Source: an uncultured Methanomassiliicoccales archaeon | Lineage (GTDB): Archaea > Thermoplasmatota > Thermoplasmata > Methanomassiliicoccales > UBA472 | DNA: 64,000 bases | Reading direction: 5' to 3' | NCBI GenBank assembly: GCA_942492955.1 | Contig: OW818644.1 | Location: 770,327-834,326, forward strand | Shown: one piece after another, positions 1 to 64,000 of the stretch | How positions within the stretch are numbered: position 1 is the stretch's first letter | Layout: the number at the start of each line of letters is the position of its first letter | Made by a program: the position numbers and the translations under genes | Notes under the pieces: model-generated | Database searches by the model: none | What the model was told of the DNA's origin: nothing | What the model saw: the letters and a program-made list of their open reading frames with translations, nothing else

Positions 1-415
1 TGTTGAACCGCCAGACAGCTTCGAGATGGTGAGCGACCCCAACACGGCTATACGGGCACACAAGCTCACATACTGGTGTGCAAGGACCGGCTCGGATTGA
101 TGGTCTTTGATCCATCCCGAGGGACAGACGATCACATTGATCCATGAATCCGATCAGGGTTCTATCGTTTCAAGAATTCATAGATCGAAGCACATTGTTC
201 ACCGTGATATTCATGGACAACTAGTCGATCCCGTCAAGTCCGTAGACCTTAATATCTCCTGAATTCTTGCCGGTCAGACCCGTTTTTCACACACACTGGC
301 ATGATCATCTAGTAGATAGCCGGCCAATACTGGAATCTCACTTATTGACCGTGCCTTCCGCTGTTTCATTGCCTTATCTATTTCATTATCCCGCTCTGAA
401 TCATTTTGGACGGCT

Positions 416-772
416 ATGGGACATCTCACTCTCAAGAACATCTCACCGGGACTTGTGATAGCTGTCCTGGTCGTCTTATCTGTGTCCTTACCGTTTTCTC
501 TGGGGATGTTGACTACCAAAGGCAAGTATGCTCCTTTGGTATTGGATCAATCGACCGACATCAATGGCAATGGGCAGAACAACAACTGCAGCTCCGGCGC
601 ACAGCAATGGAGCGGTTCCTCCCTGGTAGGCTCGAATGGGAACGCAGAGATTCTGATGACGGCATCCATCGTGGCAATAGTGATCATGGTGATCGTGCTC
701 GCATTGGCTACGTTGATGCTCCTAAAAGGAAAGAAAATGATGAAGGGGAAAGGCCCCCTCTTTCATTTCTGA
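416..772 (+). CDS. hypothetical small membrane protein
   Basis: 118-aa ORF. Hydrophobic helices GLVIAVLVVLSVSL and ASIVAIVIMVIVLALATLMLL are followed by a Lys-rich tail, with an Asn/Gly/Ser-rich middle. The competing ORF 406-831 in another frame looks non-protein-like. Confidence 0.35.
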   Translation: MGHLTLKNISPGLVIAVLVVLSVSLPFSLGMLTTKGKYAPLVLDQSTDINGNGQNNNCSSGAQQWSGSSLVGSNGNAEILMTASIVAIVIMVIVLALATLMLLKGKKMMKGKGPLFHF

Positions 773-790
773 TCTGCATTCCTCGAGACG

Positions 791-1453
791 CTAAGGTTTC
801 TGCAACACTACCTCGTATAGCTTCTTGGTGAATGGCGGAGAGGTATCGTCGAACTCCTTGATCCAAAGAACATCATATCCAGCTGCAAGACGCTTGATCT
901 TCTCCTCGCTGAAGAAGTGCACCACGAATCCAAGCGGGTTCTGCCACATGTCCTCACCGAAATGCTTCCCCTTGCCGAAATGTGGGTCATGCACGTTCCT
1001 GACCGAATAGATGTTCAGGCCTCCGGGTTTCAGCACTCTCAATACTTCTGAGAAGAGGAATGCCAGCTCCGATTCGGGGAACTGCATGGTAAAGAACATG
1101 TGGGAGAAGCATCCATCGAAGGAGCCGTCGTCGAAAGGGAGGCCTTTGCGTGCATCGCCGACCTTGAGGACGACTGACCCAGCCACACCCCCGGATGTTG
1201 CTTTTTCCTTGATCTGGCAGAGCCCGGTCTCGGAGTAGTCCAGAGCCGTCACTTCTATTCCGTTCTGAGCGAAGAAGAGCGTATCCCTGCCCTGCCCGCA
1301 ACCCAGTTCCAGTATCTTCCTGGCCTTATGACTCTGGAACACGGGCAAAGCGCTTAACCCAAGCTCGCTGGCATCCTTCCCGAAAAAGTCCTGGTTCGAG
1401 GAATAGGCATTATCCCACCTCGACATCTGGTCGTTACTCTGCTCCGGTGTCAT
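791..1453 (-). CDS. class I SAM-dependent methyltransferase
   Basis: 220-aa ORF with ATG start. Contains SAM-binding motif I ILELGCGQGRDTLFFAQNG and a downstream acidic loop typical of the Methyltransf_11/25 fold. Confidence 0.85.
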   Translation of the reverse strand: MTPEQSNDQMSRWDNAYSSNQDFFGKDASELGLSALPVFQSHKARKILELGCGQGRDTLFFAQNGIEVTALDYSETGLCQIKEKATSGGVAGSVVLKVGDARKGLPFDDGSFDGCFSHMFFTMQFPESELAFLFSEVLRVLKPGGLNIYSVRNVHDPHFGKGKHFGEDMWQNPLGFVVHFFSEEKIKRLAAGYDVLWIKEFDDTSPPFTKKLYEVVLQKP

Positions 1454-1599
1454 TTTTTGGCCTAGCGTTTCAAGGGGTTCGCGCCACTTAAAGCTTCGTC
1501 AATGGGAAAATTTGCCGGACTTCCACTCTGACATCGATACCGAGGTCTGCACCGTCGCCATCCAGCAAGATTAAATATGGTCGAACCGGATGAACGTTC

Positions 1600-2097
1600 A
1601 TGCCGCTCGGGGATCCCATGGGAGGAGATACTCAATATGACAGCCGAGGCGTCCTGCTCGGTGTCTCTGCGGTTGCCATACCGGTCAGGGATCTCGCCGG
1701 CGCTGTCTCATTCTACGAGCAGATGTTCGGCCTCGCCGTACAACGGGATTCGAGGACCGAGAACTGGGTCGAGATGGGTTCAAGTAGAAGCCTGGCCAGA
1801 ATTGCTCTCTACGTCCCGGACAAAGGTGGACGCAAGCCCGGCGGACCGACCGGGATCATTCTGGCAACGGAGAGCATATATGATCTACACCGGAAGATGG
1901 TGGACCGCGGGGTGCGGTTCGTGGTCAAACCGGAGAAGAGGGGGGTAGGCGGGCTCATCGCGATCTTCCTTGACCAGGACGACAACCAGATCGCCGTCGT
2001 CGAGGAAACGCTTACTCAGATTCCTGAAAATGGTGAGGTTGCCAAACAGGCGCCGGCAGAAATGGCGCGACCAAAAAGGACGGTCACCGAGTACTGA
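1600..2097 (+). CDS. VOC (glyoxalase/bleomycin-resistance/dioxygenase) family protein
   Basis: 165-aa ORF. The segment VSAVAIPVRDLAGAVSFYEQMFGL resembles a glyoxalase-fold N-terminal beta-alpha-beta module. An alternative start lies at Met7 (1618). The 3' end overlaps the convergent gene by 14 nt. Confidence 0.7.
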   Translation: MPLGDPMGGDTQYDSRGVLLGVSAVAIPVRDLAGAVSFYEQMFGLAVQRDSRTENWVEMGSSRSLARIALYVPDKGGRKPGGPTGIILATESIYDLHRKMVDRGVRFVVKPEKRGVGGLIAIFLDQDDNQIAVVEETLTQIPENGEVAKQAPAEMARPKRTVTEY

Positions 2098-3157
2098 GCT
2101 GTCTCTTGCGAAGTCCCAGGAAATGAACAATAGCGTTGGCCCGATTGCTGGCCTGTTCCAAACATGACACGACATCCTTGGGAGATTCCGCGCAACCGAC
2201 CGTTATGACCGGGGCCATACCGGGGCGCATTTCGTCATCGAATAGCAGGCCCTCTTCATCCAAAGCCATTCCCAGTTGTCCGGCGATACGAAGCGTTTCC
2301 TGTGAAAGTCGAAGACCTACGTTCAGCACGACCATATCGGCTGGAACTTCATACAACTCGTTCAAAAGTGTGTTCTCGCCACATACCAGGAGCTTGCTGT
2401 CCTTCTCTCTGACCATCGCCGGCTGGCCCCGGACGAAGCGCACGCCGAGATGTCGAGCCTCCTTGTATGCAGCTTCCTGGCCCCGACCGCATGTCCGGAT
2501 GTCGATGTAGAAAACGTGAACCTGCACCTTCGGGTCAAGCCTCTTGAGCCTGATCGATTCCTTGACGGCGTTCATGCAGCAATAGTACGAACAATAGGGC
2601 ACGCCCCTTTTTTCCACGCGTGAACCGACGCATTGGACGAACGAAACGCTGCCAGCCTCGGATCTTCCATCCGTCTCCCAGTTTGAGAGCATTCTATCGA
2701 ACTCGACCGAGGTGACCACCCCGCGAAGCCTGCCCGCTCCGTACTCTGGTATCGCTTTTTCGTTGATGGGCTCCATCCCAGTGGCGATGATGACGGCCTT
2801 CGCCTCGATCTCGCTCATGTCCCCTTTATCGTCAGCCAGGATCGCCGTGACCAGTTCCTGCTCCCTGGATATGTTCCCGATATGGTGACCGAGCAACAGC
2901 CTGATGTTGTCAATCCCGCTGACCTCCTCCTTTAGGCGACGAACCTGATCAGAAGGGGATGTGCCTCGGATGACCGTGTGAGTAAGTGTCTTGGAAAGAC
3001 CGCCCAGTTCCATCTCCTTTTCCACCAGGACAACGCTCAGACCGGCTCGGGCAGAATCCAGTGCGGCTTGCATGCCGGCCACCCCGCCGCCGATCACCAG
3101 GAGATCAAATCGATCAATCATAGGAACACGATCGCCGGTAGCGGGGTCATATGACAT
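2084..3157 (-). CDS. HdrA-like FAD-dependent oxidoreductase (heterodisulfide reductase subunit A family, short form)
   Basis: Carries the dinucleotide-binding motif DLLVIGGGVAGMQAALDSARAG. Also carries the HdrA-type motif FVQCVGSRVEKRGVPYCSYYCCMNAVKE. The ORF extends to 3268, but that would abut the divergent gene at 3271. I verified the ATG at 3157 (MSYDPATG) in frame and prefer it. Confidence 0.75.
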   Translation of the reverse strand: MSYDPATGDRVPMIDRFDLLVIGGGVAGMQAALDSARAGLSVVLVEKEMELGGLSKTLTHTVIRGTSPSDQVRRLKEEVSGIDNIRLLLGHHIGNISREQELVTAILADDKGDMSEIEAKAVIIATGMEPINEKAIPEYGAGRLRGVVTSVEFDRMLSNWETDGRSEAGSVSFVQCVGSRVEKRGVPYCSYYCCMNAVKESIRLKRLDPKVQVHVFYIDIRTCGRGQEAAYKEARHLGVRFVRGQPAMVREKDSKLLVCGENTLLNELYEVPADMVVLNVGLRLSQETLRIAGQLGMALDEEGLLFDDEMRPGMAPVITVGCAESPKDVVSCLEQASNRANAIVHFLGLRKRQLSTR

Positions 3158-3270
3158 AAGCGTTGTTAAACAGGATATTTCTAGATTCCATTGATGTCCA
3201 ATTTCGTTGATCGGTGGAAAAAAATAAATTGGTATCTGAGGAATTGCATACGGGGTAAGAGGGGTCAATA

Positions 3271-4170
3271 ATGGCCAAAAAGGTCCTATCTAGAAATATT
3301 GTGATCGCCACATTTGCGATCGTAGTCACCGTGTTAATCCTGGGATCGATCTTGCTTGTTTTCATGAAACCATCATCCACGGCAGGATTCATACCTCTGG
3401 TACAGGATGGCGTCAGGGAGGGTGACCATTTTGACTATGATGTTACCGGTACCTTCAATAACACAACCGTGACTGGAACCTACCGCATCGATATGGGATC
3501 GGGGCTGAGTTGGTCGATTAAGAAGAATATATCCGATCCGAGTCTGAATTCCACATTGGATCAGGAAAGTCAGTTCGTTACTATATCCAAAGGCAACGAA
3601 GTGGGGACGGGTAAATATTCTACAAGCTATGGTGTGAAGGATGTCGTCTGGTTGTTCAAGGCGAATCAGAAATGGGTATCCATCTGCTATAGCGGAACGA
3701 ACCCGGCCATCATTTATGGAGCCGTGGTCATTGGACAAAACTTCCATCTTGATATCATTCTCAAAGATACTGACAATCCATGGGCGATTTCTAACAACAC
3801 CTCGATTCTGTCACTGAATCCTGAACCGACACCAGACTCCAACCAAGGTGGAAGTGGGAGCGTGGACCGGAATGGACTTACAAGCGGTACAAGTTTCTAC
3901 ACCGAAAACGGTGGGTTGCTTCAATACTTCCTCAACGCCACCGACGTTGACGTCCTCGCCTACAGCGACGGAAATATCCGCTCCATGGCTGAAGGAGGCC
4001 CTTACGCCTTCGATCCGAGGCTGACCAGATTGCATTCTGGCAATATGACTGGGGAGATCATTCTTCCTAGAGGGTTCTATTGGATCGTGTTCGTCGGGCA
4101 CACCGATTATACGGACATAACTGATCCCTATCCTCACCACTCAGCGACCTGGGCCTTCACCAAATATTGA
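3271..4170 (+). CDS. membrane-anchored, N-glycosylation-sequon-rich surface protein (paralog of 53310-54191)
   Basis: 299 aa. An N-terminal anchor IVIATFAIVVTVLILGSILLVF is followed by an ectodomain of about 260 aa with many N-x-S/T sequons. Clear paralogy to the 53310-54191 product: GTGKYSTSYGVKDVVWLF vs ATGKYMTPFGVKEVVWMF, and LNATDVDVLAYSDGNIRSMAEGGPYAFD vs LNATDVDVMGFSEGNVRSMAERGPFAYD. Confidence 0.7.
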   Translation: MAKKVLSRNIVIATFAIVVTVLILGSILLVFMKPSSTAGFIPLVQDGVREGDHFDYDVTGTFNNTTVTGTYRIDMGSGLSWSIKKNISDPSLNSTLDQESQFVTISKGNEVGTGKYSTSYGVKDVVWLFKANQKWVSICYSGTNPAIIYGAVVIGQNFHLDIILKDTDNPWAISNNTSILSLNPEPTPDSNQGGSGSVDRNGLTSGTSFYTENGGLLQYFLNATDVDVLAYSDGNIRSMAEGGPYAFDPRLTRLHSGNMTGEIILPRGFYWIVFVGHTDYTDITDPYPHHSATWAFTKY

Positions 4171-4279
4171 CAGCGTTAAGAGTATGCACGACCAGAACGA
4201 TGGCACCGAAGATAAAGAAGACCCATTCCGCAAAAGGTAAATAATCATTCCTGCGTCTCAAAGAACTGGGTCTAGTCAC

Positions 4280-5056
4280 ATGCTGGAAGTCGAGAACCTG
4301 AGCGTGGAGGTCGGCGGCAGAGAAGTGCTGCATGACCTGAGCATTAGCGTCATGGACGGTTACACGAACGTATTGTTCGGACCGAACGGTTCGGGCAAAT
4401 CAACGTTACTGATGACCATCATGGGATTCAGCGGTTACAAGGTTACCCAGGGCTCTATCAAACTCAATGGTGAGGATATCACCGGGCTATCGGTCTCGGA
4501 ACGGGCACGCAAGGGCATAGGCATGATGATGCAGCGCCCGCCGAACCTGGCCGGCGTGAGGCTGCGGGACCTGGTCAAGGTCACCAGCCGGGGAAGGACC
4601 GACCCGGACAAGTTGGCCGTCGATCTGGACATGCAGCCGTTCCTGGCTCGGGACGTGAACGTGGGATTCTCCGGAGGAGAGATCAAACGCTCGGAACTGT
4701 TGCAACTGGAGGCCCAGAACCCCTGCCTGTTCCTATTGGACGAGCCGGAATCAGGAGTGGACATCGTCTCCATCCAGAAGGTCGGAGCCAAGGTGAACGA
4801 GCTCCTCCACGACAAGATGGGCTGCGCCGGAAAGCGAGACATGAGCGGAAGGGCTGCATTGATCATCACCCATACCGGTGCGATACTGGACTATGTCGAG
4901 GCGGACCGCGGCTACGTGCTATGCAAAGGCACCGTGGCATGCTCCGGAAATCCTAGGGAGCTGCTCTCAGAGATAAGACGCATGGGCTACGATGAATGCA
5001 TAAGATGCAAGCTGAACCTGAAGAGGCCCAACGTCGAGATGGCCAAGGAGGTCTGA
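4280..5056 (+). CDS. sufC: Fe-S cluster assembly ATPase SufC
   Basis: Walker A GPNGSGKSTLL, ABC signature FSGGEIKRSELLQL and Walker B LFLLDEPESGVD. Sits immediately upstream of the SufB/D-family gene. Confidence 0.95.
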   Translation: MLEVENLSVEVGGREVLHDLSISVMDGYTNVLFGPNGSGKSTLLMTIMGFSGYKVTQGSIKLNGEDITGLSVSERARKGIGMMMQRPPNLAGVRLRDLVKVTSRGRTDPDKLAVDLDMQPFLARDVNVGFSGGEIKRSELLQLEAQNPCLFLLDEPESGVDIVSIQKVGAKVNELLHDKMGCAGKRDMSGRAALIITHTGAILDYVEADRGYVLCKGTVACSGNPRELLSEIRRMGYDECIRCKLNLKRPNVEMAKEV

Positions 5057-5058
5057 AA

Positions 5059-6279
5059 ATGGCCGCTGAAACCTTAAAGAAGAGGGCGGAAGAGGCCAAA
5101 GGGAAGAAGGCAACGTTCGGCGAGGACATCGAGCTCGATCATTTCAAGGAGGCCAGGCGGGACATGCCCACGACCGAGTCGCTCGAATCACTGAGCGAAT
5201 CCGACCGGAGGACCCTGCTGAACGCAGGCGTCATGCCGAGCGGTGAAGGCCGTTCCGGTTCGTTCGTCCTCATGGACAACACCGTGGTCCACGAATCCAT
5301 ACAGGGAACCGGGGTCGAGGTCACATCGGTCCAGCAAGCCCTCAAGAACCACGACTGGGTCAAGGATTACAGCTGGAAGGCGGTTGCAGTCGATGCGGAC
5401 AAGTATACGGCCAGAACCTACCTCGAAGAGGCGGATGGATATTTCATCCGAGCGCTGGCGGGGCACAAGGTGCAGCTGCCGGTGCAGACCTGCCTCATGG
5501 TCAAGAGCAAAGACGCGGCGCAGACCGTGCACAACATAATCATCATCGAAGAAGGCGCGGAACTGGAGGTCCTCACCGGATGCTCGACCAGCAAGGGTGT
5601 GGAGCGGGCGCTGCACCTGGGCATTTCTGAGTTCTACCTAAAGAAAGGGGCCAAGCTGACGTTCACCATGATCCACAACTGGTCCGAGACCATGGGAGTG
5701 CGTCCTCGCACGGTCATCCTTCAGGAGGAGAACTCAACCTTCATCTCCAACTACGTCGCGCTCAGGCCGGTCCAGAGCATCCAAACCTATCCTACCACAA
5801 GGATGGACGGAGCCGGGTCGGTGGCTCGCTTCAGCACCGTCGCCATAGGACACCCGGGCAGCGAACTGGACCTGGGAGGGCGGGCGATCATGAACGCGCC
5901 AAACACCCGATGCGAGATCATCTCCAGGACCGTGTCGACAGGCGGCAAGATCATTTCCAGGGGCCAGCTCATAGGCAAGGCCCCGGGGATCAAGGCGCAC
6001 CTTGAATGCAAGGGGCTGATCCTGCACGAGAGCGGGATCCAGATCGCGATACCGGAGTTGGAGGCCTACGTTCCCGATGTGGAGATGACCCACGAGGCAG
6101 CCGTCGGCAAGATCGCCCAGGACCAGGTCGAGTACCTGATGTCCCGCGGCCTCACGGAAGAGGAAGCCGTCGGCATGATCGTGAGGGGGTTCCTCGACGT
6201 GAGCATCATGGGCCTGCCGGACCAGCTGAAGGATGAGATCGACGCGACGATGCAGCAGGCAGACATCGGCAAGATGTGA
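5059..6279 (+). CDS. sufB: Fe-S cluster assembly scaffold, SufB/SufD family
   Basis: The C-terminal region THEAAVGKIAQDQVEYLMSRGLTEEEAVGMIVRGFL is typical of SufB/SufD. ATG at 5059 was verified, 2 nt after the sufC stop. The ORF-track start at 4996 would overlap sufC. Confidence 0.9.
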   Translation: MAAETLKKRAEEAKGKKATFGEDIELDHFKEARRDMPTTESLESLSESDRRTLLNAGVMPSGEGRSGSFVLMDNTVVHESIQGTGVEVTSVQQALKNHDWVKDYSWKAVAVDADKYTARTYLEEADGYFIRALAGHKVQLPVQTCLMVKSKDAAQTVHNIIIIEEGAELEVLTGCSTSKGVERALHLGISEFYLKKGAKLTFTMIHNWSETMGVRPRTVILQEENSTFISNYVALRPVQSIQTYPTTRMDGAGSVARFSTVAIGHPGSELDLGGRAIMNAPNTRCEIISRTVSTGGKIISRGQLIGKAPGIKAHLECKGLILHESGIQIAIPELEAYVPDVEMTHEAAVGKIAQDQVEYLMSRGLTEEEAVGMIVRGFLDVSIMGLPDQLKDEIDATMQQADIGKM

Positions 6280-6418
6280 TGAGGCAACGGGTGATGCCAC
6301 CCACCCCTTTTTCCCACATTTTACGATAATCGAAGCAATATTACGGTGAAACGGAGCATGCTACGGCCTGTCATCGATGGTCTTTGAAAAGCTTTAATTT
6401 GCCCCCGTTTATTACGGT

Positions 6419-6955
6419 GTGGGGTTAAGATTGGTGGGGGATACATACGAATTGGACATGGATAGTGCAATACTAGACGCGATCGGACGCCTTAATAAGC
6501 AGGACAAGGCGGAAGTTGCGCATTTTATCATAGATCCGGTAGTGCTGTTCATTCTGGGGGCGACATCGAGGAGAAACCTGACCGTGAGCGAAATGGCACC
6601 GTCTATCAACCTGCCTATCGCCACCTGCTACAAGCTGGTCTACCAGCTGGAGGCATTCGGTCTGATGTCGAAGGTGGGAGTGTCTAGAACGTCTGGAAGG
6701 GGAAAGGCATCGACCTACACCTCGATCCTGAAGTCATTGAACCTGGAGCTCAGGAACGGCACCATATTGATGACGGTCACCTGGAAGAACAATCAGCGTG
6801 AGTCGTTCCGTCGTGAACTGAACACGGAGCCGACTAACACCGCATTCTCGCTTTTAGTCAGCCCGCTGGACCAGGCGATCGCCGGAGAATACATAGAGCC
6901 ACGTTACCGCGGCTATCTGAACCAACCGGTCAAGAACGTCGGTGCCACCGAGTAA
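6419..6955 (+). CDS. putative winged-helix transcriptional regulator
   Basis: 178-aa ORF with a GTG start; an in-frame ATG at 6458 is an alternative. The HTH-like segment LTVSEMAPSINLPIATCYKLVYQLEAFGLM resembles ArsR/TrmB-type wHTH. Confidence 0.5.
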   Translation: MGLRLVGDTYELDMDSAILDAIGRLNKQDKAEVAHFIIDPVVLFILGATSRRNLTVSEMAPSINLPIATCYKLVYQLEAFGLMSKVGVSRTSGRGKASTYTSILKSLNLELRNGTILMTVTWKNNQRESFRRELNTEPTNTAFSLLVSPLDQAIAGEYIEPRYRGYLNQPVKNVGATE

Positions 6956-7023
6956 AACAATTGCCTTTCCCGAGTAGGGGATAGGCTCAATCCCTTTCAA
7001 TATTCCAGTTCACCAGCTGTCGC

Positions 7024-7821
7024 TCAGAACCGATAGCCTGCCTGGAATCCTAGTTCTTTGATCATTGACACTAACAGGTAGCGATGTTTGAGCGCATCCA
7101 GCATACCGCGCGACTTTGACTTGGAACGATGGAATGTATCGATCTTCATCTGATCGCGGTAGGCCCGCGTCCTTCTCCCGATGGACCTCTGATGTCTGTA
7201 AAGCTCCCGCGCGTTGCTTTCCTCGTTATGCCATACTGCGTCAGGAACGATGATCGAATCCGTGCTCTTCTCCCGCACCTTCGAGTACACCAGCGAGTCC
7301 TCGTAACTTCCCATGGTCGGGATCATTGATTCGGGGATCTGGGAATAGGCATATTCCAGCAGGGGTCGTTTGAATAGGCGAGGGTAGACATTGTAGCCCT
7401 CACCCCCGTTCATAGCCTCGGTCTCGAAGAACAGCCTCTGCCGGTCAAGCTCCCGTTGGACCCAATTCGAGGGTTTGTAGGAGCGTTCTCCCAGGACGAT
7501 CATGTCATGCTTCTGCATCTGCTCGATACAGCGGGAAAGGGCGCCTGGTTGCATCACCTGATCAGCGTCGATGTGCATGATCCAATCACCCTTCGAGGCT
7601 TTCAGACCCTCAACCCGGGCACCGAGAAGCCTTCCAGGATAATCGACCACTTTGGCGCCGAATCCGGCCGCGATCTCTTTGGTCCGGTCCTTAGAGAACG
7701 AATCGACCAGGATCACCTCGATATTCTTGTATTCCTGCTCTTTGACGGACTGTAATGCCATGCCGATATGCCTCTCCTCGTTGAGCGATGGTATGATGAT
7801 GGAGATGAGCCCGATTTCCAT
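7024..7821 (-). CDS. family 2 glycosyltransferase
   Basis: N-terminal ISIIIPSLNEERHIGMALQSVKEQEYKNIEVILVDSFSKDRT and the DxD-like HIDADQ are typical of the GT2 (GT-A) fold. Confidence 0.85.
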   Translation of the reverse strand: MEIGLISIIIPSLNEERHIGMALQSVKEQEYKNIEVILVDSFSKDRTKEIAAGFGAKVVDYPGRLLGARVEGLKASKGDWIMHIDADQVMQPGALSRCIEQMQKHDMIVLGERSYKPSNWVQRELDRQRLFFETEAMNGGEGYNVYPRLFKRPLLEYAYSQIPESMIPTMGSYEDSLVYSKVREKSTDSIIVPDAVWHNEESNARELYRHQRSIGRRTRAYRDQMKIDTFHRSKSKSRGMLDALKHRYLLVSMIKELGFQAGYRF

Positions 7822-7948
7822 GTGATGACCGCATGGCCAGTATCCAAACCTAGATAAATAGAAATATCGGTCATCTCGTCCAGAAAGATGTCCAGGCCAT
7901 GCCCGATCGGTGTCCGAGGGCGCGGAAAATGGAAGGGAAGAAAGTCAT

Positions 7949-8941
7949 ATGATCATCACCAGGACCCCTTACCGGATCAGTTTCGTCGGTGGCGGCTCCG
8001 ACATGGAATCGTTCTATGAGAAGCATCAGGGAGCGGTTCTCAGCTCCACCATCAACAAGTTCGTCTACATCTCATCACATCATTTCTTCGAGGAGGAAAG
8101 CATCCGCCTGAAGTACTCTAAGAACGAGACTGTCAAGTCGATCGCCGATATCCAGCATCCCCTGTTCCGGGAAGCGCTGTCCCAGTTCGGGGTGAAAGGG
8201 TCATTGGAGATGAGCTCAAATGGAGACGTGCCCGCAGGGACCGGGCTCGGATCGTCATCCGCCTTCACCGTGGGGCTTCTGCACAATCTCTACGTGCGCG
8301 AGGGCAAGTATGCGACCAAGGCCCGTCTGGCCGAGGAGGCCTGCGCTATCGAGATCGATCGCTTGAAGGAACCCATCGGCAAACAGGACCACTACGCCGC
8401 GGCCTTCGGCGGTCTTAACATCATCCGCTTCAATACCAATGGGACCGTAGAGGTAGAACCGATCCATCTCAACCAGAGAACGAACCGGGAATTGCAGACG
8501 AATCTGCTGATGTTCTACACTGGCACCCAAAGGAGCGCATCCACCATCCTGCAGGAGCAGAAGGACAACATCGCCGCGATGAAGAAGTCAGATGTACTGA
8601 TCAAGATGGTCGATCTGGTCTGGGAACTGCGAGACAGTCTGTTCAGCGGGGACCTCTCGTCTTTCGGAGAGATCCTGGACCGCAATTGGGCGTTGAAACA
8701 GAGACTGGCGAACGGCATCGGAACGGACCAGGTCACCTCGATGTATCGCAGAGGCATTGCGGCCGGAGCCTTGGGAGGCAAACTTTTGGGTGCTGGTGGG
8801 GGCGGATTCCTGCTCTTCTACTGCGAAAAAGAAAAGCAGGAGAGGTTGAGGGCGGAGCTCGCGGCACATCAGGAACTGAGGTTCAAGTTCGAGAACGAGG
8901 GTTCAAAGTTAGTTTTCGTAGGAGATGAGTATGAAGGCTGA
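7949..8941 (+). CDS. hddA: GHMP-family sugar kinase, D-glycero-D-manno-heptose 7-phosphate kinase (HddA)-like
   Basis: MIITRTPYRISFVGGGSDMESFY resembles the HddA/GHMP N-terminus. GHMP motif PAGTGLGSSSAF is present, and the C-terminal GAGGGGFLLFY. ATG at 7949 was verified behind GGAAGGGAAG. The ORF-track GTG is at 7910. Confidence 0.8.
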   Translation: MIITRTPYRISFVGGGSDMESFYEKHQGAVLSSTINKFVYISSHHFFEEESIRLKYSKNETVKSIADIQHPLFREALSQFGVKGSLEMSSNGDVPAGTGLGSSSAFTVGLLHNLYVREGKYATKARLAEEACAIEIDRLKEPIGKQDHYAAAFGGLNIIRFNTNGTVEVEPIHLNQRTNRELQTNLLMFYTGTQRSASTILQEQKDNIAAMKKSDVLIKMVDLVWELRDSLFSGDLSSFGEILDRNWALKQRLANGIGTDQVTSMYRRGIAAGALGGKLLGAGGGGFLLFYCEKEKQERLRAELAAHQELRFKFENEGSKLVFVGDEYEG

Positions 8942-9512
8942 TGGGATCGACCGATATCTTGGGGAGGTCAAATCGACCTTGGACAATCTCGATCGCGAAG
9001 ATCTGGAAAGGTTCGCCGATGCGCTCATGAAGGCGTACTCGGAAGGGAACCAGATATTCGTCTTCGGGAATGGCGGCAGCGGTTCCACGGCCTCCCATTT
9101 CTGCGGAGATTTCCTGAAAGGAGTATCATACGGTTTGGAAAAGAGGTTCCGGTTCCTCTGCCTGAACGACAACATCCCTGCTTTACTGGCCATCGCCAAC
9201 GATATCAGTTACGAGGATGTCTTCGTGGAGCAATTGAAGAATCACATGCGCAAGGACGACCTGGTGATCGGGATCTCCGGCAGCGGTAACTCGATGAACG
9301 TGGTCAAGGCGCTGCAGTACGCCAACGACAACGGCGCGGTCACCGTGGCCATGTGCGGCTTTGACGGGGGCAGGATCATCGGCATGGCTGACATCCATAT
9401 ACACGCCCGGATAACGAACATGGAGGTCACCGAGGACGTGCACCTGATCGCCATTCACTGCCTAAAAACGATTTTGAAGGAAAGACTTCAGAACCAGCAG
9501 ATTCAGTGCTGA
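8925..9512 (+). CDS. gmhA: phosphoheptose isomerase (SIS domain), GmhA-like
   Basis: SIS-domain motifs FVFGNGGSGSTASHFCGDF and ISGSGNS. Overlaps the hddA-like gene by 17 nt (alternative ATG at 8931). Confidence 0.85.
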   Translation: MSMKADGIDRYLGEVKSTLDNLDREDLERFADALMKAYSEGNQIFVFGNGGSGSTASHFCGDFLKGVSYGLEKRFRFLCLNDNIPALLAIANDISYEDVFVEQLKNHMRKDDLVIGISGSGNSMNVVKALQYANDNGAVTVAMCGFDGGRIIGMADIHIHARITNMEVTEDVHLIAIHCLKTILKERLQNQQIQC

Positions 9513-9540
9513 ACGATAACAATCCATAGGAGACACAAAC

Positions 9541-10488
9541 TTGAAGATCATAGTGACCGGCGGCGCTGGGTTCATTGGTAGCCATCTATGCGATGCGTTG
9601 TTAGAGAAAGGGCATGAGGTCCTCTGCGTAGACGATCTGAGCCTCGGTTCAGAGGAGAACATCAGACATCTCCTAGGGAACAAGGATTTCCACTTTTACC
9701 GGATGGACGTCACGAAGGGGAACGAATTCTCTAACCTGATGAGGGACAAGCAGATAGGGTGCGTCTTCCACCTGGCGGCCAACTCCGACATCCAGCAAGG
9801 AGCGGCCAACCCGTCTATAGACCTGGAACGCACGTTCATGACAACTTACAAGGTCCTGGAGGCAATGAGGCTGAACGGCGTGCGAGACCTGGTGTTCTCC
9901 TCCACTTCTGCCATATACGGCGAGAAGGACAGGGCTATCTCCGAGGACGAGGGTCCACTGCAGCCCATATCACTGTACGGGGCGGCCAAGCTTTGCTCCG
10001 AATCCTATATTTCGGCCTATTGCCACAACTTCGGGATCAAGGCCTGGATATGCCGGTTCCCTAACGTAGTGGGTGACCGGAGCACGCACGGCGTGATATA
10101 TGACTTCGTCAAGAAGCTGAACAAGGACCCGAGCCGGCTCGAGATCTTGGGCAACGGCAAGCAGCACAAGCCCTACATCTACGTCAAGGATCTGGTCTCC
10201 GGCATCCTCTTCTGCTGGGAAAACTCCGGGGAAACGCTGAACGTCTACAACCTCGGGGTGGACTCAGAAACGACGGTCACGGAAATAGCCGAGATAGTGG
10301 TGGACGAGATGGGGCTCAAGGACATCGATTTCGTCTACACTGGAGGGGACAGGGGCTGGAAGGGCGACGTACCGTATTTCGCGTATGACCTGAATAAGGT
10401 GCATGCCCTCGGATGGTCGGCGTCGAGGACCTCGAACGAAGCGGTGCGTCACTCGGTCCGGATGTTCCTGGCAAATCGCAAGAAGTGA
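9541..10488 (+). CDS. NAD-dependent nucleotide-sugar epimerase/dehydratase (extended SDR)
   Basis: Rossmann motif [26 protein letters not shown] and catalytic YGAAK (YxxxK). TTG start behind a GGAG element. Confidence 0.85.
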   Translation: MKIIVTGGAGFIGSHLCDALLEKGHEVLCVDDLSLGSEENIRHLLGNKDFHFYRMDVTKGNEFSNLMRDKQIGCVFHLAANSDIQQGAANPSIDLERTFMTTYKVLEAMRLNGVRDLVFSSTSAIYGEKDRAISEDEGPLQPISLYGAAKLCSESYISAYCHNFGIKAWICRFPNVVGDRSTHGVIYDFVKKLNKDPSRLEILGNGKQHKPYIYVKDLVSGILFCWENSGETLNVYNLGVDSETTVTEIAEIVVDEMGLKDIDFVYTGGDRGWKGDVPYFAYDLNKVHALGWSASRTSNEAVRHSVRMFLANRKK

Positions 10489-10505
10489 CCTCAGTATGTA
10501 TGGGA

Positions 10506-11753
10506 TCAACCGGACGGAACCGCGGGTATCCGTCCCCGGGATTCGATTTCCATGTAGGTCCAGCTGACCAAGGTGGTCCCGCCGAAAGCCACCAGCATGT
10601 CCAACGCGATGGTTACCAGGGAATCGTGGAACAGCACGATCAGGGCCACCTGAAGTGCGGTGAAGAACACCATAATCGCCAAATAGACCTTCGAGTCGAT
10701 CGCCAGACCGTAGTTCATGAACAGGTTGGCGATGCCCAGCAAGGCCATGGACATTCCCAGGATGCCCATCCCGGCCGCCGCCCCGATGTATTTGTCTCCC
10801 CCATAGAGAAGCCGAAGGATCTCGGCCGGGAACAGGAAGAAGGTGAGGACCACCACGCCGGTCACGGCAAGGGCGATCAGGACGGAGAGGCGCATCATGA
10901 CCACCGTACCGGCCTTCTTGGCATGCGCCGCCGCCAACTTCGGATAGATCACGATATTGATGGATGAGGGCAGGAACAGGATTATCTTGCTCAGCATCGA
11001 ACACACCGCGTAGAGCCCGGCGGTGTTAGGATCGAGGTACTGCCTGGCCAAGATAACATCAATATTGACCATTATGGTCAGACAGGCGACGGCGATGATC
11101 ACATGCAGGACCGACCCACGCATTTTCGTCAACTCCGATTTTGGCATGGGGGTGGGTCTGAGGCGGATGACATCCCGGATCGAATAGATGGCCACGATCA
11201 GGGCGAGAATCAGACCTATCAGGACGCCCCCCAAGGCCCCCATGATGCCAAACCCGATGACGACCAAGATTATGCCGGTTCCGAGTTTCACCACTGGCCC
11301 GGTGATGCCATAGAACGCATTGTAACGGAACCTCTCCAAACCCTGACTGGTTCCATAACCGACCGGAGAGATAAGCGAGATGATGACCCCGGCCATCAGC
11401 AGGAAGACTGGCAATGTCGATGAAAGATAGATGAAACTGGATATGCTGGGCAAGAGGAGATACATTCCCAGGGCAATGGCGGCCCCGGTCATCGACCCGT
11501 ATACCACCATTTTCCGGACCAACCAGGAGATCTCGTTCTGTCTCCCCTCGACGTTTAGGCGAGAAGACTGCTTGACCAGGAATGTGCTCATCACTTGGGC
11601 CGGCGCTATGGCCAAATAGAACATGGACAACAATGCAGAAAGCTCAGAGAAGCTGGCCGGCGTCATCGTGCCGCTCATGTAGTATTGGAAAAGATAATCG
11701 CATCCTCCACCCAATAGAGTGGCCACTGCCATCATCAATGCCGGCTTGGCCAT
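10506..11753 (-). CDS. Wzx-like polysaccharide/oligosaccharide flippase (MOP superfamily)
   Basis: Polytopic membrane protein. Paralogous to the 30436-31689 product: MAKPALMMAVATLLGGGCDYLFQYYM vs LAKPALLMFVATVIAGGCNYVYQIMM. ATG at 11753 was verified in frame. The ORF-track start at 12017 adds an 88-aa non-membrane, Arg-rich leader that overlaps the divergent gene. Confidence 0.8.
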   Translation of the reverse strand: MAKPALMMAVATLLGGGCDYLFQYYMSGTMTPASFSELSALLSMFYLAIAPAQVMSTFLVKQSSRLNVEGRQNEISWLVRKMVVYGSMTGAAIALGMYLLLPSISSFIYLSSTLPVFLLMAGVIISLISPVGYGTSQGLERFRYNAFYGITGPVVKLGTGIILVVIGFGIMGALGGVLIGLILALIVAIYSIRDVIRLRPTPMPKSELTKMRGSVLHVIIAVACLTIMVNIDVILARQYLDPNTAGLYAVCSMLSKIILFLPSSINIVIYPKLAAAHAKKAGTVVMMRLSVLIALAVTGVVVLTFFLFPAEILRLLYGGDKYIGAAAGMGILGMSMALLGIANLFMNYGLAIDSKVYLAIMVFFTALQVALIVLFHDSLVTIALDMLVAFGGTTLVSWTYMEIESRGRIPAVPSG

Positions 11754-12034
11754 GTCCCCGACCCCCCGTGGGCGATGCAACGGTCGGGATAGGGTATTGA
11801 ATATTATTAATCGATGCAGAGAGACCAGTGGATCCAAGCGCACGATATGGCTCAAAGAACGTTGACGGCCGATTCTGGCTTCCAAGAACGATCTCAGATT
11901 CGGCGAGAGCCCGGAGTATTCATCGGCTGATGGCGCAGGCTTATTGTCCCATGCATCGGATCGCAGGACCTCCCGCCTCCTCAAGGAATATTGATTTATC
12001 CCTGGCAAGCGCTCCACGTGGTGTCGGTGAGCAT

Positions 12035-12853
12035 TTGAAGGTCACGAAGCGATCCGGAGAAATCGAAGAGTTCGACCGTTCCAAGACCAAGATCGCGGTC
12101 ATGCGAGCAGGAACCTCGCCAGATGAGGCTGATGACATCATCAATCGGCTCATGCCAAGGCTCTATGAAGGCATCACCACTGAGGAGATCTACCGTCAGA
12201 TCCGAGGGATGCTCAATGCCCGAAGTGCCGCCCGCTATGGTCTGAAGAAGTCGATCCTAGCCCTGGGACCGGACGGACGCAACTTCGAGACCTTGGTCTT
12301 CCGTCTCTTTCAGGCGATGGGGTACGATGCAAAAGTGAGGCAACTGGTCGACGGACGTTGCCTGACCCATGAGGTGGACGTCATGATGGAGAAGGACGGC
12401 AAGCACTTCATGGTGGAATGCAAGTTCCATAATTCCCTGTCGATCAAATGCGCCATCCAGACCGCATTGTACACCTATGGAAGGTTCCTTGATGTGGATG
12501 CCGGAAGCGACCTCGAATGCCCCTATCTGGTCACCAACACCCGTTTCTCCAGTGAGGTGGTGAAGTACGCAGAATGCATCTGCATGAGGCTGATCGGATG
12601 GAAACAACCAGAAAAGGGCGGTCTTGAGGAGCTCATCGAACGGTACCATTTGTATCCGGTCACCATGCTGGAACTTAAGAGATCAGAGATCAGGATGCTC
12701 CTGGAGAAGGATATTGTCCTGGTGGCCGACGTTCTGGAAAGAAAGGATGATGTCATCAGGTCATTGGGTCGGGACTCTGCCTCGAATGCCTTCCATGCGG
12801 CGGAGATGCTCGGTTTCGTCGGACCGGAGAATCGGACCGCGGGAAAGAACTGA
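12035..12853 (+). CDS. ATP-cone domain fused to a PD-(D/E)xK (Mrr-like restriction endonuclease fold) domain
   Basis: From TTG at 12035 the protein begins (M)KVTKRSGEIEEFDRSKTKIAVMRAG...ITTEEIYRQI, an ATP-cone-like N-terminus. It continues FETLVFRLFQAMGY...HEVDVMMEKDGKHFMVECKF, with D...ExK nuclease motifs. The ORF track starts at 11828 with a low-complexity leader; alternative ATGs lie at 11930 and 11951. Confidence 0.7.
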   Translation: MKVTKRSGEIEEFDRSKTKIAVMRAGTSPDEADDIINRLMPRLYEGITTEEIYRQIRGMLNARSAARYGLKKSILALGPDGRNFETLVFRLFQAMGYDAKVRQLVDGRCLTHEVDVMMEKDGKHFMVECKFHNSLSIKCAIQTALYTYGRFLDVDAGSDLECPYLVTNTRFSSEVVKYAECICMRLIGWKQPEKGGLEELIERYHLYPVTMLELKRSEIRMLLEKDIVLVADVLERKDDVIRSLGRDSASNAFHAAEMLGFVGPENRTAGKN

Positions 12854-12871
12854 TGGAACGGGAGAACATCC

Positions 12872-13978
12872 CTACTCGCTGACCCGAGCCCGATATCCAT
12901 CTATCGCATCCTTGTAGATGTCGAGGTATCGCTCCGACACTTGCTGCCAGGAGATCAATTTGTCACTGAGGGGTCCGACCTTCATGCCCCCTCCGATCGC
13001 TTTCTCGATCAGGGCGGCCACCTCCGTGGCGTCTGGGGGATATTCAACCCCAAAACACCCAGGTTCAGACGTGAACTCGGTGAGTGCCGACGTTCTAGCC
13101 ACGATGCATGGAGTGCCGGACTTCAGCGCCTCAGCGATCACCAAGCCGTAGGCTTCCAGGGCAGAGAGCAAGACCAGGACGCCGGCTTTATGGTACTCTA
13201 CGTTCAGCTGTTCATCGCTGACTCCCTCTAACCATTCCACTTGCCCGTCCAGACCAAGATCGTGTGCGGACTTGACAAGAGAGTCCTTCTCTGGCCCGGT
13301 GCCGACGATGCGGAGCCGGATGACCTTACCCCGACCCTTAAGAACGGACATCGCGGAAAGGATGTGGTCCACTCCCTTGTATTTCACCAGCCTTCCCACG
13401 TAGAGGATCGATCCTTCCCTCGGCACCTCCACTTTCTGGAGATCCATTCCTCCGTTGGGCACTATCACGATACTATCATCGAGAAGATGGAAATCATTCT
13501 GGACCAAGTTCTTCTCGAAGTTCGAAACGCAGATGTTCTTTTCCGACCAATGGTAGATGTTGGCGCCGTAGACCCGATAGACGCGGAACAGAAGGTCTCG
13601 CTTCCTATTTTGCCCATGCCCATGGTAATGTGTCGTAAAAACGAAGGGAAGACCCTGCGAACGGCAATAGAACGCTGCCATCAACGCCTGCGGCGAGTGA
13701 AAGTTATGGATGTTGACAATATCGTAATGCTCCGGAGTGGCGTTCTTGACCAGCCACTCCCTCATTCCCAGATGAATTCCCATCCGTGCAAGACCCTGCC
13801 TGCGGAAGCGTATCACGTGAACCCCGTTGATGACCTCATCGGAATCCTTTAAGAGGTCCATGCAGACCACGGTGCACTGATGCCCAGCAAGAACATGACG
13901 TTCGGCGAGCGTGCGGACCAGGGTCTCCACTCCGCCTATGACCGGATGGTAGTATTTGGTGACCACTAGGATACGCAT
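12872..13978 (-). CDS. family 4 (group 1) glycosyltransferase
   Basis: N-terminal MRILVVTKYYHPVIGGVETLV and a C-terminal GT-B region with EAYGLVIAEALKSGTPCIV (E-x7-E-like). Confidence 0.85.
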   Translation of the reverse strand: MRILVVTKYYHPVIGGVETLVRTLAERHVLAGHQCTVVCMDLLKDSDEVINGVHVIRFRRQGLARMGIHLGMREWLVKNATPEHYDIVNIHNFHSPQALMAAFYCRSQGLPFVFTTHYHGHGQNRKRDLLFRVYRVYGANIYHWSEKNICVSNFEKNLVQNDFHLLDDSIVIVPNGGMDLQKVEVPREGSILYVGRLVKYKGVDHILSAMSVLKGRGKVIRLRIVGTGPEKDSLVKSAHDLGLDGQVEWLEGVSDEQLNVEYHKAGVLVLLSALEAYGLVIAEALKSGTPCIVARTSALTEFTSEPGCFGVEYPPDATEVAALIEKAIGGGMKVGPLSDKLISWQQVSERYLDIYKDAIDGYRARVSE

Positions 13979-14293
13979 ATTCCCCTCAACACCGCGATGC
14001 CTGAATGGGTATGGAAGACAGGTCCAAAAATGTATGGGATAGAAGATATTCAGAATATCGCATAGCTCCGCTCGACTGATTCGCGCAAATCCCTGCGGGT
14101 CTCATGGGCACCAAAACATCAGACATGTCAAACTAAACACCTATCGGCGGACATCGTAATGATTCAGTATCAGCACCAAGATCGATTCGTATCAAGCTGC
14201 CCGATGTCGCCATTTGTGAGTAATAAATTTGCGCGAAAATTCACTTTCCTAAGATTTGACCGGGGCACTGGATCGAATGGGAAAGGATCTCGG

Positions 14294-15118
14294 TTATTTT
14301 CTACCTTTGAAGAGGGCGGACAATGCACCCAGGCCAGATGCGATATATCTGCTGGCTTGATATACCGAAAAACCGACAGCCATGTCTGGGTGTCTGTAGA
14401 ATTCCCTCCAACCCCGTAGGATTGCCGGTCTTATCACACTGATTTGCTTCATCCCTCTTTCCTCATTCTTATCCACGAATGATTTAATGGATTTTCCGTA
14501 ATAATAGTGCTTCTTTAGGACGTCGACAAGATTCGTTGGTTCTCCAAGATGCAATTCTGTTGATTTCGTCATACCGATCTTGAAATTCTTCTTCATTATC
14601 CGATTGTGCAGATCGTAGTCCTCGCCTGCCACTAACTTCTCGTCGAACCCTCCAACCTCTTGGAGAACCTTTCTCGAGAAAAATCTCGCCGCAACGTTAA
14701 GATCGTCATCGACGTAAAAATTCCTTTCAAAGTTCCTCACCTTCGACCAAAAGCTCACGGTCGGATCTGAAATATTGGGTATGCACACGGCATCAAAACC
14801 TGATTCGCATAAGGCCACAGCCTCTGAAACGACATTCTTGTCCACTACGAAATCAGAGTCTACGCGGTACAAGTACTCCCCCTTGGCCTTGCTGAATCCG
14901 AAATTGATCTGAGTGCTCCTTTCAGGTCCAATCTGGTAAATGGTATCGGTGAATCGTTTTGCTATCTCTAAAGTGGCATCTTTGGAAAAATTATCAACTA
15001 ATATTATCTCTATGTACGGATGGGTCTGTTCTTTTAATGATCTCAAGCACCTTTCAAGGTATTTTGAAGAATTCAGCGTGGGTACGATAACGGATACTAA
15101 TTTTCCAGGAGCTTCCAT
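14294..15118 (-). CDS. family 2 glycosyltransferase
   Basis: VSVIVPTLNSSKYLERCLRSLKEQTHPYIEIILVDNFSKDAT and RVDSDF match GT2 motifs. Confidence 0.85.
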   Translation of the reverse strand: MEAPGKLVSVIVPTLNSSKYLERCLRSLKEQTHPYIEIILVDNFSKDATLEIAKRFTDTIYQIGPERSTQINFGFSKAKGEYLYRVDSDFVVDKNVVSEAVALCESGFDAVCIPNISDPTVSFWSKVRNFERNFYVDDDLNVAARFFSRKVLQEVGGFDEKLVAGEDYDLHNRIMKKNFKIGMTKSTELHLGEPTNLVDVLKKHYYYGKSIKSFVDKNEERGMKQISVIRPAILRGWREFYRHPDMAVGFSVYQASRYIASGLGALSALFKGRK

Positions 15119-15370
15119 AGATAGATCACTAGCAGCTTCATTCCTGAATCCAGGGCCGCCATAAAAGAATTGTGGTGAACCGTGGTGTGGTGGTATTCTG
15201 ATAGATCACTCTGAAATGACCGATTGTAACTGCCTAGTTGCCGATTTCAGTTGGACAATTTGGTACGCCTCCCGATAAATGGGATTACACTATTTTTACA
15301 AATTCGAGCGCCCAGTTTTTCATATGGTTATTATATTCGAAATTGGTTGGAGTACAGGAAAGGAATTGAA

Positions 15371-16240
15371 ATGATTGACTCATTGCCGATTTTCGATAAG
15401 ATAACCTGGCTTCCGTACCATTATTTCAACAAAATCAGAAGTAACGATAACAAGACCATTTCTTTGGACATGTCCAAGTATGGAATAAATACAAAATTCA
15501 AAATGCGGCTACCGGAGAAGGACGATGGCCTGTCGCAACAACTGACCGTTTATGAATTCAGAGAGCCGATCAACTGCAGACACTATTGCGAATTCATTAC
15601 CGCCGAAGACAGACTATTGGACATCGGGTCGAATGTCGGGTTCTTTCCAATTTTAGGAGGTCGGGCATCCAAGATCATATGCGTGGAGCCTCTGGAAGAA
15701 TTGATCCCGTTGCTGATCGAGAATATTCGAGCGAACAACCTTTCCGACAAGTGTGAAATAATCCAAGCGGCAGTGGGAAACAAACAAACGCTACATCTGG
15801 AAGCCAACCATCAGATGAATCTATCCAGAATCGTAGATGGGGCGAGCGGTAAGACCAGAGAGGTCAAGGGTGTGACCCTCAGGGAACTTGTGTCCAAATA
15901 TGACACTAATGTCATCAGAATGGATGTGGAAGGATATGAGCACGAAATCCTGTACAACCAAATACCTGAGAAGATCAATAAAATATCACTAGAATTTCAC
16001 ACGGGGCTCATGGGAAGGGAAAAATCAGCCGAATTGTTGGAATACTTCAAGAAAGAAGGATTTGTGTTCAGTTACTTCATTGAAGATGTTCCATTGAGAC
16101 TGTATCCATTCCTTCATGTCCTAAGAAATGCAGATCTGTTTCATCCGATATCATATGCTATACAGAATCTTGATGGCGATGAGGTTAGCAGAAGGATATT
16201 GACGGGGAGATCCCTCAAATATCTATTCTTATCAAGATGA
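15371..16240 (+). CDS. FkbM-family methyltransferase
   Basis: LLDIGSNVGFFPILGG (SAM motif) and VIRMDVEGYEHEIL (FkbM hallmark). ATG at 15371 was verified behind AGGAA. The ORF-track TTG is at 15251. Confidence 0.75.
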   Translation: MIDSLPIFDKITWLPYHYFNKIRSNDNKTISLDMSKYGINTKFKMRLPEKDDGLSQQLTVYEFREPINCRHYCEFITAEDRLLDIGSNVGFFPILGGRASKIICVEPLEELIPLLIENIRANNLSDKCEIIQAAVGNKQTLHLEANHQMNLSRIVDGASGKTREVKGVTLRELVSKYDTNVIRMDVEGYEHEILYNQIPEKINKISLEFHTGLMGREKSAELLEYFKKEGFVFSYFIEDVPLRLYPFLHVLRNADLFHPISYAIQNLDGDEVSRRILTGRSLKYLFLSR

Positions 16241-16342
16241 TGGACATTTAATCAAATGATTCACTTGATGATGCCAGTCGCAATGTTCGAAGTTCAATCT
16301 GTCATTTTAGAAGAATGAAATGTGATGGTTGTTCCATGGTAT

Positions 16343-16687
16343 CTAAAGTCCGCCCCTCGGACGATCTCTCTGCCAGAATTTAATTATGACATTCGGGATT
16401 ATCCGGAAATGAGAAGGCTCCTTGTTGGACTTGGCGATAGATGCCGGTCGAATGTTGGGAGATACCAGATCAAGGCATATGAGGATGAAACCGGTCACGA
16501 AACAGTAGAATGCCAAGATCCCTACAAACCTAGCATTATCTGGTGATTTTGTTGCCGAGAAACCAGCAGACAGTATGAGCAGGAATATTGAAACGACTAT
16601 CGATAATCTTGAATCGACCCTGAACCCATACCTTAGAATGACCAGGAGAATTATTATTGAACACCCGATGATTGCTAAGAAGTCCAA
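16343..16687 (-). CDS. hypothetical small polytopic membrane protein
   Basis: 114-aa ORF with a TTG start and three hydrophobic helices. Located inside the glycan cluster. No family recognised. Confidence 0.4.
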   Translation of the reverse strand: MDFLAIIGCSIIILLVILRYGFRVDSRLSIVVSIFLLILSAGFSATKSPDNARFVGILAFYCFVTGFILICLDLVSPNIRPASIAKSNKEPSHFRIIPNVIIKFWQRDRPRGGL

Positions 16688-16959
16688 GGTTCACACACCT
16701 TCAACAGTGTTTCCGTATGATGCATCCAGAATATATGGGTTTATGTAAAATCAATTTCGGGCAAATTCATTATATTGATAACAACAACGCATTAAACCGA
16801 CTTTGAATGAAGTTGCTGTTTCTATCCGATAAGGTGGGTTCAAGGATGGTGGTGAGGAACCCGGGACAAACAAAGTTCGAATCACGCTTGATTTCAACCA
16901 TGCCTGGACTGAAGCTGGGAACTGATCTCGATCGCCCCATGATCTTCAACGAATCGAAC

Positions 16960-18141
16960 CTATTTGCCCAAGTCACCATTCCATTCGGGCCAAGCTTTCC
17001 TAATCAGTTCAAGATCGTCCATGGCCACCACCGACCAGTCATATCTTCCTACGAAATTGATCCCCTTCTCAGAAATGACCTTTCTGCCACTCTCATCATC
17101 CAGTAGATGGGCTACTGTTGAAGCGAAGATATCACGATTCGCGATCGGGATCCAACTCACATTGTTCCCCCACACCGGACGAATTTTTGGCAAATCATAT
17201 GCTACTACGGGGAGGCCAGATGCGAGCGCTTCTCCGATCACGATTCCCCAATTCTCCCCGTATGAGGGAAGAACAAAGACCTTGCTAGATCTCAGGATGG
17301 AGTTCTTCCTTTGGAAATCCGAAATCCTTCCCAGTAACACGATATTTGTCTCTAGACCCTCCTTCCTGATTCTGCCCTTTAGCTCATCCTCGATCGCCTC
17401 CGAGCCAGAGCCAATAATTGCCAATCTGGCATTTGGCTTGACCTTGCAGACAGATTTCCATATCTCAACCAGATCGAAGATGCCCTTTTCCTGAGCGAAA
17501 CGGCCGATGAAAACGCCATCGAATCCGTTCTCCGGAGGCGACTCAATTTTTCTTATGCCAGCATAGTCAACACCACAAGCAACCGTTTCGACCTTTTCCT
17601 TTGGTATTCCGATCTTGTTGACTATATCCTCTTTAGTGGGATTGGAAACCGCGAGTATCACATCTGCCTTCCTTTTTGCTATAAAGTATCCGATCCGATC
17701 GTTCAGATAGAACAGGATTGAGTTGACGTAGGGCACTCCGGGTCTCTTGATTGGAATGACGTGATGGGCGACTACTGCCAACCGTGAGCTGTGGTTTCGG
17801 GACCGGATGAGTGCTCCCGGGAGAACATCATACAACAGCTCAGTTGTTGAGTATATCAGACCTTCAAATCGCTTCAAGTCGTCTGGGATATTGAACGAAT
17901 TGAAGACCCGGTCGACATAATCGATGATGCCAGTTCCTGTGCCTGTCGGCAGAACGTGAAAAATGGCCTCTAGTTTAAGTTGAGTGCATAGTTCCAGGCC
18001 AGCCTTCTGGGTCAGAACGTGTACCTCAATCCCTGATTCCTTCCAGACTTTTGCCACCGATATCCATCTGACATCTCCTCCACTGATGTTCACAACTCCA
18101 TTTGAGACGTCGATTCCGTGGGCGATGAATAGGACTTTCAT
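16960..18141 (-). CDS. family 4 (group 1) glycosyltransferase
   Basis: MKVLFIAHGIDVSNG..., a GT-B C-terminal half with VLPSYGENWGIVIGEALASGLPVV, and a TAG stop. Confidence 0.85.
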   Translation of the reverse strand: MKVLFIAHGIDVSNGVVNISGGDVRWISVAKVWKESGIEVHVLTQKAGLELCTQLKLEAIFHVLPTGTGTGIIDYVDRVFNSFNIPDDLKRFEGLIYSTTELLYDVLPGALIRSRNHSSRLAVVAHHVIPIKRPGVPYVNSILFYLNDRIGYFIAKRKADVILAVSNPTKEDIVNKIGIPKEKVETVACGVDYAGIRKIESPPENGFDGVFIGRFAQEKGIFDLVEIWKSVCKVKPNARLAIIGSGSEAIEDELKGRIRKEGLETNIVLLGRISDFQRKNSILRSSKVFVLPSYGENWGIVIGEALASGLPVVAYDLPKIRPVWGNNVSWIPIANRDIFASTVAHLLDDESGRKVISEKGINFVGRYDWSVVAMDDLELIRKAWPEWNGDLGK

Positions 18142-18330
18142 GTTATGCTCTCTTTGCGAATGTCGTCTGACGGTATCACCGATTTAATCCAGCGTATCCA
18201 CTGATAATCACTTATAGGCTTCGATTTTTGGAAACCGAAGCCAGGATCACTGAATTCTCGACCCGCCACCAAAAAGGAGCTCGGAGGTCATTCTTCCTAA
18301 GCATTAGACGGATCGGAAATAGCTTTCTTA

Positions 18331-21300
18331 CTATGGTTGGCCCTTTGACACCCTGATCTCTCTATAGCGGTTCACAACCACGTATATGACGATGCATGAC
18401 AGGACGGTCAAGGCGATCGCTCGCCCCCAATCGAATTGTTCCTGCAGACGGAACCTGATCTCCAAATGCACCGGGCCGGTCTGATTTATCCAGAACCCGT
18501 TCATTGCAGAGTAGGAGTGTATGGGCTTGATTTCCTGGCCGTTAGCATAGAGGACCCAATTACTGTTGAAAGGCATTGAAAGGCTGACCAGGGAGGGCGA
18601 GGCTAAATACACGTCGGCTGAGAACGCGACGTCCGATCCAGTGATATTTGAGACCTTGTTCAAGTCCTTGACATCGAAGATGCTCTGATGGCCCTCATTT
18701 GAGTAGACGTAGACACCTCTGACGGTCGACAAGCTCGTCGCGTAAATTCTCAGAATATGCTGTCCTTGGTTCAGATAGAGGGAGGCGTAGTAGTTTCCAT
18801 CATCGCCTAGTGTCAAATGACGAATGACACCGTCAACCGTCAGTATCAGCCCTTCACCCCCATTCAGCATGATTCGGTAGGAATCGTTCCTTAGCAGGTT
18901 TAAGTCGAGGGACGCGCTCCTCCCTCTCTTCAGAACAAGTTCGCTCTGATTGTTCCGCAGGTTCTCCGAGCTGGACAGTGCCTCGCTATCGAAGTAGTGG
19001 ACAAGAGGAACGTCCGCCAGCGTCTGATATGCCTGTTGGATCTGACTATCATTCATGAGCAATATGGAATCGATGTAATTCGCCGGCAGACTGCTCGTAA
19101 TATTGATCGTACTTGACCCATCGATCGGTCCCAGGTCTACCCATTTCATGTAGTGCTCGGTCATATTGGTATTTAATGTTGCGAACTCCACACCATTATT
19201 TGAAAAACTGATCTCTCCCCCTTTGGGCCAATATAATACCTTGACCATCAGATGGACATCGCCAGTCGACTGGAGTGGGACTGACAGTGTGCTATTAGAG
19301 AGAGTAAATGCGCCATGATGGGTCGTTTCCGCGAAGGTCGCATCGAACCAGAACCACTTCTTTGCATCTATCCACGTTGTAGTTGCACTTGCACCGGATG
19401 TCAGCAGACCAGGCTCGATGATCTTCCCCTCCACGAGTGAAAGGGCATCCATCGGATCATCGTTCGTGAAATAGACGCCTACCTGTTCTTTTCCTTCCAG
19501 AGGAGCGGTTACGTATCCGACGCTGGTCAGATTGATCAGATCGCCAAGCGGGAACAATGACGAGAGATCCGCGCTCCCGTGGACCAAGATGGAGGACGCG
19601 ATGATCATGTCTCCAGATTTGTTATTCAGATATGTCGTGAAGGTGGAACCACGATCGACCTCGTACAAATCCTCCTGATTGGAGATAATCTCCGTCATGT
19701 TCTTTTCATTCCATTTGGCCAATACCTCCGGGTAGCTAGTGGCGCTCTGGTAATACAGGTATCGAGAATGAAAATCATCCCTAACGACGACATATTTGAA
19801 TCCGAACGGGGCCAGAACACTGCCGATGTTGGTTGTCGCATTCTTGGTCAATTCGGTTCCTAGGAAAGCGCTCAGCTCACCATAGGGAGACCCATAGGAG
19901 GGTTCGACTGGCAGCGTAGGTTTCGGAGAAAGCTGAAGAAACGGATCCACACCCGCATACTTTAGGTCAGCGTAGTTCACCGGGGACATGAAAGGGTACC
20001 ATAAAATGCGATATTCTCCGGGGTCGTTATCGAACCCGGCCACCGTCTTGACATAATCGGAATTCAAATTGTATGTTTGGACATAACCATAGAAATTCCC
20101 GGCAATGAGAGGATACCCTGCCGATATGATGAATAGGCTGGCAATAATGACAGCAGGTATGGCGGTCATAATCTCATGCCTAATACCTTTCTCTGGCCAG
20201 CGCAATCTTACCCAAGTTGTCAAGTCCTGCAAGAAGTAGGTCGTCAGAATGACAGCTGGGAATGCCACCAAGAAGATGATGTGCCAGAGTTCTCTGAATA
20301 TGAACAATGGCGTGTATTTGAACAGGAAAATGAAGATTTCGGGCGCAGGGTCGCTCGTGCCCTTGGAAAGGAAGATTCCGATTATCATAACGGCCGCTAA
20401 GGCTATTGTGATGCGGTTCCTACGGAAATATAGGGATGAGATACTGGCAAGCGTTATTATTATGGCCAAATATGCGATGATGATCGGAATTGTGCCAGCA
20501 ATTTCCATCTGCTGATAGCTGTATGATTGGCTTACATACCCCATTAGCCTCATGCTATCCAGCAACGAGGAGGAGTGGGTTATCTCGTGATAGTAAAGAA
20601 GATTCTCGGGGGCGAAATTCGATAAAGAAGCTTGGCTCTGAGATAAGGGCAGAACCCAAGGTAATTGGAACGTGAAGGCGACAAGAAGTATCACAGCGAA
20701 TACTTTGAAATTGGTCCTTAATTTTCCGACATCGGCTATCATGATGACGAACAATAAGAAGGCACCCATGACGATGAACTGAAGCTGTGTGGCCATCAGC
20801 GCAAGTATCACACCCGCGATCAGGGCCTTTCTAAACTGGATACCTTTCTTTTCAGCCCTCGAAGCCTCGAGATAATAAACAATGAGCAAAGGGGCAATGG
20901 CATATGCCAGCAAATAGTATCCATGACCTGCTATCGATCGTGTCCAAATGATGGGCGTAAAGATGTAAAGGATTCCCATTACGATTCTAAAAGGGTATCT
21001 TATCCCCAAGGACTCTCCAAGGCGGTACATGCTCCATCCGCTCAAGGAAATGAATAGGAAGAGCAGACCTTTGGTGACGATCTCGCCGCCTAGGCCAGAG
21101 AATGGTATTAGTAACAACCGAAAGAACCAGTCCGATGGATATAGCTTATATCCACCATCAGGGCTGAAAATATAGTTACCGTCGTTAGCATAGCTTGAGA
21201 CCATGTCGGGTAACGGGCCGAGGAACCAATCGTGATAAAGACCAATGGTTCCGGGACTGAACAAAATTCCTCTTAAAATAAATAATGCCGCTAAAATGAA

Positions 21301-21471
21301 TACGACAGGAGGCAGAACCCGAAGAACTACATCAAGCCTGGCGGCACCGATTTTGTTGCGAATGACCTCGGATATTGAGCCTTCCTTCATTGATTTGCTA
21401 TTACATCTCAAAAGTAAATCTCGAAGCAAATCCAGTTCCCTTCGCAACCAATTAGTCTGAGAATGGGTCAA
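18331..21471 (-). CDS. very large polytopic membrane protein, candidate GT-C-fold glycosyltransferase/polymerase
   Basis: 1046 aa. The first ~470 aa hold many TM helices. A large non-membrane domain with many N-x-S/T sequons follows, and then a final TM helix AIALTVLSCIVIYVVV. TTG start, TAG stop. The functional call rests only on architecture and context. Confidence 0.6.
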   Translation of the reverse strand: MTHSQTNWLRRELDLLRDLLLRCNSKSMKEGSISEVIRNKIGAARLDVVLRVLPPVVFILAALFILRGILFSPGTIGLYHDWFLGPLPDMVSSYANDGNYIFSPDGGYKLYPSDWFFRLLLIPFSGLGGEIVTKGLLFLFISLSGWSMYRLGESLGIRYPFRIVMGILYIFTPIIWTRSIAGHGYYLLAYAIAPLLIVYYLEASRAEKKGIQFRKALIAGVILALMATQLQFIVMGAFLLFVIMIADVGKLRTNFKVFAVILLVAFTFQLPWVLPLSQSQASLSNFAPENLLYYHEITHSSSLLDSMRLMGYVSQSYSYQQMEIAGTIPIIIAYLAIIITLASISSLYFRRNRITIALAAVMIIGIFLSKGTSDPAPEIFIFLFKYTPLFIFRELWHIIFLVAFPAVILTTYFLQDLTTWVRLRWPEKGIRHEIMTAIPAVIIASLFIISAGYPLIAGNFYGYVQTYNLNSDYVKTVAGFDNDPGEYRILWYPFMSPVNYADLKYAGVDPFLQLSPKPTLPVEPSYGSPYGELSAFLGTELTKNATTNIGSVLAPFGFKYVVVRDDFHSRYLYYQSATSYPEVLAKWNEKNMTEIISNQEDLYEVDRGSTFTTYLNNKSGDMIIASSILVHGSADLSSLFPLGDLINLTSVGYVTAPLEGKEQVGVYFTNDDPMDALSLVEGKIIEPGLLTSGASATTTWIDAKKWFWFDATFAETTHHGAFTLSNSTLSVPLQSTGDVHLMVKVLYWPKGGEISFSNNGVEFATLNTNMTEHYMKWVDLGPIDGSSTINITSSLPANYIDSILLMNDSQIQQAYQTLADVPLVHYFDSEALSSSENLRNNQSELVLKRGRSASLDLNLLRNDSYRIMLNGGEGLILTVDGVIRHLTLGDDGNYYASLYLNQGQHILRIYATSLSTVRGVYVYSNEGHQSIFDVKDLNKVSNITGSDVAFSADVYLASPSLVSLSMPFNSNWVLYANGQEIKPIHSYSAMNGFWINQTGPVHLEIRFRLQEQFDWGRAIALTVLSCIVIYVVVNRYREIRVSKGQP

Positions 21472-21702
21472 TACTAATAAAATGTTTCTGGGTGAATTCG
21501 ACCTATCTTATTTTATGTCCAGCCTTCGTGCCGGCTATCAAGGCTGCGTTGCTCTGAGGCCTACACAGGAACCACATATTTCGTACGCGGGTGACGTGTT
21601 TAAGAATAACTTGCTTCATATCCTGAGAACATCTGGATTATCTGTTTCAATAAAATTAAACACCCGAACGGCTCAAATAGTCATTCATCCGTGTATTTTT
21701 CA

Positions 21703-22437
21703 ATGAGATTAAGGCGAGGAATGATGGACATAGAAAAGTATTCCGAACATGTCCAATTCTATACTGGTGATATCCCTCCCACTCTCAGGGAAGTAATGGA
21801 AGAGCATCGGTGGAGAACATTCCTGGATCTAGGTTGTGGAGATGGTTCCCTGTTGTATGCCATCGAAAGTCATGGATTATTCTCAGGGAAAGAAGTCTAT
21901 GCGGTCGACCTCTCGATGAAACACATTGCCAGGACCAAGAGGATAAACGAACGGTTCACCTGCTATGTTGACGATGCTTGTAAATTATCTAATATTAAAG
22001 ATAATAGCATCGATCTGTTAACCTCAAATCAGGTCATAGAACATGTTCCTAGCGAAGATGGTATGTTAAAAGAAATATTCAGGGTTCTAAGGAATGATGG
22101 AGTTGTATATTTATCCACAGTCTTTAAGAAAAAATACGCCTGGTACTTCCATCGATGCAATGATAAATGGACACTTGATCCAACACACGTTAGGGAATAT
22201 ACTGACGACACGCAATTATTTGATAATATAGAAAAGAATGGATTTGAGATCATCAGATCAGACAAGAACCGGTTAAAATATCCGCTATTTCATTCAGCCC
22301 TCAGACTTATGAGATATGACTATCGCCTAAAGAATGCGTCACCAATCGTTTCCAGGCTGGAGGTACCGATATTTGGTTACTATATTTGGGATATGGTCCT
22401 AAGAAAGAAATCAGATATCCCGGACCTTGACGGTTGA
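21703..22437 (+). CDS. class I SAM-dependent methyltransferase
   Basis: SAM motif FLDLGCGDGSLLYAI and post-I/II motifs IDLLTSNQVIEHV. ATG at 21703 was verified. The ORF-track GTG is at 21691. Confidence 0.8.
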   Translation: MRLRRGMMDIEKYSEHVQFYTGDIPPTLREVMEEHRWRTFLDLGCGDGSLLYAIESHGLFSGKEVYAVDLSMKHIARTKRINERFTCYVDDACKLSNIKDNSIDLLTSNQVIEHVPSEDGMLKEIFRVLRNDGVVYLSTVFKKKYAWYFHRCNDKWTLDPTHVREYTDDTQLFDNIEKNGFEIIRSDKNRLKYPLFHSALRLMRYDYRLKNASPIVSRLEVPIFGYYIWDMVLRKKSDIPDLDG

Positions 22438-22663
22438 TCTGTAGGCGATCTTCCATATTTGGAGAGTTACGGGCGATCTAGGACTTGTGGACCTTCCAAA
22501 GCAATTCTAGTCTTATATTGCCATTCAATAGATCAAGGGTTTAAGGCATCCTCTGGTCAGAACATCAAATTCTTGATGATGCTCATGGGTCGAATTGGGG
22601 AATTTGTTTCGTTGAGTGTCGATTTCAGATGTATCATGAAGCTTTCAGATTCGCAACCCAGTC

Positions 22664-23749
22664 CTAGATAGAGATATATTTTTCGAATTCTTGGACACTT
22701 CTATCCCAGTTATATTGGGCTGCGTCCTCTAAAGCAGCCTTGCTCCTTTGTTCCAGGATATTTCTATCGGAAAATATCTCCACTATCCCTCTTGCCATTG
22801 CGACGGGATTCGGATCACAGAGCCATCCGGTCGTTCCCTCCTTTATGGAGTCCTTCAAGCCCGGCACGCGGTATCCTAGAGCCGGCGTTCCCATTGCGTT
22901 GGCCTCGGTTACGACCAGCCCCCAGCCTTCCCTTACTCCCGGGACCAAAAGGAGATTGGCCTTCGACACCAACTCAGATTTCTTGGCCAATGGTAGCCTT
23001 CCATAGAAGATGGCTCCCTCGATCTTCTTTTCCTCTAGCTTACTTTTTAGATAACCGTCCCCAATCATCCACAGACGCAGTCCCGGAACCTCTTCCCGCG
23101 CCAGACGGTATGCCTCCAGGACATGATCGGGGAGCTTCGCCTTCTTGAAACGTCCGACAAATATCAGTGTAGGGGTCTCTTCCTTCTTGGCCAGCTCAGG
23201 CAATGGTTCGAAATCATAGCCCATGTGTATCATGCTGATGTTCTTGAAACCAAGAGCCAACAAATCTGATTTGGTTGAGTCCGAGATGGTTATTGTGGGT
23301 ACGTCCAGATACCGGCGCAGCCAGCGATCCTCAAGGAACTTGTTGCCGATGTGGCTGATCAAGAAAGGCGTTTCATAGTACCAGAATTCACGGGCCAGCT
23401 GATGGATCAGGGCAAAAACCTTTTCACCACGGTTGACGAAGCGCGGGGCATTGAACGGAATCGTGTTTATCTCATCGATGACGACATCAAAGCGAGTGCT
23501 GCTCTTCTTATACCAACACTTGGCCTTCCAATAGACCGTGTACTTATTTCCCACTCGAATGAACTTCACACCATCAATGGTCTCTTCTGAAGCCCCGTTC
23601 AGGAAACCTGAGGATACCTGGGTGACTTCATGTCCCATCTTGACGAGCCTCTTCATTATCTGATGGGTAAGTTGTTCAGCCCCACCAGCGTCCGGATTCT
23701 TCGGATCTCTCCAATTAAAAACCAATATGTTGATTTCCGCACTCCCCAA
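22664..23749 (-). CDS. family 4 (group 1) glycosyltransferase
   Basis: NILVFNWRDPKNPDAGGAEQ and the C-terminal PGVREGWGLVVTEANAMGTPAL. TTG start, TAG stop. Confidence 0.85.
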   Translation of the reverse strand: MGSAEINILVFNWRDPKNPDAGGAEQLTHQIMKRLVKMGHEVTQVSSGFLNGASEETIDGVKFIRVGNKYTVYWKAKCWYKKSSTRFDVVIDEINTIPFNAPRFVNRGEKVFALIHQLAREFWYYETPFLISHIGNKFLEDRWLRRYLDVPTITISDSTKSDLLALGFKNISMIHMGYDFEPLPELAKKEETPTLIFVGRFKKAKLPDHVLEAYRLAREEVPGLRLWMIGDGYLKSKLEEKKIEGAIFYGRLPLAKKSELVSKANLLLVPGVREGWGLVVTEANAMGTPALGYRVPGLKDSIKEGTTGWLCDPNPVAMARGIVEIFSDRNILEQRSKAALEDAAQYNWDRSVQEFEKYISI

Positions 23750-24048
23750 GATGTCAGGTTGGGATGGAAATCAATCATATTAACGTTATTATGGCTGGTT
23801 GTGATTCATGCTCAACATGGACACCTCGAAGCCTATCCCTGGACACCGGATGTTTGGATAAAAGGTCCCCAAGGGTCGAGATCAAGCTACCTTCAATGAT
23901 CGTTTTGAGAATGGCAGTTGAATCGTTTCGAAATATCAGGACAAAGAGAATAATTAATAACATATTTCCATTACTAAGCTGACCCCCCACATAGTCAGAC
24001 AACTTAAGGCGGTGTCGTCATCAGGATGCAATAACTGGAAAAAGAAAC

Positions 24049-25008
24049 ATGAGAACCGCAGTCATCACGGGAATCACTGGCCAAGACGGGGCATACCTAA
24101 GTAAGCTTCTCCTCGACAAGGGATACAAGGTTGTTGGCATCATAAGCAAGGACAGACGCAGCTCCACCAAGAACCTTGATCACCTTGGCATCACAGGGAA
24201 GATCGGATTTATCGAATGTGATCTCTTGGTCAAGGATCAGGTCAAGAATGTGCTCATCAGTCAGAAGCCCGATGATGTCTATAATCTTGCGGCCCAGAGT
24301 TCAGTGGGAAGTTCGTTCTCCAATCCATTTGATACTATCCGTTTCAATTCAACTTCCGTTCTGAATCTCATAGAAGGTATCAGGGGGATCGGAGAGCCGA
24401 CCAAGTTTTTTCAGGCATCGAGTAGTGAGATGTTTGGCAGGGTTAGCCAAATGCCCATTACCGAGACCACGCCCATGAATCCAGTGAGCCCATATGGAGT
24501 GTCCAAGGCTTCGAGTCACTGGATAACGGTCAACTACCGTGAGAGTTATGGTCTCTTCGCATGCTGTGGCATATTATTCAACCATGAATCCTACCTGAGG
24601 AGTCCCAATTTCTTCGTCAAGAAGTTGATCATGGAATCGCTTAAGATCAGCAGAACTGGCAAAGGAGTCGTCAAGTTAGGTAATTTGGATATCAGGAGAG
24701 ACTTCGGCTATGGTCCTCACTATGTTGAGGCCATGTGGAAGATGATGCAGCTAGACGAGCCAGACGATTTCATCGTATGCTCGGGAAAGTCTATAGCCCT
24801 CTCTGATATCGTCGGCTATGTCCTCGACCGTGTGGGTCTCAATTGGGACAGCGTAACATATGACAAGGCGCTCAAAAGACCAACTGAGATGGATGATATC
24901 TATGGCGATAGCTCCAAAGCGAGGCGTGTCCTCGGTTGGGACTATGCACTTGATTTCTATAAGGTCTTGGACATCCTGATTGAAGAGGAGAGATCTTCAT
25001 CCCAGTGA
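24049..25008 (+). CDS. GDP-mannose 4,6-dehydratase family protein (short paralog)
   Basis: [36 protein letters not shown] and catalytic SPYGVSK (YxxxK) match GMD-type extended SDRs. Confidence 0.85.
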   Translation: MRTAVITGITGQDGAYLSKLLLDKGYKVVGIISKDRRSSTKNLDHLGITGKIGFIECDLLVKDQVKNVLISQKPDDVYNLAAQSSVGSSFSNPFDTIRFNSTSVLNLIEGIRGIGEPTKFFQASSSEMFGRVSQMPITETTPMNPVSPYGVSKASSHWITVNYRESYGLFACCGILFNHESYLRSPNFFVKKLIMESLKISRTGKGVVKLGNLDIRRDFGYGPHYVEAMWKMMQLDEPDDFIVCSGKSIALSDIVGYVLDRVGLNWDSVTYDKALKRPTEMDDIYGDSSKARRVLGWDYALDFYKVLDILIEEERSSSQ

Positions 25009-25079
25009 ATTTCGATCATGATTTGGAAATTTGCATCGATAGAGTCTAACTCACGTATCCATTTCTTGACATGAACGTA

Positions 25080-25121
25080 TTTTTTAAACTTGTGGCAAGG
25101 AGTTCCAATAGGTTAAAAAAA
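25080..25121. terminator. bidirectional oligo-T terminator candidates between convergent GMD paralogs
   Basis: A T6 run at 25080-25085 serves the plus-strand gene. An A7 run at 25115-25121 reads as T7 on the minus strand for gmd. Confidence 0.35.
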
Positions 25122-25206
25122 GCGACTAACCCCACATTTCTGGGCAATGCTATCGATGACCACCTAGAAATTGTGGATTAGTACTTCTTCCCGATCAAGA
25201 AAAGTA

Positions 25207-26256
25207 TCAATCCACTTTCCACCAGCGATCTGGGAATAGTATCTTTATTGCCCTATCACCCTGTCCGACTGGTTCTAGTCCGGCCGAGCGCATGTCGGAG
25301 TCTACCATGATCTTGATCAGGTCTTCGAACCTCACCTTTGGTTTCCAATCGAGCTTCTGTTCTGATAACGATATGTCCGCTCGGAGAGCTTCTACCTCGG
25401 TCGGACGGTAATATCGTGGGTCAGTACACAAGTGGTCTTCCACCTTCAATCCAGCATATTCGAATGCCAAATTGACGAATTCTTGGACAGTATGGGTTTC
25501 GCCAGTTCCTAGAACGTAGTCACCTGGAGAGTCCATAACCATCATTTTCCACATGCCTTCAACATACTCGGGGGCGAATCCCCAATCCCTCTTGGCATCC
25601 GTATTCCCCAAATACAATTTGTTCTGTTTCTTGGACAAAATAGCCGCGATCGCCCGGGTGATCTTTCTTGTGACGAATGTCTCACCCCTCCTGGGAGATT
25701 CGTGATTGAAAAGGATGCCGTTGCAGGCAAACATGTTGTATCCTTCGCGATAGTTACGAGTCATCCAGTAGGAGTACAATTTGGCACATGCATATGGACT
25801 CCTGGGTTCGAACGGGGTTGTCTCGCTCTGAGGCGGTTTAGCTGCTCCAAACATCTCGCTGCTGGACGCCTGATAGAAGCGGGCCTTTGATTTGAATCTT
25901 CGAATAGCTTCGAGGATGCGTATGGTTCCAAGGCCATCGATGTTGGAGGTATATTCAGGGATGTCGAAAGAAACACGTACATGGCTCTGTGCTCCAAGAT
26001 TGTATACCTCATCGGGCTTGATATCGAAGATGATGTTGCCGATCATTTCGGAATCTGCCATGTCGCCGTAATGGAGCGTCAGGCTCTGGTTATCATACTG
26101 TGAGCCCTGATGAATATGGTTTATCCTACCGGTGTTGAATGTGCTTGCACGCCTAATTATTCCGTGGACTTCATATCCTTTCGAGAGAAGCAATTCGGCC
26201 AGGTATGATCCGTCCTGACCGGTTATTCCGGTAATTAGAGCTTTCTTTGTCTCCAT
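25207..26256 (-). CDS. gmd: GDP-mannose 4,6-dehydratase
   Basis: [64 protein letters not shown] and [17 protein letters not shown] are classic Gmd motifs. ATG at 26256 was verified. The ORF track extends to 26337. Confidence 0.9.
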
Positions 26257-26752
26257 GATATCCATCCCCGAGGTAGCTGTTGAGCGCAGAATGAGTATCT
26301 CAAATATAAACCCTGACCCATAGGGCTCCTTCAGCAATATTTAGAGATATGACTTGATATTTTAATTAGCTGACTGATCGATTTGAACGAAGATATGGAT
26401 AAAGTTCTGCAGGTCGCTGAAAATTCGTATGTTCTGGCTTACTACTAGGTCTATGGCAGAATTTTAAAACATTAACCTGGACCGTGTTTTCACACGAAGC
26501 AGCGTGCCCAATGATGCCCAATATTTATAGATTTGAAGGAGACTGGATTAAACGTAGATCTCATGAAAAACTCTTAATCAATGAATAATACCCCAATATT
26601 AAAATAGCATTAAGATAAACCCTGCATTGTTTGCGAATAACATATTTATGATACTGAACCATCATTAATGCAATCTAAAAAATGGTTCGGAATTATAATA
26701 TATTCAGTTGGTTTATCCGCAGATATCCCGAATACGAATATGGGAAATCACT

Positions 26753-27589
26753 ATGAAGGAATCGATGGGAGTTTCGTTAGTTTCATATAAAAAGAGCATT
26801 TCCGGGGCGATGATTTCTGTCATCATGCCAGCCTTCAACGAGGGACAACGGATTAGTTCAAATTTGAATGATGCATTAAAAACCCTTAGTGGGCTAGGGC
26901 ATCCGTTCGAAATCATTCTCGTTAATGACGGAAGCACAGACGACACAGAAAGCCAGGTGCACAAAGTCGAGCTGGAGCATCCTGAGGTCACCTTAATAAC
27001 ATATACCAAGAATGGTGGAAAGGGCAATGCCCTCAAGGAGGGCTGGAAGCATGCACATGGCGAACTGGTCACGTTCGTAGATGCCGATCTAGAGCTTCAC
27101 CCGAAACAACTAGCCCGGTTCCTTCAAGAGATGGAAGCAAAAAATGTCGATATCGTGATAGGTTCTAAACGGCATCCTGAGTCCATCATCAAATATCCTT
27201 TAAAACGCAGGATACTGTCTAAATGGTACAATATTCTGGTCCGTGCACTATTCCAGTGCGACCTTACGGACACTCAGCCTGGACTTAAACTATTCAAAAG
27301 AGAGGTCTTGGCCCAAGAGTTCCCGAAGGTGTTCGTGAAGAGGTACGCTTTCGATCTGGAGCTCTTATTGAATTCCATCAAAGATGGCTATACCATCGCG
27401 GAAGTGCCTATCGAGATCAACTTTGTCAGAGCGAACGGTGGCAGGATCAAGCTCAAGGACATAGGGCACATTTTTAAAGATACAATGGGCATCTTCTATA
27501 GGATCAAAATGACACATTATTATGATTGCCCACCAAAGAAGGATGTCACCGCTTCGATCGAGAACCTCGAAGTAAATGTAGGGAAGTAA
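26753..27589 (+). CDS. family 2 glycosyltransferase, polyprenol-phosphate glycosyltransferase (Dpm1/AglD)-like
   Basis: ISVIMPAFNEGQRI...FEIILVNDGSTDDT and VDADLELHP. ATG at 26753 was verified. The 3' end overlaps the convergent gene by 44 nt. Confidence 0.85.
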   Translation: MKESMGVSLVSYKKSISGAMISVIMPAFNEGQRISSNLNDALKTLSGLGHPFEIILVNDGSTDDTESQVHKVELEHPEVTLITYTKNGGKGNALKEGWKHAHGELVTFVDADLELHPKQLARFLQEMEAKNVDIVIGSKRHPESIIKYPLKRRILSKWYNILVRALFQCDLTDTQPGLKLFKREVLAQEFPKVFVKRYAFDLELLLNSIKDGYTIAEVPIEINFVRANGGRIKLKDIGHIFKDTMGIFYRIKMTHYYDCPPKKDVTASIENLEVNVGK

Positions 27590-29978
27590 GGAACGTTGCC
27601 GTTCCCATAACGACCAAAATTGACATTATGGCGTAGGCGGTAACCTCCTTTTGAGGCTGATATTCTATTGTTATGTTTGATGAAACATTTTGCAGAGACC
27701 ATCCGTTGAAGAATAGGTTAACGCGGAAGTGCTCCGTCGTCCCACTTTCGCTGGTCATTGTCCAATCTTGATCATACCTTTCGGTGAATACCAGATATCC
27801 TGAACCGTTGTTCAATGATAGCGTGTGCTTCGTCGCCTCATTGTAGGTATCGTTCAAGGTGACTCCGAAATTAGGTTTCCAACTTTCATTACTGAGAATG
27901 TTGTTGTCCTTGTAGACCGCTCCGACATTGAAAGGTAGTTCGTCAATATCGTCCATGGACGATACTTCCACGAATGCAATTCTGGAAACATCATACCAGG
28001 GCTCCCTGGTCAAGTTCTTCACCGCAGACAATCCCCCAACCATAGCCAGAATATGATCTACCTGGAAATAGTGAACGTCCCTCCAGGACGGATTCTCATA
28101 GAGGTGGAGTTGACCGAAGGTGGCAACGTGTTTCATTCCGACATTCAGCAAACCCATTTCGTACATCGTAAAGGTCGCAGTAGAGGCTGCCCACCATGAA
28201 TATTCATAAATGAATGCCCAATTCGCATCTTCGTGGAGCATAACATACCTTACATTCAGTATGGAAAGCATTTTCCCAAGATCGAAATTCAAGGAATCAT
28301 TCACCAACCGAATGGCAATATCCGTTAGCAATACATTGACTGAGCCATATTCGGTGGTCAAGATCACTCTGTCGAAGATGCTCGAACTCGGATCTGCTGC
28401 CCAATAACCATCTTTCCAACTATATGCAGCATAGCCAATCTTGCAAAAGGGAAGGGCCATTACCCTGAAGTCACCAGAGGCATTGTTCAGGTAATTGTTT
28501 GCCTGATCATAGTAATCAGGTACCTGGACCTTTGCTGAGGGGATAACCTCACCACCTGAATAGATAATCTGCCCGGTGAAGTACGGCGTTGCGACCACAG
28601 AAATGGCCAAGATGACTAGGACCATCCAAGCCATGATACCCCACGCTTTTTTCGTAAGATTCTTAGGAAACGTTAGTGGAAATCCGGGCCAGGATACCTT
28701 TCCCGCTAGATTCGCCATGCTATATCCTAGAAACAGCGCATAGCAGAGAGCCAACAAAGGTCCAAAGCGTTGGAATAGGCTACGGAAAGCGTATAGATCT
28801 GGAAATAGATCGAACAGTCCGACTAGAAAATAACCCGTCGGCGGATAGTATCCATTTATCATGATTAAGCAGAGAGCTGTAAAGCCGCCTAACAGGATGA
28901 TGATCGGATTCCTTGGCCGTATCAATAATGCATACAACGCCGTTATCGCTATGATAAGGCATGAGGCGATGAAAACGGCTGATGAGGCCAATTCCCACCA
29001 GGAGAACCAATGGTCACCTTTGTAAGACCCGTACAGGGCCCAATATCCGGTCTGAAGGATTGCTGCATAGATGGGTACAGAATTTGATCTGAGGAGGTCC
29101 GAATTACTTACTCCGACGATGCTAACATCTGCCTTGGCAAACTCCTCGCTGGCGTTTCCAATACTTGGCATGATCCAAAAGAGATTGATCAACAACCATA
29201 ACACGGTCAATGTCACGGCGAACTTGATAACCTGCCCTCTTCGTTTTGACTCTTTTATAACATAAACCAACAAAAGACCGGCGATCAGCAGCCAATCCAT
29301 GGCTGCGTTCAGCGGATTCATGTAGGAGGCCGTGATGAGGAGCGTCCACGCCAGTACAACGGAAAGAACGTAAAGGGACCCCCGCCTGGTTCGGATCCCA
29401 TAGACGACCATGGCAGCGATTAGTGGAATGAAACAGTAAGAGTAATAATTGGAAGCGAATTGGTTCCAAATGAATGTGGACGCGATCGGGGAGAACATAT
29501 AGAGGGCTGCAGCAAAAAAAGCGCCTTTGCGAAACCGTTCACCAAAACCTAGGGCGCGATAGAGCAGGAACATCGACAGACCAGAACCTGAAAGAATAAC
29601 GTAGAATAGCAAGGTCTGTGATGTATGTAGGGAAAAGCCAGCGAATTGCATGAAAACATAGTAGATATTCGTTGGTAGGGTACCTGCGATCGCTCTTGGG
29701 CTGACTAACCCGATCCCTCCATATTGATCCCAGAGATGAAGTGACCGGATCAGCGTCCGTTCTGGAGCGAATGAAAAGCCATAGTCGAAGGTATTAACGA
29801 GTAAGTTCGGCGAATACCATGTGAACACGACCAAACCTGCAGCCATCAGGATGAGAATCTCAAAAAGCTCCAATCTGGTGAAGTTACCCCTGATGAAACG
29901 GATTGCCTTCCATCCGCTGACATTTGAAAAAGGCACCCGATTAATTAACTCCTCTATCCGGCCCATCGTTCCCTCCAT
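27546..29978 (-). CDS. large polytopic membrane protein, candidate GT-C-fold glycosyltransferase (YfhO/AftD-like architecture)
   Basis: 810 aa with about 13 predicted TM helices. The first loop carries the acidic motif LHLWDQYGGIG. A soluble domain of about 330 aa follows, then a terminal TM helix AYAIMSILVVMGTATFLTSL. The family assignment is from memory of the architecture, not from a search. Confidence 0.6.
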   Translation of the reverse strand: MEGTMGRIEELINRVPFSNVSGWKAIRFIRGNFTRLELFEILILMAAGLVVFTWYSPNLLVNTFDYGFSFAPERTLIRSLHLWDQYGGIGLVSPRAIAGTLPTNIYYVFMQFAGFSLHTSQTLLFYVILSGSGLSMFLLYRALGFGERFRKGAFFAAALYMFSPIASTFIWNQFASNYYSYCFIPLIAAMVVYGIRTRRGSLYVLSVVLAWTLLITASYMNPLNAAMDWLLIAGLLLVYVIKESKRRGQVIKFAVTLTVLWLLINLFWIMPSIGNASEEFAKADVSIVGVSNSDLLRSNSVPIYAAILQTGYWALYGSYKGDHWFSWWELASSAVFIASCLIIAITALYALLIRPRNPIIILLGGFTALCLIMINGYYPPTGYFLVGLFDLFPDLYAFRSLFQRFGPLLALCYALFLGYSMANLAGKVSWPGFPLTFPKNLTKKAWGIMAWMVLVILAISVVATPYFTGQIIYSGGEVIPSAKVQVPDYYDQANNYLNNASGDFRVMALPFCKIGYAAYSWKDGYWAADPSSSIFDRVILTTEYGSVNVLLTDIAIRLVNDSLNFDLGKMLSILNVRYVMLHEDANWAFIYEYSWWAASTATFTMYEMGLLNVGMKHVATFGQLHLYENPSWRDVHYFQVDHILAMVGGLSAVKNLTREPWYDVSRIAFVEVSSMDDIDELPFNVGAVYKDNNILSNESWKPNFGVTLNDTYNEATKHTLSLNNGSGYLVFTERYDQDWTMTSESGTTEHFRVNLFFNGWSLQNVSSNITIEYQPQKEVTAYAIMSILVVMGTATFLTSLHLLRGSRSKR

Positions 29979-30173
29979 TCATCGGGCCAAGAGCTGCAAC
30001 CGAAAGTCGAATATCGGAATCTCTATCCTGTACTCCCCCTGAGTGATGAGGGATAGATATCGAGCCTATTTACGTTTTTATCATGATGTCTGGTATGAAT
30101 AATTGTCCACTTAAGGTGTTTTGGCTATCGATTTCCTCGAACTCTGTTTCGGATCGATGACGGAGGCTCCATT

Positions 30174-30183
30174 CCCCCCCCCC
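30174..30183. repeat. C10/G10 homopolymer tract in a divergent intergenic region
   Basis: Ten consecutive C residues, counted directly. They lie between the GT-C-like gene start (29978, minus strand) and the flippase start (30436, plus strand). Confidence 0.9.
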
Positions 30184-30435
30184 GAACGATAGCGGATCGA
30201 TCTAATCCCTCGAGGTTGTCCGCCCCCACTGTAATTCCTGGACGAATTCCTGAAGTATCACACCACATCTAGGATTGATGAAGGAGGAAATATTCGGTTT
30301 TGAAGGCTAGCCATTGATTTGATGGAAAATGGTCAGTCTTAAAACCAGCTTGCGGTTGCCATAATAACCTGGCGAAGCTGGAATCTTATTAAATCGAACA
30401 ACAAACTCTAATATGGATTCGATGTTGGAGAAATA

Positions 30436-31689
30436 TTGAGAGACGGCCTTTTCAAATCTGATGGATTGGCGAAACCTGCCCTGCTGATGTTCGTAGCAAC
30501 CGTAATCGCAGGAGGCTGCAATTATGTATATCAGATCATGATGGGGCGATATCTGGGAACCTCGCTTTATTCCGAGCTCTCCGCCATTCTCTCAATATTC
30601 CTGATCGTTTCGATACCAACACAGACGGTCAGCACTATGTTGGTGAGATATGTCTCTAAACTTCGGGCGGAAGGCAAGAATCCGGAAATGGCCTGGCTGA
30701 TAAGGGTTACGATAGGATACCTTACTCTGATAGCCATAATAATGGCCGTCGCGGTCTTCCTCGCAATTCCATTCTTGGTTTCATTCCTAAACCTCAGCTC
30801 TGACACGGCTTTAATGATCCTGGCGGCTGGACTTTTCGTCTCCATGCTCTATCCTATCGGAATAGGCACGGCCCAGGGTTTACAGAGGTTTGGGATGGTG
30901 GGGATTTCTAACATCGTCGGACCCTTGGGCAAACTCATTTTTGGTCTACTTTTTGTGATAATGGGATATAGCGTTGCAGGCGCTTTCGGAGGAGTCATAG
31001 TGGGAAGCGCGGTCGCATTAATAATCATGTTCCTCTCCATCAAGGACATATTCCGAGGCGAGAGACGGTCCTTCGATACGGGCGATCTGCGAAGATATCT
31101 TGTGCCAGTGACGATTGCTGTCCTCTGCTTTACCGTTCTCACCAACATCGATACATTCCTGGCCCGCCATTATCTGAGCGACATCGACGCAAGTCTATAC
31201 TCAGCCGCATCGATGCTCGGCAAGATCATCCTATTCTTGCCAGGAGCGATTAGCGCAGTAATGTTTCCCCGAATCTCGCAGGCTCACGCTCGAGGTGAAG
31301 GTACCTATGCTATTATGCGCAAATCCATAGTCTGGACTTTAGCGATCTCAAGCGCGGTTGCTCTGGTCTATCTGTTTATCCCGGAGTTTGTGGTCGGCCT
31401 TCTTTACGGCTCCGGCTATGTAGCCGCCGCCCCTTCATTGGCAATTCTGGGGATCGCTATGGTCCTCTTCGGATTGGCAACCTTGTTCATGAACTTCGGC
31501 CTCGCGACCGATTCGAATGCCCTCATCGCCATCCTTGCCATTTTCACAATTCTGGAGATAGCGCTCATCGCCATCTGGAATTCTACCCCTCTGGAGATAT
31601 CGTTTGATCTGCTTGTCAGCAGCATAGGGATCTGTGCCTTCAGCTGGATCCATCTAGAGCAGAGGCACCGATCGGGTAGATTGAAATAA
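30436..31689 (+). CDS. Wzx-like polysaccharide/oligosaccharide flippase (MOP superfamily), paralog of 10506-11753
   Basis: 417-aa polytopic protein, collinear with the other flippase. TTG start at 30436. The in-frame TTG at 30466 aligns with the paralog's ATG. Confidence 0.8.
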   Translation: MRDGLFKSDGLAKPALLMFVATVIAGGCNYVYQIMMGRYLGTSLYSELSAILSIFLIVSIPTQTVSTMLVRYVSKLRAEGKNPEMAWLIRVTIGYLTLIAIIMAVAVFLAIPFLVSFLNLSSDTALMILAAGLFVSMLYPIGIGTAQGLQRFGMVGISNIVGPLGKLIFGLLFVIMGYSVAGAFGGVIVGSAVALIIMFLSIKDIFRGERRSFDTGDLRRYLVPVTIAVLCFTVLTNIDTFLARHYLSDIDASLYSAASMLGKIILFLPGAISAVMFPRISQAHARGEGTYAIMRKSIVWTLAISSAVALVYLFIPEFVVGLLYGSGYVAAAPSLAILGIAMVLFGLATLFMNFGLATDSNALIAILAIFTILEIALIAIWNSTPLEISFDLLVSSIGICAFSWIHLEQRHRSGRLK

Positions 31690-31880
31690 TTTGGATACGG
31701 GGCGTGGCTTTAGTCCGAACCAGAAGGGCCCCCATCCACGCGAACATGAGCGACAATAATAATATACTATATATTTAATTCCATTTCACTCATCTGGATT
31801 GAATAGGAACAGTGTACCTCAACCTGTCAAAATTTACCGAAGTCATTAAAACCTTAGTCCAAATTACATATGGATTTGAA

Positions 31881-32771
31881 ATGAAAGGAATAATCCTTGC
31901 TGGTGGAAGCGGTTCCCGATTGTATCCGATGACATCAGCAATCAATAAGCACCTCCTTCCAATCTATAACAAACCTATGGTCTATTATCCACTTTGCACC
32001 CTGATGCTGGCGGATATCCGGGACATTCTTATCATCTCCACACCCGAGGACATAAACAACTTCAGGACCCTGCTCGGCGATGGCAGACGATTTGGTCTTC
32101 GCCTGAGCTATGCGGTACAGCCGTCACCTGACGGACTGGCACAGGCATTCATAATCGGCGCTGATTTCATAGGTTCAGACGATGTGGCGATGATACTTGG
32201 AGACAATATTTTCATCGGACTTCATATCAGGGAGAAATTGATCCAGGCAATTCAAAACGTCCAGCAGGAGAAAGCAACAATCTTCGGCTTCAAGGTTAAT
32301 GACCCTCAGAGATTCGGGGTCATCGAATACGACAACAAGGGCAATGTGATCTCGATAAATGAAAAGCCCAAGAACCCGAAATCGCACTATGCCGCGGCCG
32401 GTCTGTACTTTTATGACAACCACGTCGTGAAATTCGCCAAAAGCGTAAAACCTTCCTGGAGGAACGAGCTGGAGATCACCGATATCAACAACCTTTACCT
32501 GGCGGAAGGAAATCTCGAGGCGATCAGATTGGACCGTGGCTTCACCTGGATGGATGCTGGCACGCCAGATGCGATGATCGAAGCCGGCAAGTATGTCCAA
32601 ACTTTGGAGAGATACCAACACGTCAAGGTTGGTTATCCGGAGGAGATCGCGATAATCAATGGCTGGATCGACCGCAACGACCTGGGGGATTTCCTCACAA
32701 AGTTCTCGAAGACGGATTATGGCAAGTACATTTCCAGCGTACTTGAGGCTGAGGAAGAGAAAAAAGGATGA
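31881..32771 (+). CDS. rfbA: glucose-1-phosphate thymidylyltransferase
   Basis: MKGIILAGGSGSRLYPMTSAINKHLLPIYNKPMVYYPL and SPDGLAQAF are RmlA hallmarks. ATG at 31881 was verified. Confidence 0.95.
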   Translation: MKGIILAGGSGSRLYPMTSAINKHLLPIYNKPMVYYPLCTLMLADIRDILIISTPEDINNFRTLLGDGRRFGLRLSYAVQPSPDGLAQAFIIGADFIGSDDVAMILGDNIFIGLHIREKLIQAIQNVQQEKATIFGFKVNDPQRFGVIEYDNKGNVISINEKPKNPKSHYAAAGLYFYDNHVVKFAKSVKPSWRNELEITDINNLYLAEGNLEAIRLDRGFTWMDAGTPDAMIEAGKYVQTLERYQHVKVGYPEEIAIINGWIDRNDLGDFLTKFSKTDYGKYISSVLEAEEEKKG

Positions 32772-33337
32772 TATCATTGATCAGAAAATCGACTGGATTT
32801 GACGATATAGTGGTCATTGAACCGGATCTGTTCAGGGATAATAGAGGATGGTTCATGGAGAGCTACTCTCTGATCAAAATGAAAGAGATCGGTATCGATG
32901 TTGTGTTTGTCCAGGATAACCATTCATTTTCCTCGAAAAAAGGTGTGATCCGGGGCCTGCATTTCCAAGACAGGCCAATGGAACAGGCGAAATTGGTCAG
33001 ATGCAGCCGGGGTTCCATTCTCGATTTTGCGGTCGACGTGCGGAAGGACTCGCCCAGATATGCACAATGGTTTTGCATCGAACTTTCCTCCGCCAATATG
33101 ATCCAATTATTCATCCCTCATGGCTATGCCCATGGATTTGTCACACTGGAGGACGAGACCGAGGTGCAGTACAAAGTTGATCGCCCTTACTCCAAACCGC
33201 ATGAAAGGACCATCAGGTATGATGACCCAGACATTGCGATAGATTGGAAAACCAAGGACCCGGTGGTCTCTGAAAGGGATTCAAAGGCCCCTTATCTCAG
33301 AAAGGTGGAAAATGGAATGATACTCCACCGGACATAA
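32768..33337 (+). CDS. rfbC: dTDP-4-dehydrorhamnose 3,5-epimerase
   Basis: FRDNRGWFMESY, GVIRGLHFQ, KLVRCSRGSILDFAVDVR and GYAHGF are RmlC cupin motifs. ATGA overlap with the rfbA stop. Confidence 0.9.
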   Translation: MISLIRKSTGFDDIVVIEPDLFRDNRGWFMESYSLIKMKEIGIDVVFVQDNHSFSSKKGVIRGLHFQDRPMEQAKLVRCSRGSILDFAVDVRKDSPRYAQWFCIELSSANMIQLFIPHGYAHGFVTLEDETEVQYKVDRPYSKPHERTIRYDDPDIAIDWKTKDPVVSERDSKAPYLRKVENGMILHRT

Positions 33338-33374
33338 TCACCGAATTTACTGTCGAATAATATAAGAGATGATG

Positions 33375-33410
33375 CCCCAGCAATGCGGGGACGAGCCGAA
33401 CTTTTTTATT
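33375..33410 (+). terminator. short hairpin plus T6 run after rfbC
   Basis: CCCCAGCAATGCGGGG is followed by CTTTTTTATT (T6 at 33402-33407), about 40-70 nt after the rfbC stop and before rfbB. Confidence 0.3.
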
Positions 33411-33529
33411 GATAGACAGGTTGTCACATCCTATCGATGGGAAATCGAGAAAGAATTTCAAATTGGTCTCAAATAATAGAATAGGCACACGGCCGCGTAA
33501 CCATTATTAAAATATTCGGGAAGATTGCG

Positions 33530-34540
33530 ATGAAAATTCTTGTCACAGGCGGGGCCGGTTTTATTGGTTCCAACTTTATTTATCATATGCAGGAGAGGCA
33601 CCAAGGGGTCGAACTTGTTTGCCTCGATTCACTGACCTACGCCGCGAATATTAGGAGCTTGCAGGAAGCGTTCCAGGAGGGGAACTTGGAGTTCAGGGAA
33701 GGAAGCATAACCGACTCGAATGTTGTGAATCAGATCATTCAGACCGGTGATTTCGATGCAGTGGTGAACTTCGCCGCTGAGTCCCATGTGGACCGTTCGA
33801 TATCAAATCCAGATGTATTCGCCATAACTAATATCATTGGCACCCAGGTACTGATGGATGCGTGTCGCAAGAACGACGTGAAAAGATTTCACCAGGTGTC
33901 CACAGACGAGGTCTATGGAGACCTACCGCTCGATGAGCCAGAAATGACCTTTAAGGAGGATTCCCCATTACAGCCATCCAGCCCATATTCGGCGAGCAAA
34001 GCAGGAGCTGACTTATTGGTGATGGCCTACCATCGGACATATGGACTGAGGGCCACGATTTCCCGTTGCTCGAATAATTATGGGCCTTACCAATTCCCCG
34101 AAAAGCTGATACCCAAGACGATCATGCTGGCGAGCCGGAATAGATCCATACCATTATTCGGAAACGGTTTGAACGTGAGGGATTGGCTGCATGCTAGCGA
34201 TCATTGTAACGCAATAGACCTTATCGTTTCCAAAGGAAGATCTGGCGAGATATACAATGTTGGGAGCGGTATTGAACGCAGGAATATCGACGTGGTCCGC
34301 CTAATCCTCAGGGAGATGGGGAAGGATGAAGGAATGATCGAGTTCGTAAAGGACCGGCCCGGTCACGATTTGCGATATTCTGTTGACGCGGGAAAGATCA
34401 GAAAGGAACTTGGATGGGAACCCCGATATGATTTTGAAAGTGGTATCAGGGAGACCGTGGCCTGGTACTTAAAGAACCTTGACTGGATCAGCAACATCGA
34501 ATCGGGCGAGTACGGAATTAGCAATCACACGTTCAAATGA
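33530..34540 (+). CDS. rfbB: dTDP-glucose 4,6-dehydratase
   Basis: [47 protein letters not shown] and [10 protein letters not shown] match RmlB. Confidence 0.95.
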
Positions 34541-34646
34541 TGCGCATGATCAGTCAAGAATGCCAGAAAAAGTGCGCATCAGGGCATATGCCTTATTACA
34601 CAGTAATTCCGATATGCCCGTGCCTTGGTACCGAACCGAGCCTTCA

Positions 34647-35516
34647 ATGTCTAAAGGGATCATCATGGAGAACGACAATATCGAACTGCGCACCGTCAAG
34701 GAAGAGGACGTAAAAGTGCTTAAGAGCCTGGCCAAAATAAAACATAAGATCGTCGTCATGAGCGGAAAGGGGGGCGTAGGCAAGTCCACCGTGACCGTGA
34801 ACCTGGCCATGGCGTTGGCCATGCGCGGCTATGAGGTCGGCATCCTGGATGCCGATATCCATGGCCCGAACATCCCGAAGATGTTGAACATCGAGGATGC
34901 CCAGATCCAGGGAGATCAGGAAGGGCTCTACCCGATCGATGTGCCTCCGCATGTGAAGGTCATGTCGATGGCCTTCCTGCTCCAGGATAGGGACTCCCCC
35001 ATCGTATGGAGGGGGCCGATGAAGATGGGCGCCATCAGACAGTTCGTGGCCGACGTGAAATGGGGCGAGCTTGACTTCCTCATCGTTGACCTGCCACCAG
35101 GAACCGGTGATGAGCCCTTGACCGTCGCTCAATTGATGCCTGAGGCGGATGGAGCGGTGATCGTGACGACACCTCAGGATGTGGCACTTCTCGACTCACG
35201 AAAATCCGTGACGTTCGCGAAAGCCCTCAAGCTGCCGGTCTTGGGCATCGTCGAGAACATGAGCGGCCTCATCTGCCCACATTGTGGCAAGGAGATCGAC
35301 CTGTTCAAGATGGGAGGCGGGGAGAAGGCCGCTAACGAGATGGGAGTGCCGTTCCTGGGACGGATACCGATCGACCCGAGCGTAGTAGACAGCGGAGATT
35401 CCGGAAAACCGATCGTGATCTCCAACCGGGACTCGCTCGCGACGAAGGCCTTCGATGAGATCGTGGACAAGATAGTGGCGATCTCCAGGGAGAATGAACA
35501 GAAGAGGATGAAGTGA
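34647..35516 (+). CDS. Mrp/ApbC/NBP35-family Fe-S cluster carrier ATPase
   Basis: Deviant Walker [23 protein letters not shown] and CPHCG match the Mrp/NBP35 family. ATG at 34647 was verified. The ORF-track start at 34479 overlaps rfbB. Confidence 0.9.
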
Positions 35517-35520
35517 AGAG

Positions 35521-35850
35521 ATGAAGATCTGCGTTACAGCCTCTGAAGGGAACCTAGATGCCGAGGTGGAGGAAGAGTTCGGGCATTCCCCCCTTTTTGT
35601 CTGTGTCGACCCAGAAACGATGAAGTTCACCGTTCATGACAATGTCCTACAGGACACCGACATAGGATATGGCATCCAGACCGCCGAGAATCTCATCAAG
35701 CTAGGCGCCGATGTGGTGATCACCGGTTTCATCGGACCGCATGGGATCAAGAAGCTTTCCTCCAACAGCATCAAGGTGGTGGCCGACGAGGAGGGGACGG
35801 TTCGGGAGGCCATCGAGCGTTACAACAGAAGGCACCCGAAGACGCCTTGA
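35521..35850 (+). CDS. NifB/NifX/NifY-like (dinitrogenase Fe-Mo cofactor biosynthesis domain) protein
   Basis: 109 aa. MKICVTASEGNLDAEVEEEFGHSPLFVCVD...GADVVITGFIGPHGIKKL is typical of the small NifX_NifB-family proteins often paired with Mrp in archaea. Confidence 0.75.
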   Translation: MKICVTASEGNLDAEVEEEFGHSPLFVCVDPETMKFTVHDNVLQDTDIGYGIQTAENLIKLGADVVITGFIGPHGIKKLSSNSIKVVADEEGTVREAIERYNRRHPKTP

Positions 35851-36474
35851 TCTGTCTGGCCCTGAAACGGTGACCTATCTGGCGGATAACACCGCCGTAT
35901 CTTTTTCTGGTTGAGGATCAGACAGTTCCTCATTTCCTTTGCTCAGACTGGCTAGTGATCCTAGGTTTCACGTGTAAGCGGGGTCCTCAGATATTCGACG
36001 AAATTCGTTCTTCGACAGCCGTCGTCATGAAGGCCGTTTGGAAACCGATTGTTAGGAATAACTGGCACAAAAATGTCTAGAGTTAAATAGTATGAGAACG
36101 AATCTTTCCAATGGAAATAGGGTCGACGTTTAACGATGCTTAGACACGTCTATTGTTCATTAATTATAGTTTTAAGTATCATTGCTACGAATATCGTGGT
36201 TATCATTGAAATAATCGACAATTATCGTAGTGTAGCTGAATAAGATTTAAGTATCCAACTTCGAAATTGTGCTGACCATGCGGGAACCATTCCCCAGACC
36301 GGATCGAAGAAGAAAAAGGCGATTCCTCGCCGACGCCAACCATCCGCCCGCATGCGGAAGGATTGACAGGGCGAGACGGATCCCGGAGCTGCCAACAAGC
36401 TCGGCGCAAAGGGATACCGTCGTTTGGATAGAAGGACGGGCAGGTCACGGACCGAACGGCAGGAGGATGCAGCA

Positions 36475-37200
36475 ATGACCGAGCATATCCTATTGCCGAC
36501 CGACAGTTCAATGCCAGCGCTCGTGGCCACCGTCAAGGCGGTTCAGATGGCCAAGGCAAACGATTCTACCCTAGTGGTGCTCAACGTCATCGAACAGACA
36601 CCAACAGTGGAGATCGAGCGTATGGCAGAGGACAAGGCATTGAGGCGGTGTCCATTCTGCGATGGTATTGCCTTCGCCAAGGACCAGGCAGAGAAGTTCA
36701 AGGTCCCGTTCATCGTGATCACCCGAGAAGGTGCGGTCACCGGGGAGATATTGAAGGCGGCGGAAGAGTACAAGGTCACGACAATAGTCATGGGAACGTC
36801 GAGCCCTTCGGGTCTAAGCGCGTTATACCTTGGGGACGTGGCTGCGGCCGTGAGCAAGCATGCGAAGTGCTCGGTCGTCATAGTCAAACCCACCGAAGCG
36901 GAGGCGAAATCTGTCCTGGAGATCGTGAACCGCATCAATGGAAGAGCTAAGGGAGCGGTCCAAACGGTGGACAGCATCATCCATACCAAGCAATTCATGG
37001 TCGGCTTCTGGCTCTTCATCATATTCAGCGTCATATACCTGGTGTTCACGCTGCTGGGCACGTATGGCAGGAGCATCATGGGAGAGCGCGCGCTTGGCGT
37101 GAACGTCGGGATCGTCTTCGGCGTCTTCGTCATCCTGCTCGCGATCATCATGGCCCTTGTGTTCAACTGGTACGCCGGAATGAAGGAAGCGGAGGGATAA
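36475..37200 (+). CDS. universal stress protein domain fused to a DUF485 (YjcH-like) two-TM domain
   Basis: The USP part reads ILLPTDSSMPA...TLVVLNVIE...TTIVMGTSSPSGLSALYLGDVAAAVSKHAKCSVVIVK. The C-terminal ~75 aa have two TM helices ending NWYAGMKEAE, like YjcH proteins that precede actP. ATG at 36475 was verified 9 nt after AGGAGG. Confidence 0.75.
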   Translation: MTEHILLPTDSSMPALVATVKAVQMAKANDSTLVVLNVIEQTPTVEIERMAEDKALRRCPFCDGIAFAKDQAEKFKVPFIVITREGAVTGEILKAAEEYKVTTIVMGTSSPSGLSALYLGDVAAAVSKHAKCSVVIVKPTEAEAKSVLEIVNRINGRAKGAVQTVDSIIHTKQFMVGFWLFIIFSVIYLVFTLLGTYGRSIMGERALGVNVGIVFGVFVILLAIIMALVFNWYAGMKEAEG

Positions 37201-37204
37201 GAAA

Positions 37205-38725
37205 ATGGCATCGGCACTTGATACGACCAGCTTTAAGCCTCTTGCTTTCGCGATGTTCGTCGTGATCATCATAATCACCCTGGCGATATCGGTCTACTTC
37301 TCCAGGCGGGTGCGTACCGCAGGCCACTACTATGTCGCCGGAGGAGGCGTCAAGTGGTTCGTCAACGGTATCGCGTTCGCGGGAGATTACCTGAGCGCCG
37401 CATCGTTCCTGGGAATAGCCGGACTGATAGCGTTCAGCGGATACGACGGCTTCATGTACGGGATCGGTTTCCTGGCCGGATGGATAGTCGCCCTTTTCCT
37501 GATAGCGGAACCGCTGCGGGTCATGGGCAAGTACACCTTCGCGGACGCGCTGGTTCACAAGTTCAAGAGCAAGCGCGTGCGGCTGGCGGCGGCGATAAGC
37601 ACCCTCATCGTGAGCGTGTTCTATCTCATACCGCAGATGGTCGGCGCCGGAACGATAGTGCAGCCGCTGCTCGGCTTCTCCTATGAATGGGGCGTCCTGA
37701 TCGTCGGGGGCATCGTCATCCTGATAGTCGCCACGGCGGGAATGGTCTCCACCACATGGGTGCAGTTCATCAAGGCGATACTGCTACTCATCGCAGTGAT
37801 AGCGCTGACGATAGGCGTCCTGTTCGCGGCCGGAATGGACCCGATCACGTTCATAGCGCACTTCATCAACAATGGTGCCTCGAACCCGTCCACCGGAGCG
37901 CCGAACGCTTACAGCGGCGACACGTTCATGTCACCCGGTCTGAAGTACACGAACCCACTGGACTATGCGTCGCTGGCATTGGCCCTGATACTGGGTACGG
38001 CTGCGCTGCCGCACATCCTGATACGGTATTACACCGTCCCGAAGCCATCCGATGCCAGGAAGTCGACGGTCGTGGCCATAGTGGCCATGGGTGTGTTCTA
38101 CATCCTGATCCTTTACCTGGGTCTGGGGGCGAACTACTTCGCCGGGCAAGGAGAGTTCCTGGTCACGGACTCGAACTTGGCGGCACCCACGCTGGCCAAC
38201 TTCATCGGCGGGGAAACCTTCTTCGCTCTGATATCGTCCATAGCGTTCGCCACGATCCTGGGGACCGTCTCGGGCCTGATAATGGCGGCGGCGGGAGCCA
38301 TAGCGCACGATATCTACACCGAGATAATGGGCAAGAAGACCACGGAGAAGTCGGCGCTCAGGGTGTCGAAGATCACCGCTGTCGCTGTCGGACTAGTGGC
38401 GATAGGTCTGGGGATCATCATGAAGGGACAGAACGTGGCCTTCCTGGTCGGCCTGGCGTTCGCCATCGCGGCATCGGCGAACATACCCGCGCTGATCTGC
38501 ACCCTGTACTGGAAGAGGGCGACGGAGAAAGGCATAGTGATGGGCATATTCGTCGGCCTGGCACTATCCCTGCTGTTGATCGCCGCCAGCCCAACGGTGA
38601 TGGGTGCGGGAGCGTTCTTCTCGCTCAACAACCCCGGGATCATCAGTATACCGGTCGGGTTCGCCACCACGATCGGCGTGTCCCTGTTGGACAAGAAGAA
38701 GTACCCAGAGCCAACGCCGGCCTGA
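37205..38725 (+). CDS. sodium:solute symporter family transporter, ActP (acetate/monocarboxylate permease)-like
   Basis: 506-aa polytopic protein. It starts 4 nt after the DUF485-containing gene, matching the yjcH-actP arrangement. GDYLSAASFLGIAGL and LPHILIRYYT are typical of SSF/ActP. Confidence 0.9.
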   Translation: MASALDTTSFKPLAFAMFVVIIIITLAISVYFSRRVRTAGHYYVAGGGVKWFVNGIAFAGDYLSAASFLGIAGLIAFSGYDGFMYGIGFLAGWIVALFLIAEPLRVMGKYTFADALVHKFKSKRVRLAAAISTLIVSVFYLIPQMVGAGTIVQPLLGFSYEWGVLIVGGIVILIVATAGMVSTTWVQFIKAILLLIAVIALTIGVLFAAGMDPITFIAHFINNGASNPSTGAPNAYSGDTFMSPGLKYTNPLDYASLALALILGTAALPHILIRYYTVPKPSDARKSTVVAIVAMGVFYILILYLGLGANYFAGQGEFLVTDSNLAAPTLANFIGGETFFALISSIAFATILGTVSGLIMAAAGAIAHDIYTEIMGKKTTEKSALRVSKITAVAVGLVAIGLGIIMKGQNVAFLVGLAFAIAASANIPALICTLYWKRATEKGIVMGIFVGLALSLLLIAASPTVMGAGAFFSLNNPGIISIPVGFATTIGVSLLDKKKYPEPTPA

Positions 38726-38741
38726 GGCTGGCGGTCAAACC

Positions 38742-38754
38742 TTTTTCCTTTTTT
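38742..38754 (+). terminator. oligo-T terminator candidate after the symporter gene
   Basis: CTTTTTCCTTTTTTC lies 17 nt after the stop codon. Archaeal termination commonly uses oligo-T tracts. Confidence 0.4.
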
Positions 38755-38791
38755 CACATAATTATTTCCCGCCGGCGCACAATCATCATTC

Positions 38792-39388
38792 ATGGAACCG
38801 AAAGCGGCATACTTCCGGAAGACGGAGGAAGAATTCAGACCGGATCCTTCACTGAAGGCCATACACTATCTCGATCTGCTGCTGTTCGTACTGATAGGGA
38901 TCATGAGCTGGTTCTTTCCCCTGATGGTCTATGGACCACCGGAGGTCGTTCTGCTGATGGCCGTTATCCTGATCCCGGTCCTGGCAATGTCAGTAATCTA
39001 CATTCCGATCGCATACCGCCATACAGCCTACAGGCTCACCGAATCGGAGATAACGTGGAAGAGAGGGGTCTTCTTCAAGAGAGCGTCCATCGTCCCCTAC
39101 TCCAAGGTGACGAACGTGGACATATCGCAAGGACCCCTGTCCAGATACTTCGGCATCGCGAACCTGAACATCCAGACCGCCGGCTACAACGCCTCCAGCG
39201 GCGGCCAGCCGGAATTGAGGATATCAGGAATAAAGGACCACGAAAAAGTCCGTGACATGATCATGAGCAGGGTCAGATCGAACAGGCCACCAGCTACCCA
39301 AACCGGATCGCGCCCTGATCTCAATGAGCTGATCCTCGCTGAACTGACCAAGATAAGGGAGCTGCTGGAAAGGCGATCTGGACCATAA
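38792..39388 (+). CDS. membrane protein with bacterial-type PH domain (bPH_2/YdbS-like)
   Basis: Two N-terminal TM helices are followed by ITWKRGVFFKRASIVPYSKVTNVDISQGPLSRYFGIANLNIQTAG, the bPH_2 (DUF304) signature. Confidence 0.7.
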   Translation: MEPKAAYFRKTEEEFRPDPSLKAIHYLDLLLFVLIGIMSWFFPLMVYGPPEVVLLMAVILIPVLAMSVIYIPIAYRHTAYRLTESEITWKRGVFFKRASIVPYSKVTNVDISQGPLSRYFGIANLNIQTAGYNASSGGQPELRISGIKDHEKVRDMIMSRVRSNRPPATQTGSRPDLNELILAELTKIRELLERRSGP

Positions 39389-39426
39389 GACGCCGGGAGA
39401 TATCGGCATCGGTCCGGACAAGGTTC

Positions 39427-40584
39427 TCAGAGCTTGAGCCCCGGTATCTCGTACCTCTTCTGTTCCGGTCTCTTCGCCGGCACGATCGGGTTCGGACCCA
39501 GGTCCTTGATCTTCTGGATGTAATCCTCGATCGTGGAACGGTATTTCTCTGGCTGTTCCTCGTCGACGAACTCGATGAGGAAGCGGTCCTCGTCGAAACC
39601 GAGCTGCTGAAGCACGATCTTGAGGAGCGTCATCCGCTTGCGGGTGCGCAGGTTTCCGACCTCATAGTGACATCTCCCAGGCGAACCGGCCATGATCAGG
39701 ACCCCGTCGGCTCCGATAGACAATGCCTTGAGCACCCACTCGGGATCGACACGAGCCGAGCACATGACCCTGATGGTTCGGAAATGCACATCGTTCCCCA
39801 AACGCTTCAATCCGGCCATGTCGGCGGCGGCATAGGAGCAGTGATGGCATGAGAACACGATTATGTTCGGGAAGGTGCTCTCATCTGACGAATTGCGGAG
39901 GGCGGCCTCAATTTCCGCAACTACCTGGGCATTGGAGAAGCACGTCTGGTCCATGGCCGCGGTGGGGCAGGCGGAAACGCAGGCCCCGCACCCCTCGCAA
40001 GCCTTGGGGTTGACGGTCGCCTTCCTCTTGCCCTCTGACTCAGAGTCCTCCGAGACCTTGATGGCATTGACATTGCACACCGCCTCGCACACCCCGCAGC
40101 CAGTGCACCTAACCTTGTTCACTATTGCTACGTTCCCCTTCTCGGACGGGAACTGATTGCGAAGTTTCGCCACCGCCATGATGGTCATGTCCTCGGCCTT
40201 GATGGTCTGGAGCTCCTTGTTTTCCCAATGGATCCAGGAGCACTGCTCGCGGATATTGGCCATCTCCAGCATGCATGGGTCAAGCCCGCCGTCAACCAAG
40301 GCCTGTTGGAATTCCTTAAGGTAAAGGCGGGGCGAACAGGCAGAAACAGCCACCCGATCGAGCCCTTCGTCCTTAATGGTCTTGGTGATCGCCTCCCGTG
40401 ATGATTTGGAACAGAGGAAATCGTGGATGCTGGCGTGGACGACACCGGCCTCCGATCGGATGGAATTGACCATCGAGTCAGTATCAACGTTGTTGTCAAT
40501 GTCTCCGCCGCAACGGCAAACGAATACCCCTATCCTTTGGTTAATGGCCTGATCCAAAATACTCTCCTCCGCAAGTCGATGCAA
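39427..40584 (-). CDS. Fe-S protein: HdrA-type Cys motif, 2x[4Fe-4S] ferredoxin motifs and a C-terminal MvhD/FlpD domain
   Basis: IGVFVCRCGGDI (HdrA-like), CTGCGVCEAVC and CEGCGACVSACP (ferredoxin). FSCHHCSYAAADMAG...IRVMCSARVDPEWVLKAL..GADGVLIMAGSPGRCHY matches the methyl-viologen-reducing hydrogenase delta subunit domain. TTG start. Confidence 0.8.
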   Translation of the reverse strand: MHRLAEESILDQAINQRIGVFVCRCGGDIDNNVDTDSMVNSIRSEAGVVHASIHDFLCSKSSREAITKTIKDEGLDRVAVSACSPRLYLKEFQQALVDGGLDPCMLEMANIREQCSWIHWENKELQTIKAEDMTIMAVAKLRNQFPSEKGNVAIVNKVRCTGCGVCEAVCNVNAIKVSEDSESEGKRKATVNPKACEGCGACVSACPTAAMDQTCFSNAQVVAEIEAALRNSSDESTFPNIIVFSCHHCSYAAADMAGLKRLGNDVHFRTIRVMCSARVDPEWVLKALSIGADGVLIMAGSPGRCHYEVGNLRTRKRMTLLKIVLQQLGFDEDRFLIEFVDEEQPEKYRSTIEDYIQKIKDLGPNPIVPAKRPEQKRYEIPGLKL

Positions 40585-40702
40585 GTATTGATGGAAGCCC
40601 GGATATTAATCTTGCTCAGATATTGGGTCGACATGGACGAAGCATCGGGCGAAAATAAACACGGAAGGGACATTGACCATTGTCTGCATATACATGTCAT
40701 CA

Positions 40703-41623
40703 TCAGACCGTTTCAGTGGCCTTCATGTCCTCGATCCCGGTCCTGAACGGCATCATGGGCATGTCCAGCTGCGCCTCGATGTTCTCCACGTTTAGGCAGG
40801 AGTACGCTGCCCTCTTGGCCAGGAAGTCCGCGTCCGCCATACTTGATGGTCTTATGAGGGATTGGTCCAACTCGAAGACCTCTGCGATGATCTTTCCCAT
40901 CTGATAACGGCTAAGGCAGTCGGGACCGCTGGTGTGGAACAATCCCTTGAGGCCGCGCTCCGACACCTCATTCAGTACCTTGGCGCAGTGCGGCGCGTAG
41001 GTGGCGGTGACAAATTGGTCTTCGAACAGATTGACCGCATTCCCGGCCCTCATGGTACGGATGACCCAGCTAGCGAAATTGTCCTTGCTGGACAACCTGT
41101 TCCAACCATACAATACCGCGACCCGGCAGACTGCGTTTTTCTTGGATGAATCTGCGACCAGCCGCTCCCCTTCCAATTTTGTCCTTGAATAGATGCTGAG
41201 CGGGTCCGGGGTCTCGAACTCGTAGTATTTCGAACCTTTGAACCCGTTGAACACATAGTCGGTTGAGATGAACAGCAAAGGCACCCCGCTTTGCCTGCAT
41301 GACTCGGCAACGTTCATCGTCCCTTCGACATTTATGGAAAAGGCCAACTGTGGCTTCCTTTCGCACTCGTCGACGTCGGTCATCGCTGCCGGGAGCAAGA
41401 CCCGGTCAGGTGCTTCCTTTGAGAAGAAATCCTCTACGGCCTTTAGATCGGTCATGTCCAGCGATACCGCTTTTGCACCAGGGCAAGCCTTGCCGCCGTG
41501 GTAGGTGGAGACCACCTCGTGACCGCGTACAGAAGCATCGGCGACTAGATACTGGCCAAGTAACCCGGAACCCCCGATTATCGCGATCTTGCTCACGAAT
41601 GAAAGAAGGATGACCGGATACAT
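40703..41623 (-). CDS. rfbD: dTDP-4-dehydrorhamnose reductase
   Basis: IAIIGGSGLLGQYL (Rossmann motif), STDYVF and YSRTK (YxxxK) match RmlD. An alternative GTG start at 41596 gives (M)SKIAIIGG. Confidence 0.85.
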   Translation of the reverse strand: MYPVILLSFVSKIAIIGGSGLLGQYLVADASVRGHEVVSTYHGGKACPGAKAVSLDMTDLKAVEDFFSKEAPDRVLLPAAMTDVDECERKPQLAFSINVEGTMNVAESCRQSGVPLLFISTDYVFNGFKGSKYYEFETPDPLSIYSRTKLEGERLVADSSKKNAVCRVAVLYGWNRLSSKDNFASWVIRTMRAGNAVNLFEDQFVTATYAPHCAKVLNEVSERGLKGLFHTSGPDCLSRYQMGKIIAEVFELDQSLIRPSSMADADFLAKRAAYSCLNVENIEAQLDMPMMPFRTGIEDMKATETV

Positions 41624-41763
41624 ATCGGTTGTGAACCGCCGTCATGACCGAGTGCGCCGAGTTCCACTACTAATGACGATTTACCACTTAATATCATGAT
41701 TGTGCTTTCAGATCTGCATAGCTGGGTGTGCATCTATTCGTCCAAGAGGCGAGTGGACTGCAA

Positions 41764-41810
41764 TTTTTTATAGTTGCATAGAGGTCTACCTATCGAAATT
41801 CGATATAGGT
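41764..41810 (+). promoter_or_regulatory. TATA-like box plus imperfect inverted repeat upstream of the MFS transporter gene
   Basis: TTTTTTATA lies at 41764-41772, 46 nt before the ATG. ACCTATCGAA-A-TTCGATATAGGT lies at 41788-41810. The arms are complementary apart from a 2-nt insertion. Confidence 0.35.
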
Positions 41811-41817
41811 GTAAGAA

Positions 41818-43296
41818 ATGACCAAGAAAAAGGATGGCGGCGCTAAATCGGACGAGAGACTGTCTCTCAAAGGCAACGGCATCATACTCCTGGAGTTGGC
41901 CTTCATCTCCATGATGGTCATGTTCGTTGAGATCATGTTGGTTCCCGCCCTTCCAAAGATCGCACAGGAATTCCCACGGGACGCCTCGTGGGTCTCCTGG
42001 ATCCTGGCCGCCTATATGCTGGTCGGTGCGGTCGCCACCCCGCTCCTGGGTCGACTGGGGGACATCTATGGGAAGAAGCGAGTGATGTTGATCGCCCTCA
42101 GCGTATACGTTGCTGGACTGGTGGGGTGTTCCATCGCTTGGTCGATCCCATCACTGATTGGGTTCCGTGCGGTGCAGGGCATAGGCATGGGCATGTTCCC
42201 GTTGGCATTCGGCATCATCAGGGACACGTTCCCGCGCAGGCTGGTCCCGATGGCCATAGGCATAATCAGCGCAATGTTCTCCGTCGGCGTTTCGATCGGC
42301 CTTCTGGCCGGAGGTTACATCGTGGCGGTACTCTCCTGGAGAGACTGCTTCTACATCGTAACCCCTCTGCTGGCGATCGTCGGCATCGTGGCGTTCTACA
42401 CCATTAGGGCGGACCACGTCCGTTTGAAGTGCGGGATCGACGTGGTGGGCGCGGGGATGCTTGGGACGAGCATATTCTGCCTGCTGTTCGCCTTGACCGA
42501 GGGGGAAACCTGGGGCTGGAGTGACATCAAGACCTTGGGGTTCCTTGCGTTCTTCGTCGCAATGCTCGTCACATTCGTCGCTTGGGAGCGCCGGGTCAAG
42601 GATCCGATCGTCAGGCTGAGCCTCATGGCGAACCGAGGGGTGCTCGGGGTCAATCTGACCGCCCTTTTCGTGGGTGTCGCCATGTTCCTCATGTTCCAGA
42701 CCTTGCCGTTCTTCCTAATGACCCCGATATCGTTAGGAGGATTCGCCCTGGCCGACGCGTTCATGGTCGGGCTGTACATGTTCCCTACCGCTATCGGACA
42801 GCTGATCTTCGCACCGTTGGCAGGAAAATGGTCCAGGAGGATCGGTGCTGATAATGTTCTAATCATCGGGATCGTCCTCCTAGCGGCCGGATATGGCATG
42901 CTCATCGTGATGCATGGCTCCGCATTGGACATCGCGCTCAGCATGTTCGTTTCAGGTTCTGGACTTGGTCTTTGCATGGTCTCCTTCATCAATGTCATCG
43001 CCATGACAGCGCCCAAGAACGAATTCGGAATCGCTTCCGGAATGAACACCCTGTTCCGCGTGGTCGGCGGGTCCATAGGGCCGGTTATCGGGGCGGTGAT
43101 CATGGCTGGTTTCGTTGTCGCCTGGATACCTGCTCCATCGGTCGGTCCGATCAGCATGACGACCGAGACCGGCTATATCTGGGCATGGGTGGCTGGACTC
43201 GTTGCCTCGTGCGCCGCACTGGTCATCGCGATAGTGCTCCGACCGGGCAAGGGAATGGATTTCGAGAACGCGCCCGAGGCAGAATCGATCATATGA
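41818..43296 (+). CDS. MFS transporter, DHA2/EmrB-like (14-TM type)
   Basis: 492-aa polytopic protein. MFS motif A-like GRLGDIYGKKRVM and a RAVQGIGMGM motif are typical of drug:H+ antiporter-2 members. Confidence 0.9.
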   Translation: MTKKKDGGAKSDERLSLKGNGIILLELAFISMMVMFVEIMLVPALPKIAQEFPRDASWVSWILAAYMLVGAVATPLLGRLGDIYGKKRVMLIALSVYVAGLVGCSIAWSIPSLIGFRAVQGIGMGMFPLAFGIIRDTFPRRLVPMAIGIISAMFSVGVSIGLLAGGYIVAVLSWRDCFYIVTPLLAIVGIVAFYTIRADHVRLKCGIDVVGAGMLGTSIFCLLFALTEGETWGWSDIKTLGFLAFFVAMLVTFVAWERRVKDPIVRLSLMANRGVLGVNLTALFVGVAMFLMFQTLPFFLMTPISLGGFALADAFMVGLYMFPTAIGQLIFAPLAGKWSRRIGADNVLIIGIVLLAAGYGMLIVMHGSALDIALSMFVSGSGLGLCMVSFINVIAMTAPKNEFGIASGMNTLFRVVGGSIGPVIGAVIMAGFVVAWIPAPSVGPISMTTETGYIWAWVAGLVASCAALVIAIVLRPGKGMDFENAPEAESII

Positions 43297-43330
43297 TGAT
43301 AGGATGACCGGCACTTTCAGGGAAAGGATA

Positions 43331-43362
43331 AACTAGTTATCAGGCATGCTAGTTGCAACTAG
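43331..43362. promoter_or_regulatory. perfect 14-bp palindrome plus related half-site just upstream of a start codon
   Basis: CTAGTTGCAACTAG at 43349-43362 is self-complementary. AACTAGTT at 43331-43338 repeats the motif. The ATG of the next gene is at 43369. Confidence 0.35.
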
Positions 43363-43368
43363 ACTAAC

Positions 43369-44397
43369 ATGAACCGCATACGGGCGTGTCCTCACTGCGG
43401 CAGCGAGGATATCTTCCCCAAAGTTATATTTGGAGGCCCGCTCGCAGGAGTGGACAACAAGGATGGAAGCTATCGCTGCCGTTCCTGCGGCGAACAGGCC
43501 GTTCCACTCGATTTCATAAGCGATGAAGAGCGAAGATCATTCCGAGGTATCAAGATGGATCAAAATGACCAGGCAGTTACGTTCAAGCACATACCGATCG
43601 TTCCGGTGGATACGCGATCTTTGCTCTCGATCGGAAGCATTGATATGCCTTTGGGCAGTGTCGCTGAGGTCGTCAGCGTCGGGTGGGACGGGAAGCGCAT
43701 TGCCAGGACCGAGTATTCCGCCAAGTTCAGCAAGTACTGGAAGGCGGTCTCGGGCCAACGGTATAACGCTTCTGAGATCATGATGATGGATCTGGCCGGG
43801 ATCGTCGAAGCGCGTCCGAACTTCGATGTGCTGAGACAGCTCCTCAAGAGAAAATTCAATGTCTGGCTCGAGATAGGCATGAGGGACGAGGAAGATCTTT
43901 TCGATGCTTTCGCAATGGGAGTGTCGTACGCTGTCGCAGGGAGCCTGTGCTGCAGGCGAATCGAAATGTTCACCGAACTTTTCGAGCTCTCCGACAAATG
44001 CATACCATGCCTCTATCTGGACAATGGAGTGGTGTGGGAGCGGCCGGGAGCAGGTCCTAGGGACATGGGAGAGGCGATCAATGCCCTCAAGGAAATTGGG
44101 TTCGAGGAGATCGCCATCATCGACCTTCCCCGCCTCGGCACCCGTTCCGGATACTCCAAGGATCTGGTCGAAAAAGCGCTGGGATATGGCGTTCCACTCA
44201 ATGTCGGTGGCGGGATCACTGAGAAAGACTTCGAATCGCTCGAACGCATGGGAGTTATTGGGGCACTGGTCGACCCGTTCACCCCGGTGATCTCTGACAT
44301 CATCGAATCCCCCGAGGGTCCCGCCGCGGCATCGGTCACGGCGACATCCTCGCGGTTCGAAACGACTTCGGGCACGACCTCGAGCAATTCGATCTGA
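43369..44397 (+). CDS. zinc-ribbon domain fused to a HisA/HisF-like TIM-barrel domain protein
   Basis: N-terminal CPHCGS...CRSCG zinc ribbon. C-terminal IAIIDLPRLGTRSGYSKDLVEKAL..PLNVGGGITEKDFESLERMGVIGALV resembles the phosphate-binding half of HisA/HisF barrels. The family call is from memory only. Confidence 0.5.
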   Translation: MNRIRACPHCGSEDIFPKVIFGGPLAGVDNKDGSYRCRSCGEQAVPLDFISDEERRSFRGIKMDQNDQAVTFKHIPIVPVDTRSLLSIGSIDMPLGSVAEVVSVGWDGKRIARTEYSAKFSKYWKAVSGQRYNASEIMMMDLAGIVEARPNFDVLRQLLKRKFNVWLEIGMRDEEDLFDAFAMGVSYAVAGSLCCRRIEMFTELFELSDKCIPCLYLDNGVVWERPGAGPRDMGEAINALKEIGFEEIAIIDLPRLGTRSGYSKDLVEKALGYGVPLNVGGGITEKDFESLERMGVIGALVDPFTPVISDIIESPEGPAAASVTATSSRFETTSGTTSSNSI

Positions 44398-44635
44398 TGT
44401 TCGTTCATCGGACGTTTAGATCCGACTAAACGGACCTCCGACCCGCGCCTTTCCACCATTGATGCGACCTGATCCAAGATCGTCTGGATCATACTTCCCA
44501 AGTTGAACACGATGATTCGACAAAAAGACCACGGATGGTCGGATCGTTCGCCAAGTTCGGGGCGTTAGGATTATGTATGCAAAATCAGGTTGAGTGCTGG
44601 GATTCCACCAGAACTGGCGTCAAGGAGATCAAGGA

Positions 44636-45316
44636 ATGGGACTGAACGGCATAGCCTTCGCAATGATTGGCCTGGTTTACGGGCTCTGCCACTGGATCTT
44701 CTTCTGCAGCGGTACTAAAGAGGGACCTGCATGGTGGAGGAAGAAGTCCCGCCCCGAGGACATGGTGCCGGAGCAACCGATCGGAGCCATGGGCTCTCTT
44801 GCGGCCGGTATCAGCCTGTTCCTGTTCACTTTCTGGCTGATCTTCAATCCGGGATCCAACCAGTTCTTGGTCATGGCATTGTCTGGGGTATTGAACGGGC
44901 TGCTGTTCGTCGGCACGGCGGTCGTAGCAGTGAAGGGATGGGACTGGAGGCCGATAGGGAATGGAGCGATCGCCTCCTCGATAGCCCAAATGATCATGAT
45001 ACCGTTCGCCGTATTCTGGGGATTCCCGGCCGATGCGGGTTTCGGCCTGTTCATCTGGGCGTTTCTGGCTGGCTCATGGGGGCTGGTAATTCATGAAAAG
45101 GCTTCCCTAAAACTTCTGCAGGCCAGCTTGGTGCTCTCCGTGGTGGCAGCTTGGTGGTTCATGGTATTCTATGGCAACATCCATACGCCGCTTTCCATCA
45201 TCACGAACCTGGATAATTCCCTTTCAGGCGAGACATGGGCATTGGCGTTCGCGTTCTTGGCGGTAGTCTTTGTTGCCTTCCTGATGTTGAGCAAAAAACG
45301 TCAAAAACCTACCTGA
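44636..45316 (+). CDS. hypothetical polytopic membrane protein
   Basis: About 6 hydrophobic helices. ATG at 44636 was verified behind AGGAGATCAAGGA. The ORF-track GTG is at 44594. No family recognised. Confidence 0.55.
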   Translation: MGLNGIAFAMIGLVYGLCHWIFFCSGTKEGPAWWRKKSRPEDMVPEQPIGAMGSLAAGISLFLFTFWLIFNPGSNQFLVMALSGVLNGLLFVGTAVVAVKGWDWRPIGNGAIASSIAQMIMIPFAVFWGFPADAGFGLFIWAFLAGSWGLVIHEKASLKLLQASLVLSVVAAWWFMVFYGNIHTPLSIITNLDNSLSGETWALAFAFLAVVFVAFLMLSKKRQKPT

Positions 45317-45404
45317 CCGGACGGTAAGAACCCAGACCATCTCCTGTCTTGCAGATGGAGAACCTTAATAGCACCATCGCACGAATCATATAATTCGATT
45401 TGAA

Positions 45405-46178
45405 ATGGCAGACTTCGTAGGCCTAGTGCTGATCGTCCTGATCTCCATCATCCCGCCATTCGTCTATCTGATCTGGGTTAGGAACGCCGAGAGGTGCCGG
45501 CCGGAGTCTATGGGTTCCGTTCTGATGGCGTTCAGTTTTGCGGCGATCGTCTCCTTGGGAGCGGCGTTCGTCATCGAGTCATTGCTGGTCAATGCCCTTT
45601 ATGCTCCTGGCAGTGTGCTGAGCCGAGGGATCTGGGGGATACCGCCCAATGACCAGAATCTGCAATTGGTGATCCTGGCGGTGTTCATCGCCCCGGTCGT
45701 GGAAGAGTTCACCAAATCCTGGACGGTCCTATTCATGAGACCAAGGCTCAATGAGATAGAGGATGGACTGGTCTATGGGGCGGCGGCGGGGTTGGGTTTT
45801 GCTGCGATCGAGAACATCTTGTACAACGGTTCGGCGTTGATCGAGGGAACCGAAGTGTTCCTGGTCGTGGCCATCAGTCGGGCTTTGACATCGACCTTGC
45901 TGCATTCCTCGGCAACAGCCATCACGGGATATGGAATCGGTCTTTCCAAATTCCACCGTATGGCGGGCCATCCACAATCATGGGTGTTGTATTACATGGG
46001 GGCGGTGGTGCTGCACGGTGCGTTCAATCTGTTCGCGATCATGGGCAACTTCGCGCCGGACGTGGGCCTCGTCTCGTTGATAGGGCTTATATTGAGTTTC
46101 CTGCTGGCTTGGATTGTGTTTTCCTGGATCCGTGCAAGCATCAAGCGCCTGGACCGTGTCAATGGCTGCATCAGATAG
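45405..46178 (+). CDS. PrsW-family intramembrane metalloprotease
   Basis: Polytopic protein with PVVEEFTKS (EExxK), HSSATAITGYG and HGAFN motifs characteristic of PrsW. Confidence 0.75.
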   Translation: MADFVGLVLIVLISIIPPFVYLIWVRNAERCRPESMGSVLMAFSFAAIVSLGAAFVIESLLVNALYAPGSVLSRGIWGIPPNDQNLQLVILAVFIAPVVEEFTKSWTVLFMRPRLNEIEDGLVYGAAAGLGFAAIENILYNGSALIEGTEVFLVVAISRALTSTLLHSSATAITGYGIGLSKFHRMAGHPQSWVLYYMGAVVLHGAFNLFAIMGNFAPDVGLVSLIGLILSFLLAWIVFSWIRASIKRLDRVNGCIR

Positions 46179-46734
46179 GATGGAAGGCGGCTTCCCGGCC
46201 CATTTCATAAGCCCTGTCAAGGTCAGCTTGATGGGCACGGACATCTCCCTCTGATTCCACGCCGGGGACGGTGACCTCACCTTGATATGCGATGCCGACC
46301 GCAATGCAGAACGATCGGACTTCGGACAATATGTTCCTGAAGTTCGCGCCCTCCATTGCACCGACGGCCACCAGATAACCGCGCTTGGCCTGGAGCCCCT
46401 TCCCAGCCATTGCCCTATGCCAGAGACATTGGCACCGGTCGATGACCGCTTTCAATTGACTGCTCATACCAGAAAAATACAATGGCGAGGCAAGCACAAC
46501 GACGTCTGCCCGCTCGATGGCATCATAGACCAATTTCATTTCATCATCGATGACGCATACCCCGGTGTCCCGACAATCGTTGCAGGCACTGCATCCTGAT
46601 ATGTCCATCCGGGTTGCATCCAGTAGGATCGCCTCTGCCCCCGCGTCCGTGGCTCCCTGCAAGAAAGCTCCGAGCAAGATCGCGGTGTTGCCGTGGGGAT
46701 GAGGGCTCCCAAGTATTCCTAGGACAACGACCAT
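46171..46734 (-). CDS. iron-sulfur flavoprotein (Isf) / NADPH-dependent FMN reductase family
   Basis: Flavodoxin-like N-terminus VVVLGILGSPHPHGNT and a compact cluster motif CSACNDCRDTGVC (CX2CX2CX5C), as in methanogen Isf proteins. Confidence 0.8.
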   Translation of the reverse strand: MVVVLGILGSPHPHGNTAILLGAFLQGATDAGAEAILLDATRMDISGCSACNDCRDTGVCVIDDEMKLVYDAIERADVVVLASPLYFSGMSSQLKAVIDRCQCLWHRAMAGKGLQAKRGYLVAVGAMEGANFRNILSEVRSFCIAVGIAYQGEVTVPGVESEGDVRAHQADLDRAYEMGREAAFHPI

Positions 46735-46772
46735 TCACTTCCCCCGGTCATCGGCACCGATTGCGACGGAGA

Positions 46773-47207
46773 TCACCCCGATTCGCAGGCATCCAGGTTC
46801 TCTATTATGCGATCCCGCAGTCTGCTGTAGTACTGGAAGGTCTTGACGATATAGTCACATGCCCCTTCCTTCATTGCCTCGAAGCTCAGATCAGCGTCGT
46901 CCATGGCAGACACGAAAAGGACCGGGACGTTCAGACCTAACGGCCTTACCTTCCTCAACAGGTCTATGCCATTGATGTCAGGCAGCTTATAGTCGAGGAT
47001 CACGATATCGTACTTCCTGGTCTTCAGTTTTTCAATGGCCTGACCACCGGTGTACGCGGCATCGAGCTCGAATTCATCTTTCGGCAAGAATTCAGAGCAT
47101 AGCTGGATATGTTCCACATTATCATCGACCATGAGCACTTTGATCAAAGGTTCACCTCCTAAAAATAACCCCTCGGCATGATTATAAAAGTATAACCCAT
47201 TCAACAT
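46773..47207 (-). CDS. response regulator, receiver domain only
   Basis: KVLMVDDNVEH..., phospho-acceptor context DIVILDYKLPDINGIDLL, and PVLFVSA. Starts 3 nt after the kinase gene's stop. Confidence 0.85.
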   Translation of the reverse strand: MLNGLYFYNHAEGLFLGGEPLIKVLMVDDNVEHIQLCSEFLPKDEFELDAAYTGGQAIEKLKTRKYDIVILDYKLPDINGIDLLRKVRPLGLNVPVLFVSAMDDADLSFEAMKEGACDYIVKTFQYYSRLRDRIIENLDACESG

Positions 47208-47210
47208 ATT

Positions 47211-49709
47211 TCACCTTACCCTTGGAATAATCAATATGAATATCGAGCCCTTGGTGAAATCTCCCTTCTCCCGATTGTCCACCCAGACCTTTCCTCCATA
47301 ACGCTCGGCCAAGGCGTTGACCACGGACAGCCCCAGACCATGCCCTTCCGCCGCAGACTCGGAATCCAGCTGGTCGAATCTCCGGAAGAGGAAGTTCTTT
47401 CTTTCCTCGGGAATGCCGTGTCCGTGATCGGCCACCGTGATCCGATAGAACTCCCCTCCGTTCTCTGGGTGCTCGGTTACGGTCACCTCTATGGGCTTCT
47501 GGTCACCATATTTGCAGGCATTGCTGAGTAGATTGTAGAACACGTCCTTTAGGAAACTGTCGGCGTTCACCATCAGTTGACCCGGTGGGGTCTGATACGA
47601 TATCTTGATATCGCCATAGAGGGCGTTCATCTGAATATCGTGAATGGCCTGCGCGAGGATGGGTGAAAGATCGACCTCCAATAGCGGGCTCTGCTCTATG
47701 GCCTTGAGCTTCCACAGTTTGCGCACATCGGATATCAGGGAGGATATGTTCTCGGACTGTGCCAAGGCGCTTTTGACGTAGCGCCGCTGTCTCTCATCCA
47801 GCTTGGGATCGGTGAGCAGTATCTCGAGGAACCCGTGGATGGGGACGTTATAATTTGCCACGTCATGCGTCAGCAGGATGTTGTAGACCTGCTGGCGTGA
47901 TGCCTTCTCCTTAACCCGGGTGAAAGTACTTGCGTTCTTGATGGCGGTCGCGGCCAGGACGGAGAACATCTCGATGAGCTTGTACTCCCTCATGGTGAAC
48001 GGCAGCCCCGGTCTCTTCTCCAGCGTGATCACTCCGAGCAGTTCCTCCCCGAACTTCATCGGGACGCTGATCAATGAACTAGGCTCATCCTGAGTGCCAT
48101 CAATCAGCTTTGACCGTTCGTCCAGGTCCGCCCTTTCCAGGAGCATGCCCTGGCCGGTCTTGCCCACCAGCCCGGTGATGCCAGACCCCAGTTCGATCTC
48201 TATCCCGACCACGTCCATCGGAGTCTGGCATACGTTATGGGTGCAGCGCAGTTTGCCGATCTTGTGATCCATCTCGAACAATATGCAGTTCTCGGCGCTG
48301 ACCAGCTGCCTCGCCTTGTGCATGATGGCGACCAGCACTTCGTTATGATCGAGAGTGCTTGACAACACCTTCGATGCATCGTATAGTATCTGGATCTCGT
48401 TGTTGCTGCGGACCAGCCGACGGTGCAGCTTGCCATTGCGATGGGATATCGCCACTTGGTTGCAGAACACCTGTAGAACGGTCTCCTTGCTCATGATGTC
48501 GGACATGGTTTGAAAACTGCCGAATATCGCGCAACCGTAGGACTCGCGCCGGAAGTGTACGGGAAGGCAAATGATCGCCCGGGGCTTTTCGAACTGGACC
48601 GATATCCTGCGGTCCTTCTGCAGATCCTCGGATGTGAAGATGCTGCCATTCTCGACGCTAAGGAAAAGAGGGGTCCCGTCCTCAAGGGGGGATTCCAGTA
48701 GAGCGCGGCCGTTCCGGAAATCAATGCCGGAACAGAACATCTGCGGAACGTTGCCATCGTCTATGAGGCGGAAGACCGCGAAGTCGAAGTCCAGTGCCTC
48801 GACCATGCGGATAAGCTCCTGGTCGATCGACTCGGAAGGGTCGAGGTTGTCGCTTATGTCCCTGGTGGTCTCCGCCAGGATCTCCATGTGCCGGCCAAGC
48901 TGTTCGATCTCCTTCTCCATCCTTACCGCCGGAGTGGGGTCGTTGGTCAAAGCCAGTACGCCGGTTATGTTTCCGATGCCGTCCTTGAGAGGTGTAAGCC
49001 GCCAGTTCATGAACAAGGTTCCGTGCGATGAGCGCAGAGGCATTTCCAGCATGGTGGTTCTTCCCGACAGAACCTCTTGAACTGCCTGCGATAACTCCCT
49101 TTCCCGGATCTCCTTCGGGTCCAGCAGGTCGAAGATCTGAGAGCCAAGCACCTCCGAGCTGGGGCGGGCGACGACCTCCTCCACGGTCTTATTGTACACG
49201 ATGACCTTGCCAGTATGGTCAAAAGCGATGACCATCAGGTGAACGAACGTCATCATCTCCTCCAGGAGCTGTGACGACAAATGCATGGATCCCATTATGG
49301 CGTTCTCTACCTGCATCCTGCGGCCGAAGACGCTGACCCCGGTCACGGTGTCCCTTTCCAGGACCGGACTGACGTTCAGCTGGAATACCGCTTCTGTCCC
49401 GCCGAGGACCTGGAGTTTGACCGTTACGCTCCTGGCCCCACCCACGTCCTTCGAGCAGTTTTGAATGATCCCGGCAAGCAGCTCGGCATCGGATCCGCAC
49501 GCCAGGTCGGACAATTTGTTGCCCAGCATGGAATGGTCTGAGCATCCCAGCGCCATTTCGAATGCTTTGTTGTAGTACTTCAGATGACCTTCGCGATCAA
49601 GCGAGCACATCAGTACCGGGACTGAATCACCAATATGTGAGTTGGGAATCGATGGAATCGGCGAAACCCCGGGTTGAGAATTGTTCTTTGACTCGTCCTG
49701 TTCCACCAA
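47211..49709 (-). CDS. multi-PAS/GAF sensor histidine kinase
   Basis: 832 aa. The C-terminal HATPase_c region reads ADHGHGIPEERKNFLFRRFDQLD...GHGLGLSVVNALAERYGGKVWV. The H-box region is LTHDVANYNVPIHGFLE. The N-terminal portion is PAS- and GAF-like. The start is uncertain (TTG 49709 / GTG 49706). Confidence 0.9.
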   Translation of the reverse strand: MVEQDESKNNSQPGVSPIPSIPNSHIGDSVPVLMCSLDREGHLKYYNKAFEMALGCSDHSMLGNKLSDLACGSDAELLAGIIQNCSKDVGGARSVTVKLQVLGGTEAVFQLNVSPVLERDTVTGVSVFGRRMQVENAIMGSMHLSSQLLEEMMTFVHLMVIAFDHTGKVIVYNKTVEEVVARPSSEVLGSQIFDLLDPKEIRERELSQAVQEVLSGRTTMLEMPLRSSHGTLFMNWRLTPLKDGIGNITGVLALTNDPTPAVRMEKEIEQLGRHMEILAETTRDISDNLDPSESIDQELIRMVEALDFDFAVFRLIDDGNVPQMFCSGIDFRNGRALLESPLEDGTPLFLSVENGSIFTSEDLQKDRRISVQFEKPRAIICLPVHFRRESYGCAIFGSFQTMSDIMSKETVLQVFCNQVAISHRNGKLHRRLVRSNNEIQILYDASKVLSSTLDHNEVLVAIMHKARQLVSAENCILFEMDHKIGKLRCTHNVCQTPMDVVGIEIELGSGITGLVGKTGQGMLLERADLDERSKLIDGTQDEPSSLISVPMKFGEELLGVITLEKRPGLPFTMREYKLIEMFSVLAATAIKNASTFTRVKEKASRQQVYNILLTHDVANYNVPIHGFLEILLTDPKLDERQRRYVKSALAQSENISSLISDVRKLWKLKAIEQSPLLEVDLSPILAQAIHDIQMNALYGDIKISYQTPPGQLMVNADSFLKDVFYNLLSNACKYGDQKPIEVTVTEHPENGGEFYRITVADHGHGIPEERKNFLFRRFDQLDSESAAEGHGLGLSVVNALAERYGGKVWVDNREKGDFTKGSIFILIIPRVR

Positions 49710-50094
49710 GAAGATCGAACTACCAAATCACATTCTGGGACATGAAGGCATCGATTCAAAATCATGTACTTTGCAATTATGCCGCAACATTTGGGACGAT
49801 TGCATGGATGATGGAACGATATCGGAATCCGATTCATGATTCTTTAATGACATCACGATCAGGTTTCATCCGATCAATTGATTTTTATCTCATATCGATC
49901 GGACAAAATGATGCAATTCGACATTATCCATACGGTATCCCGGGCATGTTCAATCTAACACGTATTATTATAATAAATGGCCATCCGTAATCTCAAAGCG
50001 TTTCCATTGTATTTTACATTAGCCAGTCTAAAAATATTATGGAAAAATTCTGAGTACCCTAGATAATCTGATGATTACAATACGATTCAGCATG

Positions 50095-50219
50095 TTTATA
50101 TAATGAAATTATATTCGAAGAAGCACAAGAGGCATCCGGGGAAGGCTCGTTTCCTATTCTCCTCCTAAGAATGGTAAAATTTCATTCCACCTTGCAGAGC
50201 CTTCCCGGCCCTCTTTTCT
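50095..50219 (+). ncRNA. candidate small RNA or structured 5' leader (TATA box, 12-bp stem hairpin, oligo-T)
   Basis: A consensus-like archaeal TATA box TTTATATA lies at 50095-50102. CCGGGGAAGGCTC (50136-50148) pairs with GAGCCTTCCCGG (50197-50208), with one bulged base. This is followed by CTCTTTTCT (50211-50219). It sits about 130 nt upstream of egsA. Confidence 0.2.
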
Positions 50220-50347
50220 AGTTTGTCAAATCACACATTTGACCGCTAGTCCCCAAGCCAGCAACTGGCTTATTCCAAACTGGCGGGAGCTTGTACCGAT
50301 AACTTGAATAGAGTGCATCTGCATAAACCTCCGTTCAGGGTGCTTGG

Positions 50348-51412
50348 ATGGATGAGGGTGACTTCACCAAGGCTCGTTCGATGCTTTTTCCAAGACAGGT
50401 TCTTGCGGGGCATGGTGCTATCGAAGCAATCCCCCAAATGTGCAAGGATTTCGGTCTGACTGGAACCGCATTGATCGTTGCTGGTGACAAGACCATGAAG
50501 GTCGCGGGAGATATTGTATCCGAAGGATTGCTCAAGAACGGCTATGGTGTCCAGTCCATCATGGTCGGAGAAGCCACTGAGGACAATCTGAAGAAAGTGG
50601 AACAGGCGGCAAGAGAGGCCAAGGCGAGATTCCTTTTGGGAGTCGGCGGCGGCAGCAAGATCGACCTGGCCAAGATGGCGGCGATGAACACTGGCACAGA
50701 GTTTCTTTCCGTACCAACTTCAGCTTCTCATGATGGCATCGCATCTGGACGAGCATCGATCCGCAACGATAAGGGGCCGATGTCGTTGGACGCCAAGGTC
50801 CCGCTCGGTGTGATCGCAGACACGAACATCATAGCGAAATCACCATACCGGTTGCTGGCCTCGGGATGCGCCGATGTCATCTCGAACTCTACCGCCTTGA
50901 TGGATTGGGAATTCGCCAGGAGGCTTCGGTACGAGAGCTTCAGCCGATCGGCCTATGCCCTGTCGAACTACACGGCACAGACCATCATTGACAACGCTGA
51001 CCTGATAAAACCGAATCTGGAGGAATCCGTCTGGATCGCCATCAGGCCGATAATAATTTCTGGGATCTCAATGAGCGTGGCAGGAAGCTCCAGGCCGACG
51101 AGCGGTTCGGAGCACATGTTCTCCCACGCGTTGGATATAATTGCACCGGGGAAGGCATTGCATGGGGAGCAGTGCGGAGTCGGCTGCATCATGATGATGT
51201 ACCTGCACGGCGGAGATTGGTGCCGCATCAGGACAGCATTGATGAAGATCGGGGCACCCACCTCCGCCAAGGAGCTGGGCATCTCCAAAGAGCAAGTGAT
51301 CCAGGCCTTGGTAACGGCCCACAAGATCAGGAAGGATAGGTTCACCATCCTGGGCATGGGGTTGACCTATGAGGCTGCAGAGAGGATCGCGACGATAACG
51401 AAAGTTATCTGA
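50348..51412 (+). CDS. egsA: sn-glycerol-1-phosphate dehydrogenase (archaeal lipid backbone synthesis)
   Basis: VGGGSKIDLAK, PTSASHDGIASG and GSEHMFSHAL are G1PDH (iron-ADH superfamily) motifs. Confidence 0.9.
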   Translation: MDEGDFTKARSMLFPRQVLAGHGAIEAIPQMCKDFGLTGTALIVAGDKTMKVAGDIVSEGLLKNGYGVQSIMVGEATEDNLKKVEQAAREAKARFLLGVGGGSKIDLAKMAAMNTGTEFLSVPTSASHDGIASGRASIRNDKGPMSLDAKVPLGVIADTNIIAKSPYRLLASGCADVISNSTALMDWEFARRLRYESFSRSAYALSNYTAQTIIDNADLIKPNLEESVWIAIRPIIISGISMSVAGSSRPTSGSEHMFSHALDIIAPGKALHGEQCGVGCIMMMYLHGGDWCRIRTALMKIGAPTSAKELGISKEQVIQALVTAHKIRKDRFTILGMGLTYEAAERIATITKVI

Positions 51413-51428
51413 TGGATGGTGAGATTTG

Positions 51429-51854
51429 ATGGTCATAGTCACATTGATTGGTGAGAGACAGGCGAAGGAAGGCGTCGAATTCGTCTACCGGGGACCGCTA
51501 ACGGAATGCAAGGAGTGCAAGCTGAAGACGGTCTGCTTCAATCTTGATGCGGGAGGACGCTACCGGATAAAATCGGTCCGGGATGTCCATCACGAATGCA
51601 AGATGCATGAGGACGGGGTCAGAGTGGCCGAGGTCGAACGGGTCAAGATACAGGGTTCCGTCAGCAAGAAGGCGGCCTTGGAAGGCTCGACCATCTCCTT
51701 TGAGGACATCAAGTGCCGCACCCTCGGATGCACCCACTATCGACTGTGCCACCCCATAGGGCTGGAGAAGCACGCCAAGATGCGCATCTCCAAGATCCGG
51801 GGGGACCTGGTGTGCGCGGAAGGGAACAAGCTGGTCGAGGTCACCTTCGAGTGA
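51429..51854 (+). CDS. UPF0179-family archaeal protein
   Basis: VTLIGERQAKEGVEFVYRGPLTECKECKLKTVCFNLDAGGRYRI resembles the conserved Cys-containing UPF0179 family. Assigned from memory. Confidence 0.65.
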   Translation: MVIVTLIGERQAKEGVEFVYRGPLTECKECKLKTVCFNLDAGGRYRIKSVRDVHHECKMHEDGVRVAEVERVKIQGSVSKKAALEGSTISFEDIKCRTLGCTHYRLCHPIGLEKHAKMRISKIRGDLVCAEGNKLVEVTFE

Positions 51855-51878
51855 TAGGTCAACATAGAGGCTCATCGA

Positions 51879-52307
51879 ATGACCACTCCGCTCGTCGAAA
51901 AGGTGGTTGAGGCCCGTGTCGGGATGATCAAGAACGAGCTATCTGGAATCTTCCCAAACGCATATATCGAGGTCGTCACCGCAGTGGACGGTCGGGCGGT
52001 TATCAGGATGATCGAGGAAGGGTCGGTCATCGGAATGGAGTTCGTGGAGACGGGCATTTCCTGGAACGACCCAAAGCGGGTGCGCGACTATTATGTTGCG
52101 CTTGTCAACAAATGCCGGGTCGGTGTGATCGTGCCGAAAGAGCACGCGATGAGCGCCAGGATGAGGATGCTTGAGTTCAACCAGCGTTGGCTGTTCTATT
52201 ACCAGGTCTTTTCGTACGATGCTGAGGGCAATCTGAGAAAGATCGGCAGGCCTCACGATGATGGGACCAGGCCGGGAATTATCGGGACGATGCCCGGATA
52301 CACATAG
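51879..52307 (+). CDS. hypothetical protein
   Basis: 142-aa ORF with protein-like composition, 24 nt downstream of the UPF0179 gene. No family recognised. Confidence 0.5.
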   Translation: MTTPLVEKVVEARVGMIKNELSGIFPNAYIEVVTAVDGRAVIRMIEEGSVIGMEFVETGISWNDPKRVRDYYVALVNKCRVGVIVPKEHAMSARMRMLEFNQRWLFYYQVFSYDAEGNLRKIGRPHDDGTRPGIIGTMPGYT

Positions 52308-52321
52308 GGAATGGAGTAGGG

Positions 52322-53242
52322 TTACCGGAACCTTTCTCCGGTAAGGCGCTCGTAGAGGTCGATGTAAAGCCTCGAGACCTTCTCCACCATCTCCGGCGGC
52401 AGGGCGGGGATGTCCGGCTCTGGCATATGATTCTTGCGGGCCGTGTACAGCTTCTCATGGTACCCGATGTCCCGGTAGTACTGGCGGACCATTTCCTTGG
52501 AAAGCTCGACACACTTGCCCTGGGCATACTGCGCCGCATCCCACCAGCGATCCTCGTCGGCGGTACCGAACGTGTCTACGATCATGAGATTGCGATCCTC
52601 GTCATAGGCGAACTCCTTCTTGCCGTCGACGTGGATGAGACCGCGCTTTCCCACCTCGGTGGCGATGATGGCATCGATCTTGCCAATGACCTCGAAGACG
52701 TGGTCATATTCCTCGCCGGTCAGGCCGGATATTCGGATGGCTTCGTCGTGTGTCAGCTCGCGGTCGGTCTCCTCTAGCTTGGTGGTCGCCTCGATGAAGT
52801 CCTTCGGCAGCCGCTCGCCGTAAGCGGGGTCATGTCCTTTGGGGAAGCCCATCATCTCAGGGGTCACGCGCCCTTCCTTGACCCGGTCATTGAGCGACCC
52901 GGCGTTGTAATGACGGCAGATGAACTCCAGTGGGATGAGGTAGTTGGTGGTCTTGTGATTCAGTTTGCTGTAGTCCGGAATGACGTCGACACGCTTCACC
53001 AGCATACGGTTCGGTCCATTCATCTCCTTGAAATCGGAGCGGATCCCATTCTCCTTCAAAAGCTTGAACCAGTGGGCTGATGTCCGGCAGAGCGTCTCCC
53101 CTTTGAACGGAATGTCCGAGGGTATGATCTTGTCGAAGACAGAGATGTTGTTGGTGAACTCGAACTCCAACGTGTTGGAATCGACCTCGTAGACCTTCTT
53201 GACCTTACCGACCCGGAAGAGCTTCTTGTCTGACATCGGCAT
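52322..53242 (-). CDS. purC: phosphoribosylaminoimidazole-succinocarboxamide (SAICAR) synthase
   Basis: GKVKKVYEV...FTNNISVFDKIIPSDIPFKGE...TSAHWFKLL matches the long-form PurC N-terminus. Length 306 aa. Confidence 0.85.
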   Translation of the reverse strand: MPMSDKKLFRVGKVKKVYEVDSNTLEFEFTNNISVFDKIIPSDIPFKGETLCRTSAHWFKLLKENGIRSDFKEMNGPNRMLVKRVDVIPDYSKLNHKTTNYLIPLEFICRHYNAGSLNDRVKEGRVTPEMMGFPKGHDPAYGERLPKDFIEATTKLEETDRELTHDEAIRISGLTGEEYDHVFEVIGKIDAIIATEVGKRGLIHVDGKKEFAYDEDRNLMIVDTFGTADEDRWWDAAQYAQGKCVELSKEMVRQYYRDIGYHEKLYTARKNHMPEPDIPALPPEMVEKVSRLYIDLYERLTGERFR

Positions 53243-53309
53243 TGAATCGGCACCTGACTAATATTCTTTTCTAGGTACGTTTGGGGCCTGCTCAAATTGT
53301 CTAACCTTG

Positions 53310-54191
53310 TTAATATCTATCCAGGTCCCAGTGGAAGAACCCAATAGATCCAGCGGTCTTATTGTGGCCGATGAAATATATGAAATAGTATCCAGCTGGC
53401 ATCTCCAATACGCCGGTAGTCCTGTTCGCGTGCAACATGTATAGGTTCAGGTCATACGCAAACGGTCCCCTCTCGGCCATTGAACGTACGTTGCCTTCAC
53501 TGAAGCCCATGACGTCCACGTCGGTTGCATTCAGGCTATAATTCAGGTGAGCTCCATTCTTAGAATAAAACAACATTCCCGAGGTTACGCCGGCTGCGTC
53601 AATGCCTCCCATACCTCCCTCGCTCCCTTCGGTTGGCATGACCTTGGGCTGCAAATTGAGCGGTTGGGTGTTGTTGACCCCAACCCATTGATTTGTGGTG
53701 CTTGTTAGCACAAGGCTCAAATGAACATTCGGACCGTTCACCGATGCTCCGTAAGAAATTCCGGGATTCGCTCCGACGTAGTTGATCATGGCCCAACCTC
53801 CGGTGACGCTAAACATCCAAACCACCTCCTTGACTCCGAACGGGGTCATATATTTGCCAGTGGCCGTCTGGGTCCCACTTCCGAATAAATCAAGAGGCGA
53901 ATGGCCCCAGAATGTCGAATTCAGTTCCTGGTTCGAGAAGCTTGTGGTTTGACCACTATAGCCAGAATCAGAAGTTGCATCCACCTGGACCATACCTGTG
54001 ACAGGCGTGTCGTTGTACATGCCGTTAAGTGTATAGGTGAACACATCACCAGCATGAACACCGGACCGATCGAGGTAGATGCTACTGTTATCATTCGGTG
54101 GCTTATTCGATACCAGCAAGATCGATGCTGACACCAGGACCGCCACTATCAAGATAACTGCTGCGACCTTCCATTTCCTCGAATATGACAC
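53310..54191 (-). CDS. membrane-anchored, N-glycosylation-sequon-rich surface protein (paralog of 3271-4170)
   Basis: 293 aa with a GTG start and N-terminal anchor VAAVILIVAVLVSASILLV. Collinear similarity to the 3271-4170 product along the whole ectodomain. Confidence 0.7.
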   Translation of the reverse strand: MSYSRKWKVAAVILIVAVLVSASILLVSNKPPNDNSSIYLDRSGVHAGDVFTYTLNGMYNDTPVTGMVQVDATSDSGYSGQTTSFSNQELNSTFWGHSPLDLFGSGTQTATGKYMTPFGVKEVVWMFSVTGGWAMINYVGANPGISYGASVNGPNVHLSLVLTSTTNQWVGVNNTQPLNLQPKVMPTEGSEGGMGGIDAAGVTSGMLFYSKNGAHLNYSLNATDVDVMGFSEGNVRSMAERGPFAYDLNLYMLHANRTTGVLEMPAGYYFIYFIGHNKTAGSIGFFHWDLDRY

Positions 54192-54275
54192 CCTCTCTCA
54201 TCTCCCCTTCTTAGAGAAAGGAATCTGTAAGTTATTAGAATATTCCAATGAGGTTTAGATCATTGGGAGATGGAT

Positions 54276-54980
54276 TCAGATCATCTCCGATCCGGCGTGC
54301 ACGACGATGCCCTTGTTGGTGATCTCGTAGGGAGTGATCTTCCTGGAGTGCGTGGTCCGCCTCATCTTGATTATGCGCAAGGACAGCTGCATCTCGCTCC
54401 TCTCGACCCGGTCCACGTAGCGAAGGGAGATCACGCCGTCGGCCACGTATTCGACCAGTCCGTCCCTCGATGCCAACGGGTTGTCGTCCCTGGTCTCCGC
54501 GGTCATCAGGCAGGTGGCGTTCGTCCTCTTGATCATCTGGGACAGGTTGAAGAGGTTGATCCTGCGCTCATGCTCGTCCACGAACAGCATGTTCAGCAGC
54601 GAGACCGAATCGAACACGATGCGGGTCGCCCCGAACTTCGAGATGAAATCGGGCAGTTCGCTCTTGATCCTGGATATCGTGGTCTTAGCGTCGCTAGGCT
54701 CCAGCTTCACGATCACCATCTTCTGTGCGTCGATCATAGGTTTGAGGTCCCAGCCATGCGACTTGGCATCCTCTATGATCGAGTTCTGGTCCTCTTCCAG
54801 CGAGATGTAGATCACTTTCTCCCCGTTCGCCAATCCTTGATTGAGGAACTGCAGTCCGAACGTCGTCTTCCCCGTACCGAACGATCCCATGACCACGAAC
54901 GTGTGCGACTTCGGGACACCGCCCTCTAGGAGCTCGTCCAGTCCGTCAATTCCGGTCTTAACTCGGTCCATGTTGCTCAC
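54276..54980 (-). CDS. KaiC-like / RecA-superfamily ATPase (single domain)
   Basis: Canonical Walker A VVMGSFGTGKTTFGLQF and Walker B RIVFDSVS. N-terminal TGIDGLDELLEGGVP is typical of the KaiC/RadA-like family. GTGA overlap with the upstream gene (alternative ATG at 54971). Confidence 0.85.
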   Translation of the reverse strand: MSNMDRVKTGIDGLDELLEGGVPKSHTFVVMGSFGTGKTTFGLQFLNQGLANGEKVIYISLEEDQNSIIEDAKSHGWDLKPMIDAQKMVIVKLEPSDAKTTISRIKSELPDFISKFGATRIVFDSVSLLNMLFVDEHERRINLFNLSQMIKRTNATCLMTAETRDDNPLASRDGLVEYVADGVISLRYVDRVERSEMQLSLRIIKMRRTTHSRKITPYEITNKGIVVHAGSEMI

Positions 54981-55822
54981 CCAATCCTTTCTGTGTCGAT
55001 GACCACTAGGCCGCTCTGGGCGGTGACCATGGTCGCGAACCTAGCAATGCGCTCCCTGTCCAAGTGCGGCAGGATGCTCATGAACTTCTCCACGTACAGA
55101 TAGCGCTGCCTCTTGGAGGAGGAGACGAAACGGCTCCATTCGAAGACCAATGCACCATCCACCGAATCCATGATCATACGCTGGAGCCTCTCGTCGATGA
55201 TATCCTTGGTAAGAAGCAGGTAAACCACTCCGCCCCACTTCTTGCTCACCCTCTGCATGCCGCGAAGCACCGCCACCAGGTCCCTTGGGTCGATCTTCTG
55301 GTTCAGCACCAGGTCGGTCAGGGAGTCGATGATCACCATGCTCTTCGGGGCGTTCTCATCGAGATAGTTGACAAGACCTTCAAGCACGCCCTCTTCGTCG
55401 CTCACGTTGGAGAACAGGGCGGACGAAGTATCACCGGACCAGCTCTTTGGCACCAGGGTCTGCCTGAAGTATTTCGAGGAAAAGTCCTTGAAGATCACGT
55501 TCTTTTCGAACGATTCATAGAAGTCCAGATTGAAGGACATCTCGATCTCCTGGAGTATGTCCTCCTTGGACCTTGAGAATGTGATGTAATGTATCGATTC
55601 CGGCATCATCCGCCCCTTGACGCTGTGACCGAGGAAGAACTCGGCGGAATCGGGATTCTCTTTGATAAGCGATATCTTAGCCGCCGAGGTCAACGCATAT
55701 TCCTGCTGGCCTGCCCCTAGATCACCCAGAAGGAGGACCACAGAACCAACGGGCATGCCTCCCCTGATGATACTGTCAAAATCAGCCACTCCCGTAGGAA
55801 TCCGTTTCACTGGTGCATCCAT
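54977..55822 (-). CDS. KaiC-like ATPase paralog with degenerate P-loop
   Basis: TGVADFDSIIRGGMPVGSVVLLLGDLGAGQQEYAL has the KaiC-like N-terminus, but GAGQQ replaces GxGK[ST]. Walker B-like MVIIDSLTDL is retained. Confidence 0.7.
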   Translation of the reverse strand: MDAPVKRIPTGVADFDSIIRGGMPVGSVVLLLGDLGAGQQEYALTSAAKISLIKENPDSAEFFLGHSVKGRMMPESIHYITFSRSKEDILQEIEMSFNLDFYESFEKNVIFKDFSSKYFRQTLVPKSWSGDTSSALFSNVSDEEGVLEGLVNYLDENAPKSMVIIDSLTDLVLNQKIDPRDLVAVLRGMQRVSKKWGGVVYLLLTKDIIDERLQRMIMDSVDGALVFEWSRFVSSSKRQRYLYVEKFMSILPHLDRERIARFATMVTAQSGLVVIDTERIG

Positions 55823-55902
55823 TGCCCTTCCATCCTATACCATTATATTGTTACTTTGATTAATAGGATTGTATCAAGCGCCAGATTTACGAAACTGACG
55901 GA

Positions 55903-56370
55903 TCATTTCAGCGCCCTGATGATGAGTTCGATGAGATAGTCTGACGCTAACCTTTTCACGACCGTCCTATCACCTTCGAAGAGCATCCTCTCCGCCCATA
56001 TTTTATCGCCGTCATCAATGGCAAAGTATACCAGGCCGACCGGCTTCCCCGGCCTCTCGCCGCCAGGGCCAGCGATCCCTGTGACGGAAACCCCTATGCT
56101 GGTATGGAACCTGTTCCTGACCCCGGCGGCCATCTCCAACGCGCACTGCTCGCTCACCGCGCCTTGATAGGTGATGGTTCCTTCCTTTACCCCTAGCATC
56201 TCGACCTTCGAGCGATCACTATAACAAACGACAGCGCCTAGAAAATAATCGGACGAACCTGGCACGTTGGTGATCAGATCGCTCGCCAGACCGCCGGTGC
56301 ACGACTCTGCCAGGGAAACGGTCGCACCCTTGGACCTAGCTATCTTCCCCAATTCCACTTCCAGAGTCAT
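55903..56370 (-). CDS. CinA C-terminal domain protein / nicotinamide-nucleotide amidohydrolase (PncC-like)
   Basis: TVSLAESCTGGLASDLITNVPGSSDYF and GVSVTGIAGPGG are CinA-C hallmarks. Confidence 0.85.
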   Translation of the reverse strand: MTLEVELGKIARSKGATVSLAESCTGGLASDLITNVPGSSDYFLGAVVCYSDRSKVEMLGVKEGTITYQGAVSEQCALEMAAGVRNRFHTSIGVSVTGIAGPGGERPGKPVGLVYFAIDDGDKIWAERMLFEGDRTVVKRLASDYLIELIIRALK

Positions 56371-56911
56371 CTTCCATCTTCCTCCTTAGATTCGGGGTCA
56401 GGTCCCTGATGCGGTTGATGCCGTCGATATCATCGATCACCTTGACCACGGCCGGCGGTACCAGGTCCTTCCATTCCGCCCCCATCGACATCCTGCGCCT
56501 GATCTCCGTCCCGGAGTAGATCTCCCGGTTGAACATGGGAGAATCGTGGATCTCATATCGCGCCTCGGAGAACAGCCTCCTGGTCAGACTGTTGTTGGTG
56601 AAGACCACCTCGAAAGGCGGCACCATGGAGACCACATGAGAGACCCAAACGGCATAGCGGTTTATGTCCACGATCGGGACCAGGAAATACTCCTTCAGTC
56701 CCTCGTCCTTGAGAGCGCGGGAGATCATCAGATGCCTCTCACCGGCGGTAAAGGGATTCTCATAGGTGTGGGAATACTGGGCGCTGCCGATTCCGATTAT
56801 CAGCGAATCGCATTTCTTGGCGATGGATCGCACAACCTCCAGGTGACCCTTATGGAAAGGCTGGAAACGCCCAATCAGCAGGCAGTTCGAGAAATGCTCC
56901 GGTACGTCCAT
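56336..56911 (-). CDS. nadM: nicotinamide-nucleotide adenylyltransferase, archaeal type
   Basis: LLIGRFQPFHKGHLEVV (the (H/T)xGH nucleotidyltransferase motif as in archaeal NMNAT) and a later SGTEIRRRM motif. The 3' end overlaps the cinA-like gene by 35 nt. Confidence 0.9.
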   Translation of the reverse strand: MDVPEHFSNCLLIGRFQPFHKGHLEVVRSIAKKCDSLIIGIGSAQYSHTYENPFTAGERHLMISRALKDEGLKEYFLVPIVDINRYAVWVSHVVSMVPPFEVVFTNNSLTRRLFSEARYEIHDSPMFNREIYSGTEIRRRMSMGAEWKDLVPPAVVKVIDDIDGINRIRDLTPNLRRKMEDDSGSGIGEDS

Positions 56912-57051
56912 TTTTATAACCGATGTCTTTAATGTCTAACTGGCTATAAGAATCCTGAGCCTGTGGGGCATCTAGAAACCCAAGTTTTGGTCCTTGTGGA
57001 GGGCTGGCGCCCTCCAAGCATTGTATGTTATTCCTCTGCTCATCAATTCCT

Positions 57052-57288
57052 TCAATTGGTTGTCATGGATCTTGCTCGGACGGCCTCCCCATGATCCATT
57101 TCGATGAAGGGAACGGTCCAGACATCTCTCACTTCGCCCGCAGCGTATGGATGGATATGTAGATGTCCTTCTGCCCCCGGCCGTCGCTGATCGTTCGGCA
57201 TGGGGTGGGGCGTGCTCCAGGTCCCCTGCGGAGGAGTCACCTCCGCTGTGTATAGTCCGTCCCTTTGCTTAACGATCTTGATCGGCAT
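57052..57288 (-). CDS. hypothetical small protein downstream of the toxin/immunity pair
   Basis: 78-aa ORF from ATG at 57288 (GTG at 57297 also in frame): MPIKIVKQRDGLYTAEVTPPQGTWSTPHPM... No family recognised. Coding status is uncertain. Confidence 0.3.
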   Translation of the reverse strand: MPIKIVKQRDGLYTAEVTPPQGTWSTPHPMPNDQRRPGAEGHLHIHPYAAGEVRDVWTVPFIEMDHGEAVRARSMTTN

Positions 57289-57496
57289 TATTTCCACTCC
57301 CCTATGGGAAGCCGACCCTCGTATCCTCGTCCCGCTATTTCAGCTCGTTCTACTTTAAAGAACTTGCCAGAGATGCCTACCGCCGAGATATAGGGACTCG
57401 TTTGTCTTTCCGTCCGGGCCGACCTGAAGCATAGGTCGTGCCAGCGTACACGAAGCAGTTGAACAGAGTTATGACGGTTCTCGCGAGAGGCCTGGA

Positions 57497-58360
57497 TCAC
57501 TCCTCGACGATCACCGGTTCGAAGACAACTCTCTTGATGTTGTGTCTCGAGAACAGCTGATACACCTTGTGGCTCACGATCCGCTCTGGACGAGCATCAT
57601 ACAGACCGAGCCATTCCGAGGTCTCGTTGAAATCCTTAGCGTCCCTCAGGGACTGCCTCCCGTACCTGATGGGAACGGCCACACCATAGATTGGATCCAA
57701 CGCTCGGTTTCGGCCGAACTTGCCGCACGTGCATCGTTTTGGGCCCGCTTCGGGCAGCTTTGCATCGACTATCTCCGTGGTCGGGGACATAGGGGGCAGG
57801 GTGTTAACGATATGGAGCTGGCTATAACCTGGGACCAGCATGTTCTTCTTGTACCTGAGCAGGGGCCAGAACTCGGCGCCCGTCAGGCCGGCATCCTCGA
57901 TGAGCTTCCTGAGGCGGTCGGTCACCAGGAACTCGTAGGTCCAGTTCAGGGCCAGGATGTCGTTCCTGCCGAATCTCGGCAAGCCCTTCACCTGGAACGG
58001 TCTGTCCTGGATCGCCCCAAAGCCGCACTTGGGGCAGGCGGTGCCGAGGTCATACGACGCCCTCTGCCATGCGTCCATCTCCTCCTCTGGCTGTGGATAT
58101 CCCCAGTACCCGGCCTGGCTCATACAGAGGAACTCGGCACTGTCCAATTCCTTCACCGTGAACTGCTTTTCTCTCATATCTGTGGGTCTTATTTCCATCC
58201 TTTGCAGTTCGTCCATGAGGCAAGGGTACCTCTCGTCGTCTATGTAGAGGTAGACGATGCCGACTATTTTCTCCTCTACGTCGATCTCCAAAGAATCGAA
58301 AAGGCCCCTTAGCCGATCAAGTTCTTCTGGACGGAAGACTAACCTCGATCTGATTCTCAT
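57497..58360 (-). CDS. putative immunity protein for the upstream Rhs C-terminal toxin (Imm11/double-CXXCG-like C-terminal domain)
   Basis: ATG lies 9 nt after the Rhs TAG stop, behind GGAGGG. The C-terminal ~180 aa carry CPKCG and a second Cys pair (RCTCGKFG). They also carry two segments, FLVTDRLRKLIEDAGLTGAEFWPL and IVSHKVYQLFSRHNIKRVVFEPV, reminiscent of Imm11/DUF1629-type immunity proteins (from memory). Confidence 0.65.
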   Translation of the reverse strand: MRIRSRLVFRPEELDRLRGLFDSLEIDVEEKIVGIVYLYIDDERYPCLMDELQRMEIRPTDMREKQFTVKELDSAEFLCMSQAGYWGYPQPEEEMDAWQRASYDLGTACPKCGFGAIQDRPFQVKGLPRFGRNDILALNWTYEFLVTDRLRKLIEDAGLTGAEFWPLLRYKKNMLVPGYSQLHIVNTLPPMSPTTEIVDAKLPEAGPKRCTCGKFGRNRALDPIYGVAVPIRYGRQSLRDAKDFNETSEWLGLYDARPERIVSHKVYQLFSRHNIKRVVFEPVIVEE

Positions 58361-58369
58361 GGACCCTCC

Positions 58370-61300
58370 CTAGGGAAGATACGGAGATATGGCTCTGAAC
58401 CATTCAGAACCCTCTCCATAGACTCCAGCGTAGATTCCTCTGAGCTGACCTTGAACTTGTTCATCGACATATTTTGAGCCATATGGTAGATGGCCCCTTA
58501 ACATCTGTGTAATTGTATTGTGATCAGCATGCGTCAGAGCCACTGCAGGTACGTCTTTCATACTCTTGAACCCTAGGTTCTTAGCGACCCTCCATTCCAG
58601 GAGCTTGTGCCTCTCCATGCCCTTGGGCAGGGGAATCTTCTGCAGCTCCCCATACGGCATGATTTCGCTTTTGCCAAGATGACCTACTAAATCTGGCGCT
58701 CGAGCAGCATCGTTCATCCGCCTAGATTCCAAGAGGTCCTTAGCCCTTTCAACAGCCTTCTCGCCATCTAAGGCTTTGTCCGCCGCCCTCTCTGCATCGA
58801 ACCCCTTGTCGATGATCTTCCCGACCTTGACCAAGCCCCCGATCGCGGGGAGGAACGGCACGGCGGTGCACACGACATCAACAGCGGTCCATCCCCAGTT
58901 CTCCGGTGTGGGATCGTTCCATAGCTCCACAATGTCCCATGCTAAACATGCGACGTCGAAGATAGTGTCTAAGAACGCACCGGTCGGGTCGGTATGTATC
59001 AGCGGGCTGTTCGCGCAGTACACGTACCGGTTCAGCGTCTGGGGCATGGAAAGGTGTCCGAGTTCGGGATCAAGTGCCATGAATCTGCCGGTGCTCGGGT
59101 CCATGTACCTTGCCGAAAGGTACACCAGACCGGTCGGCGAATCGACGATCTCTCCGGTGTAGGAGAACTTGTCCGTTCCGGCCGGGGAATAGATCTGTCC
59201 GAACGGCTTGTAAGTGACCGCCCATGACATGCAGTCCTGGATGTTCTTGTTGCCGTTGCGGAGCACGAACCGGGTGCTGCCCAGCGCGTCGGAGATGTAG
59301 ACGTAGCTCTCGCCTGCGCTCACGACCCGGAGGTCCAGCCCTCCGCTCAGGTAGATGTCCTTCTGACCACGGCCGTCGCTGGAGTTGAAGTAGATGGGGT
59401 CGTGTCCTGCGTAGATGTACCGGGTGATGGTCCCGGACTCCTCGGTCTTGGCGCGGGCGCCGTTGGCGTCATAGTAGTAACGGGCCACGGTCGTCAGCGC
59501 CCCCCAGCCGCCGGAGTACAGCTGCTTCCTGACCTCGGTCATCTGGCCGAACGCGTTGTAGATGTAGTTGTAGCGGACAGCGGAGGAGTTCTTCCAGAAG
59601 ACGTTGCCGTTGGCATCGTACACGTAGGAGTACGTCCCGTCCAACGTCAGCTTGTTGTACGTGGTGTATGTGGATGAGACGTTCGTGCCCTCGTTCTTCC
59701 AGATACGGTTTCCGACGCTGGAGTAGCCGTACTGGATCGTTCCGAAGGTGGAGTTGGCCATCGCTTTCGTCAGCCGGCCGAGCGAATCGTACCAGTAGTA
59801 CTCGTTCCCGGCCGAGCCGAAGGCGTCCTTGATGCTCGAGACGTCACCATCGGCGGTGAAATCATAGTTCAGGTCGAGGATGGTCACCCCGCTGCTGACG
59901 TTCACCGCCTTGATCTTGCCCACCATCCCGTTCGTCTTGTACGTGTACGTCACCGAACAGTTGGAGTCGCAATACCGCTTCGACGCCACGGAATCGTCCG
60001 GGTTGTAAGTGACGTTGAGGAGGAGGGTGTTCCCCATCTTCACGTCCACCGCCCGGCCATAGCGGTCGTACAGGTACGTTATCCGCCTGGCGTCCGGATA
60101 GTCGACGTAGACCACGTCCCCGACGGCGTTGTACGCGTACGTGAACGTGTAAGTGTTCGGCGAAACCTTCTGCACCGTGCGGTACAGCCGGTCGCGGCTG
60201 TCGTAATGGTAGGAGATGTTCCCCAGGCTGTTGACCTTCTCCGAGACCAGCCCGTCGGCGTTGTACCTCGTACGGATCGTTTCGCCGCCGCCAGTGACCC
60301 GGATGTTGTTGCCGGCGGTGTCGTAGGCGCTGGTGGTGACCTGCCCGGACCTTGATGTGGCGGTGAGGACCCGGCCAGCCTCGTCATAAGCGTAAGATTC
60401 GCTCTTCGCGTCCGGATAGGCGATGGAGGTCTGCCTTCCCAGCGTATCGTACGACATCCTGGTCACCTCCCCGTTGTCCTGCCTTACGGTGACCAGCTGG
60501 CCTACGGCGTTGTAGGCCATCCTGGTGACGTAGAAGGCGGACGCGGTGATGTACTCCCGGGTCTGGTTCAGCCGGCCGAGGTCGTCAAAGACGCTGACGG
60601 TCTTATGGCCCAGCTCGTCCAACGCGGTCACCAGCTTGTTCCTGTCGTCATAGGTCGTGTACGAGATGGTGTTGTCCGGGTTCTTGACCGAGGTGACCCG
60701 GCCCAGGTAATCATAGGTATACGTGACGACCCGGTTCATCTCGTCCGTGGCGGTGGCCACCTGGTCCTGCCAGTTGTAGGTCTTTTTGGTGACCGAATAG
60801 ACAACGCTCCCGGTTCCGTACCGCTCCGCCTTCATCTCCCGGCCGAGCCGGTCGAAAAAGACGACGCTCTTGCGGCGGAGCTCGTCGTAGACGGTGGCCT
60901 TGTTCGCCGAGTCGTCAAACAGCGTATAGGAGTTCGTGTAGTCCGGGTTCTCCTGATAGATGACCCGGCCGATCTCATCATATTGCCAATGACTCGTGTG
61001 TCCAAGGGGATCCGTCGCCGAGGTCACCCAGCTATTCAAGTGGTCATGATCGTAGCTTGACTTCGCCGAGGTCAGATCGTTGAATGTGAGGTCATCCACG
61101 TACATCCGGAATTCATCAATGAAGGCCCATGAACCGTAGGTGTAGATCTCGAAGCGCACCTTGACGCACTGCGACCAATCGATGTTGAAATCGCTGTTCG
61201 GATAGAGGGCCGGGTTTAGCCAGGTGTTGGTGGCGGGTTTCCCCCAGATGCATTTTGTGATCGAGGGGTTGCTGACCGTCTTGTTGTTGGTAGAGCCGCT

Positions 61301-64000: not shown

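Follow-up and report, generated by a model that had tools for sequence, protein, structure and literature searches.

What does a nuclease do behind an ATP-cone, and how did its gene come to lie amid glycan genes? Both questions are raised by one gene in a stretch of 64,000 nucleotides (hereafter the window) from an uncultured Methanomassiliicoccales archaeon. The ATP-cone is the textbook allosteric switch of ribonucleotide reductases (RNRs), and to our knowledge the domain is otherwise known almost only from these enzymes. In all characterised ATP-cones that we know of, those of RNRs and of NrdR, nucleotide occupancy alters the oligomeric or conformational state and hence the effector. The initial annotation described an ATP-cone joined to an Mrr-like nuclease, considered ATP/dATP-gated cleavage attractive for an anti-virus or stress-triggered system, and knew of no experimental characterisation of such an architecture. 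Literature searches agree with this last statement: they returned no published study of an ATP-cone-nuclease fusion and no nuclease experiment on any member of the family.

The Gene and Its Start Codon

The gene and the signals in front of it are located as follows (all positions are those of the window).

11986..11999, plus strand: promoter element GAATATTGATTTAT, TATA-box-like, conserved among related loci
12026..12032, plus strand: Shine-Dalgarno-like GGTGAGC, its 3' end 2 nt before the start codon
12035..12853, plus strand: nuclease gene with a TTG start, coding for a protein of 272 aa, stop codon included in the coordinates

The core of the promoter element, GATTTAT (11993-11999), is invariant in six of six related loci, 36-42 nt 5' of the start codon, and is unchanged although the upstream neighbours vary between these loci. 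This comparison shows a conserved predicted promoter that belongs to the nuclease gene itself, with the GATTTAT-containing element as its putative archaeal TATA box. GGTG is invariant as well (6/6), and the whole GGTGAGC heptamer is kept in five of the six. The related loci use TTG as the start codon, except for ATG in L003, and L012 carries an in-frame TAA 5' of the point equivalent to the TTG. Because of the GATTTAT box, the GGTGAGC motif and this upstream stop, we regard TTG at 12035 as the true start, which bears out the original assignment. The frame is open across 11828-12853, and a GTG at 11828 was considered as the start of a longer N-terminus; we reject it in view of the conserved promoter, Shine-Dalgarno-like motif and start codon together with the stop in L012. 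The dN/dS of the coding sequence relative to close relatives is 0.11-0.17, and both modules, cone and nuclease, are under purifying selection. These values and the conservation of residues described below exclude a chance open reading frame or a pseudogene.

Domain Composition of the Protein

Three domains are distinguished in the protein.

12035..12262, plus strand: ATP-cone domain, residues 1 to ~76 (Pfam PF03477, family profile, Foldseek)
12266..12604, plus strand: PD-(D/E)xK nuclease (Mrr_cat / AF1548 N-domain), residues 78 to ~190 (Pfam PF04471, homology to 1Y88)
12287-12289, 12377-12379, 12416-12418 and 12422-12424, plus strand: codons of the catalytic residues E85, D115, E128 and K130
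12617..12808, plus strand: C-terminal helix-hairpin-helix-type (HhH-type) domain (AF1548-like_C), residues ~195-258, aligned to 1Y88 through residue 249

The ATP-cone at the N-terminus, proposed from the sequence at the outset, is confirmed by Pfam, by the family profile and by Foldseek. PF03477 matches residues 1-53 with 37.3 bits (gathering cut-off 25.8). In an AlphaFold2 model of the 272-residue protein (pLDDT 94.3, pTM 0.89), the cone consists of a β-hairpin (strands 2-4 and 10-12) followed by a helical bundle (helices 15-24, 29-42, 49-59 and 62-75), all with pLDDT above 92. Foldseek aligns 79-81 residues to the NrdR cone with an rmsd of 2.0-2.9 Å, and also matches the class I RNR R1 cones 7agj and 8vhp. 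Positions 3-72 of the family profile align with the cones of NrdR, NrdA and NrdD at E-values of 0.008-0.46. When the cone alone was compared with PDB sequences by phmmer, designed helical-repeat proteins were the only matches; NrdR and the RNRs were reached with the family profile. No NCBIfam family model matched the protein, and a sub-threshold RNR match in this collection came from the cone only.

In NrdR, residues V48, K50, R51, E56, F58 and K62 contact the adenine nucleotide, and their mutation abolishes nucleotide binding (PMC9110341). Residues V3, K5, R6, E11, F13 and K17 of the present protein have the same spacing, and G8 is also placed within this NrdR-like pattern. Among 149 representatives with no more than 50% identity, conservation amounts to 99% for K5, 97% for G8, 78% for E11, 98% for F/Y13 and 100% for K/R17. 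R6 is 98% conserved within the clade of the studied protein, and about 90% of diverse family members have replaced this Arg, mostly by Ala or Ser. The Arg beside the conserved Lys of NrdR contacts the inner-site nucleotide (PMC9110341). Because the Arg next to K5 is mostly lost family-wide, the ligand may differ from ATP/dATP. For the studied protein, in which the NrdR-type contact residues are present, gating by ATP/dATP fits the sequence and is plausible.

The cones of RNRs (NrdA, NrdB, NrdD) and of NrdR belong to the same Pfam domain and have the same hairpin-plus-helical-bundle fold, and the K-R...E.F...K pattern corresponds to the NrdR contacts. By analogy, the fusion may follow the same logic, in which adenine-nucleotide occupancy sets the oligomeric state and thereby the attached effector. 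In contrast to these systems, the sensor of the fusion is attached to a nuclease, where RNRs have a reductase and NrdR a Zn-ribbon DNA binder. Its cone is some 8 residues shorter than the NrdR cone, and the Arg that follows the invariant Lys, though retained in the studied clade, is lost in most of the family. The Zn-ribbon that precedes the cone in NrdR is absent; the fusion protein begins directly with the cone.

The nuclease domain is matched by PF04471 (Mrr_cat) over residues 80-180 with 25.9 bits (cut-off 21), and both profiles, cone and Mrr_cat, score above their curated cut-offs. The motif HEVDVMMEKDGKHFMVECKF, quoted in the initial annotation, is found in the protein. Residues E85, D115, E128 and K130 are 99-100% conserved among the 149 representatives, and over more than 260 sequences these four and E113, R150, D153 and N168 are equally 99-100% conserved. 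D115, E128 and K130 are equivalent to D38, E51 and K53 of 1Y88, which are predicted to be catalytic (PMC1874628, PMC1821046). With the AlphaFold2 model as query, Foldseek returned 1Y88, the nuclease domains of MspJI/AspBHI and those of Can2/Card1. Pfam, homology to 1Y88, Foldseek and residue conservation concur in an Mrr-like fold with an intact D...ExK signature, as originally proposed, and alignment shows the predicted Mg2+-type catalytic residues to be intact. The best reading of the protein is a DNA endonuclease gated by an adenine nucleotide, with a housekeeping or stress role, where we infer the gating and the substrate from the sequence.

PF22357 (AF1548-like_C) matches residues 207-245 with 20.6 bits, slightly under its cut-off of 23.9. 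Modelled alone (pLDDT 85.6), the C-terminal domain resembles the RNAP alpha-CTD, the Rad51/Dmc1 N-domain and Hel308 domain 5 in a fold search (TM 0.6-0.7, rmsd ~1.9 Å over 58 residues), with weak E-values; its fold is also similar to the Dpo4 thumb. On the basis of these models, the HhH-like domain is likely to be a non-specific DNA-binding module. The description of this region as a helical tail of about 90 aa was right as to its helical nature, but the region is made up of a folded HhH-type domain and a final stretch of ~14 residues that is disordered and little conserved.

Nearest Known Proteins

The closest relative of known structure is AF1548 from Archaeoglobus fulgidus (PDB 1Y88; Mrr_cat plus AF1548-like_C), an uncharacterised structural-genomics protein. 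The two are homologous over residues 87-249 (phmmer E = 1.5e-38, profile E = 2.5e-63) and share the PD-(D/E)xK core and the C-terminal helical domain (Foldseek E = 8e-17, TM 0.81 on target). AF1548 differs in that the deposited 1Y88 chain (199 aa) begins near the position that corresponds to residue 78-87, without an ATP-cone, and in that it has Gln at the position of H112 of the family. Homologs from Archaeoglobaceae MAGs (L051, L060, L065) align from residue 1. Published work on AF1548 consists of computational predictions that it is a nuclease (PMC1874628, PMC1821046, PMC3424549).

A survey of PD-(D/E)xK proteins groups 1Y88 with Mrr_cat (PMC3424549), the catalytic domain family of the Mrr/type IV restriction endonucleases (COG1715). 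The fusion differs from these enzymes in being a conserved backbone gene without defence-island context and without an N-terminal modified-DNA-binding domain: Pfam finds the ATP-cone and no further domain on the N-terminal side of the nuclease. Can2, Card1 and Cdn1, the CARF-nuclease fusions of type III CRISPR systems, also join a small-molecule sensor to a PD-(D/E)xK nuclease (Foldseek E 2e-3 to 5e-2; weak PADLOC matches). This likeness is one of analogy only, since the present protein has an ATP-cone in place of CARF and no CRISPR or cyclase neighbours.

Genomic Setting

The gene order sufC-sufBD-wHTH-nuclease-Mrp/ParA-NitroFeMoCo is collinear and common to distant Methanomassiliicoccales. 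In the studied genome, it is interrupted on both sides of the nuclease gene.

6419..6955, plus strand: putative winged-helix regulator (wHTH), 178 aa, backbone neighbour by synteny
7024..11762, unstranded block: upstream glycan-gene insertion with GT2, GHMP kinase, SIS, epimerase and flippase (Pfam)
~10506-11762, minus strand: Polysacc_synt flippase (Pfam)
12872-13978, minus strand: GT4 (Pfam)
12872..34540, unstranded block: downstream glycan-gene island with GT4, GT2, FkbM methyltransferase, GDP-mannose dehydratases and others

The nuclease gene belongs to the backbone, and the glycan genes on its two sides form two blocks that were inserted in this genus. The upstream block, which splits the wHTH gene from the nuclease gene, is missing at the equivalent position in L005, L006 and L008, where the backbone is otherwise collinear. 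The downstream island, whose GC content drops to 0.42-0.48 from ~14 kb on, stands between the nuclease gene and Mrp/ParA, the next gene of the backbone (homology at 34668-35507). The initial annotation had this the other way around, with the nuclease inserted against the strand of a glycan cluster; it is the glycan genes themselves (~7.0-11.8 kb and ~12.9-34.5 kb) that were inserted into a shared backbone. The gene was also seen as a lone plus-strand gene. It is indeed flanked by a flippase and a GT4 on the minus strand, but genes of the cluster at 7910-10488 are on the plus strand, too.

In 26 Methanomassiliicoccales loci, the wHTH gene immediately precedes the nuclease gene (position -1) and is read in the same direction, with gaps of mostly 20-120 nt. 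The wHTH protein has no Pfam match, and its profile weakly matches MarR/ArsR/PH1932 regulators. Most MAGs contain a single copy of the nuclease gene, which is a long-standing chromosome resident and a vertically inherited core gene in Methanomassiliicoccales.

Distribution and Gene Company in Other Phyla

Clustering at 50% identity gives the family at least 373 clusters, from archaea as well as bacteria, when counted at E < 1e-30; at E < 1e-3 the number of clusters is 952. Nearly all members are 260-290 aa long, with alignments that begin at residues 1-4. At least 324 species have the gene, culturable ones of Roseivirga, Pontibacter (homolog WP_237151220) and Methanomassiliicoccus among them. 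Members are found in Methanomassiliicoccales, DPANN archaea, Archaeoglobaceae, Nitrososphaera, CPR bacteria, Bacteroidota and Chlamydiota, and a genome scan, with patterns taken from an 8-sequence alignment, showed the family scattered over distant phyla. This patchy spread over distant phyla implies that horizontal transfer has occurred. Patchy distribution is also typical of defence genes.

In CPR bacteria, copper or cation P-type ATPases, typed by Pfam alone as HMBD or Cation_ATPase_N/C, share compact operons with the gene. Their order is CsoR, the nuclease, a protein with two transmembrane segments (2-TM) and a copper P-type ATPase, in reading frames whose stop and start codons overlap. 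In Bacteroidota and Chlamydiota, the nuclease is accompanied by MBL/β-CASP, thymidine-phosphorylase-family and ribose-phosphate pyrophosphokinase (PRPP synthetase) proteins, a trio that is induced by microoxia in Bradyrhizobium (PMC6515984). The operon company varies by phylum, with no single physiological theme.

Proposed Function and Alternatives

We propose that the protein is a stand-alone, chromosomally inherited Mrr-type PD-(D/E)xK nuclease of the AF1548 branch, with an N-terminal ATP-cone, which would be gated by adenylates or dATP and serve a housekeeping or stress function. We assign this reading a probability of roughly 0.55. The C-terminal HhH domain would bind double-stranded DNA regardless of its sequence, and cleavage would take place at the PD-(D/E)xK site. 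When ATP, dATP or perhaps ADP/AMP occupies the cone, the oligomeric or conformational state would change and thereby switch cleavage on or off. Most likely, the enzyme would tie the processing of DNA or nucleic acids to the adenylate or dATP status of the cell. Candidate roles are to turn over and salvage nucleic acids, or to process damage during energy or metal stress.

A large conserved family, with hundreds of clusters at 50% identity, joins an RNR-type sensor to an intact nuclease. If the cone gates cleavage, ATP/dATP allostery would extend from dNTP synthesis to DNA degradation, and a function could be assigned to the orphan structure 1Y88. More tentatively, these proteins might form a third functional class of ATP-cone proteins: a DNase set by the adenylate/dATP pool and wired to responses to energy limitation and metal stress, as the microoxia-type MBL module of Bacteroidota/Chlamydiota and the copper-efflux operons of CPR bacteria may suggest. 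Falling ATP would then trigger nucleic-acid degradation that feeds nucleotide salvage or catabolism. We consider this extension possible rather than probable.

The family could instead provide an anti-virus or anti-plasmid nuclease, either type IV/Mrr-like or acting by abortive infection, released when infection disturbs the ATP/dATP pools or an adenine-based second messenger occupies the cone. In its favour, the nuclease domain belongs to Mrr_cat, the Foldseek matches include the ligand-gated nucleases Can2, Card1 and Cdn1, and the NrdR cone also binds c-di-AMP (PMC9110341). PADLOC gave weak matches at the level of domains, to the C-terminal nuclease part of ZorD (7.6e-6) and to CARF_PDDEXK effectors (7e-4), and no full-length match to a defence model. 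The scatter of the family over distant phyla and an integrase near one locus (L007) would also suit such a role. Other observations speak against it. Of 149 genes located one or two positions from a homolog, at ~40 loci outside Methanomassiliicoccales, no single PADLOC family accounts for more than four, and the PADLOC matches are to generic ATPase, radical-SAM or methylase-type models; this survey found no recurrent defence family. Searches of 50,697 phage records and of IMG/VR found no homologs, PHROGs gave nothing significant, and BFVD folds yielded generic matches to Mrr-like nuclease domains and no family member. Two of 72,556 plasmids carry a homolog, both within a metabolic operon. A modified-DNA reader domain and a partner methylase, CRISPR or CBASS gene are absent, and the gene has stable synteny across the order, a mostly single copy per MAG and the low dN/dS given above, while elsewhere it lies in operons for metal transport and nucleotide metabolism. 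The context evidence gives a defence role no support. The anti-virus function suggested at first is not borne out by these data; anti-virus restriction is an unlikely role for the enzyme, and to annotate these genes as "restriction endonuclease" probably misleads.

Two further readings retain the sensor and the DNA-binding part in other capacities. The architecture of XPF, Hef and Mus81 is an ERCC4 nuclease followed by (HhH)2. The present protein likewise has an HhH-type DNA-binding domain behind a nuclease of PD-(D/E)xK fold, and might be a structure-specific nuclease of DNA repair or replication, with the cone linking its activity to dNTP supply. The likeness of the C-terminal domain to Rad51, Hel308 and Dpo4 modules, Y-family polymerase (IMS) genes as neighbours in three loci, an adjacent, divergent Orc1/Cdc6 gene in five Micrarchaeota loci and the vertical inheritance of the gene as a core gene in Methanomassiliicoccales are in keeping with this idea. 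However, neither ERCC4 (at Pfam E <= 1 or among the best 50 Foldseek matches) nor another repair family was matched, and a cone stands in place of the helicase-like domain at the N-terminus. Only Micrarchaeota that are related to each other show the Cdc6 adjacency, which may reflect an inherited order of genes; no repair operon recurs between phyla, and the strongest operon partners are transporters and nucleotide-catabolic enzymes rather than repair genes. We therefore hold a repair function to be rather doubtful. A nucleotide-sensing regulator that binds DNA in the manner of NrdR, with the nuclease fold as a mere scaffold or DNA-binding surface, seems very improbable. An ATP-cone combined with a DNA-binding domain does follow the NrdR logic, and the gene comes after the CsoR repressor in CPR operons and after the wHTH gene in Methanomassiliicoccales, but the protein has neither a Zn-ribbon nor a sequence-specific HTH domain. 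A non-catalytic scaffold would also not be expected to keep catalytic residues that, like E113, R150, D153 and N168, are near-invariant throughout the family.

Genomic Context of the Nuclease Gene

The initial annotation described the ATP-cone nuclease gene as inserted into a glycan cluster, but comparison with homologous loci from other genomes and MAGs (designated by L numbers) shows the reverse. In two close relatives (L001 and L003, 77–84% identity), the order flippase (−), nuclease (+), GT4 (−) is identical to that of the window. In three more distant Methanomassiliicoccales (L005, L006, and L008; 47–54% identity), the nuclease lies immediately behind a same-strand run of sufC, sufBD, and a small wHTH-like gene, and precedes genes for Mrp/ParA and a NitroFeMoCo-domain protein. 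Proteins from these three loci map onto the window as a collinear backbone, and the glycan genes therefore represent two insertions at ~7.0–11.8 kb and ~12.9–34.5 kb. By this comparison the nuclease is an ancestral gene that retained its own promoter, flanked by two inserted glycan blocks.

Features of the window (backbone genes located by mapping of L005, L006, and L008 proteins)
794–1453: backbone methyltransferase
about 1600–2010: backbone glyoxalase
2114–3106: backbone FAD oxidoreductase
4280–5035: backbone sufC
4996–6276: backbone sufBD
6437–6874: backbone wHTH (homology span)
11986–11999 (+): conserved upstream box GAATATTGATTTAT, with the GATTTAT core shared by six loci
12026–12032 (+): Shine-Dalgarno-like GGTGAGC, shared by six loci
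12035–12853 (+): backbone nuclease
12359–12361, 12368–12370, 12428–12430, 12575–12577: codons of the noncatalytic residues C109, H112, H132, C181
18331–21471 (−): large ORF in the glycan island, 1046 aa
34668–35507: backbone Mrp/ParA
35521–35841: backbone NitroFeMoCo
36442–37176: backbone Usp/DUF485
37205–38719: backbone SSF transporter

The reading frame of the nuclease is open over 11828–12853. The TTG start at 12035, previously assumed, finds comparative backing in six related loci that share an invariant GATTTAT box (window copy at 11993–11999), the GGTGAGC motif, and a TTG start behind it (ATG in L003). The related locus L012 contains an in-frame TAA upstream of the conserved start point.

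When neighbors were clustered over 89 loci, 26 of them had the small wHTH gene at position −1 in the same orientation. The window copy (6419–6955, +, 178 aa) represents the most conserved nuclease neighbor in Methanomassiliicoccales, here with ~5 kb of glycan genes between it and the nuclease. This protein has no Pfam match; its family profile weakly matches winged-helix regulators of the MarR/ArsR/PH1932 types (E 0.004–1.5).

The GC content of the downstream glycan island falls from ~0.55 to 0.42–0.48 from about 14 kb on (about 14000–34500), and this region looks like a replaceable surface-glycan cassette. Gene content beyond GT4 varies among the close relatives: L001 resembles the window, and L003 contains DegT, NTP-transferase, and TPP-enzyme genes instead. 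The 1046-aa ORF has no Pfam match at E ≤ 1e-5. In L001, gene calling splits the homologous stretch in two (282 and 738 aa), so that one of the two assemblies contains a miscall, a frameshift, or a fusion.

Domain Architecture and Conservation

The predicted fusion of an ATP-cone to an Mrr-like nuclease was confirmed by several lines of evidence. Within the 272-residue product, Pfam profiles match an ATP-cone at residues 1–53 (37.3 bits, cut-off 25.8) and Mrr_cat at residues 80–180 (25.9 bits, cut-off 21), and residues 87–249 match the crystal structure of the Archaeoglobus fulgidus protein AF1548 (PDB 1Y88, E = 1.5e-38). An AlphaFold2 model computed from 30 family members is confident (pLDDT 94.3, pTM 0.89). 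A Foldseek search with this model finds 1Y88 (E = 8e-17) as well as nuclease domains from MspJI/AspBHI and Can2/Card1/Cdn1; for the sensor part, it finds the ATP-cones of the repressor NrdR and of class I ribonucleotide reductases. The family profile aligns with the cones of NrdR, NrdA, and NrdD with two 4-residue deletions, so that the cone is compact (~75 aa).

The region behind the nuclease, earlier described as a helical tail, is helical and forms a folded domain; only the last ~14 residues are disordered and unconserved. Pfam AF1548-like_C matches residues 207–245 slightly below cut-off (20.6 vs 23.9 bits). Modeled on its own, the domain is folded (pLDDT 85.6) and resembles the RNAP alpha-CTD, the Rad51/Dmc1 N-domain, and Hel308 domain 5 (TM 0.6–0.7, rmsd ~1.9 Å over 58 residues, with weak E-values). 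Because of this likeness we read it as a putative HhH-type DNA-binding module.

Conservation was assessed on 149 representatives with mutual identities of ≤50%. The catalytic residues E85, D115, E128, and K130 are 99–100% conserved, as are E113, R150, D153, N168, and P208. In the cone, K5 (99%), G8 (97%), F/Y13 (98%), K/R17 (100%), and E11 (78%) are spaced as V48, K50, R51, E56, F58, and K62 of NrdR, which touch the bound nucleotides and abolish binding when mutated (PMC9110341). The arginine after the invariant lysine (R6) is 98% conserved in the clade of the window protein; elsewhere in the family, Ala or Ser mostly takes its place. Given this conservation and a dN/dS of 0.11–0.17 relative to close relatives, both modules look functional.

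Outside the catalytic motif, C109, H112, H132, and C181 are 87–95% conserved across the family, and C129 is 77% conserved. A disulfide or a metal site with a structural role is conceivable among these residues. AF1548 contains Gln in place of H112.

Distribution and Operon Contexts

Clustering at 50% identity gives 952 family clusters at E < 1e-3; the stricter limit of E < 1e-30 leaves 373. With few exceptions these are 260–290 aa long and align from residues 1–4. Archaeal GTDB representatives include Methanomassiliicoccales, Micrarchaeota, Iainarchaeota, Archaeoglobaceae, and Nitrososphaera; bacterial ones include many CPR lineages, Bacteroidota, and Gammaproteobacteria, with a further copy on a Chlamydiota plasmid. 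The window gene is typical of this family. The family itself, sizeable and conserved, departs from the way ATP-cones are usually distributed and is readily tested biochemically.

In CPR/Patescibacteria (L056, L067, L070, L075, L080, L083, and L085), the nuclease belongs to a tight same-strand operon of a CsoR-like repressor, the nuclease, an 83-aa two-TM protein, an HMBD P-type ATPase, and DUF6629, in which the nuclease stop and the following start share 4 nt. We read this arrangement as a copper-efflux operon. L070 encodes a P-type ATPase on either side. A second, conserved operon of four genes (L078, L082, L084, and L088, including Bacteroidota genomes, and the plasmid loci L089 from Pontibacter and L090 from Criblamydia) combines the nuclease with an MBL/β-CASP hydrolase, a thymidine-phosphorylase-family protein (~500 aa), and a ribose-phosphate pyrophosphokinase, and may constitute a nucleic-acid or NMP catabolic module. 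The Criblamydia operon adjoins genes for a P-type ATPase, phosphoketolase, glycogen phosphorylase, and acetate kinase. In Bradyrhizobium diazoefficiens, the trio without the nuclease forms a cluster (bll3115–3117) that is switched on under microoxia (PMC6515984). In Micrarchaeota (L042, L046, L047, L050, and L052), the homolog lies between a divergent Orc1/Cdc6-type AAA+ gene and a downstream HGSNAT-family acyltransferase gene, at a site that may be origin-proximal. Such neighborhoods suggest a tie to stress, metal, or nucleotide metabolism, without one single theme.

The parcubacterial locus L056 contains two full-length nuclease copies ~3.7 kb apart, and in one Methanomassiliicoccaceae MAG the gene occurs on two contigs (L040/L041). 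In L040, L041, L044, and L077, the gene is apparently split or truncated, consistent with frameshifts or MAG assembly errors.

Possible Function

To our knowledge, nucleotide occupancy alters the oligomeric or conformational state of every ATP-cone that has been studied. For the present family, the analysis shows that all three domains are present, that the active site is intact and the ligand-contact residues are conserved, and that the gene is under purifying selection and inherited as part of the backbone. The HhH domain would bind duplex DNA without sequence specificity, the PD-(D/E)xK site would cut it with Mg2+, and an adenine nucleotide in the cone would gate cleavage by shifting the oligomeric or conformational state. 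Gating by ATP/dATP is plausible. Since the NrdR cone binds ATP, dATP, ADP, AMP, and c-di-AMP (PMC9110341), the ligand could be any of these, even c-di-AMP. Our leading guess is that the protein ties the processing or turnover of nucleic acids to the cell's energy or dNTP status.

A repair or replication nuclease, with the Orc1/Cdc6 neighbors and the putative DNA-binding module on one side and the metal- and nucleotide-related operons on the other, is a minority possibility. The antiviral role proposed initially is unlikely. For the nuclease itself, PADLOC returned only partial, domain-level matches. Among 149 genes within two positions of a homolog (~40 loci outside Methanomassiliicoccales), no defense family recurs, and every PADLOC family accounts for at most four genes with generic matches. 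Pfam families in this set include E1-E2 P-type ATPases (9), HGSNAT acyltransferases (5), Orc1/Cdc6 (5), and CsoR repressors (4). Homologs are absent from 50,697 phage records and from IMG/VR, and occur on 2 of 72,556 plasmids; together, these sequence surveys point away from defense. That the protein acts as a noncatalytic regulator is very improbable next to the near-invariant active site, even with a cone related to that of the repressor NrdR.

Known Relatives

Both ATP-cone-regulated proteins and Mrr-type nucleases are known kinds of protein, of which this unstudied family is a variant. RefSeq names its members "ATP cone domain-containing protein", and the architecture is thus already on record in databases. 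Consistent with the earlier statement that the fusion lacks experimental characterization, our literature search found no paper that describes or tests it. Structure 1Y88 covers the nuclease and HhH part, and its status as a nuclease was predicted computationally only, in papers that make no mention of an ATP-cone (PMC1821046, PMC1874628, PMC3424549). The deposited chain of AF1548, the only solved relative, lacks the cone and begins near the cone–nuclease junction, whereas homologs from Archaeoglobaceae MAGs (L051, L060, and L065) carry the cone, with alignments that begin at residue 1. Possibly the start of the A. fulgidus gene was annotated too far downstream.

Follow-up and report, generated by a model that had tools for sequence, protein, structure and literature searches.

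A predicted Rhs/YD-repeat polymorphic toxin and its candidate immunity gene in archaeal genomic surroundings

Introduction

Classical Rhs systems, such as Rhs1 of Photorhabdus (PMC8636562) and those predicted in Methanosarcina acetivorans (PMC3482391), have a shell of YD repeats and a core that matches the TIGR03696 model and contains two DPxG motifs. The two motifs, DPxG(L), form the aspartyl-protease signature of Rhs cleavage, and the cut is made after the second (PMC8636562). A hypervariable tail follows right after the DPxG and an immunity gene lies directly downstream, while orphan cassettes keep homology to the core or to the linker. The locus described here shares all of these features, the orphan cassettes being found in its relatives. 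It departs from the classical systems in having no PAAR/VgrG, T6SS or T7SS context, in the N-terminal signal- or anchor-like helix of its homologs, in its N-terminal region, which is very large and contains CBM-like modules and a clade-specific domain, and in the spacing of the DPxG motifs. A YD shell, an aspartyl-protease plug and an encapsulated C-terminal domain are also found in the TcB-TcC cocoon of Tc toxins and in teneurins; unlike those systems, the locus has no TcA-like translocator.

For toxin and immunity protein, the closest point of comparison is the pair MXAN_0050/MXAN_0049 of M. xanthus, an AHH nuclease and an Imm11 protein. MXAN_0049, the prototype of Imm11, has been tested as the immunity protein against an AHH DNase (PMC12077131, PMC12077181). 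All partner families listed for Imm11 are HNH/EndoVII nucleases (Tox-AHH, Tox-HNH and Tox-SHH), and both Imm11 and Tox-AHH were listed for bacterial phyla only (Zhang et al., 2012; PMC3482391). Our locus resembles this pair in the position of the immunity gene, directly downstream of the toxin, and in a toxin family whose consensus contains AHH. Delivery in M. xanthus is by a T6SS or by outer-membrane exchange, neither of which applies to our locus. A conserved CxxCG in the immunity family recalls a further group of systems, the pairs of SitA6 (DUF2380, PF09533) with double-CXXCG proteins (PF09535, TIGR02264), in which the immunity family belongs to the same Pfam clan as Imm11 (PMC12077181).

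Among archaea, Methanosarcina acetivorans was reported in 2012, from comparative genomics, to have classical RHS polymorphic toxins together with their cassettes and immunity genes (PMC3482391), and a statement from 2021 holds that archaeal polymorphic toxin systems had not been characterised experimentally (PMC8416519). Toxin/immunity pairs were tested in a 2024 study of a haloarchaeal T6SS, in which ‘Rhs’ appears in the reference list only (PMC11566945). The searchable literature agrees with a first-pass annotation of the DNA studied here, according to which archaeal Rhs toxins have been predicted and none experimentally characterised (PMC3482391, PMC8416519).

We analysed a locus at the end of a 64-kb stretch of DNA, called the window below. 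It likely represents, on an archaeal chromosome, the 3’ two-thirds of an Rhs/YD-repeat polymorphic toxin gene of ~2,800-3,200 codons together with its cognate immunity gene. As archaeal Rhs cassettes were already described by comparative genomics in 2012, the locus adds to a kind that is known.

Results

Rhs shell and core

The features of the locus are listed in Table 1. The first-pass annotation had reported a minus-strand reading frame of more than 1,871 aa that runs off the edge of the window. Translation confirms this, with 1,876 visible codons and a frame that is still open at position 64000. The visible protein matches the Pfam profile RHS_repeat (PF05593) with 108 bits against a cutoff of 22, the NCBIfam profile YD_repeat (TIGR01643, YD_repeat_2x) with 62.9 bits against 15.8, and Rhs_assc_core (TIGR03696) with 65.2 bits against 32.5. 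The annotation had proposed searches with the repeat and core models as a check, and with both models above cutoff its identification of an Rhs/YD polymorphic toxin is borne out. Its ‘dozens’ of YD repeats were a generous count: repeats are present, but the strict motif YxYDxxG occurs only 7 times, and a loose YD expression gives 19 matches when the visible protein is taken in full, including a few that fall outside the shell. The equivalog model for the core of E. coli-type RHS elements (NF041261) scored 72.4 bits where the cutoff is 2000; judged by these profiles, the protein is related to enterobacterial Rhs elements and is not an ortholog of them.

Table 1. Features of the Rhs locus, in window positions.
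Feature	Position	Strand	Basis or remark
Rhs/YD-repeat polymorphic toxin gene, C-terminal ~60-65%	58370..64000	minus	Reading frame and translation; RHS/YD profile matches
CBM/lectin-like module, copy 1 (cut by window edge)	63590..64000	minus	Tandem duplication, 573-nt period
CBM/lectin-like module, copy 2	63017..63427	minus	Pfam Sialidase-like_CBM; aligns to the single copy of L001
Clade-specific middle region, ~606 aa	61031..62848	minus	No Pfam family; kept in all related loci
YD-repeat shell	59213..61030	minus	RHS_repeat/YD_repeat matches and YD motifs
Rhs-associated core (aspartyl-protease plug)	58979..59212	minus	TIGR03696 match, two DPxG motifs
Pre-toxin linker (helical/hydrophobic, PT-TG-like), first part of exchangeable tail	58688..58978	minus	Common to orphan modules
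Toxin domain, ~105 aa, C-terminal end of tail	58373..58687	minus	Conserved family signature, AF2 model
9-nt spacer GGAGGGTCC, Shine-Dalgarno-like GGAGG	58361..58369	minus	Toxin stop to immunity start
Cognate immunity gene candidate, 287 aa	57497..58360	minus	Imm11-clan fold, co-occurrence with toxin
Mobile tail and immunity cassette	57471..58978	minus	Delimited by DNA homology

The TIGR03696 match covers aa 1597-1674 and stops exactly at the DPTG motif (58979-58990), at the coordinates where the shell had been said to end; the shell terminus reads ...YMDPSTGRFMALDPELG...NRYVYCANSPLIHTDPTG. The other DPxG motif of the core is DPELG (59057-59071), and the two are spaced by 22 residues, compared with the canonical 17.

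The middle region of ~606 aa, which matched no Pfam family, was used as a probe and retrieved 19 related metagenomic loci. With two of these, L001 and L004, the region shares 38-43% identity and many invariant columns. Over 1,543 aligned aa the Rhs proteins of the window and of L001 are 45% identical.

Exchange of tail and immunity cassettes

The same large shell carries about 10 unrelated tails in the 19 metagenomic loci and in a MAG labelled Euryarchaeota. The last ~700 aa before the core end, including the TIGR03696 core, are 36-69% identical between the window and 18 related loci, and the conservation breaks at DPTG, which matches the expectation of swapped toxin and immunity cassettes on a conserved shell. 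The closest shell, that of L005 (69% identity), has an unrelated tail, and L004 has a shell of 41% identity yet the same toxin (60% over 163 aa).

The borders of the cassette can be placed on the DNA. With L005 and L013, homology in the shell ends at 58980 and 58979, respectively. The window cassette is 80.5% identical over 1,509 nt to an orphan cassette of L001, and this homology runs from the base directly behind DPTG to 26 nt beyond the stop of the immunity gene. The breakpoints at 58978-58980 coincide with the DPTG junction. Synonymous divergence between the window and L001 is lower in the cassette (pS 0.39-0.44) than in the shells (0.71). Orphan cassettes are present in both L001 and L004, and one of the L004 orphans is followed by a TsiV-family immunity gene. 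A paralogous cassette (P0001/P0041) lies on a 2.55-Mb NCBI contig that also encodes a protein identical to the 287-aa immunity protein of the window. The pre-toxin linker is common to the orphan modules of L001 and L004 and is not found in the main gene of L004; the window copy has no match in Pfam. With breakpoints of this kind, the tail and its immunity gene probably move as a unit from one shell to another, through recombination at the core end or in the linker, and the orphan cassettes of the relatives would be the donors.

The candidate immunity gene

The tail after DPTG is 202 aa long and ends with a TAG stop (58370-58372), which is followed by GGAGGGTCC and the ATG of a 287-aa reading frame. 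Tail, 9-nt gap and reading frame are all as first annotated. A spacing of 9-10 nt between toxin and immunity gene is also found in L001 and L004.

That the 287-aa reading frame is the cognate immunity gene, as the first-pass annotation held, is supported by three results. First, the gene occurs only where the toxin domain of the window occurs, directly downstream of it, in 4 of 4 independent pairs, and with none of ~10 other tail types. Second, its family (37 homologs) has affinity to Imm11: PF07791 matches 23 of 34 members at E <= 1, with a best E of 6e-07. The window copy itself stays below the threshold (E 0.13, 12 bits against 22.1), and membership is therefore assigned at the level of the Imm11 clan, not of the family. 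Third, the AF2 model of the immunity protein (pLDDT 92.3) matched MXAN_0049 (PDB 6a4c) in a Foldseek search with an E of 3.4e-05 and a probability of 1.00, as the only match at E <= 0.001, with TM-scores of 0.34 and 0.44 that are modest to low. At the sequence level the family profile gave no link to MXAN_0049, only spurious DotG repeats. The window protein is larger than MXAN_0049 and has an extra N-terminal alpha/beta domain and the conserved CxxCG.

The immunity gene is under purifying selection (pN/pS 0.22-0.27). Charge complementarity between toxin and immunity protein is inconsistent across the loci, the immunity protein of L004 having a pI of 8.9. Because of its Imm11 affinity the family also falls in the clan of the double-CXXCG proteins. 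Membership in the SitA6/double-CXXCG group itself was rejected: PF09535 was absent from the Pfam families listed for the immunity members, and NCBIfam scans gave neither TIGR02264 nor TIGR02269. DUF2380 was weakly matched (E 0.0065) in 1 of 51 relatives of the toxin. From linkage, family and fold, the 287-aa reading frame is a putative cognate immunity gene; the toxin that it adjoins has an AHH-like consensus and a putative HNH/EndoVII fold.

The toxin domain

The toxin domain has a handful of close relatives and 281 remote ones. Among the 152 best-scoring of the 281, the domain ends <=25 aa from the C-terminus in 146. In 23 of 51 relatives it follows directly after the Rhs core, and in others it follows PT-HINT or PT-TG, the latter being found in 2 of the 51. 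The family signature is [EQ]AHH[LI]xExR...H-x3-T-x3-R-x3-PYG...Y, at the start of which the window reads ERHK; in the conservation table H, E, R and H are invariant and the consensus is AHH.

The tail matched no Pfam or NCBIfam family and the domain matched no PDB sequence. The AF2 model of the domain (pLDDT 85.2) had no significant Foldseek match in the PDB, the best being the nuclease NucB (E 2.6). On the evidence of these searches, the toxin is a member of a family absent from Pfam and NCBIfam. Assignment to Tox-AHH was rejected, as PF14412 matched neither the window tail nor the 51 relatives even at E <= 10. The conserved residues also differ from those of MXAN_0050 and of Tox-AHH: in the Tox-AHH signature (PMC3482391) [AG]HH precedes N, H, H and Y, whereas in this family the residues after EAHH are E-x-R, H, T, R, PYG and Y, and the window has RHK in place of AHH.

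The toxin is a putative nuclease, probably HNH/EndoVII-like. A non-nuclease toxin in a real Rhs toxin/immunity pair, either another hydrolase or a non-enzymatic inhibitor in which the AHH-like motif is coincidental, would fit the lack of family, PDB and fold matches, the divergent signature and the Lys at the position of the second His. We regard it as rather unlikely, since the EAHH consensus, with invariant His residues at a strand end and a helix start, would suit a beta-beta-alpha-metal finger, the domain has a basic pI of 9.2, and each of the listed partner families of Imm11 is a nuclease of the HNH/EndoVII type.

The second His is kept in 128 of 142 motif-bearing relatives. L013 carries the canonical HH variant. 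The Lys of the window (H125K) could alter or abolish catalysis. A substitution at a catalytic position, together with a second, paralogous cassette on the same 2.55-Mb contig, raises the alternative that the window cassette encodes a decayed or inactive toxin, kept since its immunity gene protects against related toxins of neighbours. Decay is improbable in our view: 12 relatives also have Lys at this position, among them large full-length Rhs proteins of 2,856 and 3,118 aa, purifying selection acts on the toxin domain (dN/dS 0.28), and the reading frame is unbroken and continues in frame from a core that is itself intact.

The N-terminal part and export

At the window edge a module of ~137 aa is duplicated in tandem with a period of 573 nt, and the first ~411 nt of the copies are ~96% identical. 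Tandem Repeats Finder, with a longest period of 500, missed the duplication, which was found by direct comparison. Module copy 2 matches the Pfam family Sialidase-like_CBM with 28.1 bits, barely above the cutoff of 27. An earlier suggestion that lectin-like repeats bind surface glycans was overstated, as its basis is this one borderline match.

Full-length homologs are 2,798-3,234 aa long, measured as stop-to-stop reading frames, and therefore ~900-1,350 aa of the N-terminus of the window protein would lie beyond the window. Each of the 13 distinct full-length homologs has at its start a K/R-rich stretch and a conserved hydrophobic helix of ~19 residues. The N-terminus of the window protein itself is located beyond position 64000. 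The signal- or anchor-like helix of the homologs suggests that the window protein is probably exported or anchored in a Sec-dependent manner and displayed on the surface, and the earlier description of the delivery route as unknown is not supported. For many such toxins, Zhang et al. (2012; PMC3482391) grouped a Sec export or anchoring route as ‘T2SS’.

Genes for a secretion machine are absent from the visible surroundings of the locus. This, and a large extracellular N-terminal part that has a CBM-like module and a domain of ~606 aa outside Pfam, would also be expected of a protein that acts mainly as a surface adhesin or in teneurin-like self-recognition, with a downstream reading frame that encodes, for example, a chaperone. 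Such a role is very improbable for a protein with hypervariable tails and breakpoints exactly at the autoproteolysis site, for which arrays of orphan tails and reading frames exist, including a member of the TsiV immunity family, and whose downstream gene product belongs to the Imm11 clan.

Archaeal surroundings

The archaeal nature of the genomic surroundings, put forward in the first-pass annotation, is upheld by two genes above curated cutoffs, a G1P dehydrogenase gene (493.6 bits against 413) and an archaeal NMNAT gene (TIGR01527, 232 bits against 181). Both are <= about 8 kb from the immunity gene, on the same contiguous sequence. The same Rhs architecture is present on a 55.8-kb contig of the independently assembled MAG labelled Euryarchaeota. 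The genes that flank the metagenomic loci gave no diagnostic sign of taxonomy, and no tRNA or Rfam matches were found within the 64-kb window. That the Rhs locus is bacterial DNA, through contamination or a chimeric assembly, might be read from the far greater commonness of polymorphic toxin systems in bacteria, the remote toxin relatives without taxonomic labels and a shell GC (0.58-0.62) slightly above that of the neighbouring genes, but is hardly credible against the archaeal signature genes, the identical immunity protein on a 2.55-Mb contig and the independent MAG.

Discussion

We propose that the Rhs protein would be exported or anchored through an N-terminal Sec-type signal or anchor helix of the kind seen in the 13 homologs, and that it may display its N-terminal region, with one or two CBM-like modules, on the cell surface. 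As in other members of the family, the YD shell would enclose the 202-aa tail. The aspartyl protease of the Rhs core, whose motifs are present, would cut after DPTG and thereby free the tail. The last ~105 aa would then act in the cytoplasm of the target cell as a small basic AHH-like enzyme, most likely a nuclease of the HNH/EndoVII type. In the producer, the 287-aa protein of the Imm11 clan, presumably cytoplasmic, is expected from its family, its fold and its strict linkage to bind and neutralise the toxin, and it is probably co-translated with the toxin by way of the 9-nt spacer with its GGAGG. The presence of immunity genes and orphan cassettes speaks for competition among microbes and against a eukaryotic target.

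A more far-reaching reading is conceivable, which we hold to be doubtful. The signal-anchor, the CBM-like modules and the ~606-aa domain might define a distinct archaeal Rhs clade that performs a self-sufficient, Sec-exported and surface-displayed form of contact-dependent inhibition without a T6SS- or T7SS-like machine, the toxin taking a route not yet described across the archaeal S-layer and membrane. It would then be the first characterised member of a new family of HNH-like nucleases in which Lys can stand in for the second His, and its partners would be the first archaeal immunity proteins of the Imm11 clan.

For the polymorphic toxin with its cognate immunity gene, as proposed above, the concept is unchanged, in that architecture and cassette logic have already been described for Rhs systems; the export route is probably also among those described. 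Archaeal systems of conflict between cells are still mostly predictions, and the locus provides a clean test case. It has an exactly delimited cassette of 1.5 kb (57471-58978), a toxin of ~105 aa with four or five obvious catalytic candidates and a confidently modelled immunity protein. Natural comparators exist in the orphan copy, the paralogous copy in the same genome and the HH variant of L013. The locus further contributes a toxin family, with about 281 representatives, that lies outside Pfam and NCBIfam, and, compared with the phyla listed in 2012, it brings the Imm11 clan into the archaea.

The Rhs gene and its core end

The visible Rhs reading frame, which matches RHS_repeat (Pfam, 108 bits vs a cutoff of 22) and YD_repeat (TIGR01643, 62.9 bits), is followed directly by a 287-aa ORF. 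The match to the Rhs-associated core (TIGR03696, 65.2 bits vs a cutoff of 32.5, aa 1597-1674) stops precisely at ...NSPLIHTDPTG, with DPTG at 58979-58990. A tail of 202 aa follows, and between its stop codon and the ATG of the 287-aa ORF stands GGAGGGTCC. The GC content is ~0.60 in the shell (the YD-repeat part as far as the core end) and drops to 0.48-0.51 in the tail. The ORF reading and the three models thus bear out the Rhs/YD ORF, core end and coupled downstream ORF of the first-pass annotation. The repeats themselves are present, but 'dozens' was generous: strict motifs number 7, and a loose regex matches 19 times in the visible protein. We consider it very probable that an archaeal genome here carries an Rhs toxin together with its cognate immunity cassette.

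The proposed 'lectin-like repeats' correspond to a genuine tandem duplication of a CBM-like module (573-nt period; ~137-aa core at 63590-64000 and 63017-63427), with ~96% nucleotide identity between the copies over the first ~411 nt. Pfam support for the lectin character is marginal, Sialidase-like_CBM being barely passed (28.1 vs 27 bits). The first copy is cut by the window edge, and there may be more of them upstream; the homolog compared from the related locus L001 aligns to just one copy.

Features of the window and of the related locus L004
Feature	Position	Strand	Remarks
Rhs ORF	64000 (window edge) to TAG 58370-58372	minus	1,876 codons visible
287-aa candidate immunity ORF	57497-58360	minus	directly after Rhs stop
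Archaeal-type NMN adenylyltransferase (NMNAT)	56336-56911		TIGR01527, 232 bits vs cutoff 181; archaeal signature gene
NAD(P)-dependent glycerol-1-phosphate dehydrogenase	50348-51412		493.6 bits vs equivalog cutoff 413; archaeal signature gene
L004 orphan module 1	11978-12871		degraded core, DPTG, window-type linker, different toxin (QAHHAFPV)
L004 ORF, 200 aa	12837-13436		
L004 orphan module 2	13501-14169		linker and third toxin
L004 ORF after orphan module 2	14139-15161		Pfam TsiV, 38.1 vs cutoff 25 bits

The toxin domain

The conserved toxin module comprises the last ~105 aa of the tail. When 1.84 billion representatives were searched with a profile, 281 relatives came up at E <= 1e-3; among the 152 best-scoring of these, in proteins of 62 to 3,118 aa, the domain ends no more than 25 aa from the C-terminus in 146. 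It directly follows an Rhs core in 23 of 51 relatives, and PT-HINT or PT-TG in some others. The family signature is [EQ]-A-H-H-[LI]-x-E-x-R ... H-x3-T-x3-R-x3-P-Y-G ... Y. The window toxin retains all conserved residues but one: Lys takes the place of the second His. The same replacement occurs in 11 of these 152 relatives, among them proteins of 2,856 and 3,118 aa. A locus of the same shell clade (L013, 5921-16507) encodes a toxin of this family in which the HH is canonical (VHHLVEKR), with an immunity homolog of 42% identity after it, and provides a natural HH-versus-HK comparator.

Searches of the domain against Pfam, NCBIfam and PDB sequence models gave no match, and Foldseek of its predicted structure (pLDDT 85.2) against the PDB returned nothing significant. 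The conserved residues also differ from those of the published Tox-AHH signature; because of this difference and the lack of a model match, we rejected assignment to Tox-AHH. We lean towards an HNH/EndoVII-like nuclease as the most likely activity, since AHH is present in the family consensus, the invariant His residues sit where a strand ends and where a helix begins, the domain has a basic pI of 9.2, and all listed Imm11 partners are HNH/EndoVII nucleases.

The candidate immunity protein

The 287-aa ORF has 37 homologs, in which WGYPQP is invariant and CxxCG is present. The immunity family Imm11 (PF07791) matches 23 of 34 family members (best E 6e-07); the window protein itself is sub-threshold (E 0.13). 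Its AlphaFold model is confident (pLDDT 92.3), and the sole significant PDB match is 6a4c (E 3.4e-05), which is MXAN_0049, the Imm11 prototype, shown by experiment to give immunity to the AHH DNase MXAN_0050 (PMC12077131, PMC12077181, PMC6627406). In HMM searches of all loci, this ORF type was found only where the toxin domain occurs, immediately downstream of it (4 independent pairs), and in no locus with another tail. The strict linkage, the Imm11 matches in the family and the fold match together support the earlier designation of the downstream ORF as the cognate immunity gene. The ORF is under purifying selection (pN/pS 0.22-0.27), and no signal sequence was detected in the protein. Membership of double-CXXCG/SitA6, a pair in the Imm11 clan, found no support in Pfam/NCBIfam scans.

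Exchange of cassettes between shells

Among 5.8 billion proteins searched, very few are close relatives of the tail, and two of these are informative. The first is on a metagenome contig of 114 kb, L001, which encodes a full-length Rhs protein with a shell 45% identical to that of the window and a different, hydrophobic tail; a multi-TM ORF comes next. Farther along in the same direction is an orphan cassette: a stand-alone window-type tail, 9 nt, and a 287-aa ORF 80% identical to that of the window. L004 (MGWC01000018.1, "Euryarchaeota archaeon RBG_19FT_COMBO_56_21") encodes a 2,867-aa Rhs protein ending in the same ~105-aa toxin domain behind a different linker, followed by a counterpart of the 287-aa ORF.

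The middle part of the protein is specific to the clade and has no Pfam match; used as a probe, it led to 19 further metagenomic loci. A core end could be recognised in 20 proteins, about 14 of them distinct. Over the ~700 aa leading up to it, they share 36-69% identity with the window protein, yet their tails represent about 10 types that are not related. L005 has the shell most similar to that of the window (69%) but carries an unrelated tail; the L004 shell is only 41% identical, yet its toxin is shared with the window (60% over 163 aa).

Homology breakpoints in the DNA are decisive evidence of cassette swapping. The window and the L001 orphan cassette are homologous from 58978 to 57471 (80.5% over 1,509 nt), beginning with the base that immediately follows the DPTG codons and stopping 26 nt beyond the immunity stop, and shell similarity ends at 58980 (L005) and 58979 (L013). 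Between the window and L001, synonymous divergence (pS) is lower for the cassette, 0.39-0.44, than for the shells, 0.71, so that cassette and shell have separate histories.

After its immunity gene, L004 carries an orphan array (11978-15161), whose last ORF matches TsiV, a family of immunity proteins against VRR-NUC toxins. In L005, past the Rhs gene and a first small ORF, a fragment (7961-8284) is homologous to the part of the shell that lies just before the core (window 59322-59491); a further orphan module probably begins there. The L001 cassette is flanked by ORFs resembling, by eye, an HTH/transposase (128 aa, 9480-9866) and a C-terminal tyrosine-recombinase fragment (84 aa, 11324-11578), a hint that mobile-element activity may also move cassettes, besides homologous recombination.

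Delivery

The N-terminus of the window's own Rhs protein falls beyond the edge at 64000. In each of the 13 distinct full-length homologs, the chain opens with a stretch rich in K/R and a conserved hydrophobic helix of ~19 residues ([TI]FA[WI]F..[LI]M....F[QN][VI]), predicted to be a Sec-type signal peptide or signal-anchor. Where the first-pass annotation had named no delivery route, this helix points to Sec export, which we regard as likely; the Rhs protein would then be displayed on the surface.

Genomic context

The surroundings are archaeal, as first described: two archaeal signature genes near the locus score above their cutoffs. An NCBI contig of 2.55 Mb encodes a protein identical to the product of the 287-aa ORF, and this speaks against an artefact of binning. 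That contig (proteins P0004, P0041, P0001) also encodes a 288-aa paralog (P0041, >90% identical) and a 317-aa protein (P0001) with an Rhs core end and the window's toxin at 86% identity. Together they form a second cassette, which may be an orphan or a further Rhs locus and could allow cross-immunity.

The Rhs locus is directly followed by the NMNAT gene and a CinA-family gene (55903-56370), which overlap by 35 nt on the same strand; a KaiC/ArlH-like ATPase (54977-55822) comes next, and a large multi-PAS/GAF histidine kinase (832 aa, 47211-49709) is encoded at a distance of a few kb. Across the 64-kb window, scans found neither tRNA genes nor Rfam families at the gathering threshold.

Relation to known systems

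An Rhs toxin with its cassette in archaea is of a kind already known. By comparative genomics, Zhang et al. (2012, PMC3482391) had already described classical RHS systems, cassettes and immunity genes included, in Methanosarcina acetivorans. Systems of this kind are predicted for many archaea by Makarova et al. (2019), as quoted in a 2021 paper that calls them "not experimentally characterized" (PMC8416519); work on a haloarchaeal T6SS in 2024 tested toxin/immunity pairs and mentions Rhs just in its reference list (PMC11566945). Imm11 was listed for bacterial phyla only in 2012 (PMC3482391). New here are a clade-specific Rhs architecture, a toxin family absent from curated models, a precisely delimited cassette, and an archaeal immunity protein of the Imm11 clan, beyond the bacterial phyla of that listing.

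Follow-up and report, generated by a model that had tools for sequence, protein, structure and literature searches.

A putative two-domain immunity protein encoded downstream of an Rhs toxin gene in a Methanomassiliicoccales archaeon

Genes of the locus

The window considered here is the whole stretch of 64,000 nucleotides that was analysed, taken from a contig assigned to an uncultured Methanomassiliicoccales archaeon. It encodes a glycerol-1-phosphate dehydrogenase and an archaeal-type NMN adenylyltransferase, which mark the host as archaeal. The features relevant to this work are the following:

57497–58360, minus strand: candidate immunity gene, 287 residues plus stop codon, with its ATG at 58360 (from the list of open reading frames and 37 full-length homologues)
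58361–58369, minus strand: spacer of 9 nt between the stop codon of the Rhs gene (TAG) and the ATG of the candidate immunity gene, reading GGAGGGTCC
58370–64000, minus strand: Rhs/YD-repeat toxin gene, more than 1,870 residues (RHS_repeat, E = 2e-31)
58979–59212, minus strand: RHS repeat-associated core (TIGR03696), residues 1592–1669 of the listed reading frame (Rhs_assc_core, E = 5.6e-18)
58739–58978, minus strand: linker from the core to the toxin domain, residues 1670–1749 of the listed reading frame, following the Rhs_assc_core match and beginning FLDTIFDVACLAWD
58373–58738, minus strand: putative C-terminal toxin domain (CT), the last 122 residues of the Rhs protein (from the CT family alignments and the AF2 model)

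The reading frame at 57497–58360, which the initial annotation reported without stating its strand, is a real gene of the minus strand. Its product begins with MRIRSRLVFRPEELDRLRGLFDSLEIDVEEK in the list of reading frames, and its start methionine matches the equivalent methionine in all the aligned homologues. The 37 full-length homologues were recovered at E ≤ 1e-46, and at E ≤ 1e-3 a search with the family profile yields 1,955 cluster representatives, mostly of about 275 residues and matched from end to end. A plus-strand reading frame of 256 residues (57542–58312) runs antisense to the gene; it was taken as a shadow frame, because it is the minus-strand product that has full-length homologues, with E values down to 1e-196.

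The same initial annotation took the neighbouring gene for an Rhs gene, and this is correct (RHS_repeat at 2e-31 and Rhs_assc_core at about 6e-18). The Rhs frame stays open past the listed GTG start as far as position 64000, so that its N-terminal part, together with any delivery domain, falls beyond the window. The core closes with DPxG motifs, which delimit it from the CT, and the linker that follows has no match in Pfam. The two genes share the same strand and an identical reading frame, and the sequence of the 9-nt spacer contains a GGAGG Shine-Dalgarno-type site that belongs to the downstream gene itself. No tRNA gene was found near the locus.

Domain organization of the candidate immunity protein

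The AF2 model of the 287-residue protein (pLDDT 90.5, pTM 0.87) supports an arrangement of two packed domains, an N-domain and a C-domain, joined by a short stretch. The elements of the protein are:

58115–58360, minus strand: N-domain, residues 1–82, acidic (pI 4.6), with a ferredoxin-like beta-alpha-beta-beta-alpha-beta order (AF2 pLDDT of approximately 90–95)
58061–58114, minus strand: inter-domain stretch, residues 83–100, with a G-Y-P-x-P motif at residues 87–91
57500–58060, minus strand: C-domain, residues 101–287, alpha+beta, similar to Imm11, double-CXXCG proteins and MXAN_0049 (Foldseek, Imm11 matches and hhalign)
58022–58036, minus strand: first cysteine motif, C-P-K-C-G, residues 109–113, with Cys109 and Cys112 as putative metal ligands
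57854–57931, minus strand: strand-helix-strand unit 1, residues 144–169, the region that matches the Imm11 model; FLVTDRLRKLIEDAGLTGAEFWPL covers residues 144–167
57722–57733, minus strand: second, degenerate cysteine motif, C-T-C-G, residues 210–213, with Cys210 and Cys212 as putative metal ligands
57515–57592, minus strand: strand-helix-strand unit 2, residues 257–282, an internal repeat of unit 1; IVSHKVYQLFSRHNIKRVVFEPV covers residues 260–282

A two-part protein with an acidic N-terminal region of about 100 residues had been described from the sequence, and the N-terminal part could not then be placed. The first 100 residues are indeed acidic (pI 4.5, net charge −9.5), and the unplaced part now appears as a folded, conserved ferredoxin-like domain spanning roughly residues 1–82. 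Foldseek relates this domain weakly to the PII, ACT and S6 folds (E of approximately 0.08–0.5, probability up to 0.99). It is conserved across the family, given that most of the best 150 profile matches extend from profile position 1.

The stretch between the domains combines strict conservation with the lowest confidence of the model. Its columns G87, Y88, P89 and P91 are invariant in the family alignments, while the pLDDT falls to 73 and 71 within residues 81–100. The GYPxP stretch may be proposed as a candidate loop or plug element that contacts the toxin.

All the motifs originally quoted for the C-terminal part are present, with RCTCGKFG at residues 209–216 in addition to the segments listed above. 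Cys109 and Cys112 are invariant in 30/30 close and 47/47 distant relatives. The second motif is more variable: Cys212 occurs in 30/30 close relatives and Cys210 in 23/30, and in all seven that lack Cys210 it is replaced by His214, while most of the 47 representatives of the wider family carry a canonical CxxCG. Such a pattern would be consistent with a metal site of four Cys/His ligands in the C-domain. The similarity that had been claimed between the two segments also holds, in the register in which it was claimed: units 1 and 2 align profile to profile over 24 columns (hhalign P = 0.0023), and in the AF2 model both have a strand-helix-strand structure (strand 144–147, helix 148–156 and strand 162–169 in unit 1; strand 257–263, helix 264–272 and strand 278–282 in unit 2).

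Relationship to known immunity families

The resemblance to Imm11 and to the double-CXXCG proteins on which the initial annotation was based stands, and membership in either family does not, since the query lies below the curated cut-offs. Against Imm11 (PF07791) it scores 12.0 bits (E = 0.13), with residues 140–176 on model positions 64–104, below the gathering cut-off of 22.1 bits. Its relatives bring the family closer to this model. In-register matches at E ≤ 1 were obtained for 21 of the 30 close relatives, one relative that is 42% identical (P0023) passes the cut-off with 29.4 bits, and in another (P0142) residues 143–273 align with model positions 72–191. The AF2 model of residues 101–287 also displays the alpha+beta structure with conserved hydrophobic residues by which Imm11 is described, a loose criterion, and both strand-helix-strand units carry those residues. 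Imm11 genes lie beside polymorphic toxins that carry HNH-type (AHH, HNH or SHH) C-terminal domains. The query adjoins the CT of a polymorphic toxin; the motif of this CT is AHH-like in most relatives, with no member matching PF14412 or HNH models and no fold match in the PDB. One member of the family (P0047) is fused to DUF1963, a type of fusion that has been described for polyimmunity proteins (PMC3482391).

The double-CXXCG proteins are represented by TIGR02264 (curated cut-off of 100.15 bits) and PF09535 (Gmx_para_CXXCG; 25 bits). The query has no match to TIGR02264 even at E ≤ 10, and 47 diverse relatives gave none at E ≤ 0.01; two relatives (P0040 and P0047) match TIGR02264 weakly at positions 131–235 (E of approximately 0.01). 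A 214-residue protein from a bacterial locus (L049) served as positive control: it matches TIGR02264 with E = 2.3e-8, passes PF09535 with 33.8 bits and matches Imm11 as well. The profile of the query family aligns with this protein over query residues 136–274 (hhalign probability 87.6%, E = 3.5e-6). The reference to the myxobacterial Sit systems proved sound insofar as NCBIfam names TIGR02264 the ‘SitI6 family double-CXXCG motif immunity protein’. The Sit link consists of this model name only. In its main text, the Sit paper of 2017 in eLife makes no mention of double-CXXCG; SitI1 is described there as SUKH.

Among structures, the only PDB match at E ≤ 1e-3 is MXAN_0049 of Myxococcus xanthus (6a4c; Foldseek E = 3.3e-5, probability 1.0). 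The likeness is at the level of the fold, with a target-normalised TM-score of 0.46 against the NMR model, and sequence-profile searches of the PDB with the close-family alignment, the diverse alignment and the L049 protein gave no link to 6a4c. A match to DotG in the PDB profile search was discarded as an artefact of low-complexity repeats. The architecture of the C-domain, two strand-helix-strand repeats, is common to Imm11, the SitI6 double-CXXCG proteins and MXAN_0049. As a resemblance, the link of the query to Imm11 and SitI6 double-CXXCG is supported by the comparisons of sequence, at the superfamily level only.

The C-terminal toxin domain

The CT contains the motifs M-E-R-H-K-L-L-E-W-R (58589–58618) and T-H-A-D-H-N (58517–58534), its last 90 residues have a pI of 9.5, and its AF2 model reaches a pLDDT of approximately 95 over residues 21–122. 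A search with the single sequence recovered 2 proteins only; the HMM of the CT family matches the window at 58376–58765. In the alignments of the family, residues H, E, R, H, T and Y are invariant and a second H is near-invariant. The consensus of the partner CT family reads G-L-E-A-H-H-L-I-E-K-R-F, with the HH pair in 90% of 41 CT sequences, and the CT of the window has lysine for the second histidine (R-H-K).

Tox-AHH is defined by a match to PF14412, a pattern of [AG]HH, N, H, H and Y, and an HNH/EndoVII fold. The CT has no Pfam match at E ≤ 10, and none of the 41 CT sequences matches PF14412 at E ≤ 1 or the HNH models. It has no sequence match in the PDB, its confident model finds no Foldseek match, HNH included, and the residues conserved in its family are H, (H), E, R, H, T and Y, which places it outside Tox-AHH as defined. 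By analogy, the CT is most likely a divergent AHH-like nuclease, because Imm11, SitI6 and MXAN_0049 neutralise AHH-type HNH nucleases and the consensus of the CT is itself AHH-like. Given the lysine at the second histidine of this motif, the toxin of the window could be altered or inactive.

An unlikely variant is that the CT is not a divergent AHH nuclease at all but a toxin of new fold or enzymology, which would be neutralised through the invariant flexible GYPxP loop and the acidic N-domain. The conserved residues behind this proposal form the pattern H-[HK]-x-x-E-x-R...H-x-x-x-T, and the CT has no fold match in the PDB.

Conserved pairing of the two genes

An open reading frame of the same CT family ends 8–25 nt upstream of the immunity homologue in 18 of 32 distinct contexts, which include archaea and bacteria. 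The paired CT is found on long Rhs proteins (the window, L001, L011, L012, L031 and L045), as orphan fragments of approximately 150–470 residues (L003, L017 and L039), and as the tail kept alone in truncated remnants (L007 and L018). L039 has an array of Rhs-CT fragments, every one followed by a small gene, and the homologue takes one of these immunity slots. No CT was detected upstream in the other 14/32 contexts; these copies are orphan or polyimmunity genes, which are expected for immunity genes and provide no evidence for the pairing.

The two partners also diversify together. The E-R-H-K variant of the CT occurs only beside immunity proteins of the clade of the window, which has 100% bootstrap support, and the other partners carry [AVCI]-H-H. 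In 21 non-independent comparisons among 7 CT-immunity pairs, the pairwise identities of the two partners correlate with r = 0.72. Between the window and L011 the identity is 75% for the CT and 75% for the immunity protein but 46% for the Rhs core just upstream; the CT and the immunity protein are thus conserved beyond the core, and the pair moves as a module. The charges of the partners are complementary, with a pI of 4.6 for the N-domain and 9.5 for the end of the CT. The proposal of an immunity protein made in the initial annotation gains strength from the position of the gene, from the CT family upstream in those 18 contexts and from the confinement of the ERHK variant to a single clade.

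Origin of the cassette

An inter-domain transfer had been suggested for the whole cassette. The CT and immunity pair does occur in both domains of life: a Chloroflexia MAG (L014) has the same pair, Gottfriedia and the clearly bacterial locus L049 contain immunity homologues, CT homologues are found in Capnocytophaga and Paenibacillus, and Imm11 was known from bacteria only in the 2012 survey (PMC3482391). These occurrences would favour an import of the complete Rhs-CT-immunity cassette into the archaeon. A neighbour-joining tree of the immunity proteins (200 bootstraps) points the other way as far as a recent event is concerned. The protein of the window falls in the clade with 100% bootstrap, at 63–82% identity, whose sole named member is an archaeal MAG; within the same clade, L003 has an archaeal-type gene neighbourhood, and three members are without placement. 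The named bacterial relatives are at most 29–37% identical. The G+C content of the cassette (0.53–0.60) was judged not deviant and taken as inside the range of the window (0.50–0.58), and the deep branches of the tree have bootstrap values below 35%. A recent inter-domain import of the window copy is therefore not supported by these sequence data, given its place in an archaeal clade, its unremarkable G+C and the weak resolution of the deep branches, and we regard it as improbable.

Proposed role and alternatives

To judge from the sequences and models, the 287-residue protein very probably serves as cognate immunity protein to the CT of the upstream Rhs protein. This reading is based on the observed order of the genes, their conserved pairing and co-diversification, the fold, and homology at the superfamily level; binding to the CT, binding of a metal and nuclease activity of the toxin would be its expected biochemical counterparts. 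The Rhs and immunity genes would be co-transcribed, with the immunity protein translated from its own GGAGG site. The protein would then bind the basic toxin domain of approximately 120 residues one to one and block it in the producing cell, which would in this way be protected from its own toxin and from that delivered by sister cells.

A different possibility is that the gene is of the immunity type and its module a relic, the toxin of the window being catalytically altered or dead (R-H-K) and the cassette decaying or repurposed. This proposal bears on current function and not on the identity of the gene. The lysine that replaces the second histidine throughout the window clade fits it, as do the many relatives in that clade that are orphan fragments without an Rhs body (L003–6 and L017). 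Yet the ERHK variant is kept across the clade at 51–75% CT identity with H44, E48, R50 and H73 retained, a conservation that points to purifying selection. In the window and in L011 the variant is part of a full-length Rhs protein, and no case has a damaged immunity gene. We consider decay or repurposing of the cassette a poor candidate.

Considerably less probable is a role as a secretion adaptor or chaperone that stabilises or loads the Rhs toxin, comparable to Eag/DUF1795 and DUF4123 of the bacterial T6SS. The position next to an Rhs gene and the additional N-domain of unknown role would agree with such a function. Known adaptors, however, usually have their genes upstream and attach to transmembrane or N-terminal regions. 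The present gene is located downstream of the CT, and it is with the CT that it co-varies rather than with the N-terminus of the Rhs protein. The gene is also kept beside orphan CT fragments and remnants that lack a delivery domain, and the relatives of its product, by structure as well as by sequence, are immunity proteins. Least probable of all is an unrelated zinc-ribbon protein, nucleic-acid-binding or regulatory, that lies beside the Rhs gene by chance: the conserved cysteine pairs and scattered zinc-ribbon matches in Pfam suggest it, but those matches are weak (E > 0.001) and limited to 1–3 members, no DNA-binding family was matched in Pfam or NCBIfam, and the same rare CT family recurs next to the gene in 18 of 32 contexts from two domains of life, which is not coincidence.

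Significance

Polymorphic toxin systems of archaea had been predicted from genomes and were still experimentally uncharacterised in 2021 (PMC8416519). The probable toxin-immunity pair described here is small and well defined, with a CT of approximately 120–200 residues and an immunity protein of 287, and it can be tested directly by co-expression. With about 2,000 clusters at the 50% identity level, the immunity family is sizeable; its two-domain architecture is fixed, but it has no curated model. The CT family, its partner, is also of considerable size, lacks annotation too, and matches no known structure. Pfam or NCBIfam models for both families would improve the annotation of Rhs loci in archaea and bacteria. 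At the superfamily level, the immunity family appears to join Imm11, SitI6 double-CXXCG and MXAN_0049 into one group tied to AHH-type toxins. The pair is of an ordinary kind and leaves the current understanding of such systems unchanged. Should the CT prove to have a new fold or enzymology, its neutralisation would involve a mode of inhibition not seen in the single-domain Imm11 or MXAN_0049 proteins, and the pair would represent a compact archaeal Rhs weapon, tractable in experiments and possibly directed against bacteria as well as archaea.

Comparison with known systems

The organization of the locus is that of Rhs/YD-repeat cassettes, in which the core is followed by a variable CT and, a few nucleotides downstream, by the immunity gene. 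It also shares with these systems the orphan CT and immunity modules, the remnants, and the exchange of CT and immunity protein as a unit. Such an Rhs-CT-immunity organization is known from descriptions in bacteria and from predictions in archaea (PMC3482391, PMC8416519). Unlike the cassettes described, the present one belongs to an archaeal host, and curated models exist for neither its CT nor its immunity family.

Imm11 comprises alpha+beta immunity proteins whose partners are Tox-AHH, Tox-HNH and Tox-SHH toxins; its members occur beside RHS toxins, at polyimmunity loci and as parts of fusions (PMC3482391). Its description in the 2012 survey mentions conserved hydrophobic residues only, and no cysteine motifs (PMC3482391). 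In comparison, the query family adds two cysteine motifs, the invariant GYPxP motif and an N-domain of 82 residues, and the host of the query is an archaeon, whereas the Imm11 proteins of that survey were bacterial.

With SitI6 the query shares two cysteine motifs that flank the first strand-helix-strand unit, the second unit being C-terminal. The second motif differs, as it is CxCG or CxH in the clade of the query, while the first, CPKCG, is invariant. The SitI6 model has 236–237 positions, and the L049 protein aligns with the C-domain of the query only, with no counterpart of the N-domain seen. SitA6 toxins carry AHH nucleases (PMC8546572). SitA/SitI pairs consist of lipoprotein toxins and their immunity proteins, transferred by outer-membrane exchange in myxobacteria; the partner of the query is instead an Rhs protein of an archaeon and not a SitA6 toxin.

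MXAN_0049 of Myxococcus xanthus has been shown by experiment to bind, and to confer immunity against, the T6SS AHH nuclease MXAN_0050 (PMC12077131, PMC6627406). Its gene of 585 bp encodes approximately 194 residues (PMC5996272), and the protein is therefore too short for an equivalent of the 82-residue N-domain of the query. MXAN_0050 belongs to the AHH nucleases recognised by Pfam and is delivered by a bacterial T6SS, whereas the query is paired with a CT of no recognised class, carried by an archaeal Rhs protein. The two immunity proteins are nonetheless alike in their setting: MXAN_0049 too is encoded directly downstream of its toxin and is acidic where the toxin is basic, and it acts through direct binding (PMC12077131, PMC6627406), the mode of action proposed here for the query.

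The probable immunity gene and the Rhs gene upstream

A very large ORF precedes the putative immunity gene in the same orientation, with 9 nt between its TAG and the start of the gene; this spacer, GGAGGGTCC, holds a Shine-Dalgarno-type site. The features of the immunity gene, for which the initial annotation gave no strand, are the following:

57497-58360, minus strand: immunity ORF, 287 aa, N-terminal start MRIRSRLVFRPEELDRLRG
aa 109-113 of the product: CPKCG
aa 144-167 of the product: FLVTDRLRKLIEDAGLTGAEFWPL
aa 209-216 of the product: RCTCGKFG
aa 260-282 of the product: IVSHKVYQLFSRHNIKRVVFEPV

All the motifs listed in the initial annotation (both Cys motifs and the two similar segments) are thus found in this ORF, and the acidic character that it assigned to the N-terminus is borne out by a pI of 4.5 and a net charge of -9.5 over the first 100 residues. 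The upstream ORF codes for a true Rhs/YD-repeat protein (RHS_repeat E = 2e-31, with YD_repeat_2x also matched) whose RHS-associated core domain occupies aa 1592-1669. Its reading frame is open up to the window edge, so the N-terminus lies outside the view. The visible N-terminal part contains two tandem copies of ~138 aa (SRTSATGISQVTHSF...NVRVYTG; aa 2-139 and aa 193-330; window 62996-63982, minus strand, running on to 64000) with a weak match to a Sialidase-like CBM, and further copies may lie upstream, since the frame, with the same junction sequence, remains open to the edge. Two other genes of the window mark the host as archaeal, one for glycerol-1-phosphate dehydrogenase and one for an NMN adenylyltransferase of archaeal type. 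An 80-aa ORF with GGGGAG in front (57052-57294, minus strand) is located downstream of the immunity gene; it matches no family (best Pfam E = 0.23) and is unlike the HMMs of the toxin C-terminus (CT) and of the immunity family. No tRNA gene was found within window positions 50000-64000.

Genomic pairing and co-diversification

The strongest line of evidence is genomic context. Homolog look-ups and scans of genome and metagenome collections yielded 51 loci, whose six-frame translations were searched with immunity-family and CT HMMs; collapsing near-identical copies left 32 distinct contexts. In 18 of these 32, the immunity homolog is preceded, at a distance of 8-25 nt, by the stop of an ORF whose end is homologous to the Rhs C-terminal domain of the window. 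These ORFs are long Rhs proteins (the window and loci L001, L011, L012, L031 and L045), orphan fragments ~150-470 aa in length (L003-6, L017, L039) or remnants with just the last 30-50 toxin residues (L007-10, L018). The remaining 14 contexts hold orphan or polyimmunity-type copies, one of them fused to DUF1963. Locus L039 (1705-10615, plus strand) is a classic orphan toxin-immunity array, whose C-terminal fragments with Rhs repeats number at least four (472, 454, 650 and 638 aa). Behind three of these fragments lies one small gene apiece (131, 288 and 211 aa), none of them annotated; the 288-aa gene is the immunity homolog. The fourth fragment reaches the end of the stretch examined.

The two proteins have also diversified together. 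The majority form of the CT motif is [AVCI]-H-H-[LI]-[LIV]-E-x-R, while the window (58589-58618, minus strand), L003-6, L011, L017 and L019 carry E-R-H-K-L-[LI]-E-W-R, in which Lys stands for the second His of the AHH-like motif and the spacing to the conserved Glu and Arg is unchanged. In a neighbor-joining tree of the immunity proteins, exactly these loci form a clade with 100% bootstrap, and the variant occurs only beside that clade. Between the window and L011, from a Euryarchaeota RBG MAG, identity is 75% for the CT and likewise 75% for the immunity protein, whereas it falls to 46% in the Rhs core just upstream, which is the signature of CT and immunity gene being exchanged together as one module. 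In pairwise comparisons, CT identity correlates with immunity identity (r = 0.72), a value given by 21 comparisons from only seven pairs, which are not independent.

Taken together, the product is very probably the cognate immunity protein, which would bind the Rhs toxin domain and block it inside the producer cell. That it is an export adaptor, an unrelated zinc-ribbon protein or the relic of a dead toxin fits the genomic context data poorly in each case.

After its immunity homolog, L011 has a second orphan module (7017-7913 and 7876-8478, plus strand), formed by a CT with a Q-A-H-H-A-F-P motif and an ORF of ~200 aa with an Imm11-like segment, VVSKKVVEILGSKRLTGWSTYHV; neither has a Pfam match, and such a module is absent from the window. 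At L016 (7587-8633, minus strand) an orphan immunity homolog lies among genes of defence-island type (TIR_2, N6_N4 methyltransferase, DUF4062).

Architecture of the probable immunity family

A database search returned 37 homologs (38-100% identity), nearly all full-length (about 276-313 aa) and a few of them shorter fragments. A family profile built from 30 homologs and run on 1.84 billion cluster representatives matched 1,955 proteins with the threshold set to E <= 1e-3, of which 1,079 also passed E <= 1e-10. Among the top 150 matches, most are ~275 aa long and align from profile position 1 to about 275; the two-part architecture first proposed is therefore a fixed property of a sizeable family and not a local fusion. 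Residues invariant in the close family include G87-Y88-P89-x-P91, C109, C112, Q118 and C212. Cys210 is present in 23 of 30 close relatives, each of the other seven has His214 in its stead, and in the wider family the second Cys motif is a canonical CxxCG. This ligand swap between Cys210 and His214 is good evidence for a putative four-ligand metal site.

An AlphaFold2 model computed with the 30-sequence alignment is confident, with a mean pLDDT of 90.5 and a pTM of 0.87. The N-terminal part, which the initial annotation could not place, is modeled at residues 1-82 as a ferredoxin-like fold (strand-helix-strand-strand-helix-strand), and Foldseek matches it weakly to PII, ACT and S6 folds (E about 0.08-0.5). 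The C-terminal domain contains strand-helix-strand units at aa 144-169 and aa 257-282, which correspond to the two similar segments; their sub-alignments match in that register (hhalign P = 0.0023). The least confident stretch, residues 81-100 (pLDDT 71-73), holds the invariant GYPxP, and the family's most conserved short motif, W-G-Y-P-Q-P-E, is found here (aa 83-100; window 58061-58114, minus strand). Strong conservation within a low-confidence stretch is a pattern typical of partner-binding loops, and it is plausible, as a hypothesis, that this flexible inter-domain loop acts as a contact or active-site plug. The pI of the N-domain is 4.6, against 9.5 for the last 90 aa of the CT, which suggests a hypothetical electrostatic contribution to binding between the acidic N-domain and the basic toxin.

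Relationship to Imm11, SitI6 and MXAN_0049

The likeness of the C-terminal domain to Imm11 (PF07791) and to double-CXXCG proteins (TIGR02264/PF09535), suggested at the outset, stands as superfamily kinship but not as curated membership. The protein itself falls short of the Pfam cut-off for Imm11 (22.1 bits) with a score of 12 bits over aa 140-176, has no match in NCBIfam and does not match TIGR02264 even at E <= 10. Nevertheless, 21 of 30 close relatives match Imm11 at the same region; the homolog P0023 (42% identity) exceeds the cut-off with 29.4 bits, and aa 143-273 of P0142 align to Imm11 positions 72-191. The positive control for double-CXXCG was a 214-aa protein encoded beside an immunity homolog at the bacterial locus L049, which passes PF09535 (33.8 bits) and also matches TIGR02264 (E = 2.3e-8), now named 'SitI6 family double-CXXCG motif immunity protein' in NCBIfam, and Imm11 (E = 4.5e-4). 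The family profile aligns to this control over query residues 136-274 (hhalign probability 87.6%, E = 3.5e-6), and the homologs P0040 and P0047 match TIGR02264 positions 131-235 (E about 0.01). We conclude that the C-terminal domain shares a superfamily with Imm11 and the SitI6 double-CXXCG proteins, but that the protein is a member of neither curated family.

Related proteins occur side by side elsewhere. L049 (5844-7831, plus strand), where P0040 directly follows the PF09535-passing protein, which itself comes after a 129-aa ORF with a weak DUF2380 match, appears to be a polyimmunity locus with two related families. P0047/P0184 (L050:7001-8797) looks like a polyimmunity fusion of 598 aa, joining the immunity family (aa 1-285) to DUF1963 (E = 1.8e-46); upstream of it lie an Rhs remnant and an ORF that matches Ntox35 weakly. 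Genes adjoining immunity homologs at L003 (10964-11914, minus strand) and L019 (2569-3321, plus strand) carry the strand-helix-strand motif twice, match the family profile and Imm11 or Imm43 weakly, and may be further paralogs of this superfamily.

By structure, Foldseek gives a single PDB match with E <= 1e-3, namely MXAN_0049 in its solution structure 6a4c (E = 3.3e-5, probability 1.0, target-normalized TM-score 0.46). In Myxococcus xanthus, experiments have established MXAN_0049 as the immunity protein against MXAN_0050, an AHH nuclease delivered by the T6SS, and it binds this toxin in pull-downs (PMC12077131, PMC6627406). Sequence-profile searches gave no link between the two, and the relationship is therefore at the level of the fold only.

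The toxin domain

The last ~120 residues of the Rhs protein define a family of at least 45 proteins without curated annotation, whose named sources include Capnocytophaga and Paenibacillus; in two members a pretoxin HINT domain lies upstream. Its consensus is G-L-E-A-H-H-L-I-E-K-R-F...T-K-x-E-H-Q-x-F-T-N, with invariant His, Glu, Arg, His, Thr and Tyr. In the AlphaFold2 model (pLDDT about 95 over residues 21-122) the first His is part of a strand, and the helix after a second strand has the second invariant His at its start, an order that is compatible with a beta-beta-alpha-metal finger. No family member matches Tox-AHH or any HNH model, and the CT has no match among PDB sequences or in Foldseek (best E = 1.2). 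Imm11 is partnered with Tox-AHH, Tox-HNH and Tox-SHH (PMC3482391), SitA6 toxins carry AHH nucleases (PMC8546572) and MXAN_0050 is one as well (PMC12077131). Since Imm11, SitI6 and MXAN_0049, to which the immunity protein is most closely related, are all directed against AHH nucleases, we infer that the CT is most likely a very divergent AHH-like nuclease, though the window's clade has Lys at the second His.

Origin and comparison with known systems

The pair occurs in archaeal MAGs (Euryarchaeota RBG_19FT_COMBO_56_21, 75% identity; Methanobacteriota, 46%; Thermoplasmata, 39%) and in a Chloroflexia bacterium (28%), and immunity homologs are found in Gottfriedia and in the clearly bacterial context of L049. 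Its presence in both domains implies a transfer of the cassette between them at some time, in one direction or the other; a recent import into the window's archaeon, however, is not supported. The only named member of the window's clade is an archaeal MAG, L003 has an archaeal-type neighborhood and the other members are not placed; the G+C content of the cassette is unremarkable, and the deep nodes of the neighbor-joining tree have little bootstrap support.

As an Rhs toxin-immunity pair, the locus is an ordinary kind of finding and a sound one. What is new is the detail: a host among the archaea, whose polymorphic toxin systems were still experimentally uncharacterized in 2021 (PMC8416519), a partner toxin family with neither annotation nor structural match, and a two-domain immunity family, likewise without annotation, that forms a bridge between Imm11, the SitI6 double-CXXCG proteins and MXAN_0049.

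Follow-up and report, generated by a model that had tools for sequence, protein, structure and literature searches.

An archaeal Rhs protein with a C-terminal toxin of an uncurated family, a variant H-K motif and an Imm11-type immunity partner

The Rhs gene, its tail and the downstream gene

The 64,000-nt stretch of DNA analyzed here (the window) comes from an uncultured Methanomassiliicoccales archaeon and ends within a Rhs/YD-repeat polymorphic toxin gene on the minus strand (58370..64000), the strand of all features described below. According to the ORF list, the gene is open to base 64000; the visible ORF (58370..63985) runs on beyond the window end, the N-terminus lies outside, and the part inside comprises 1876 codons plus the stop. 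RHS/YD repeats were detected in five stretches (PF05593, E=2e-31), TIGR01643 and NF041261 also match, and the Pfam/NCBIfam search added matches to YD_repeat_2x and RHS_core. The Rhs-associated core domain (58979..59212, Rhs residues 1592-1669; TIGR03696, E=5.6e-18, 65 bits against a cutoff of 32.5) ends in the motif DPTG (58979-58990), which we take to be the expected autoproteolytic boundary, the proteolysis being presumed from knowledge of the family. The locus has the repeats, the core ending in DPxG with a variable tail and the directly adjoining immunity gene of a Rhs/YD polymorphic toxin, and no T6SS, PAAR or VgrG context is visible. Bacterial Rhs loci with orphan modules share this layout of YD shell, DPxG boundary, variable tail and immunity gene, as well as orphan-cassette homology that starts at the core/tail junction; unlike them, the present locus has an archaeal host.

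The tail after DPTG has 202 aa (58373-58978), with the sequence quoted in an earlier sequence-only reading of this DNA. Direct reading delimits a hydrophobic/amphipathic pre-toxin segment (58817..58978; tail residues 1-54, AFLDTIF...LVKVGK), which is followed by a charged linker (58688..58816; residues 55-97; GC3 0.48) holding the GC3 change point described below, and by a toxin core domain (58373..58687; residues 98-202) defined by an HMM family, by conservation and by an AlphaFold model. The proposal of a pre-toxin segment preceding a separate toxin domain was thus borne out. The key codons of the core are those of H124 (58607-58609), K125 (58604-58606), E128 (58595-58597), R130 (58589-58591) and H153 (58520-58522). 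The 202-aa tail has no Pfam or NCBIfam match at E<=1 and no PDB sequence match at E<=10. In the pre-toxin segment, Pfam gave no PT-TG match for the window or for the 8-9 relatives tested, and among relatives PT-TG was found only on P0050. This segment is only 28% identical to its counterpart in the locus L012, against 76% for the toxin core.

Directly downstream of the toxin lies its probable cognate immunity gene (287 aa; 57497..58360). The 9-nt spacer GGAGGGTCC (58361..58369), read from the toxin stop TAG to the immunity ATG, contains a Shine-Dalgarno-like GGAGG, and the same 9-nt spacing occurs in L001. The 287-aa gene directly follows the toxin in every locus examined, and this adjacency emerged in two independently found sets of loci, L001-L007 and L009-L011 reached through the toxin and L012-L015 reached through the immunity protein. 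A second genomic copy (P0001/P0260) matches the window with 86-88% identity for the toxin and 88% for the immunity protein. This conserved adjacency and parallel divergence suggest that the 287-aa gene encodes the antidote of the toxin.

The immunity protein has a body of the Imm11 fold, with CPKC ... CTC cysteines, preceded by a beta-alpha-beta domain at the N-terminus; this N-terminal domain of ~90 aa is additional to the Imm11 prototype. Against Pfam Imm11 (PF07791) the window protein reaches 12 bits (cutoff 22.1), and Imm11 matches were found in 23 of the 33 homologs of the 287-aa protein, with a best E of 6e-7. Its AlphaFold model (pLDDT 92.2) matches 6a4c, the structure of MXAN_0049, over 225 columns (E=1.6e-5, probability 1.00), which is the sole significant PDB fold match, and hhalign joined the 287-aa family to the CXXCG immunity family at E=1.4e-4. 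By its predicted structure, the partner is an Imm11-fold protein. MXAN_0049 is the immunity protein of the AHH nuclease MXAN_0050 (PMC12077181), and the published partners of Imm11 are Tox-AHH, Tox-HNH and Tox-SHH (PMC3482391).

The toxin family and the nuclease question

An exhaustive HMM profile search yielded 279 representative relatives of the toxin at E<=1e-3, and 93% of the 151 best matches end within 15 residues of the protein C-terminus. They are carried on Rhs, DUF6531, TcdB, PT-TG and PT-HINT scaffolds in Bacteroidota, Bacillota, Chloroflexota, Planctomycetota and several archaeal lineages. The toxin alignment had no matches in GTDB genomes, and the family consensus gave only chance-level matches in plasmids (tblastn). 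Judged by sequence comparison, the tail is a member of a large, coherent C-terminal toxin family not represented by any curated model; with 279 representatives and a fixed immunity partner, the label “unclassifiable” given by the sequence-only reading no longer applies.

Members of the family are characterized by the signature H-[H/K]-x-x-E-x-R ... H-x-x-x-T. ERH and HADHN had been singled out earlier as candidate catalytic or metal-binding motifs; their key conserved residues are H124 in ERH (146/146 representatives) and H153, the second His of HADHN (142/146), and neither H150 nor N154 is conserved in the family. E-x-R is present in 144 of the 146. The first motif is mostly A/V/R-H-H (A-H-H in most members), a near-invariant Tyr is present, and the window has R-H-K; the second His of the pair, here Lys125, is replaced in 12 of 146 representatives.

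The AlphaFold model of the toxin core (pLDDT 90.3) predicts strands at ERHKL and AVALTH, a loop with a short helix between them, and then a helix from ADHNTIT. H124 lies in the predicted strand ERHKL, at the position of the strictly conserved first-strand His of the His-Me finger, and H153 in the first turn of the predicted helix (61-74 of the model), at the position of the metal-binding His/Asn. Foldseek searches of PDB and BFVD with this model returned no structure at E<=0.001, though many HNH structures exist, and thus no significant match confirming the strand-strand-helix fold; NucB and HNH/homing-endonuclease matches were sub-threshold only, and most of the named viral structures below threshold were HNH or homing endonucleases.

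Of the 24,736 Pfam models, the two touched by the largest number of family members were Tox-SHH (5/77; best single-member E=0.0091) and DUF2380 (4/77; best E=0.0016). The top match of the family consensus was Tox-SHH (E=0.0063; 17.7 bits, under the curated cutoff of 22.7), and EndoU was matched weakly (E=0.17). With DUF2380, hhalign placed ERHK on ERHH and HADH on AEVH, a suggestive similarity at E=0.03-0.07 with a profile that is thin because the metagenome scan for DUF2380 relatives gave one locus. NCBIfam gave no match of the family to DUF2380/SitA6, and no comparison of the toxin with known nuclease families was significant; the profile and fold searches proposed with the sequence-only reading produced no confident match to a described toxin family.

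Tox-SHH (PF15652) comprises polymorphic-toxin DNases of the HNH/EndoVII fold, such as Agrobacterium V2c, Pseudomonas Tke4 and Txe4. The present family resembles it in being a C-terminal toxin on Rhs and other polymorphic-toxin scaffolds, in having x-H-H in a strand with a helix His ~24-29 residues later (PMC3482391; PMC10902643), and in its partner, since Imm11 is among the published immunity proteins of Tox-SHH (PMC3482391). The DNase activity of V2c depends on the HH pair and on a His in a helix ~24 residues further on (PMC10902643). Unlike Tox-SHH, however, the first motif opens with A, V or R in place of S or G, so that [SG]HH is absent; the window has H-K instead of H-H, with the downstream His present; the near-invariant E-x-R and H-x-x-x-T are the family's own; and the window tail has no match to the model.

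DUF2380/SitA6 (PF09533, TIGR02269) comprises lipoprotein toxins with double-CXXCG immunity (PF09535), and its member pMF1.20 is a proven DNase blocked by the neighboring pMF1.19 (PMC6091211). Its ERHH ... H is in register with ERHK ... H of the window, its immunity gene comes right after the toxin gene, and its immunity partner and Imm11 are members of one clan, with common cysteine motifs (PMC12077181). By this alignment, Lys125 corresponds to the second His of the DUF2380 HH pair, the residue that serves as catalytic His in V2c. In contrast to the Rhs cargo of the window, DUF2380 toxins are lipoproteins of myxobacteria that are transferred by outer-membrane exchange, and they carry HHIFPQ and a second helix His in the places that HH-x-x-E-x-R and Thr occupy in the present family. 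Tox-AHH (PF14412) with Imm11 (PF07791), exemplified by Myxococcus MXAN_0050/MXAN_0049, shares A-H-H with most family members, the toxin–immunity operon layout and the solved immunity structure matched by the window model. It differs in that no family member matches the AHH model among the matches listed, and in that two elements of the [AG]HH, N, H, H, Y signature, its Asn and its second helix His, are absent from the family.

Taken together, sub-threshold profiles, predicted topology and the type of immunity partner make a His-Me-finger DNase the best-supported reading of the toxin core, and the domain is most likely a DNA-cutting enzyme distantly related to the AHH/SHH toxins; the loose His-Me-finger likeness noted from the sequence is upheld to this extent, and none of the nuclease matches behind it is significant. 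A different kind of toxin, an RNase or other hydrolase with an H/E/R/H center, a superficial His-Me likeness and an Imm11-type partner reused as a scaffold, would agree with the lack of any significant sequence or fold match to a nuclease, with an E-x-R foreign to the SHH and AHH signatures, with the variable canonical general-base position and with the weak EndoU match. We consider it unlikely, as the two Pfam families touched by the largest number of members are both His-Me DNase toxins, the motif spacing and register agree with DUF2380, and the published Imm11/CXXCG partners are all HNH-type nucleases (PMC3482391, PMC12077181).

Cassette exchange and base composition

Homology to other loci switches exactly at the DPTG/tail junction. 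The toxin–immunity cassette (57471..58978), delimited by homology to orphan modules, is 80.5% identical to L001/L002 over 1509 nt (blastn), beginning with the first base after the DPTG codons, and in L001/L002 ~1.3 kb separate the module from an unrelated Rhs gene of 2707 aa upstream of it. Different Rhs bodies acquire the cassette by recombination, and it is also maintained in the form of orphan copies.

An AT-rich end of the gene had been noted by eye and seen as fitting such an exchange. Computation located a GC3 discontinuity at codon ~1730-1737 (tail residue ~61-68), with a log-likelihood gain of 41 in a single-break likelihood test. The last 300 nt of the Rhs gene have GC 0.49 and GC3 0.52, against 0.60 and 0.86 in the final 300 codons of the Rhs core, and the gene-wide minimum of 100-codon GC3 (0.49) falls in the toxin region, the minimum elsewhere being 0.62. 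The gene end is therefore poorer in GC than the core, but a GC of 0.49 is ordinary for the window (mean 0.521; 32nd percentile of 300-nt windows), against whose background the Rhs body and the immunity gene are the GC3-rich parts. The exchange itself is supported by the homology that starts after DPTG, but the GC dip was rejected as its boundary, because the cassette takes in the GC3-rich pre-toxin segment (0.77) and immunity gene (0.74), only the linker and the toxin core being GC3-poor.

The sharp and highly significant break within the gene could also reflect a very recent horizontal gain of the toxin tail alone by this genome. This we hold to be improbable, given the GC3-rich parts included in the cassette, a GC near the window mean, and the same dip of the toxin core relative to its neighbors in the related archaeal loci L001, L007 and L012 (marginally in L004). 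The repetition of the dip in these loci shows that low GC3 travels with the toxin core itself and does not mark a recent junction here.

The H-K variant, proposed mode of action and significance

The H-K variant has a counterpart elsewhere in the motif: all eight sequences with Trp in E-W-R carry K or R in place of the second His. This co-variation looks like a compensated variant rather than decay. That the toxin is dead or decaying, retained solely as raw material for recombination or as a binding module, is very improbable: Lys does replace a His essential in V2c (PMC10902643), and remnants occur in the same clade (in L007 a fragment of 74 aa, in L011 a copy with a frameshift), but dN/dS over four diverged copies is 0.07-0.28 for the toxin with MERHKL[LI]EWR invariant among them, an intact immunity gene under equal constraint (0.10-0.20) always lies next to it, and full-length Rhs proteins (P0041, P0046, P0057) carry the variant.

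We regard the locus as an ordinary type of system with an uncurated toxin family and a variant H-K motif. The tail is probably the toxic cargo carried by this archaeal Rhs protein, with a putative His-Me-finger DNase core and Imm11-type immunity. The Rhs shell would enclose the tail, an aspartyl autoprotease would release it at DPTG, and the hydrophobic pre-toxin segment may aid its entry into the target cell. There, the core (residues ~98-202) would act as a metal-dependent His-Me-finger (HNH/EndoVII-type) DNase of the AHH/SHH/DUF2380 neighborhood, with a metal/catalytic center made up of H124 from the first strand and H153 from the beginning of the next helix, and with E128 and R130 as further essential residues, and the immunity protein would bind the toxin and block it in the producer.

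The general-base His is regarded as strictly conserved in His-Me-finger nucleases. A bolder proposal, which we advance tentatively and think doubtful, is that Lys125 or Glu128 replaces it in the H-K/E-W-R subclade, of which the window tail is a member, or, more radically, that the whole family represents a new toxin fold or activity with a recruited Imm11-type immunity protein. Either version, if true, would mean an uncharacterized weapon of Thermoplasmata-like archaea and many bacteria.

The locus presents a toxin–immunity pair missed by curated databases, with no toxin model in Pfam (2025) or NCBIfam (2026), and a natural His-to-Lys variant, compensated by a Trp, at a site considered essential in related nucleases. 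To our knowledge, archaeal Rhs toxins have had no experimental tests, and this pair would lend itself well to testing inter-microbial conflict in archaea. In addition, a model of the family would allow the annotation of many “hypothetical proteins”.

The Rhs tail and its protein family

The Rhs open reading frame (58370..63985 as listed, minus strand) reaches the window edge without a stop, so that the N-terminus lies outside the window, and it matches the RHS/YD repeats of Pfam (PF05593, E=2e-31). The Rhs-associated core (NCBIfam TIGR03696, 65 bits against a cutoff of 32.5) occupies residues 1592-1669 and closes in ...IHTDPTG. The 202 residues that follow DPTG (58373-58978) read exactly as quoted in the sequence-only reading, and are numbered here from the first residue after DPTG: a pre-toxin segment (1-54), a linker (55-97) and the toxin core (98-202). 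This tail gave zero Pfam or NCBIfam matches at E<=1 and zero PDB sequence matches at E<=10. A word-indexed search with the tail returned only three close relatives, namely P0001, a 317-aa Rhs C-terminal fragment with 86% identity, and P0002 and P0003, which are short stand-alone proteins. An exhaustive HMMER search, in which an alignment of the close relatives was compared with 1.84 billion representatives, revealed 279 related proteins at E<=1e-3, and the tail, previously termed unclassifiable, is thus a member of a large family.

Among the best 151 of these 279 relatives, the host proteins are 62 to 3118 aa long, and the domain lies within 15 residues of the C-terminus in 93%. The N-terminal parts of the relatives include Rhs repeats, DUF6531, the TcdB mid-region, FG-GAP, PT-TG and PT-HINT, and C-terminal placement on such varied N-terminal parts is the usual signature of polymorphic-toxin tails. 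Among the sources with names are Capnocytophaga, Moheibacter, Bacillus, Paenibacillus, Clostridia, Chloroflexia, Phycisphaerales, Methanomethylicaceae, Thermoplasmata and 'Euryarchaeota archaeon RBG_19FT_COMBO_56_21'.

Two further observations concern the Rhs gene itself. Its visible N-terminal part (62840-64000, minus strand) consists of a ~191-aa unit duplicated in tandem, with 141/191 aa and 467/573 nt identical and the initial ~140 residues nearly identical; the region has a weak match to a Sialidase-like carbohydrate-binding module (E=9.5e-5), and the window edge appears to cut the end of one more unit. In addition, the full-length Rhs protein of the window was absent from the protein-database search results, although these did contain two proteins of the same contig, namely the immunity protein and the fragment from the second copy; pseudogene annotation, or placement in a cluster whose representative carries another tail, may account for this absence.

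Kind of toxin and putative active-site residues

No curated model matched the toxin family at or above its threshold, and the weak signals obtained were mutually consistent. When 77 members were compared singly with Pfam, Tox-SHH (5 members, best E=0.0091) and DUF2380, the SitA6 toxin family (4 members, best E=0.0016), were matched by more members than any other family, and Tox-SHH was also the top match of the family consensus (E=0.0063, 17.7 bits against a cutoff of 22.7). The defining features of Tox-SHH, a toxin with the HNH/EndoVII fold, are [SG]HH and a His further along (PMC3482391); in Agrobacterium V2c, DNase activity depends on two histidines, the second one of SHH and one situated 24 residues further on in a helix (PMC10902643). 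SitA6 (DUF2380) alleles have been described as AHH nucleases (PMC8546572), and the plasmid protein pMF1.20 has been shown to cut DNA in vitro, with the neighbouring pMF1.19 acting as its inhibitor (PMC6091211); the domain assignments for the pMF1 proteins were confirmed on the pMF1 sequence. In hhalign comparisons of the tail family with DUF2380, ERHK/ERHH and HADH/AEVH were in register, at only E=0.03-0.07. From 80 family sequences, AlphaFold gave a confident model of tail residues 90-202 (pLDDT 90.3, pTM 0.81), and its predicted order of elements, with a strand (ERHKL), a loop and short helix, a second strand (AVALTH), a helix starting at ADHNTIT and two further helices, is compatible with a strand-strand-helix metal finger. 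The family is probably a divergent AHH/SHH/DUF2380-like nuclease, and a nuclease mechanism for the toxin core is likely.

The signature of the family reads ...E-[A/V/R]-H-[H/K]-[LI]-x-E-x-R ... P-[AS]-[VI]-x-L-x(4)-H-x-x-[IF]-T ... Y. Over 146 family representatives, the first His (H124) is conserved in all 146, E128 and R130 in 144 each, the helix His (H153) in 142 and T157 in 136. In the ERH and HADHN motifs, proposed from the sequence alone as candidates for catalysis or metal binding, H124 and H153 are thus the conserved residues, whereas H150 and N154 are not conserved. The second position of the His pair holds His in 134 representatives, Lys in 10, and Arg and Leu in one each; R-H-K is found in the window tail and its close relatives. 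In the DUF2380 alignment Lys125 stands where the second His of the HH pair is expected, and the catalytic His of V2c is the second of the pair, whereas the invariant His of the tail family is the first. One possibility is that the catalytic roles have moved by one position in this family; the other is that the R-H-K subclade uses a different general base. E-W-R, with Trp separating E from R, is confined to sequences that have Lys or Arg at the second-His position (8/8), which looks like a compensated variant.

The immunity partner

The strongest indirect evidence for the kind of toxin is its immunity partner, a 287-aa protein encoded downstream (57497-58360, minus strand), whose ATG lies 9 nt past the toxin stop codon and is preceded by GGAGG. 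Homologs of this gene lie directly 3' of the toxin domain in the close archaeal loci (L001-L007), and also directly after the toxin in three distant bacterial loci found from the toxin side, in Capnocytophaga, Bacillus and a metagenome scaffold (HMM E-values 2e-14 to 5e-36). An independent search from the immunity side found four loci, in each of which the ORF upstream has the toxin domain at its end (E 1e-16 to 9e-30). The two genes almost certainly form a toxin-immunity cassette. Both genes are under purifying selection, with dN/dS values of 0.07-0.28 in the toxin core and 0.10-0.20 in the immunity gene.

Imm11 (Pfam) was matched by 23 of 33 immunity homologs (best E=6e-7), and the window protein alone scored only 12 bits against it. 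Its AlphaFold model (pLDDT 92.2) matched only one PDB entry significantly, namely 6a4c, which is the MXAN_0049 structure in solution (E=1.6e-5, probability 1.00, 225 columns). MXAN_0049 is the Imm11 prototype, which binds and neutralises the AHH nuclease MXAN_0050 (PMC12077181), and the published partners of Imm11 are Tox-AHH, Tox-HNH and Tox-SHH (PMC3482391). The immunity family also aligned with the double-CXXCG immunity protein pMF1.19 (E=1.4e-4). The window protein (57500-58360, minus strand) also has an additional N-terminal domain (residues 1-85), which MXAN_0049 (215 aa) lacks; this domain has the order beta-alpha-beta-beta-alpha-beta, with sub-threshold fold matches to PII, ACT and ribosomal S6-like proteins.

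Composition, movement and host context of the cassette

The compositional break noted by eye in the sequence-only reading was correct once computed: GC and GC3 are 0.49 and 0.52 in the final 300 nt of the Rhs gene versus 0.60 and 0.86 in the final 300 codons of the Rhs core. The minimum GC3 over 100 codons of the Rhs gene (0.49) falls in the tail, the minimum elsewhere being 0.62, and a single-break likelihood test placed the change at codon ~1730-1737, or tail residue ~61-68 (log-likelihood gain 41). A GC of 0.49 is near the window mean of 0.521 (32nd percentile among 300-nt windows); the GC3-rich parts are the Rhs body and the gene downstream. The dip is limited to the linker and toxin core, with GC3 of 0.77 in the pre-toxin segment and 0.74 in the immunity gene. 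Because the GC3 of the toxin core is likewise below that of its neighbours in the related loci L001, L007 and L012 (only marginally in L004), the dip belongs to the toxin core itself and is no trace of a junction formed recently in this genome.

Compared with the full-length Rhs of L012, identity is 46% in the Rhs core, 28% in the pre-toxin segment and linker, 76% in the toxin core and 75% in the immunity protein. Positions 58978 to 57471 share 80.5% nucleotide identity over 1509 nt with L001/L002, where the module is an orphan that follows, at a distance of ~1.3 kb, an unrelated Rhs gene (2707 aa) with its own tail and neighbours; this homology extends from the base right behind the DPTG codons to 26 nt beyond the immunity stop. 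The toxin core and immunity gene thus move as a unit, sometimes with the pre-toxin segment.

Several related arrangements were observed. The L001/L002 orphan is flanked by two ORFs (L001 9480-9866 and 11324-11578), of which, by eye, a 128-aa ORF is like a helix-turn-helix transposase fragment and an 84-aa ORF like the C-terminus of a tyrosine recombinase, which hints at how cassettes move. The 2,549,776-bp NCBI contig of P0004, which encodes a protein 100% identical to the window immunity protein, also carries P0001 (86-88% identical to the last 317 aa of the window Rhs protein) and P0260, a 288-aa immunity paralog (88% identical); the two make up a second, co-diverged toxin-immunity module of the same type. 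In L007, a 190-aa protein, Imm11-like by eye (9135-9707), directly follows the main 3032-aa Rhs, and is itself followed by a 74-aa toxin remnant and an intact immunity gene. In L011 (1773-2977), an Rhs fragment has its own tail of the same toxin family, split by a frameshift.

The window DNA is archaeal, with TIGR01527 (archaeal NMN adenylyltransferase) and KaiC_arch_3 (TIGR03880) both above their cutoffs, and the cassette has its closest relatives in Thermoplasmata-like metagenome-assembled genomes. The stretch just downstream of the cassette holds an archaeal KaiC-domain gene pair, one member of which matches KaiC_arch_3 above cutoff, and the archaeal-type NMN adenylyltransferase gene (54276-55822 and 56336-56911, minus strand). 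As these are housekeeping genes, no obvious island is present on this side of the Rhs locus.

In the mechanism we propose, the Rhs shell would surround the tail, autoproteolysis at DPTG would free it, and the hydrophobic segment may assist its entry into a neighbouring cell, where the toxin core would cleave DNA via a metal held by H124 and H153; in the producer, the Imm11-fold protein, whose pairing with the toxin is conserved, would block it by binding. The locus, with its Rhs toxin, immunity gene and orphan cassettes, is of a standard system type. The toxin family it carries is without a curated model, its host is an archaeon and its motif is a variant one; the active-site departure at Lys125 would, if confirmed, be the new part of the finding.
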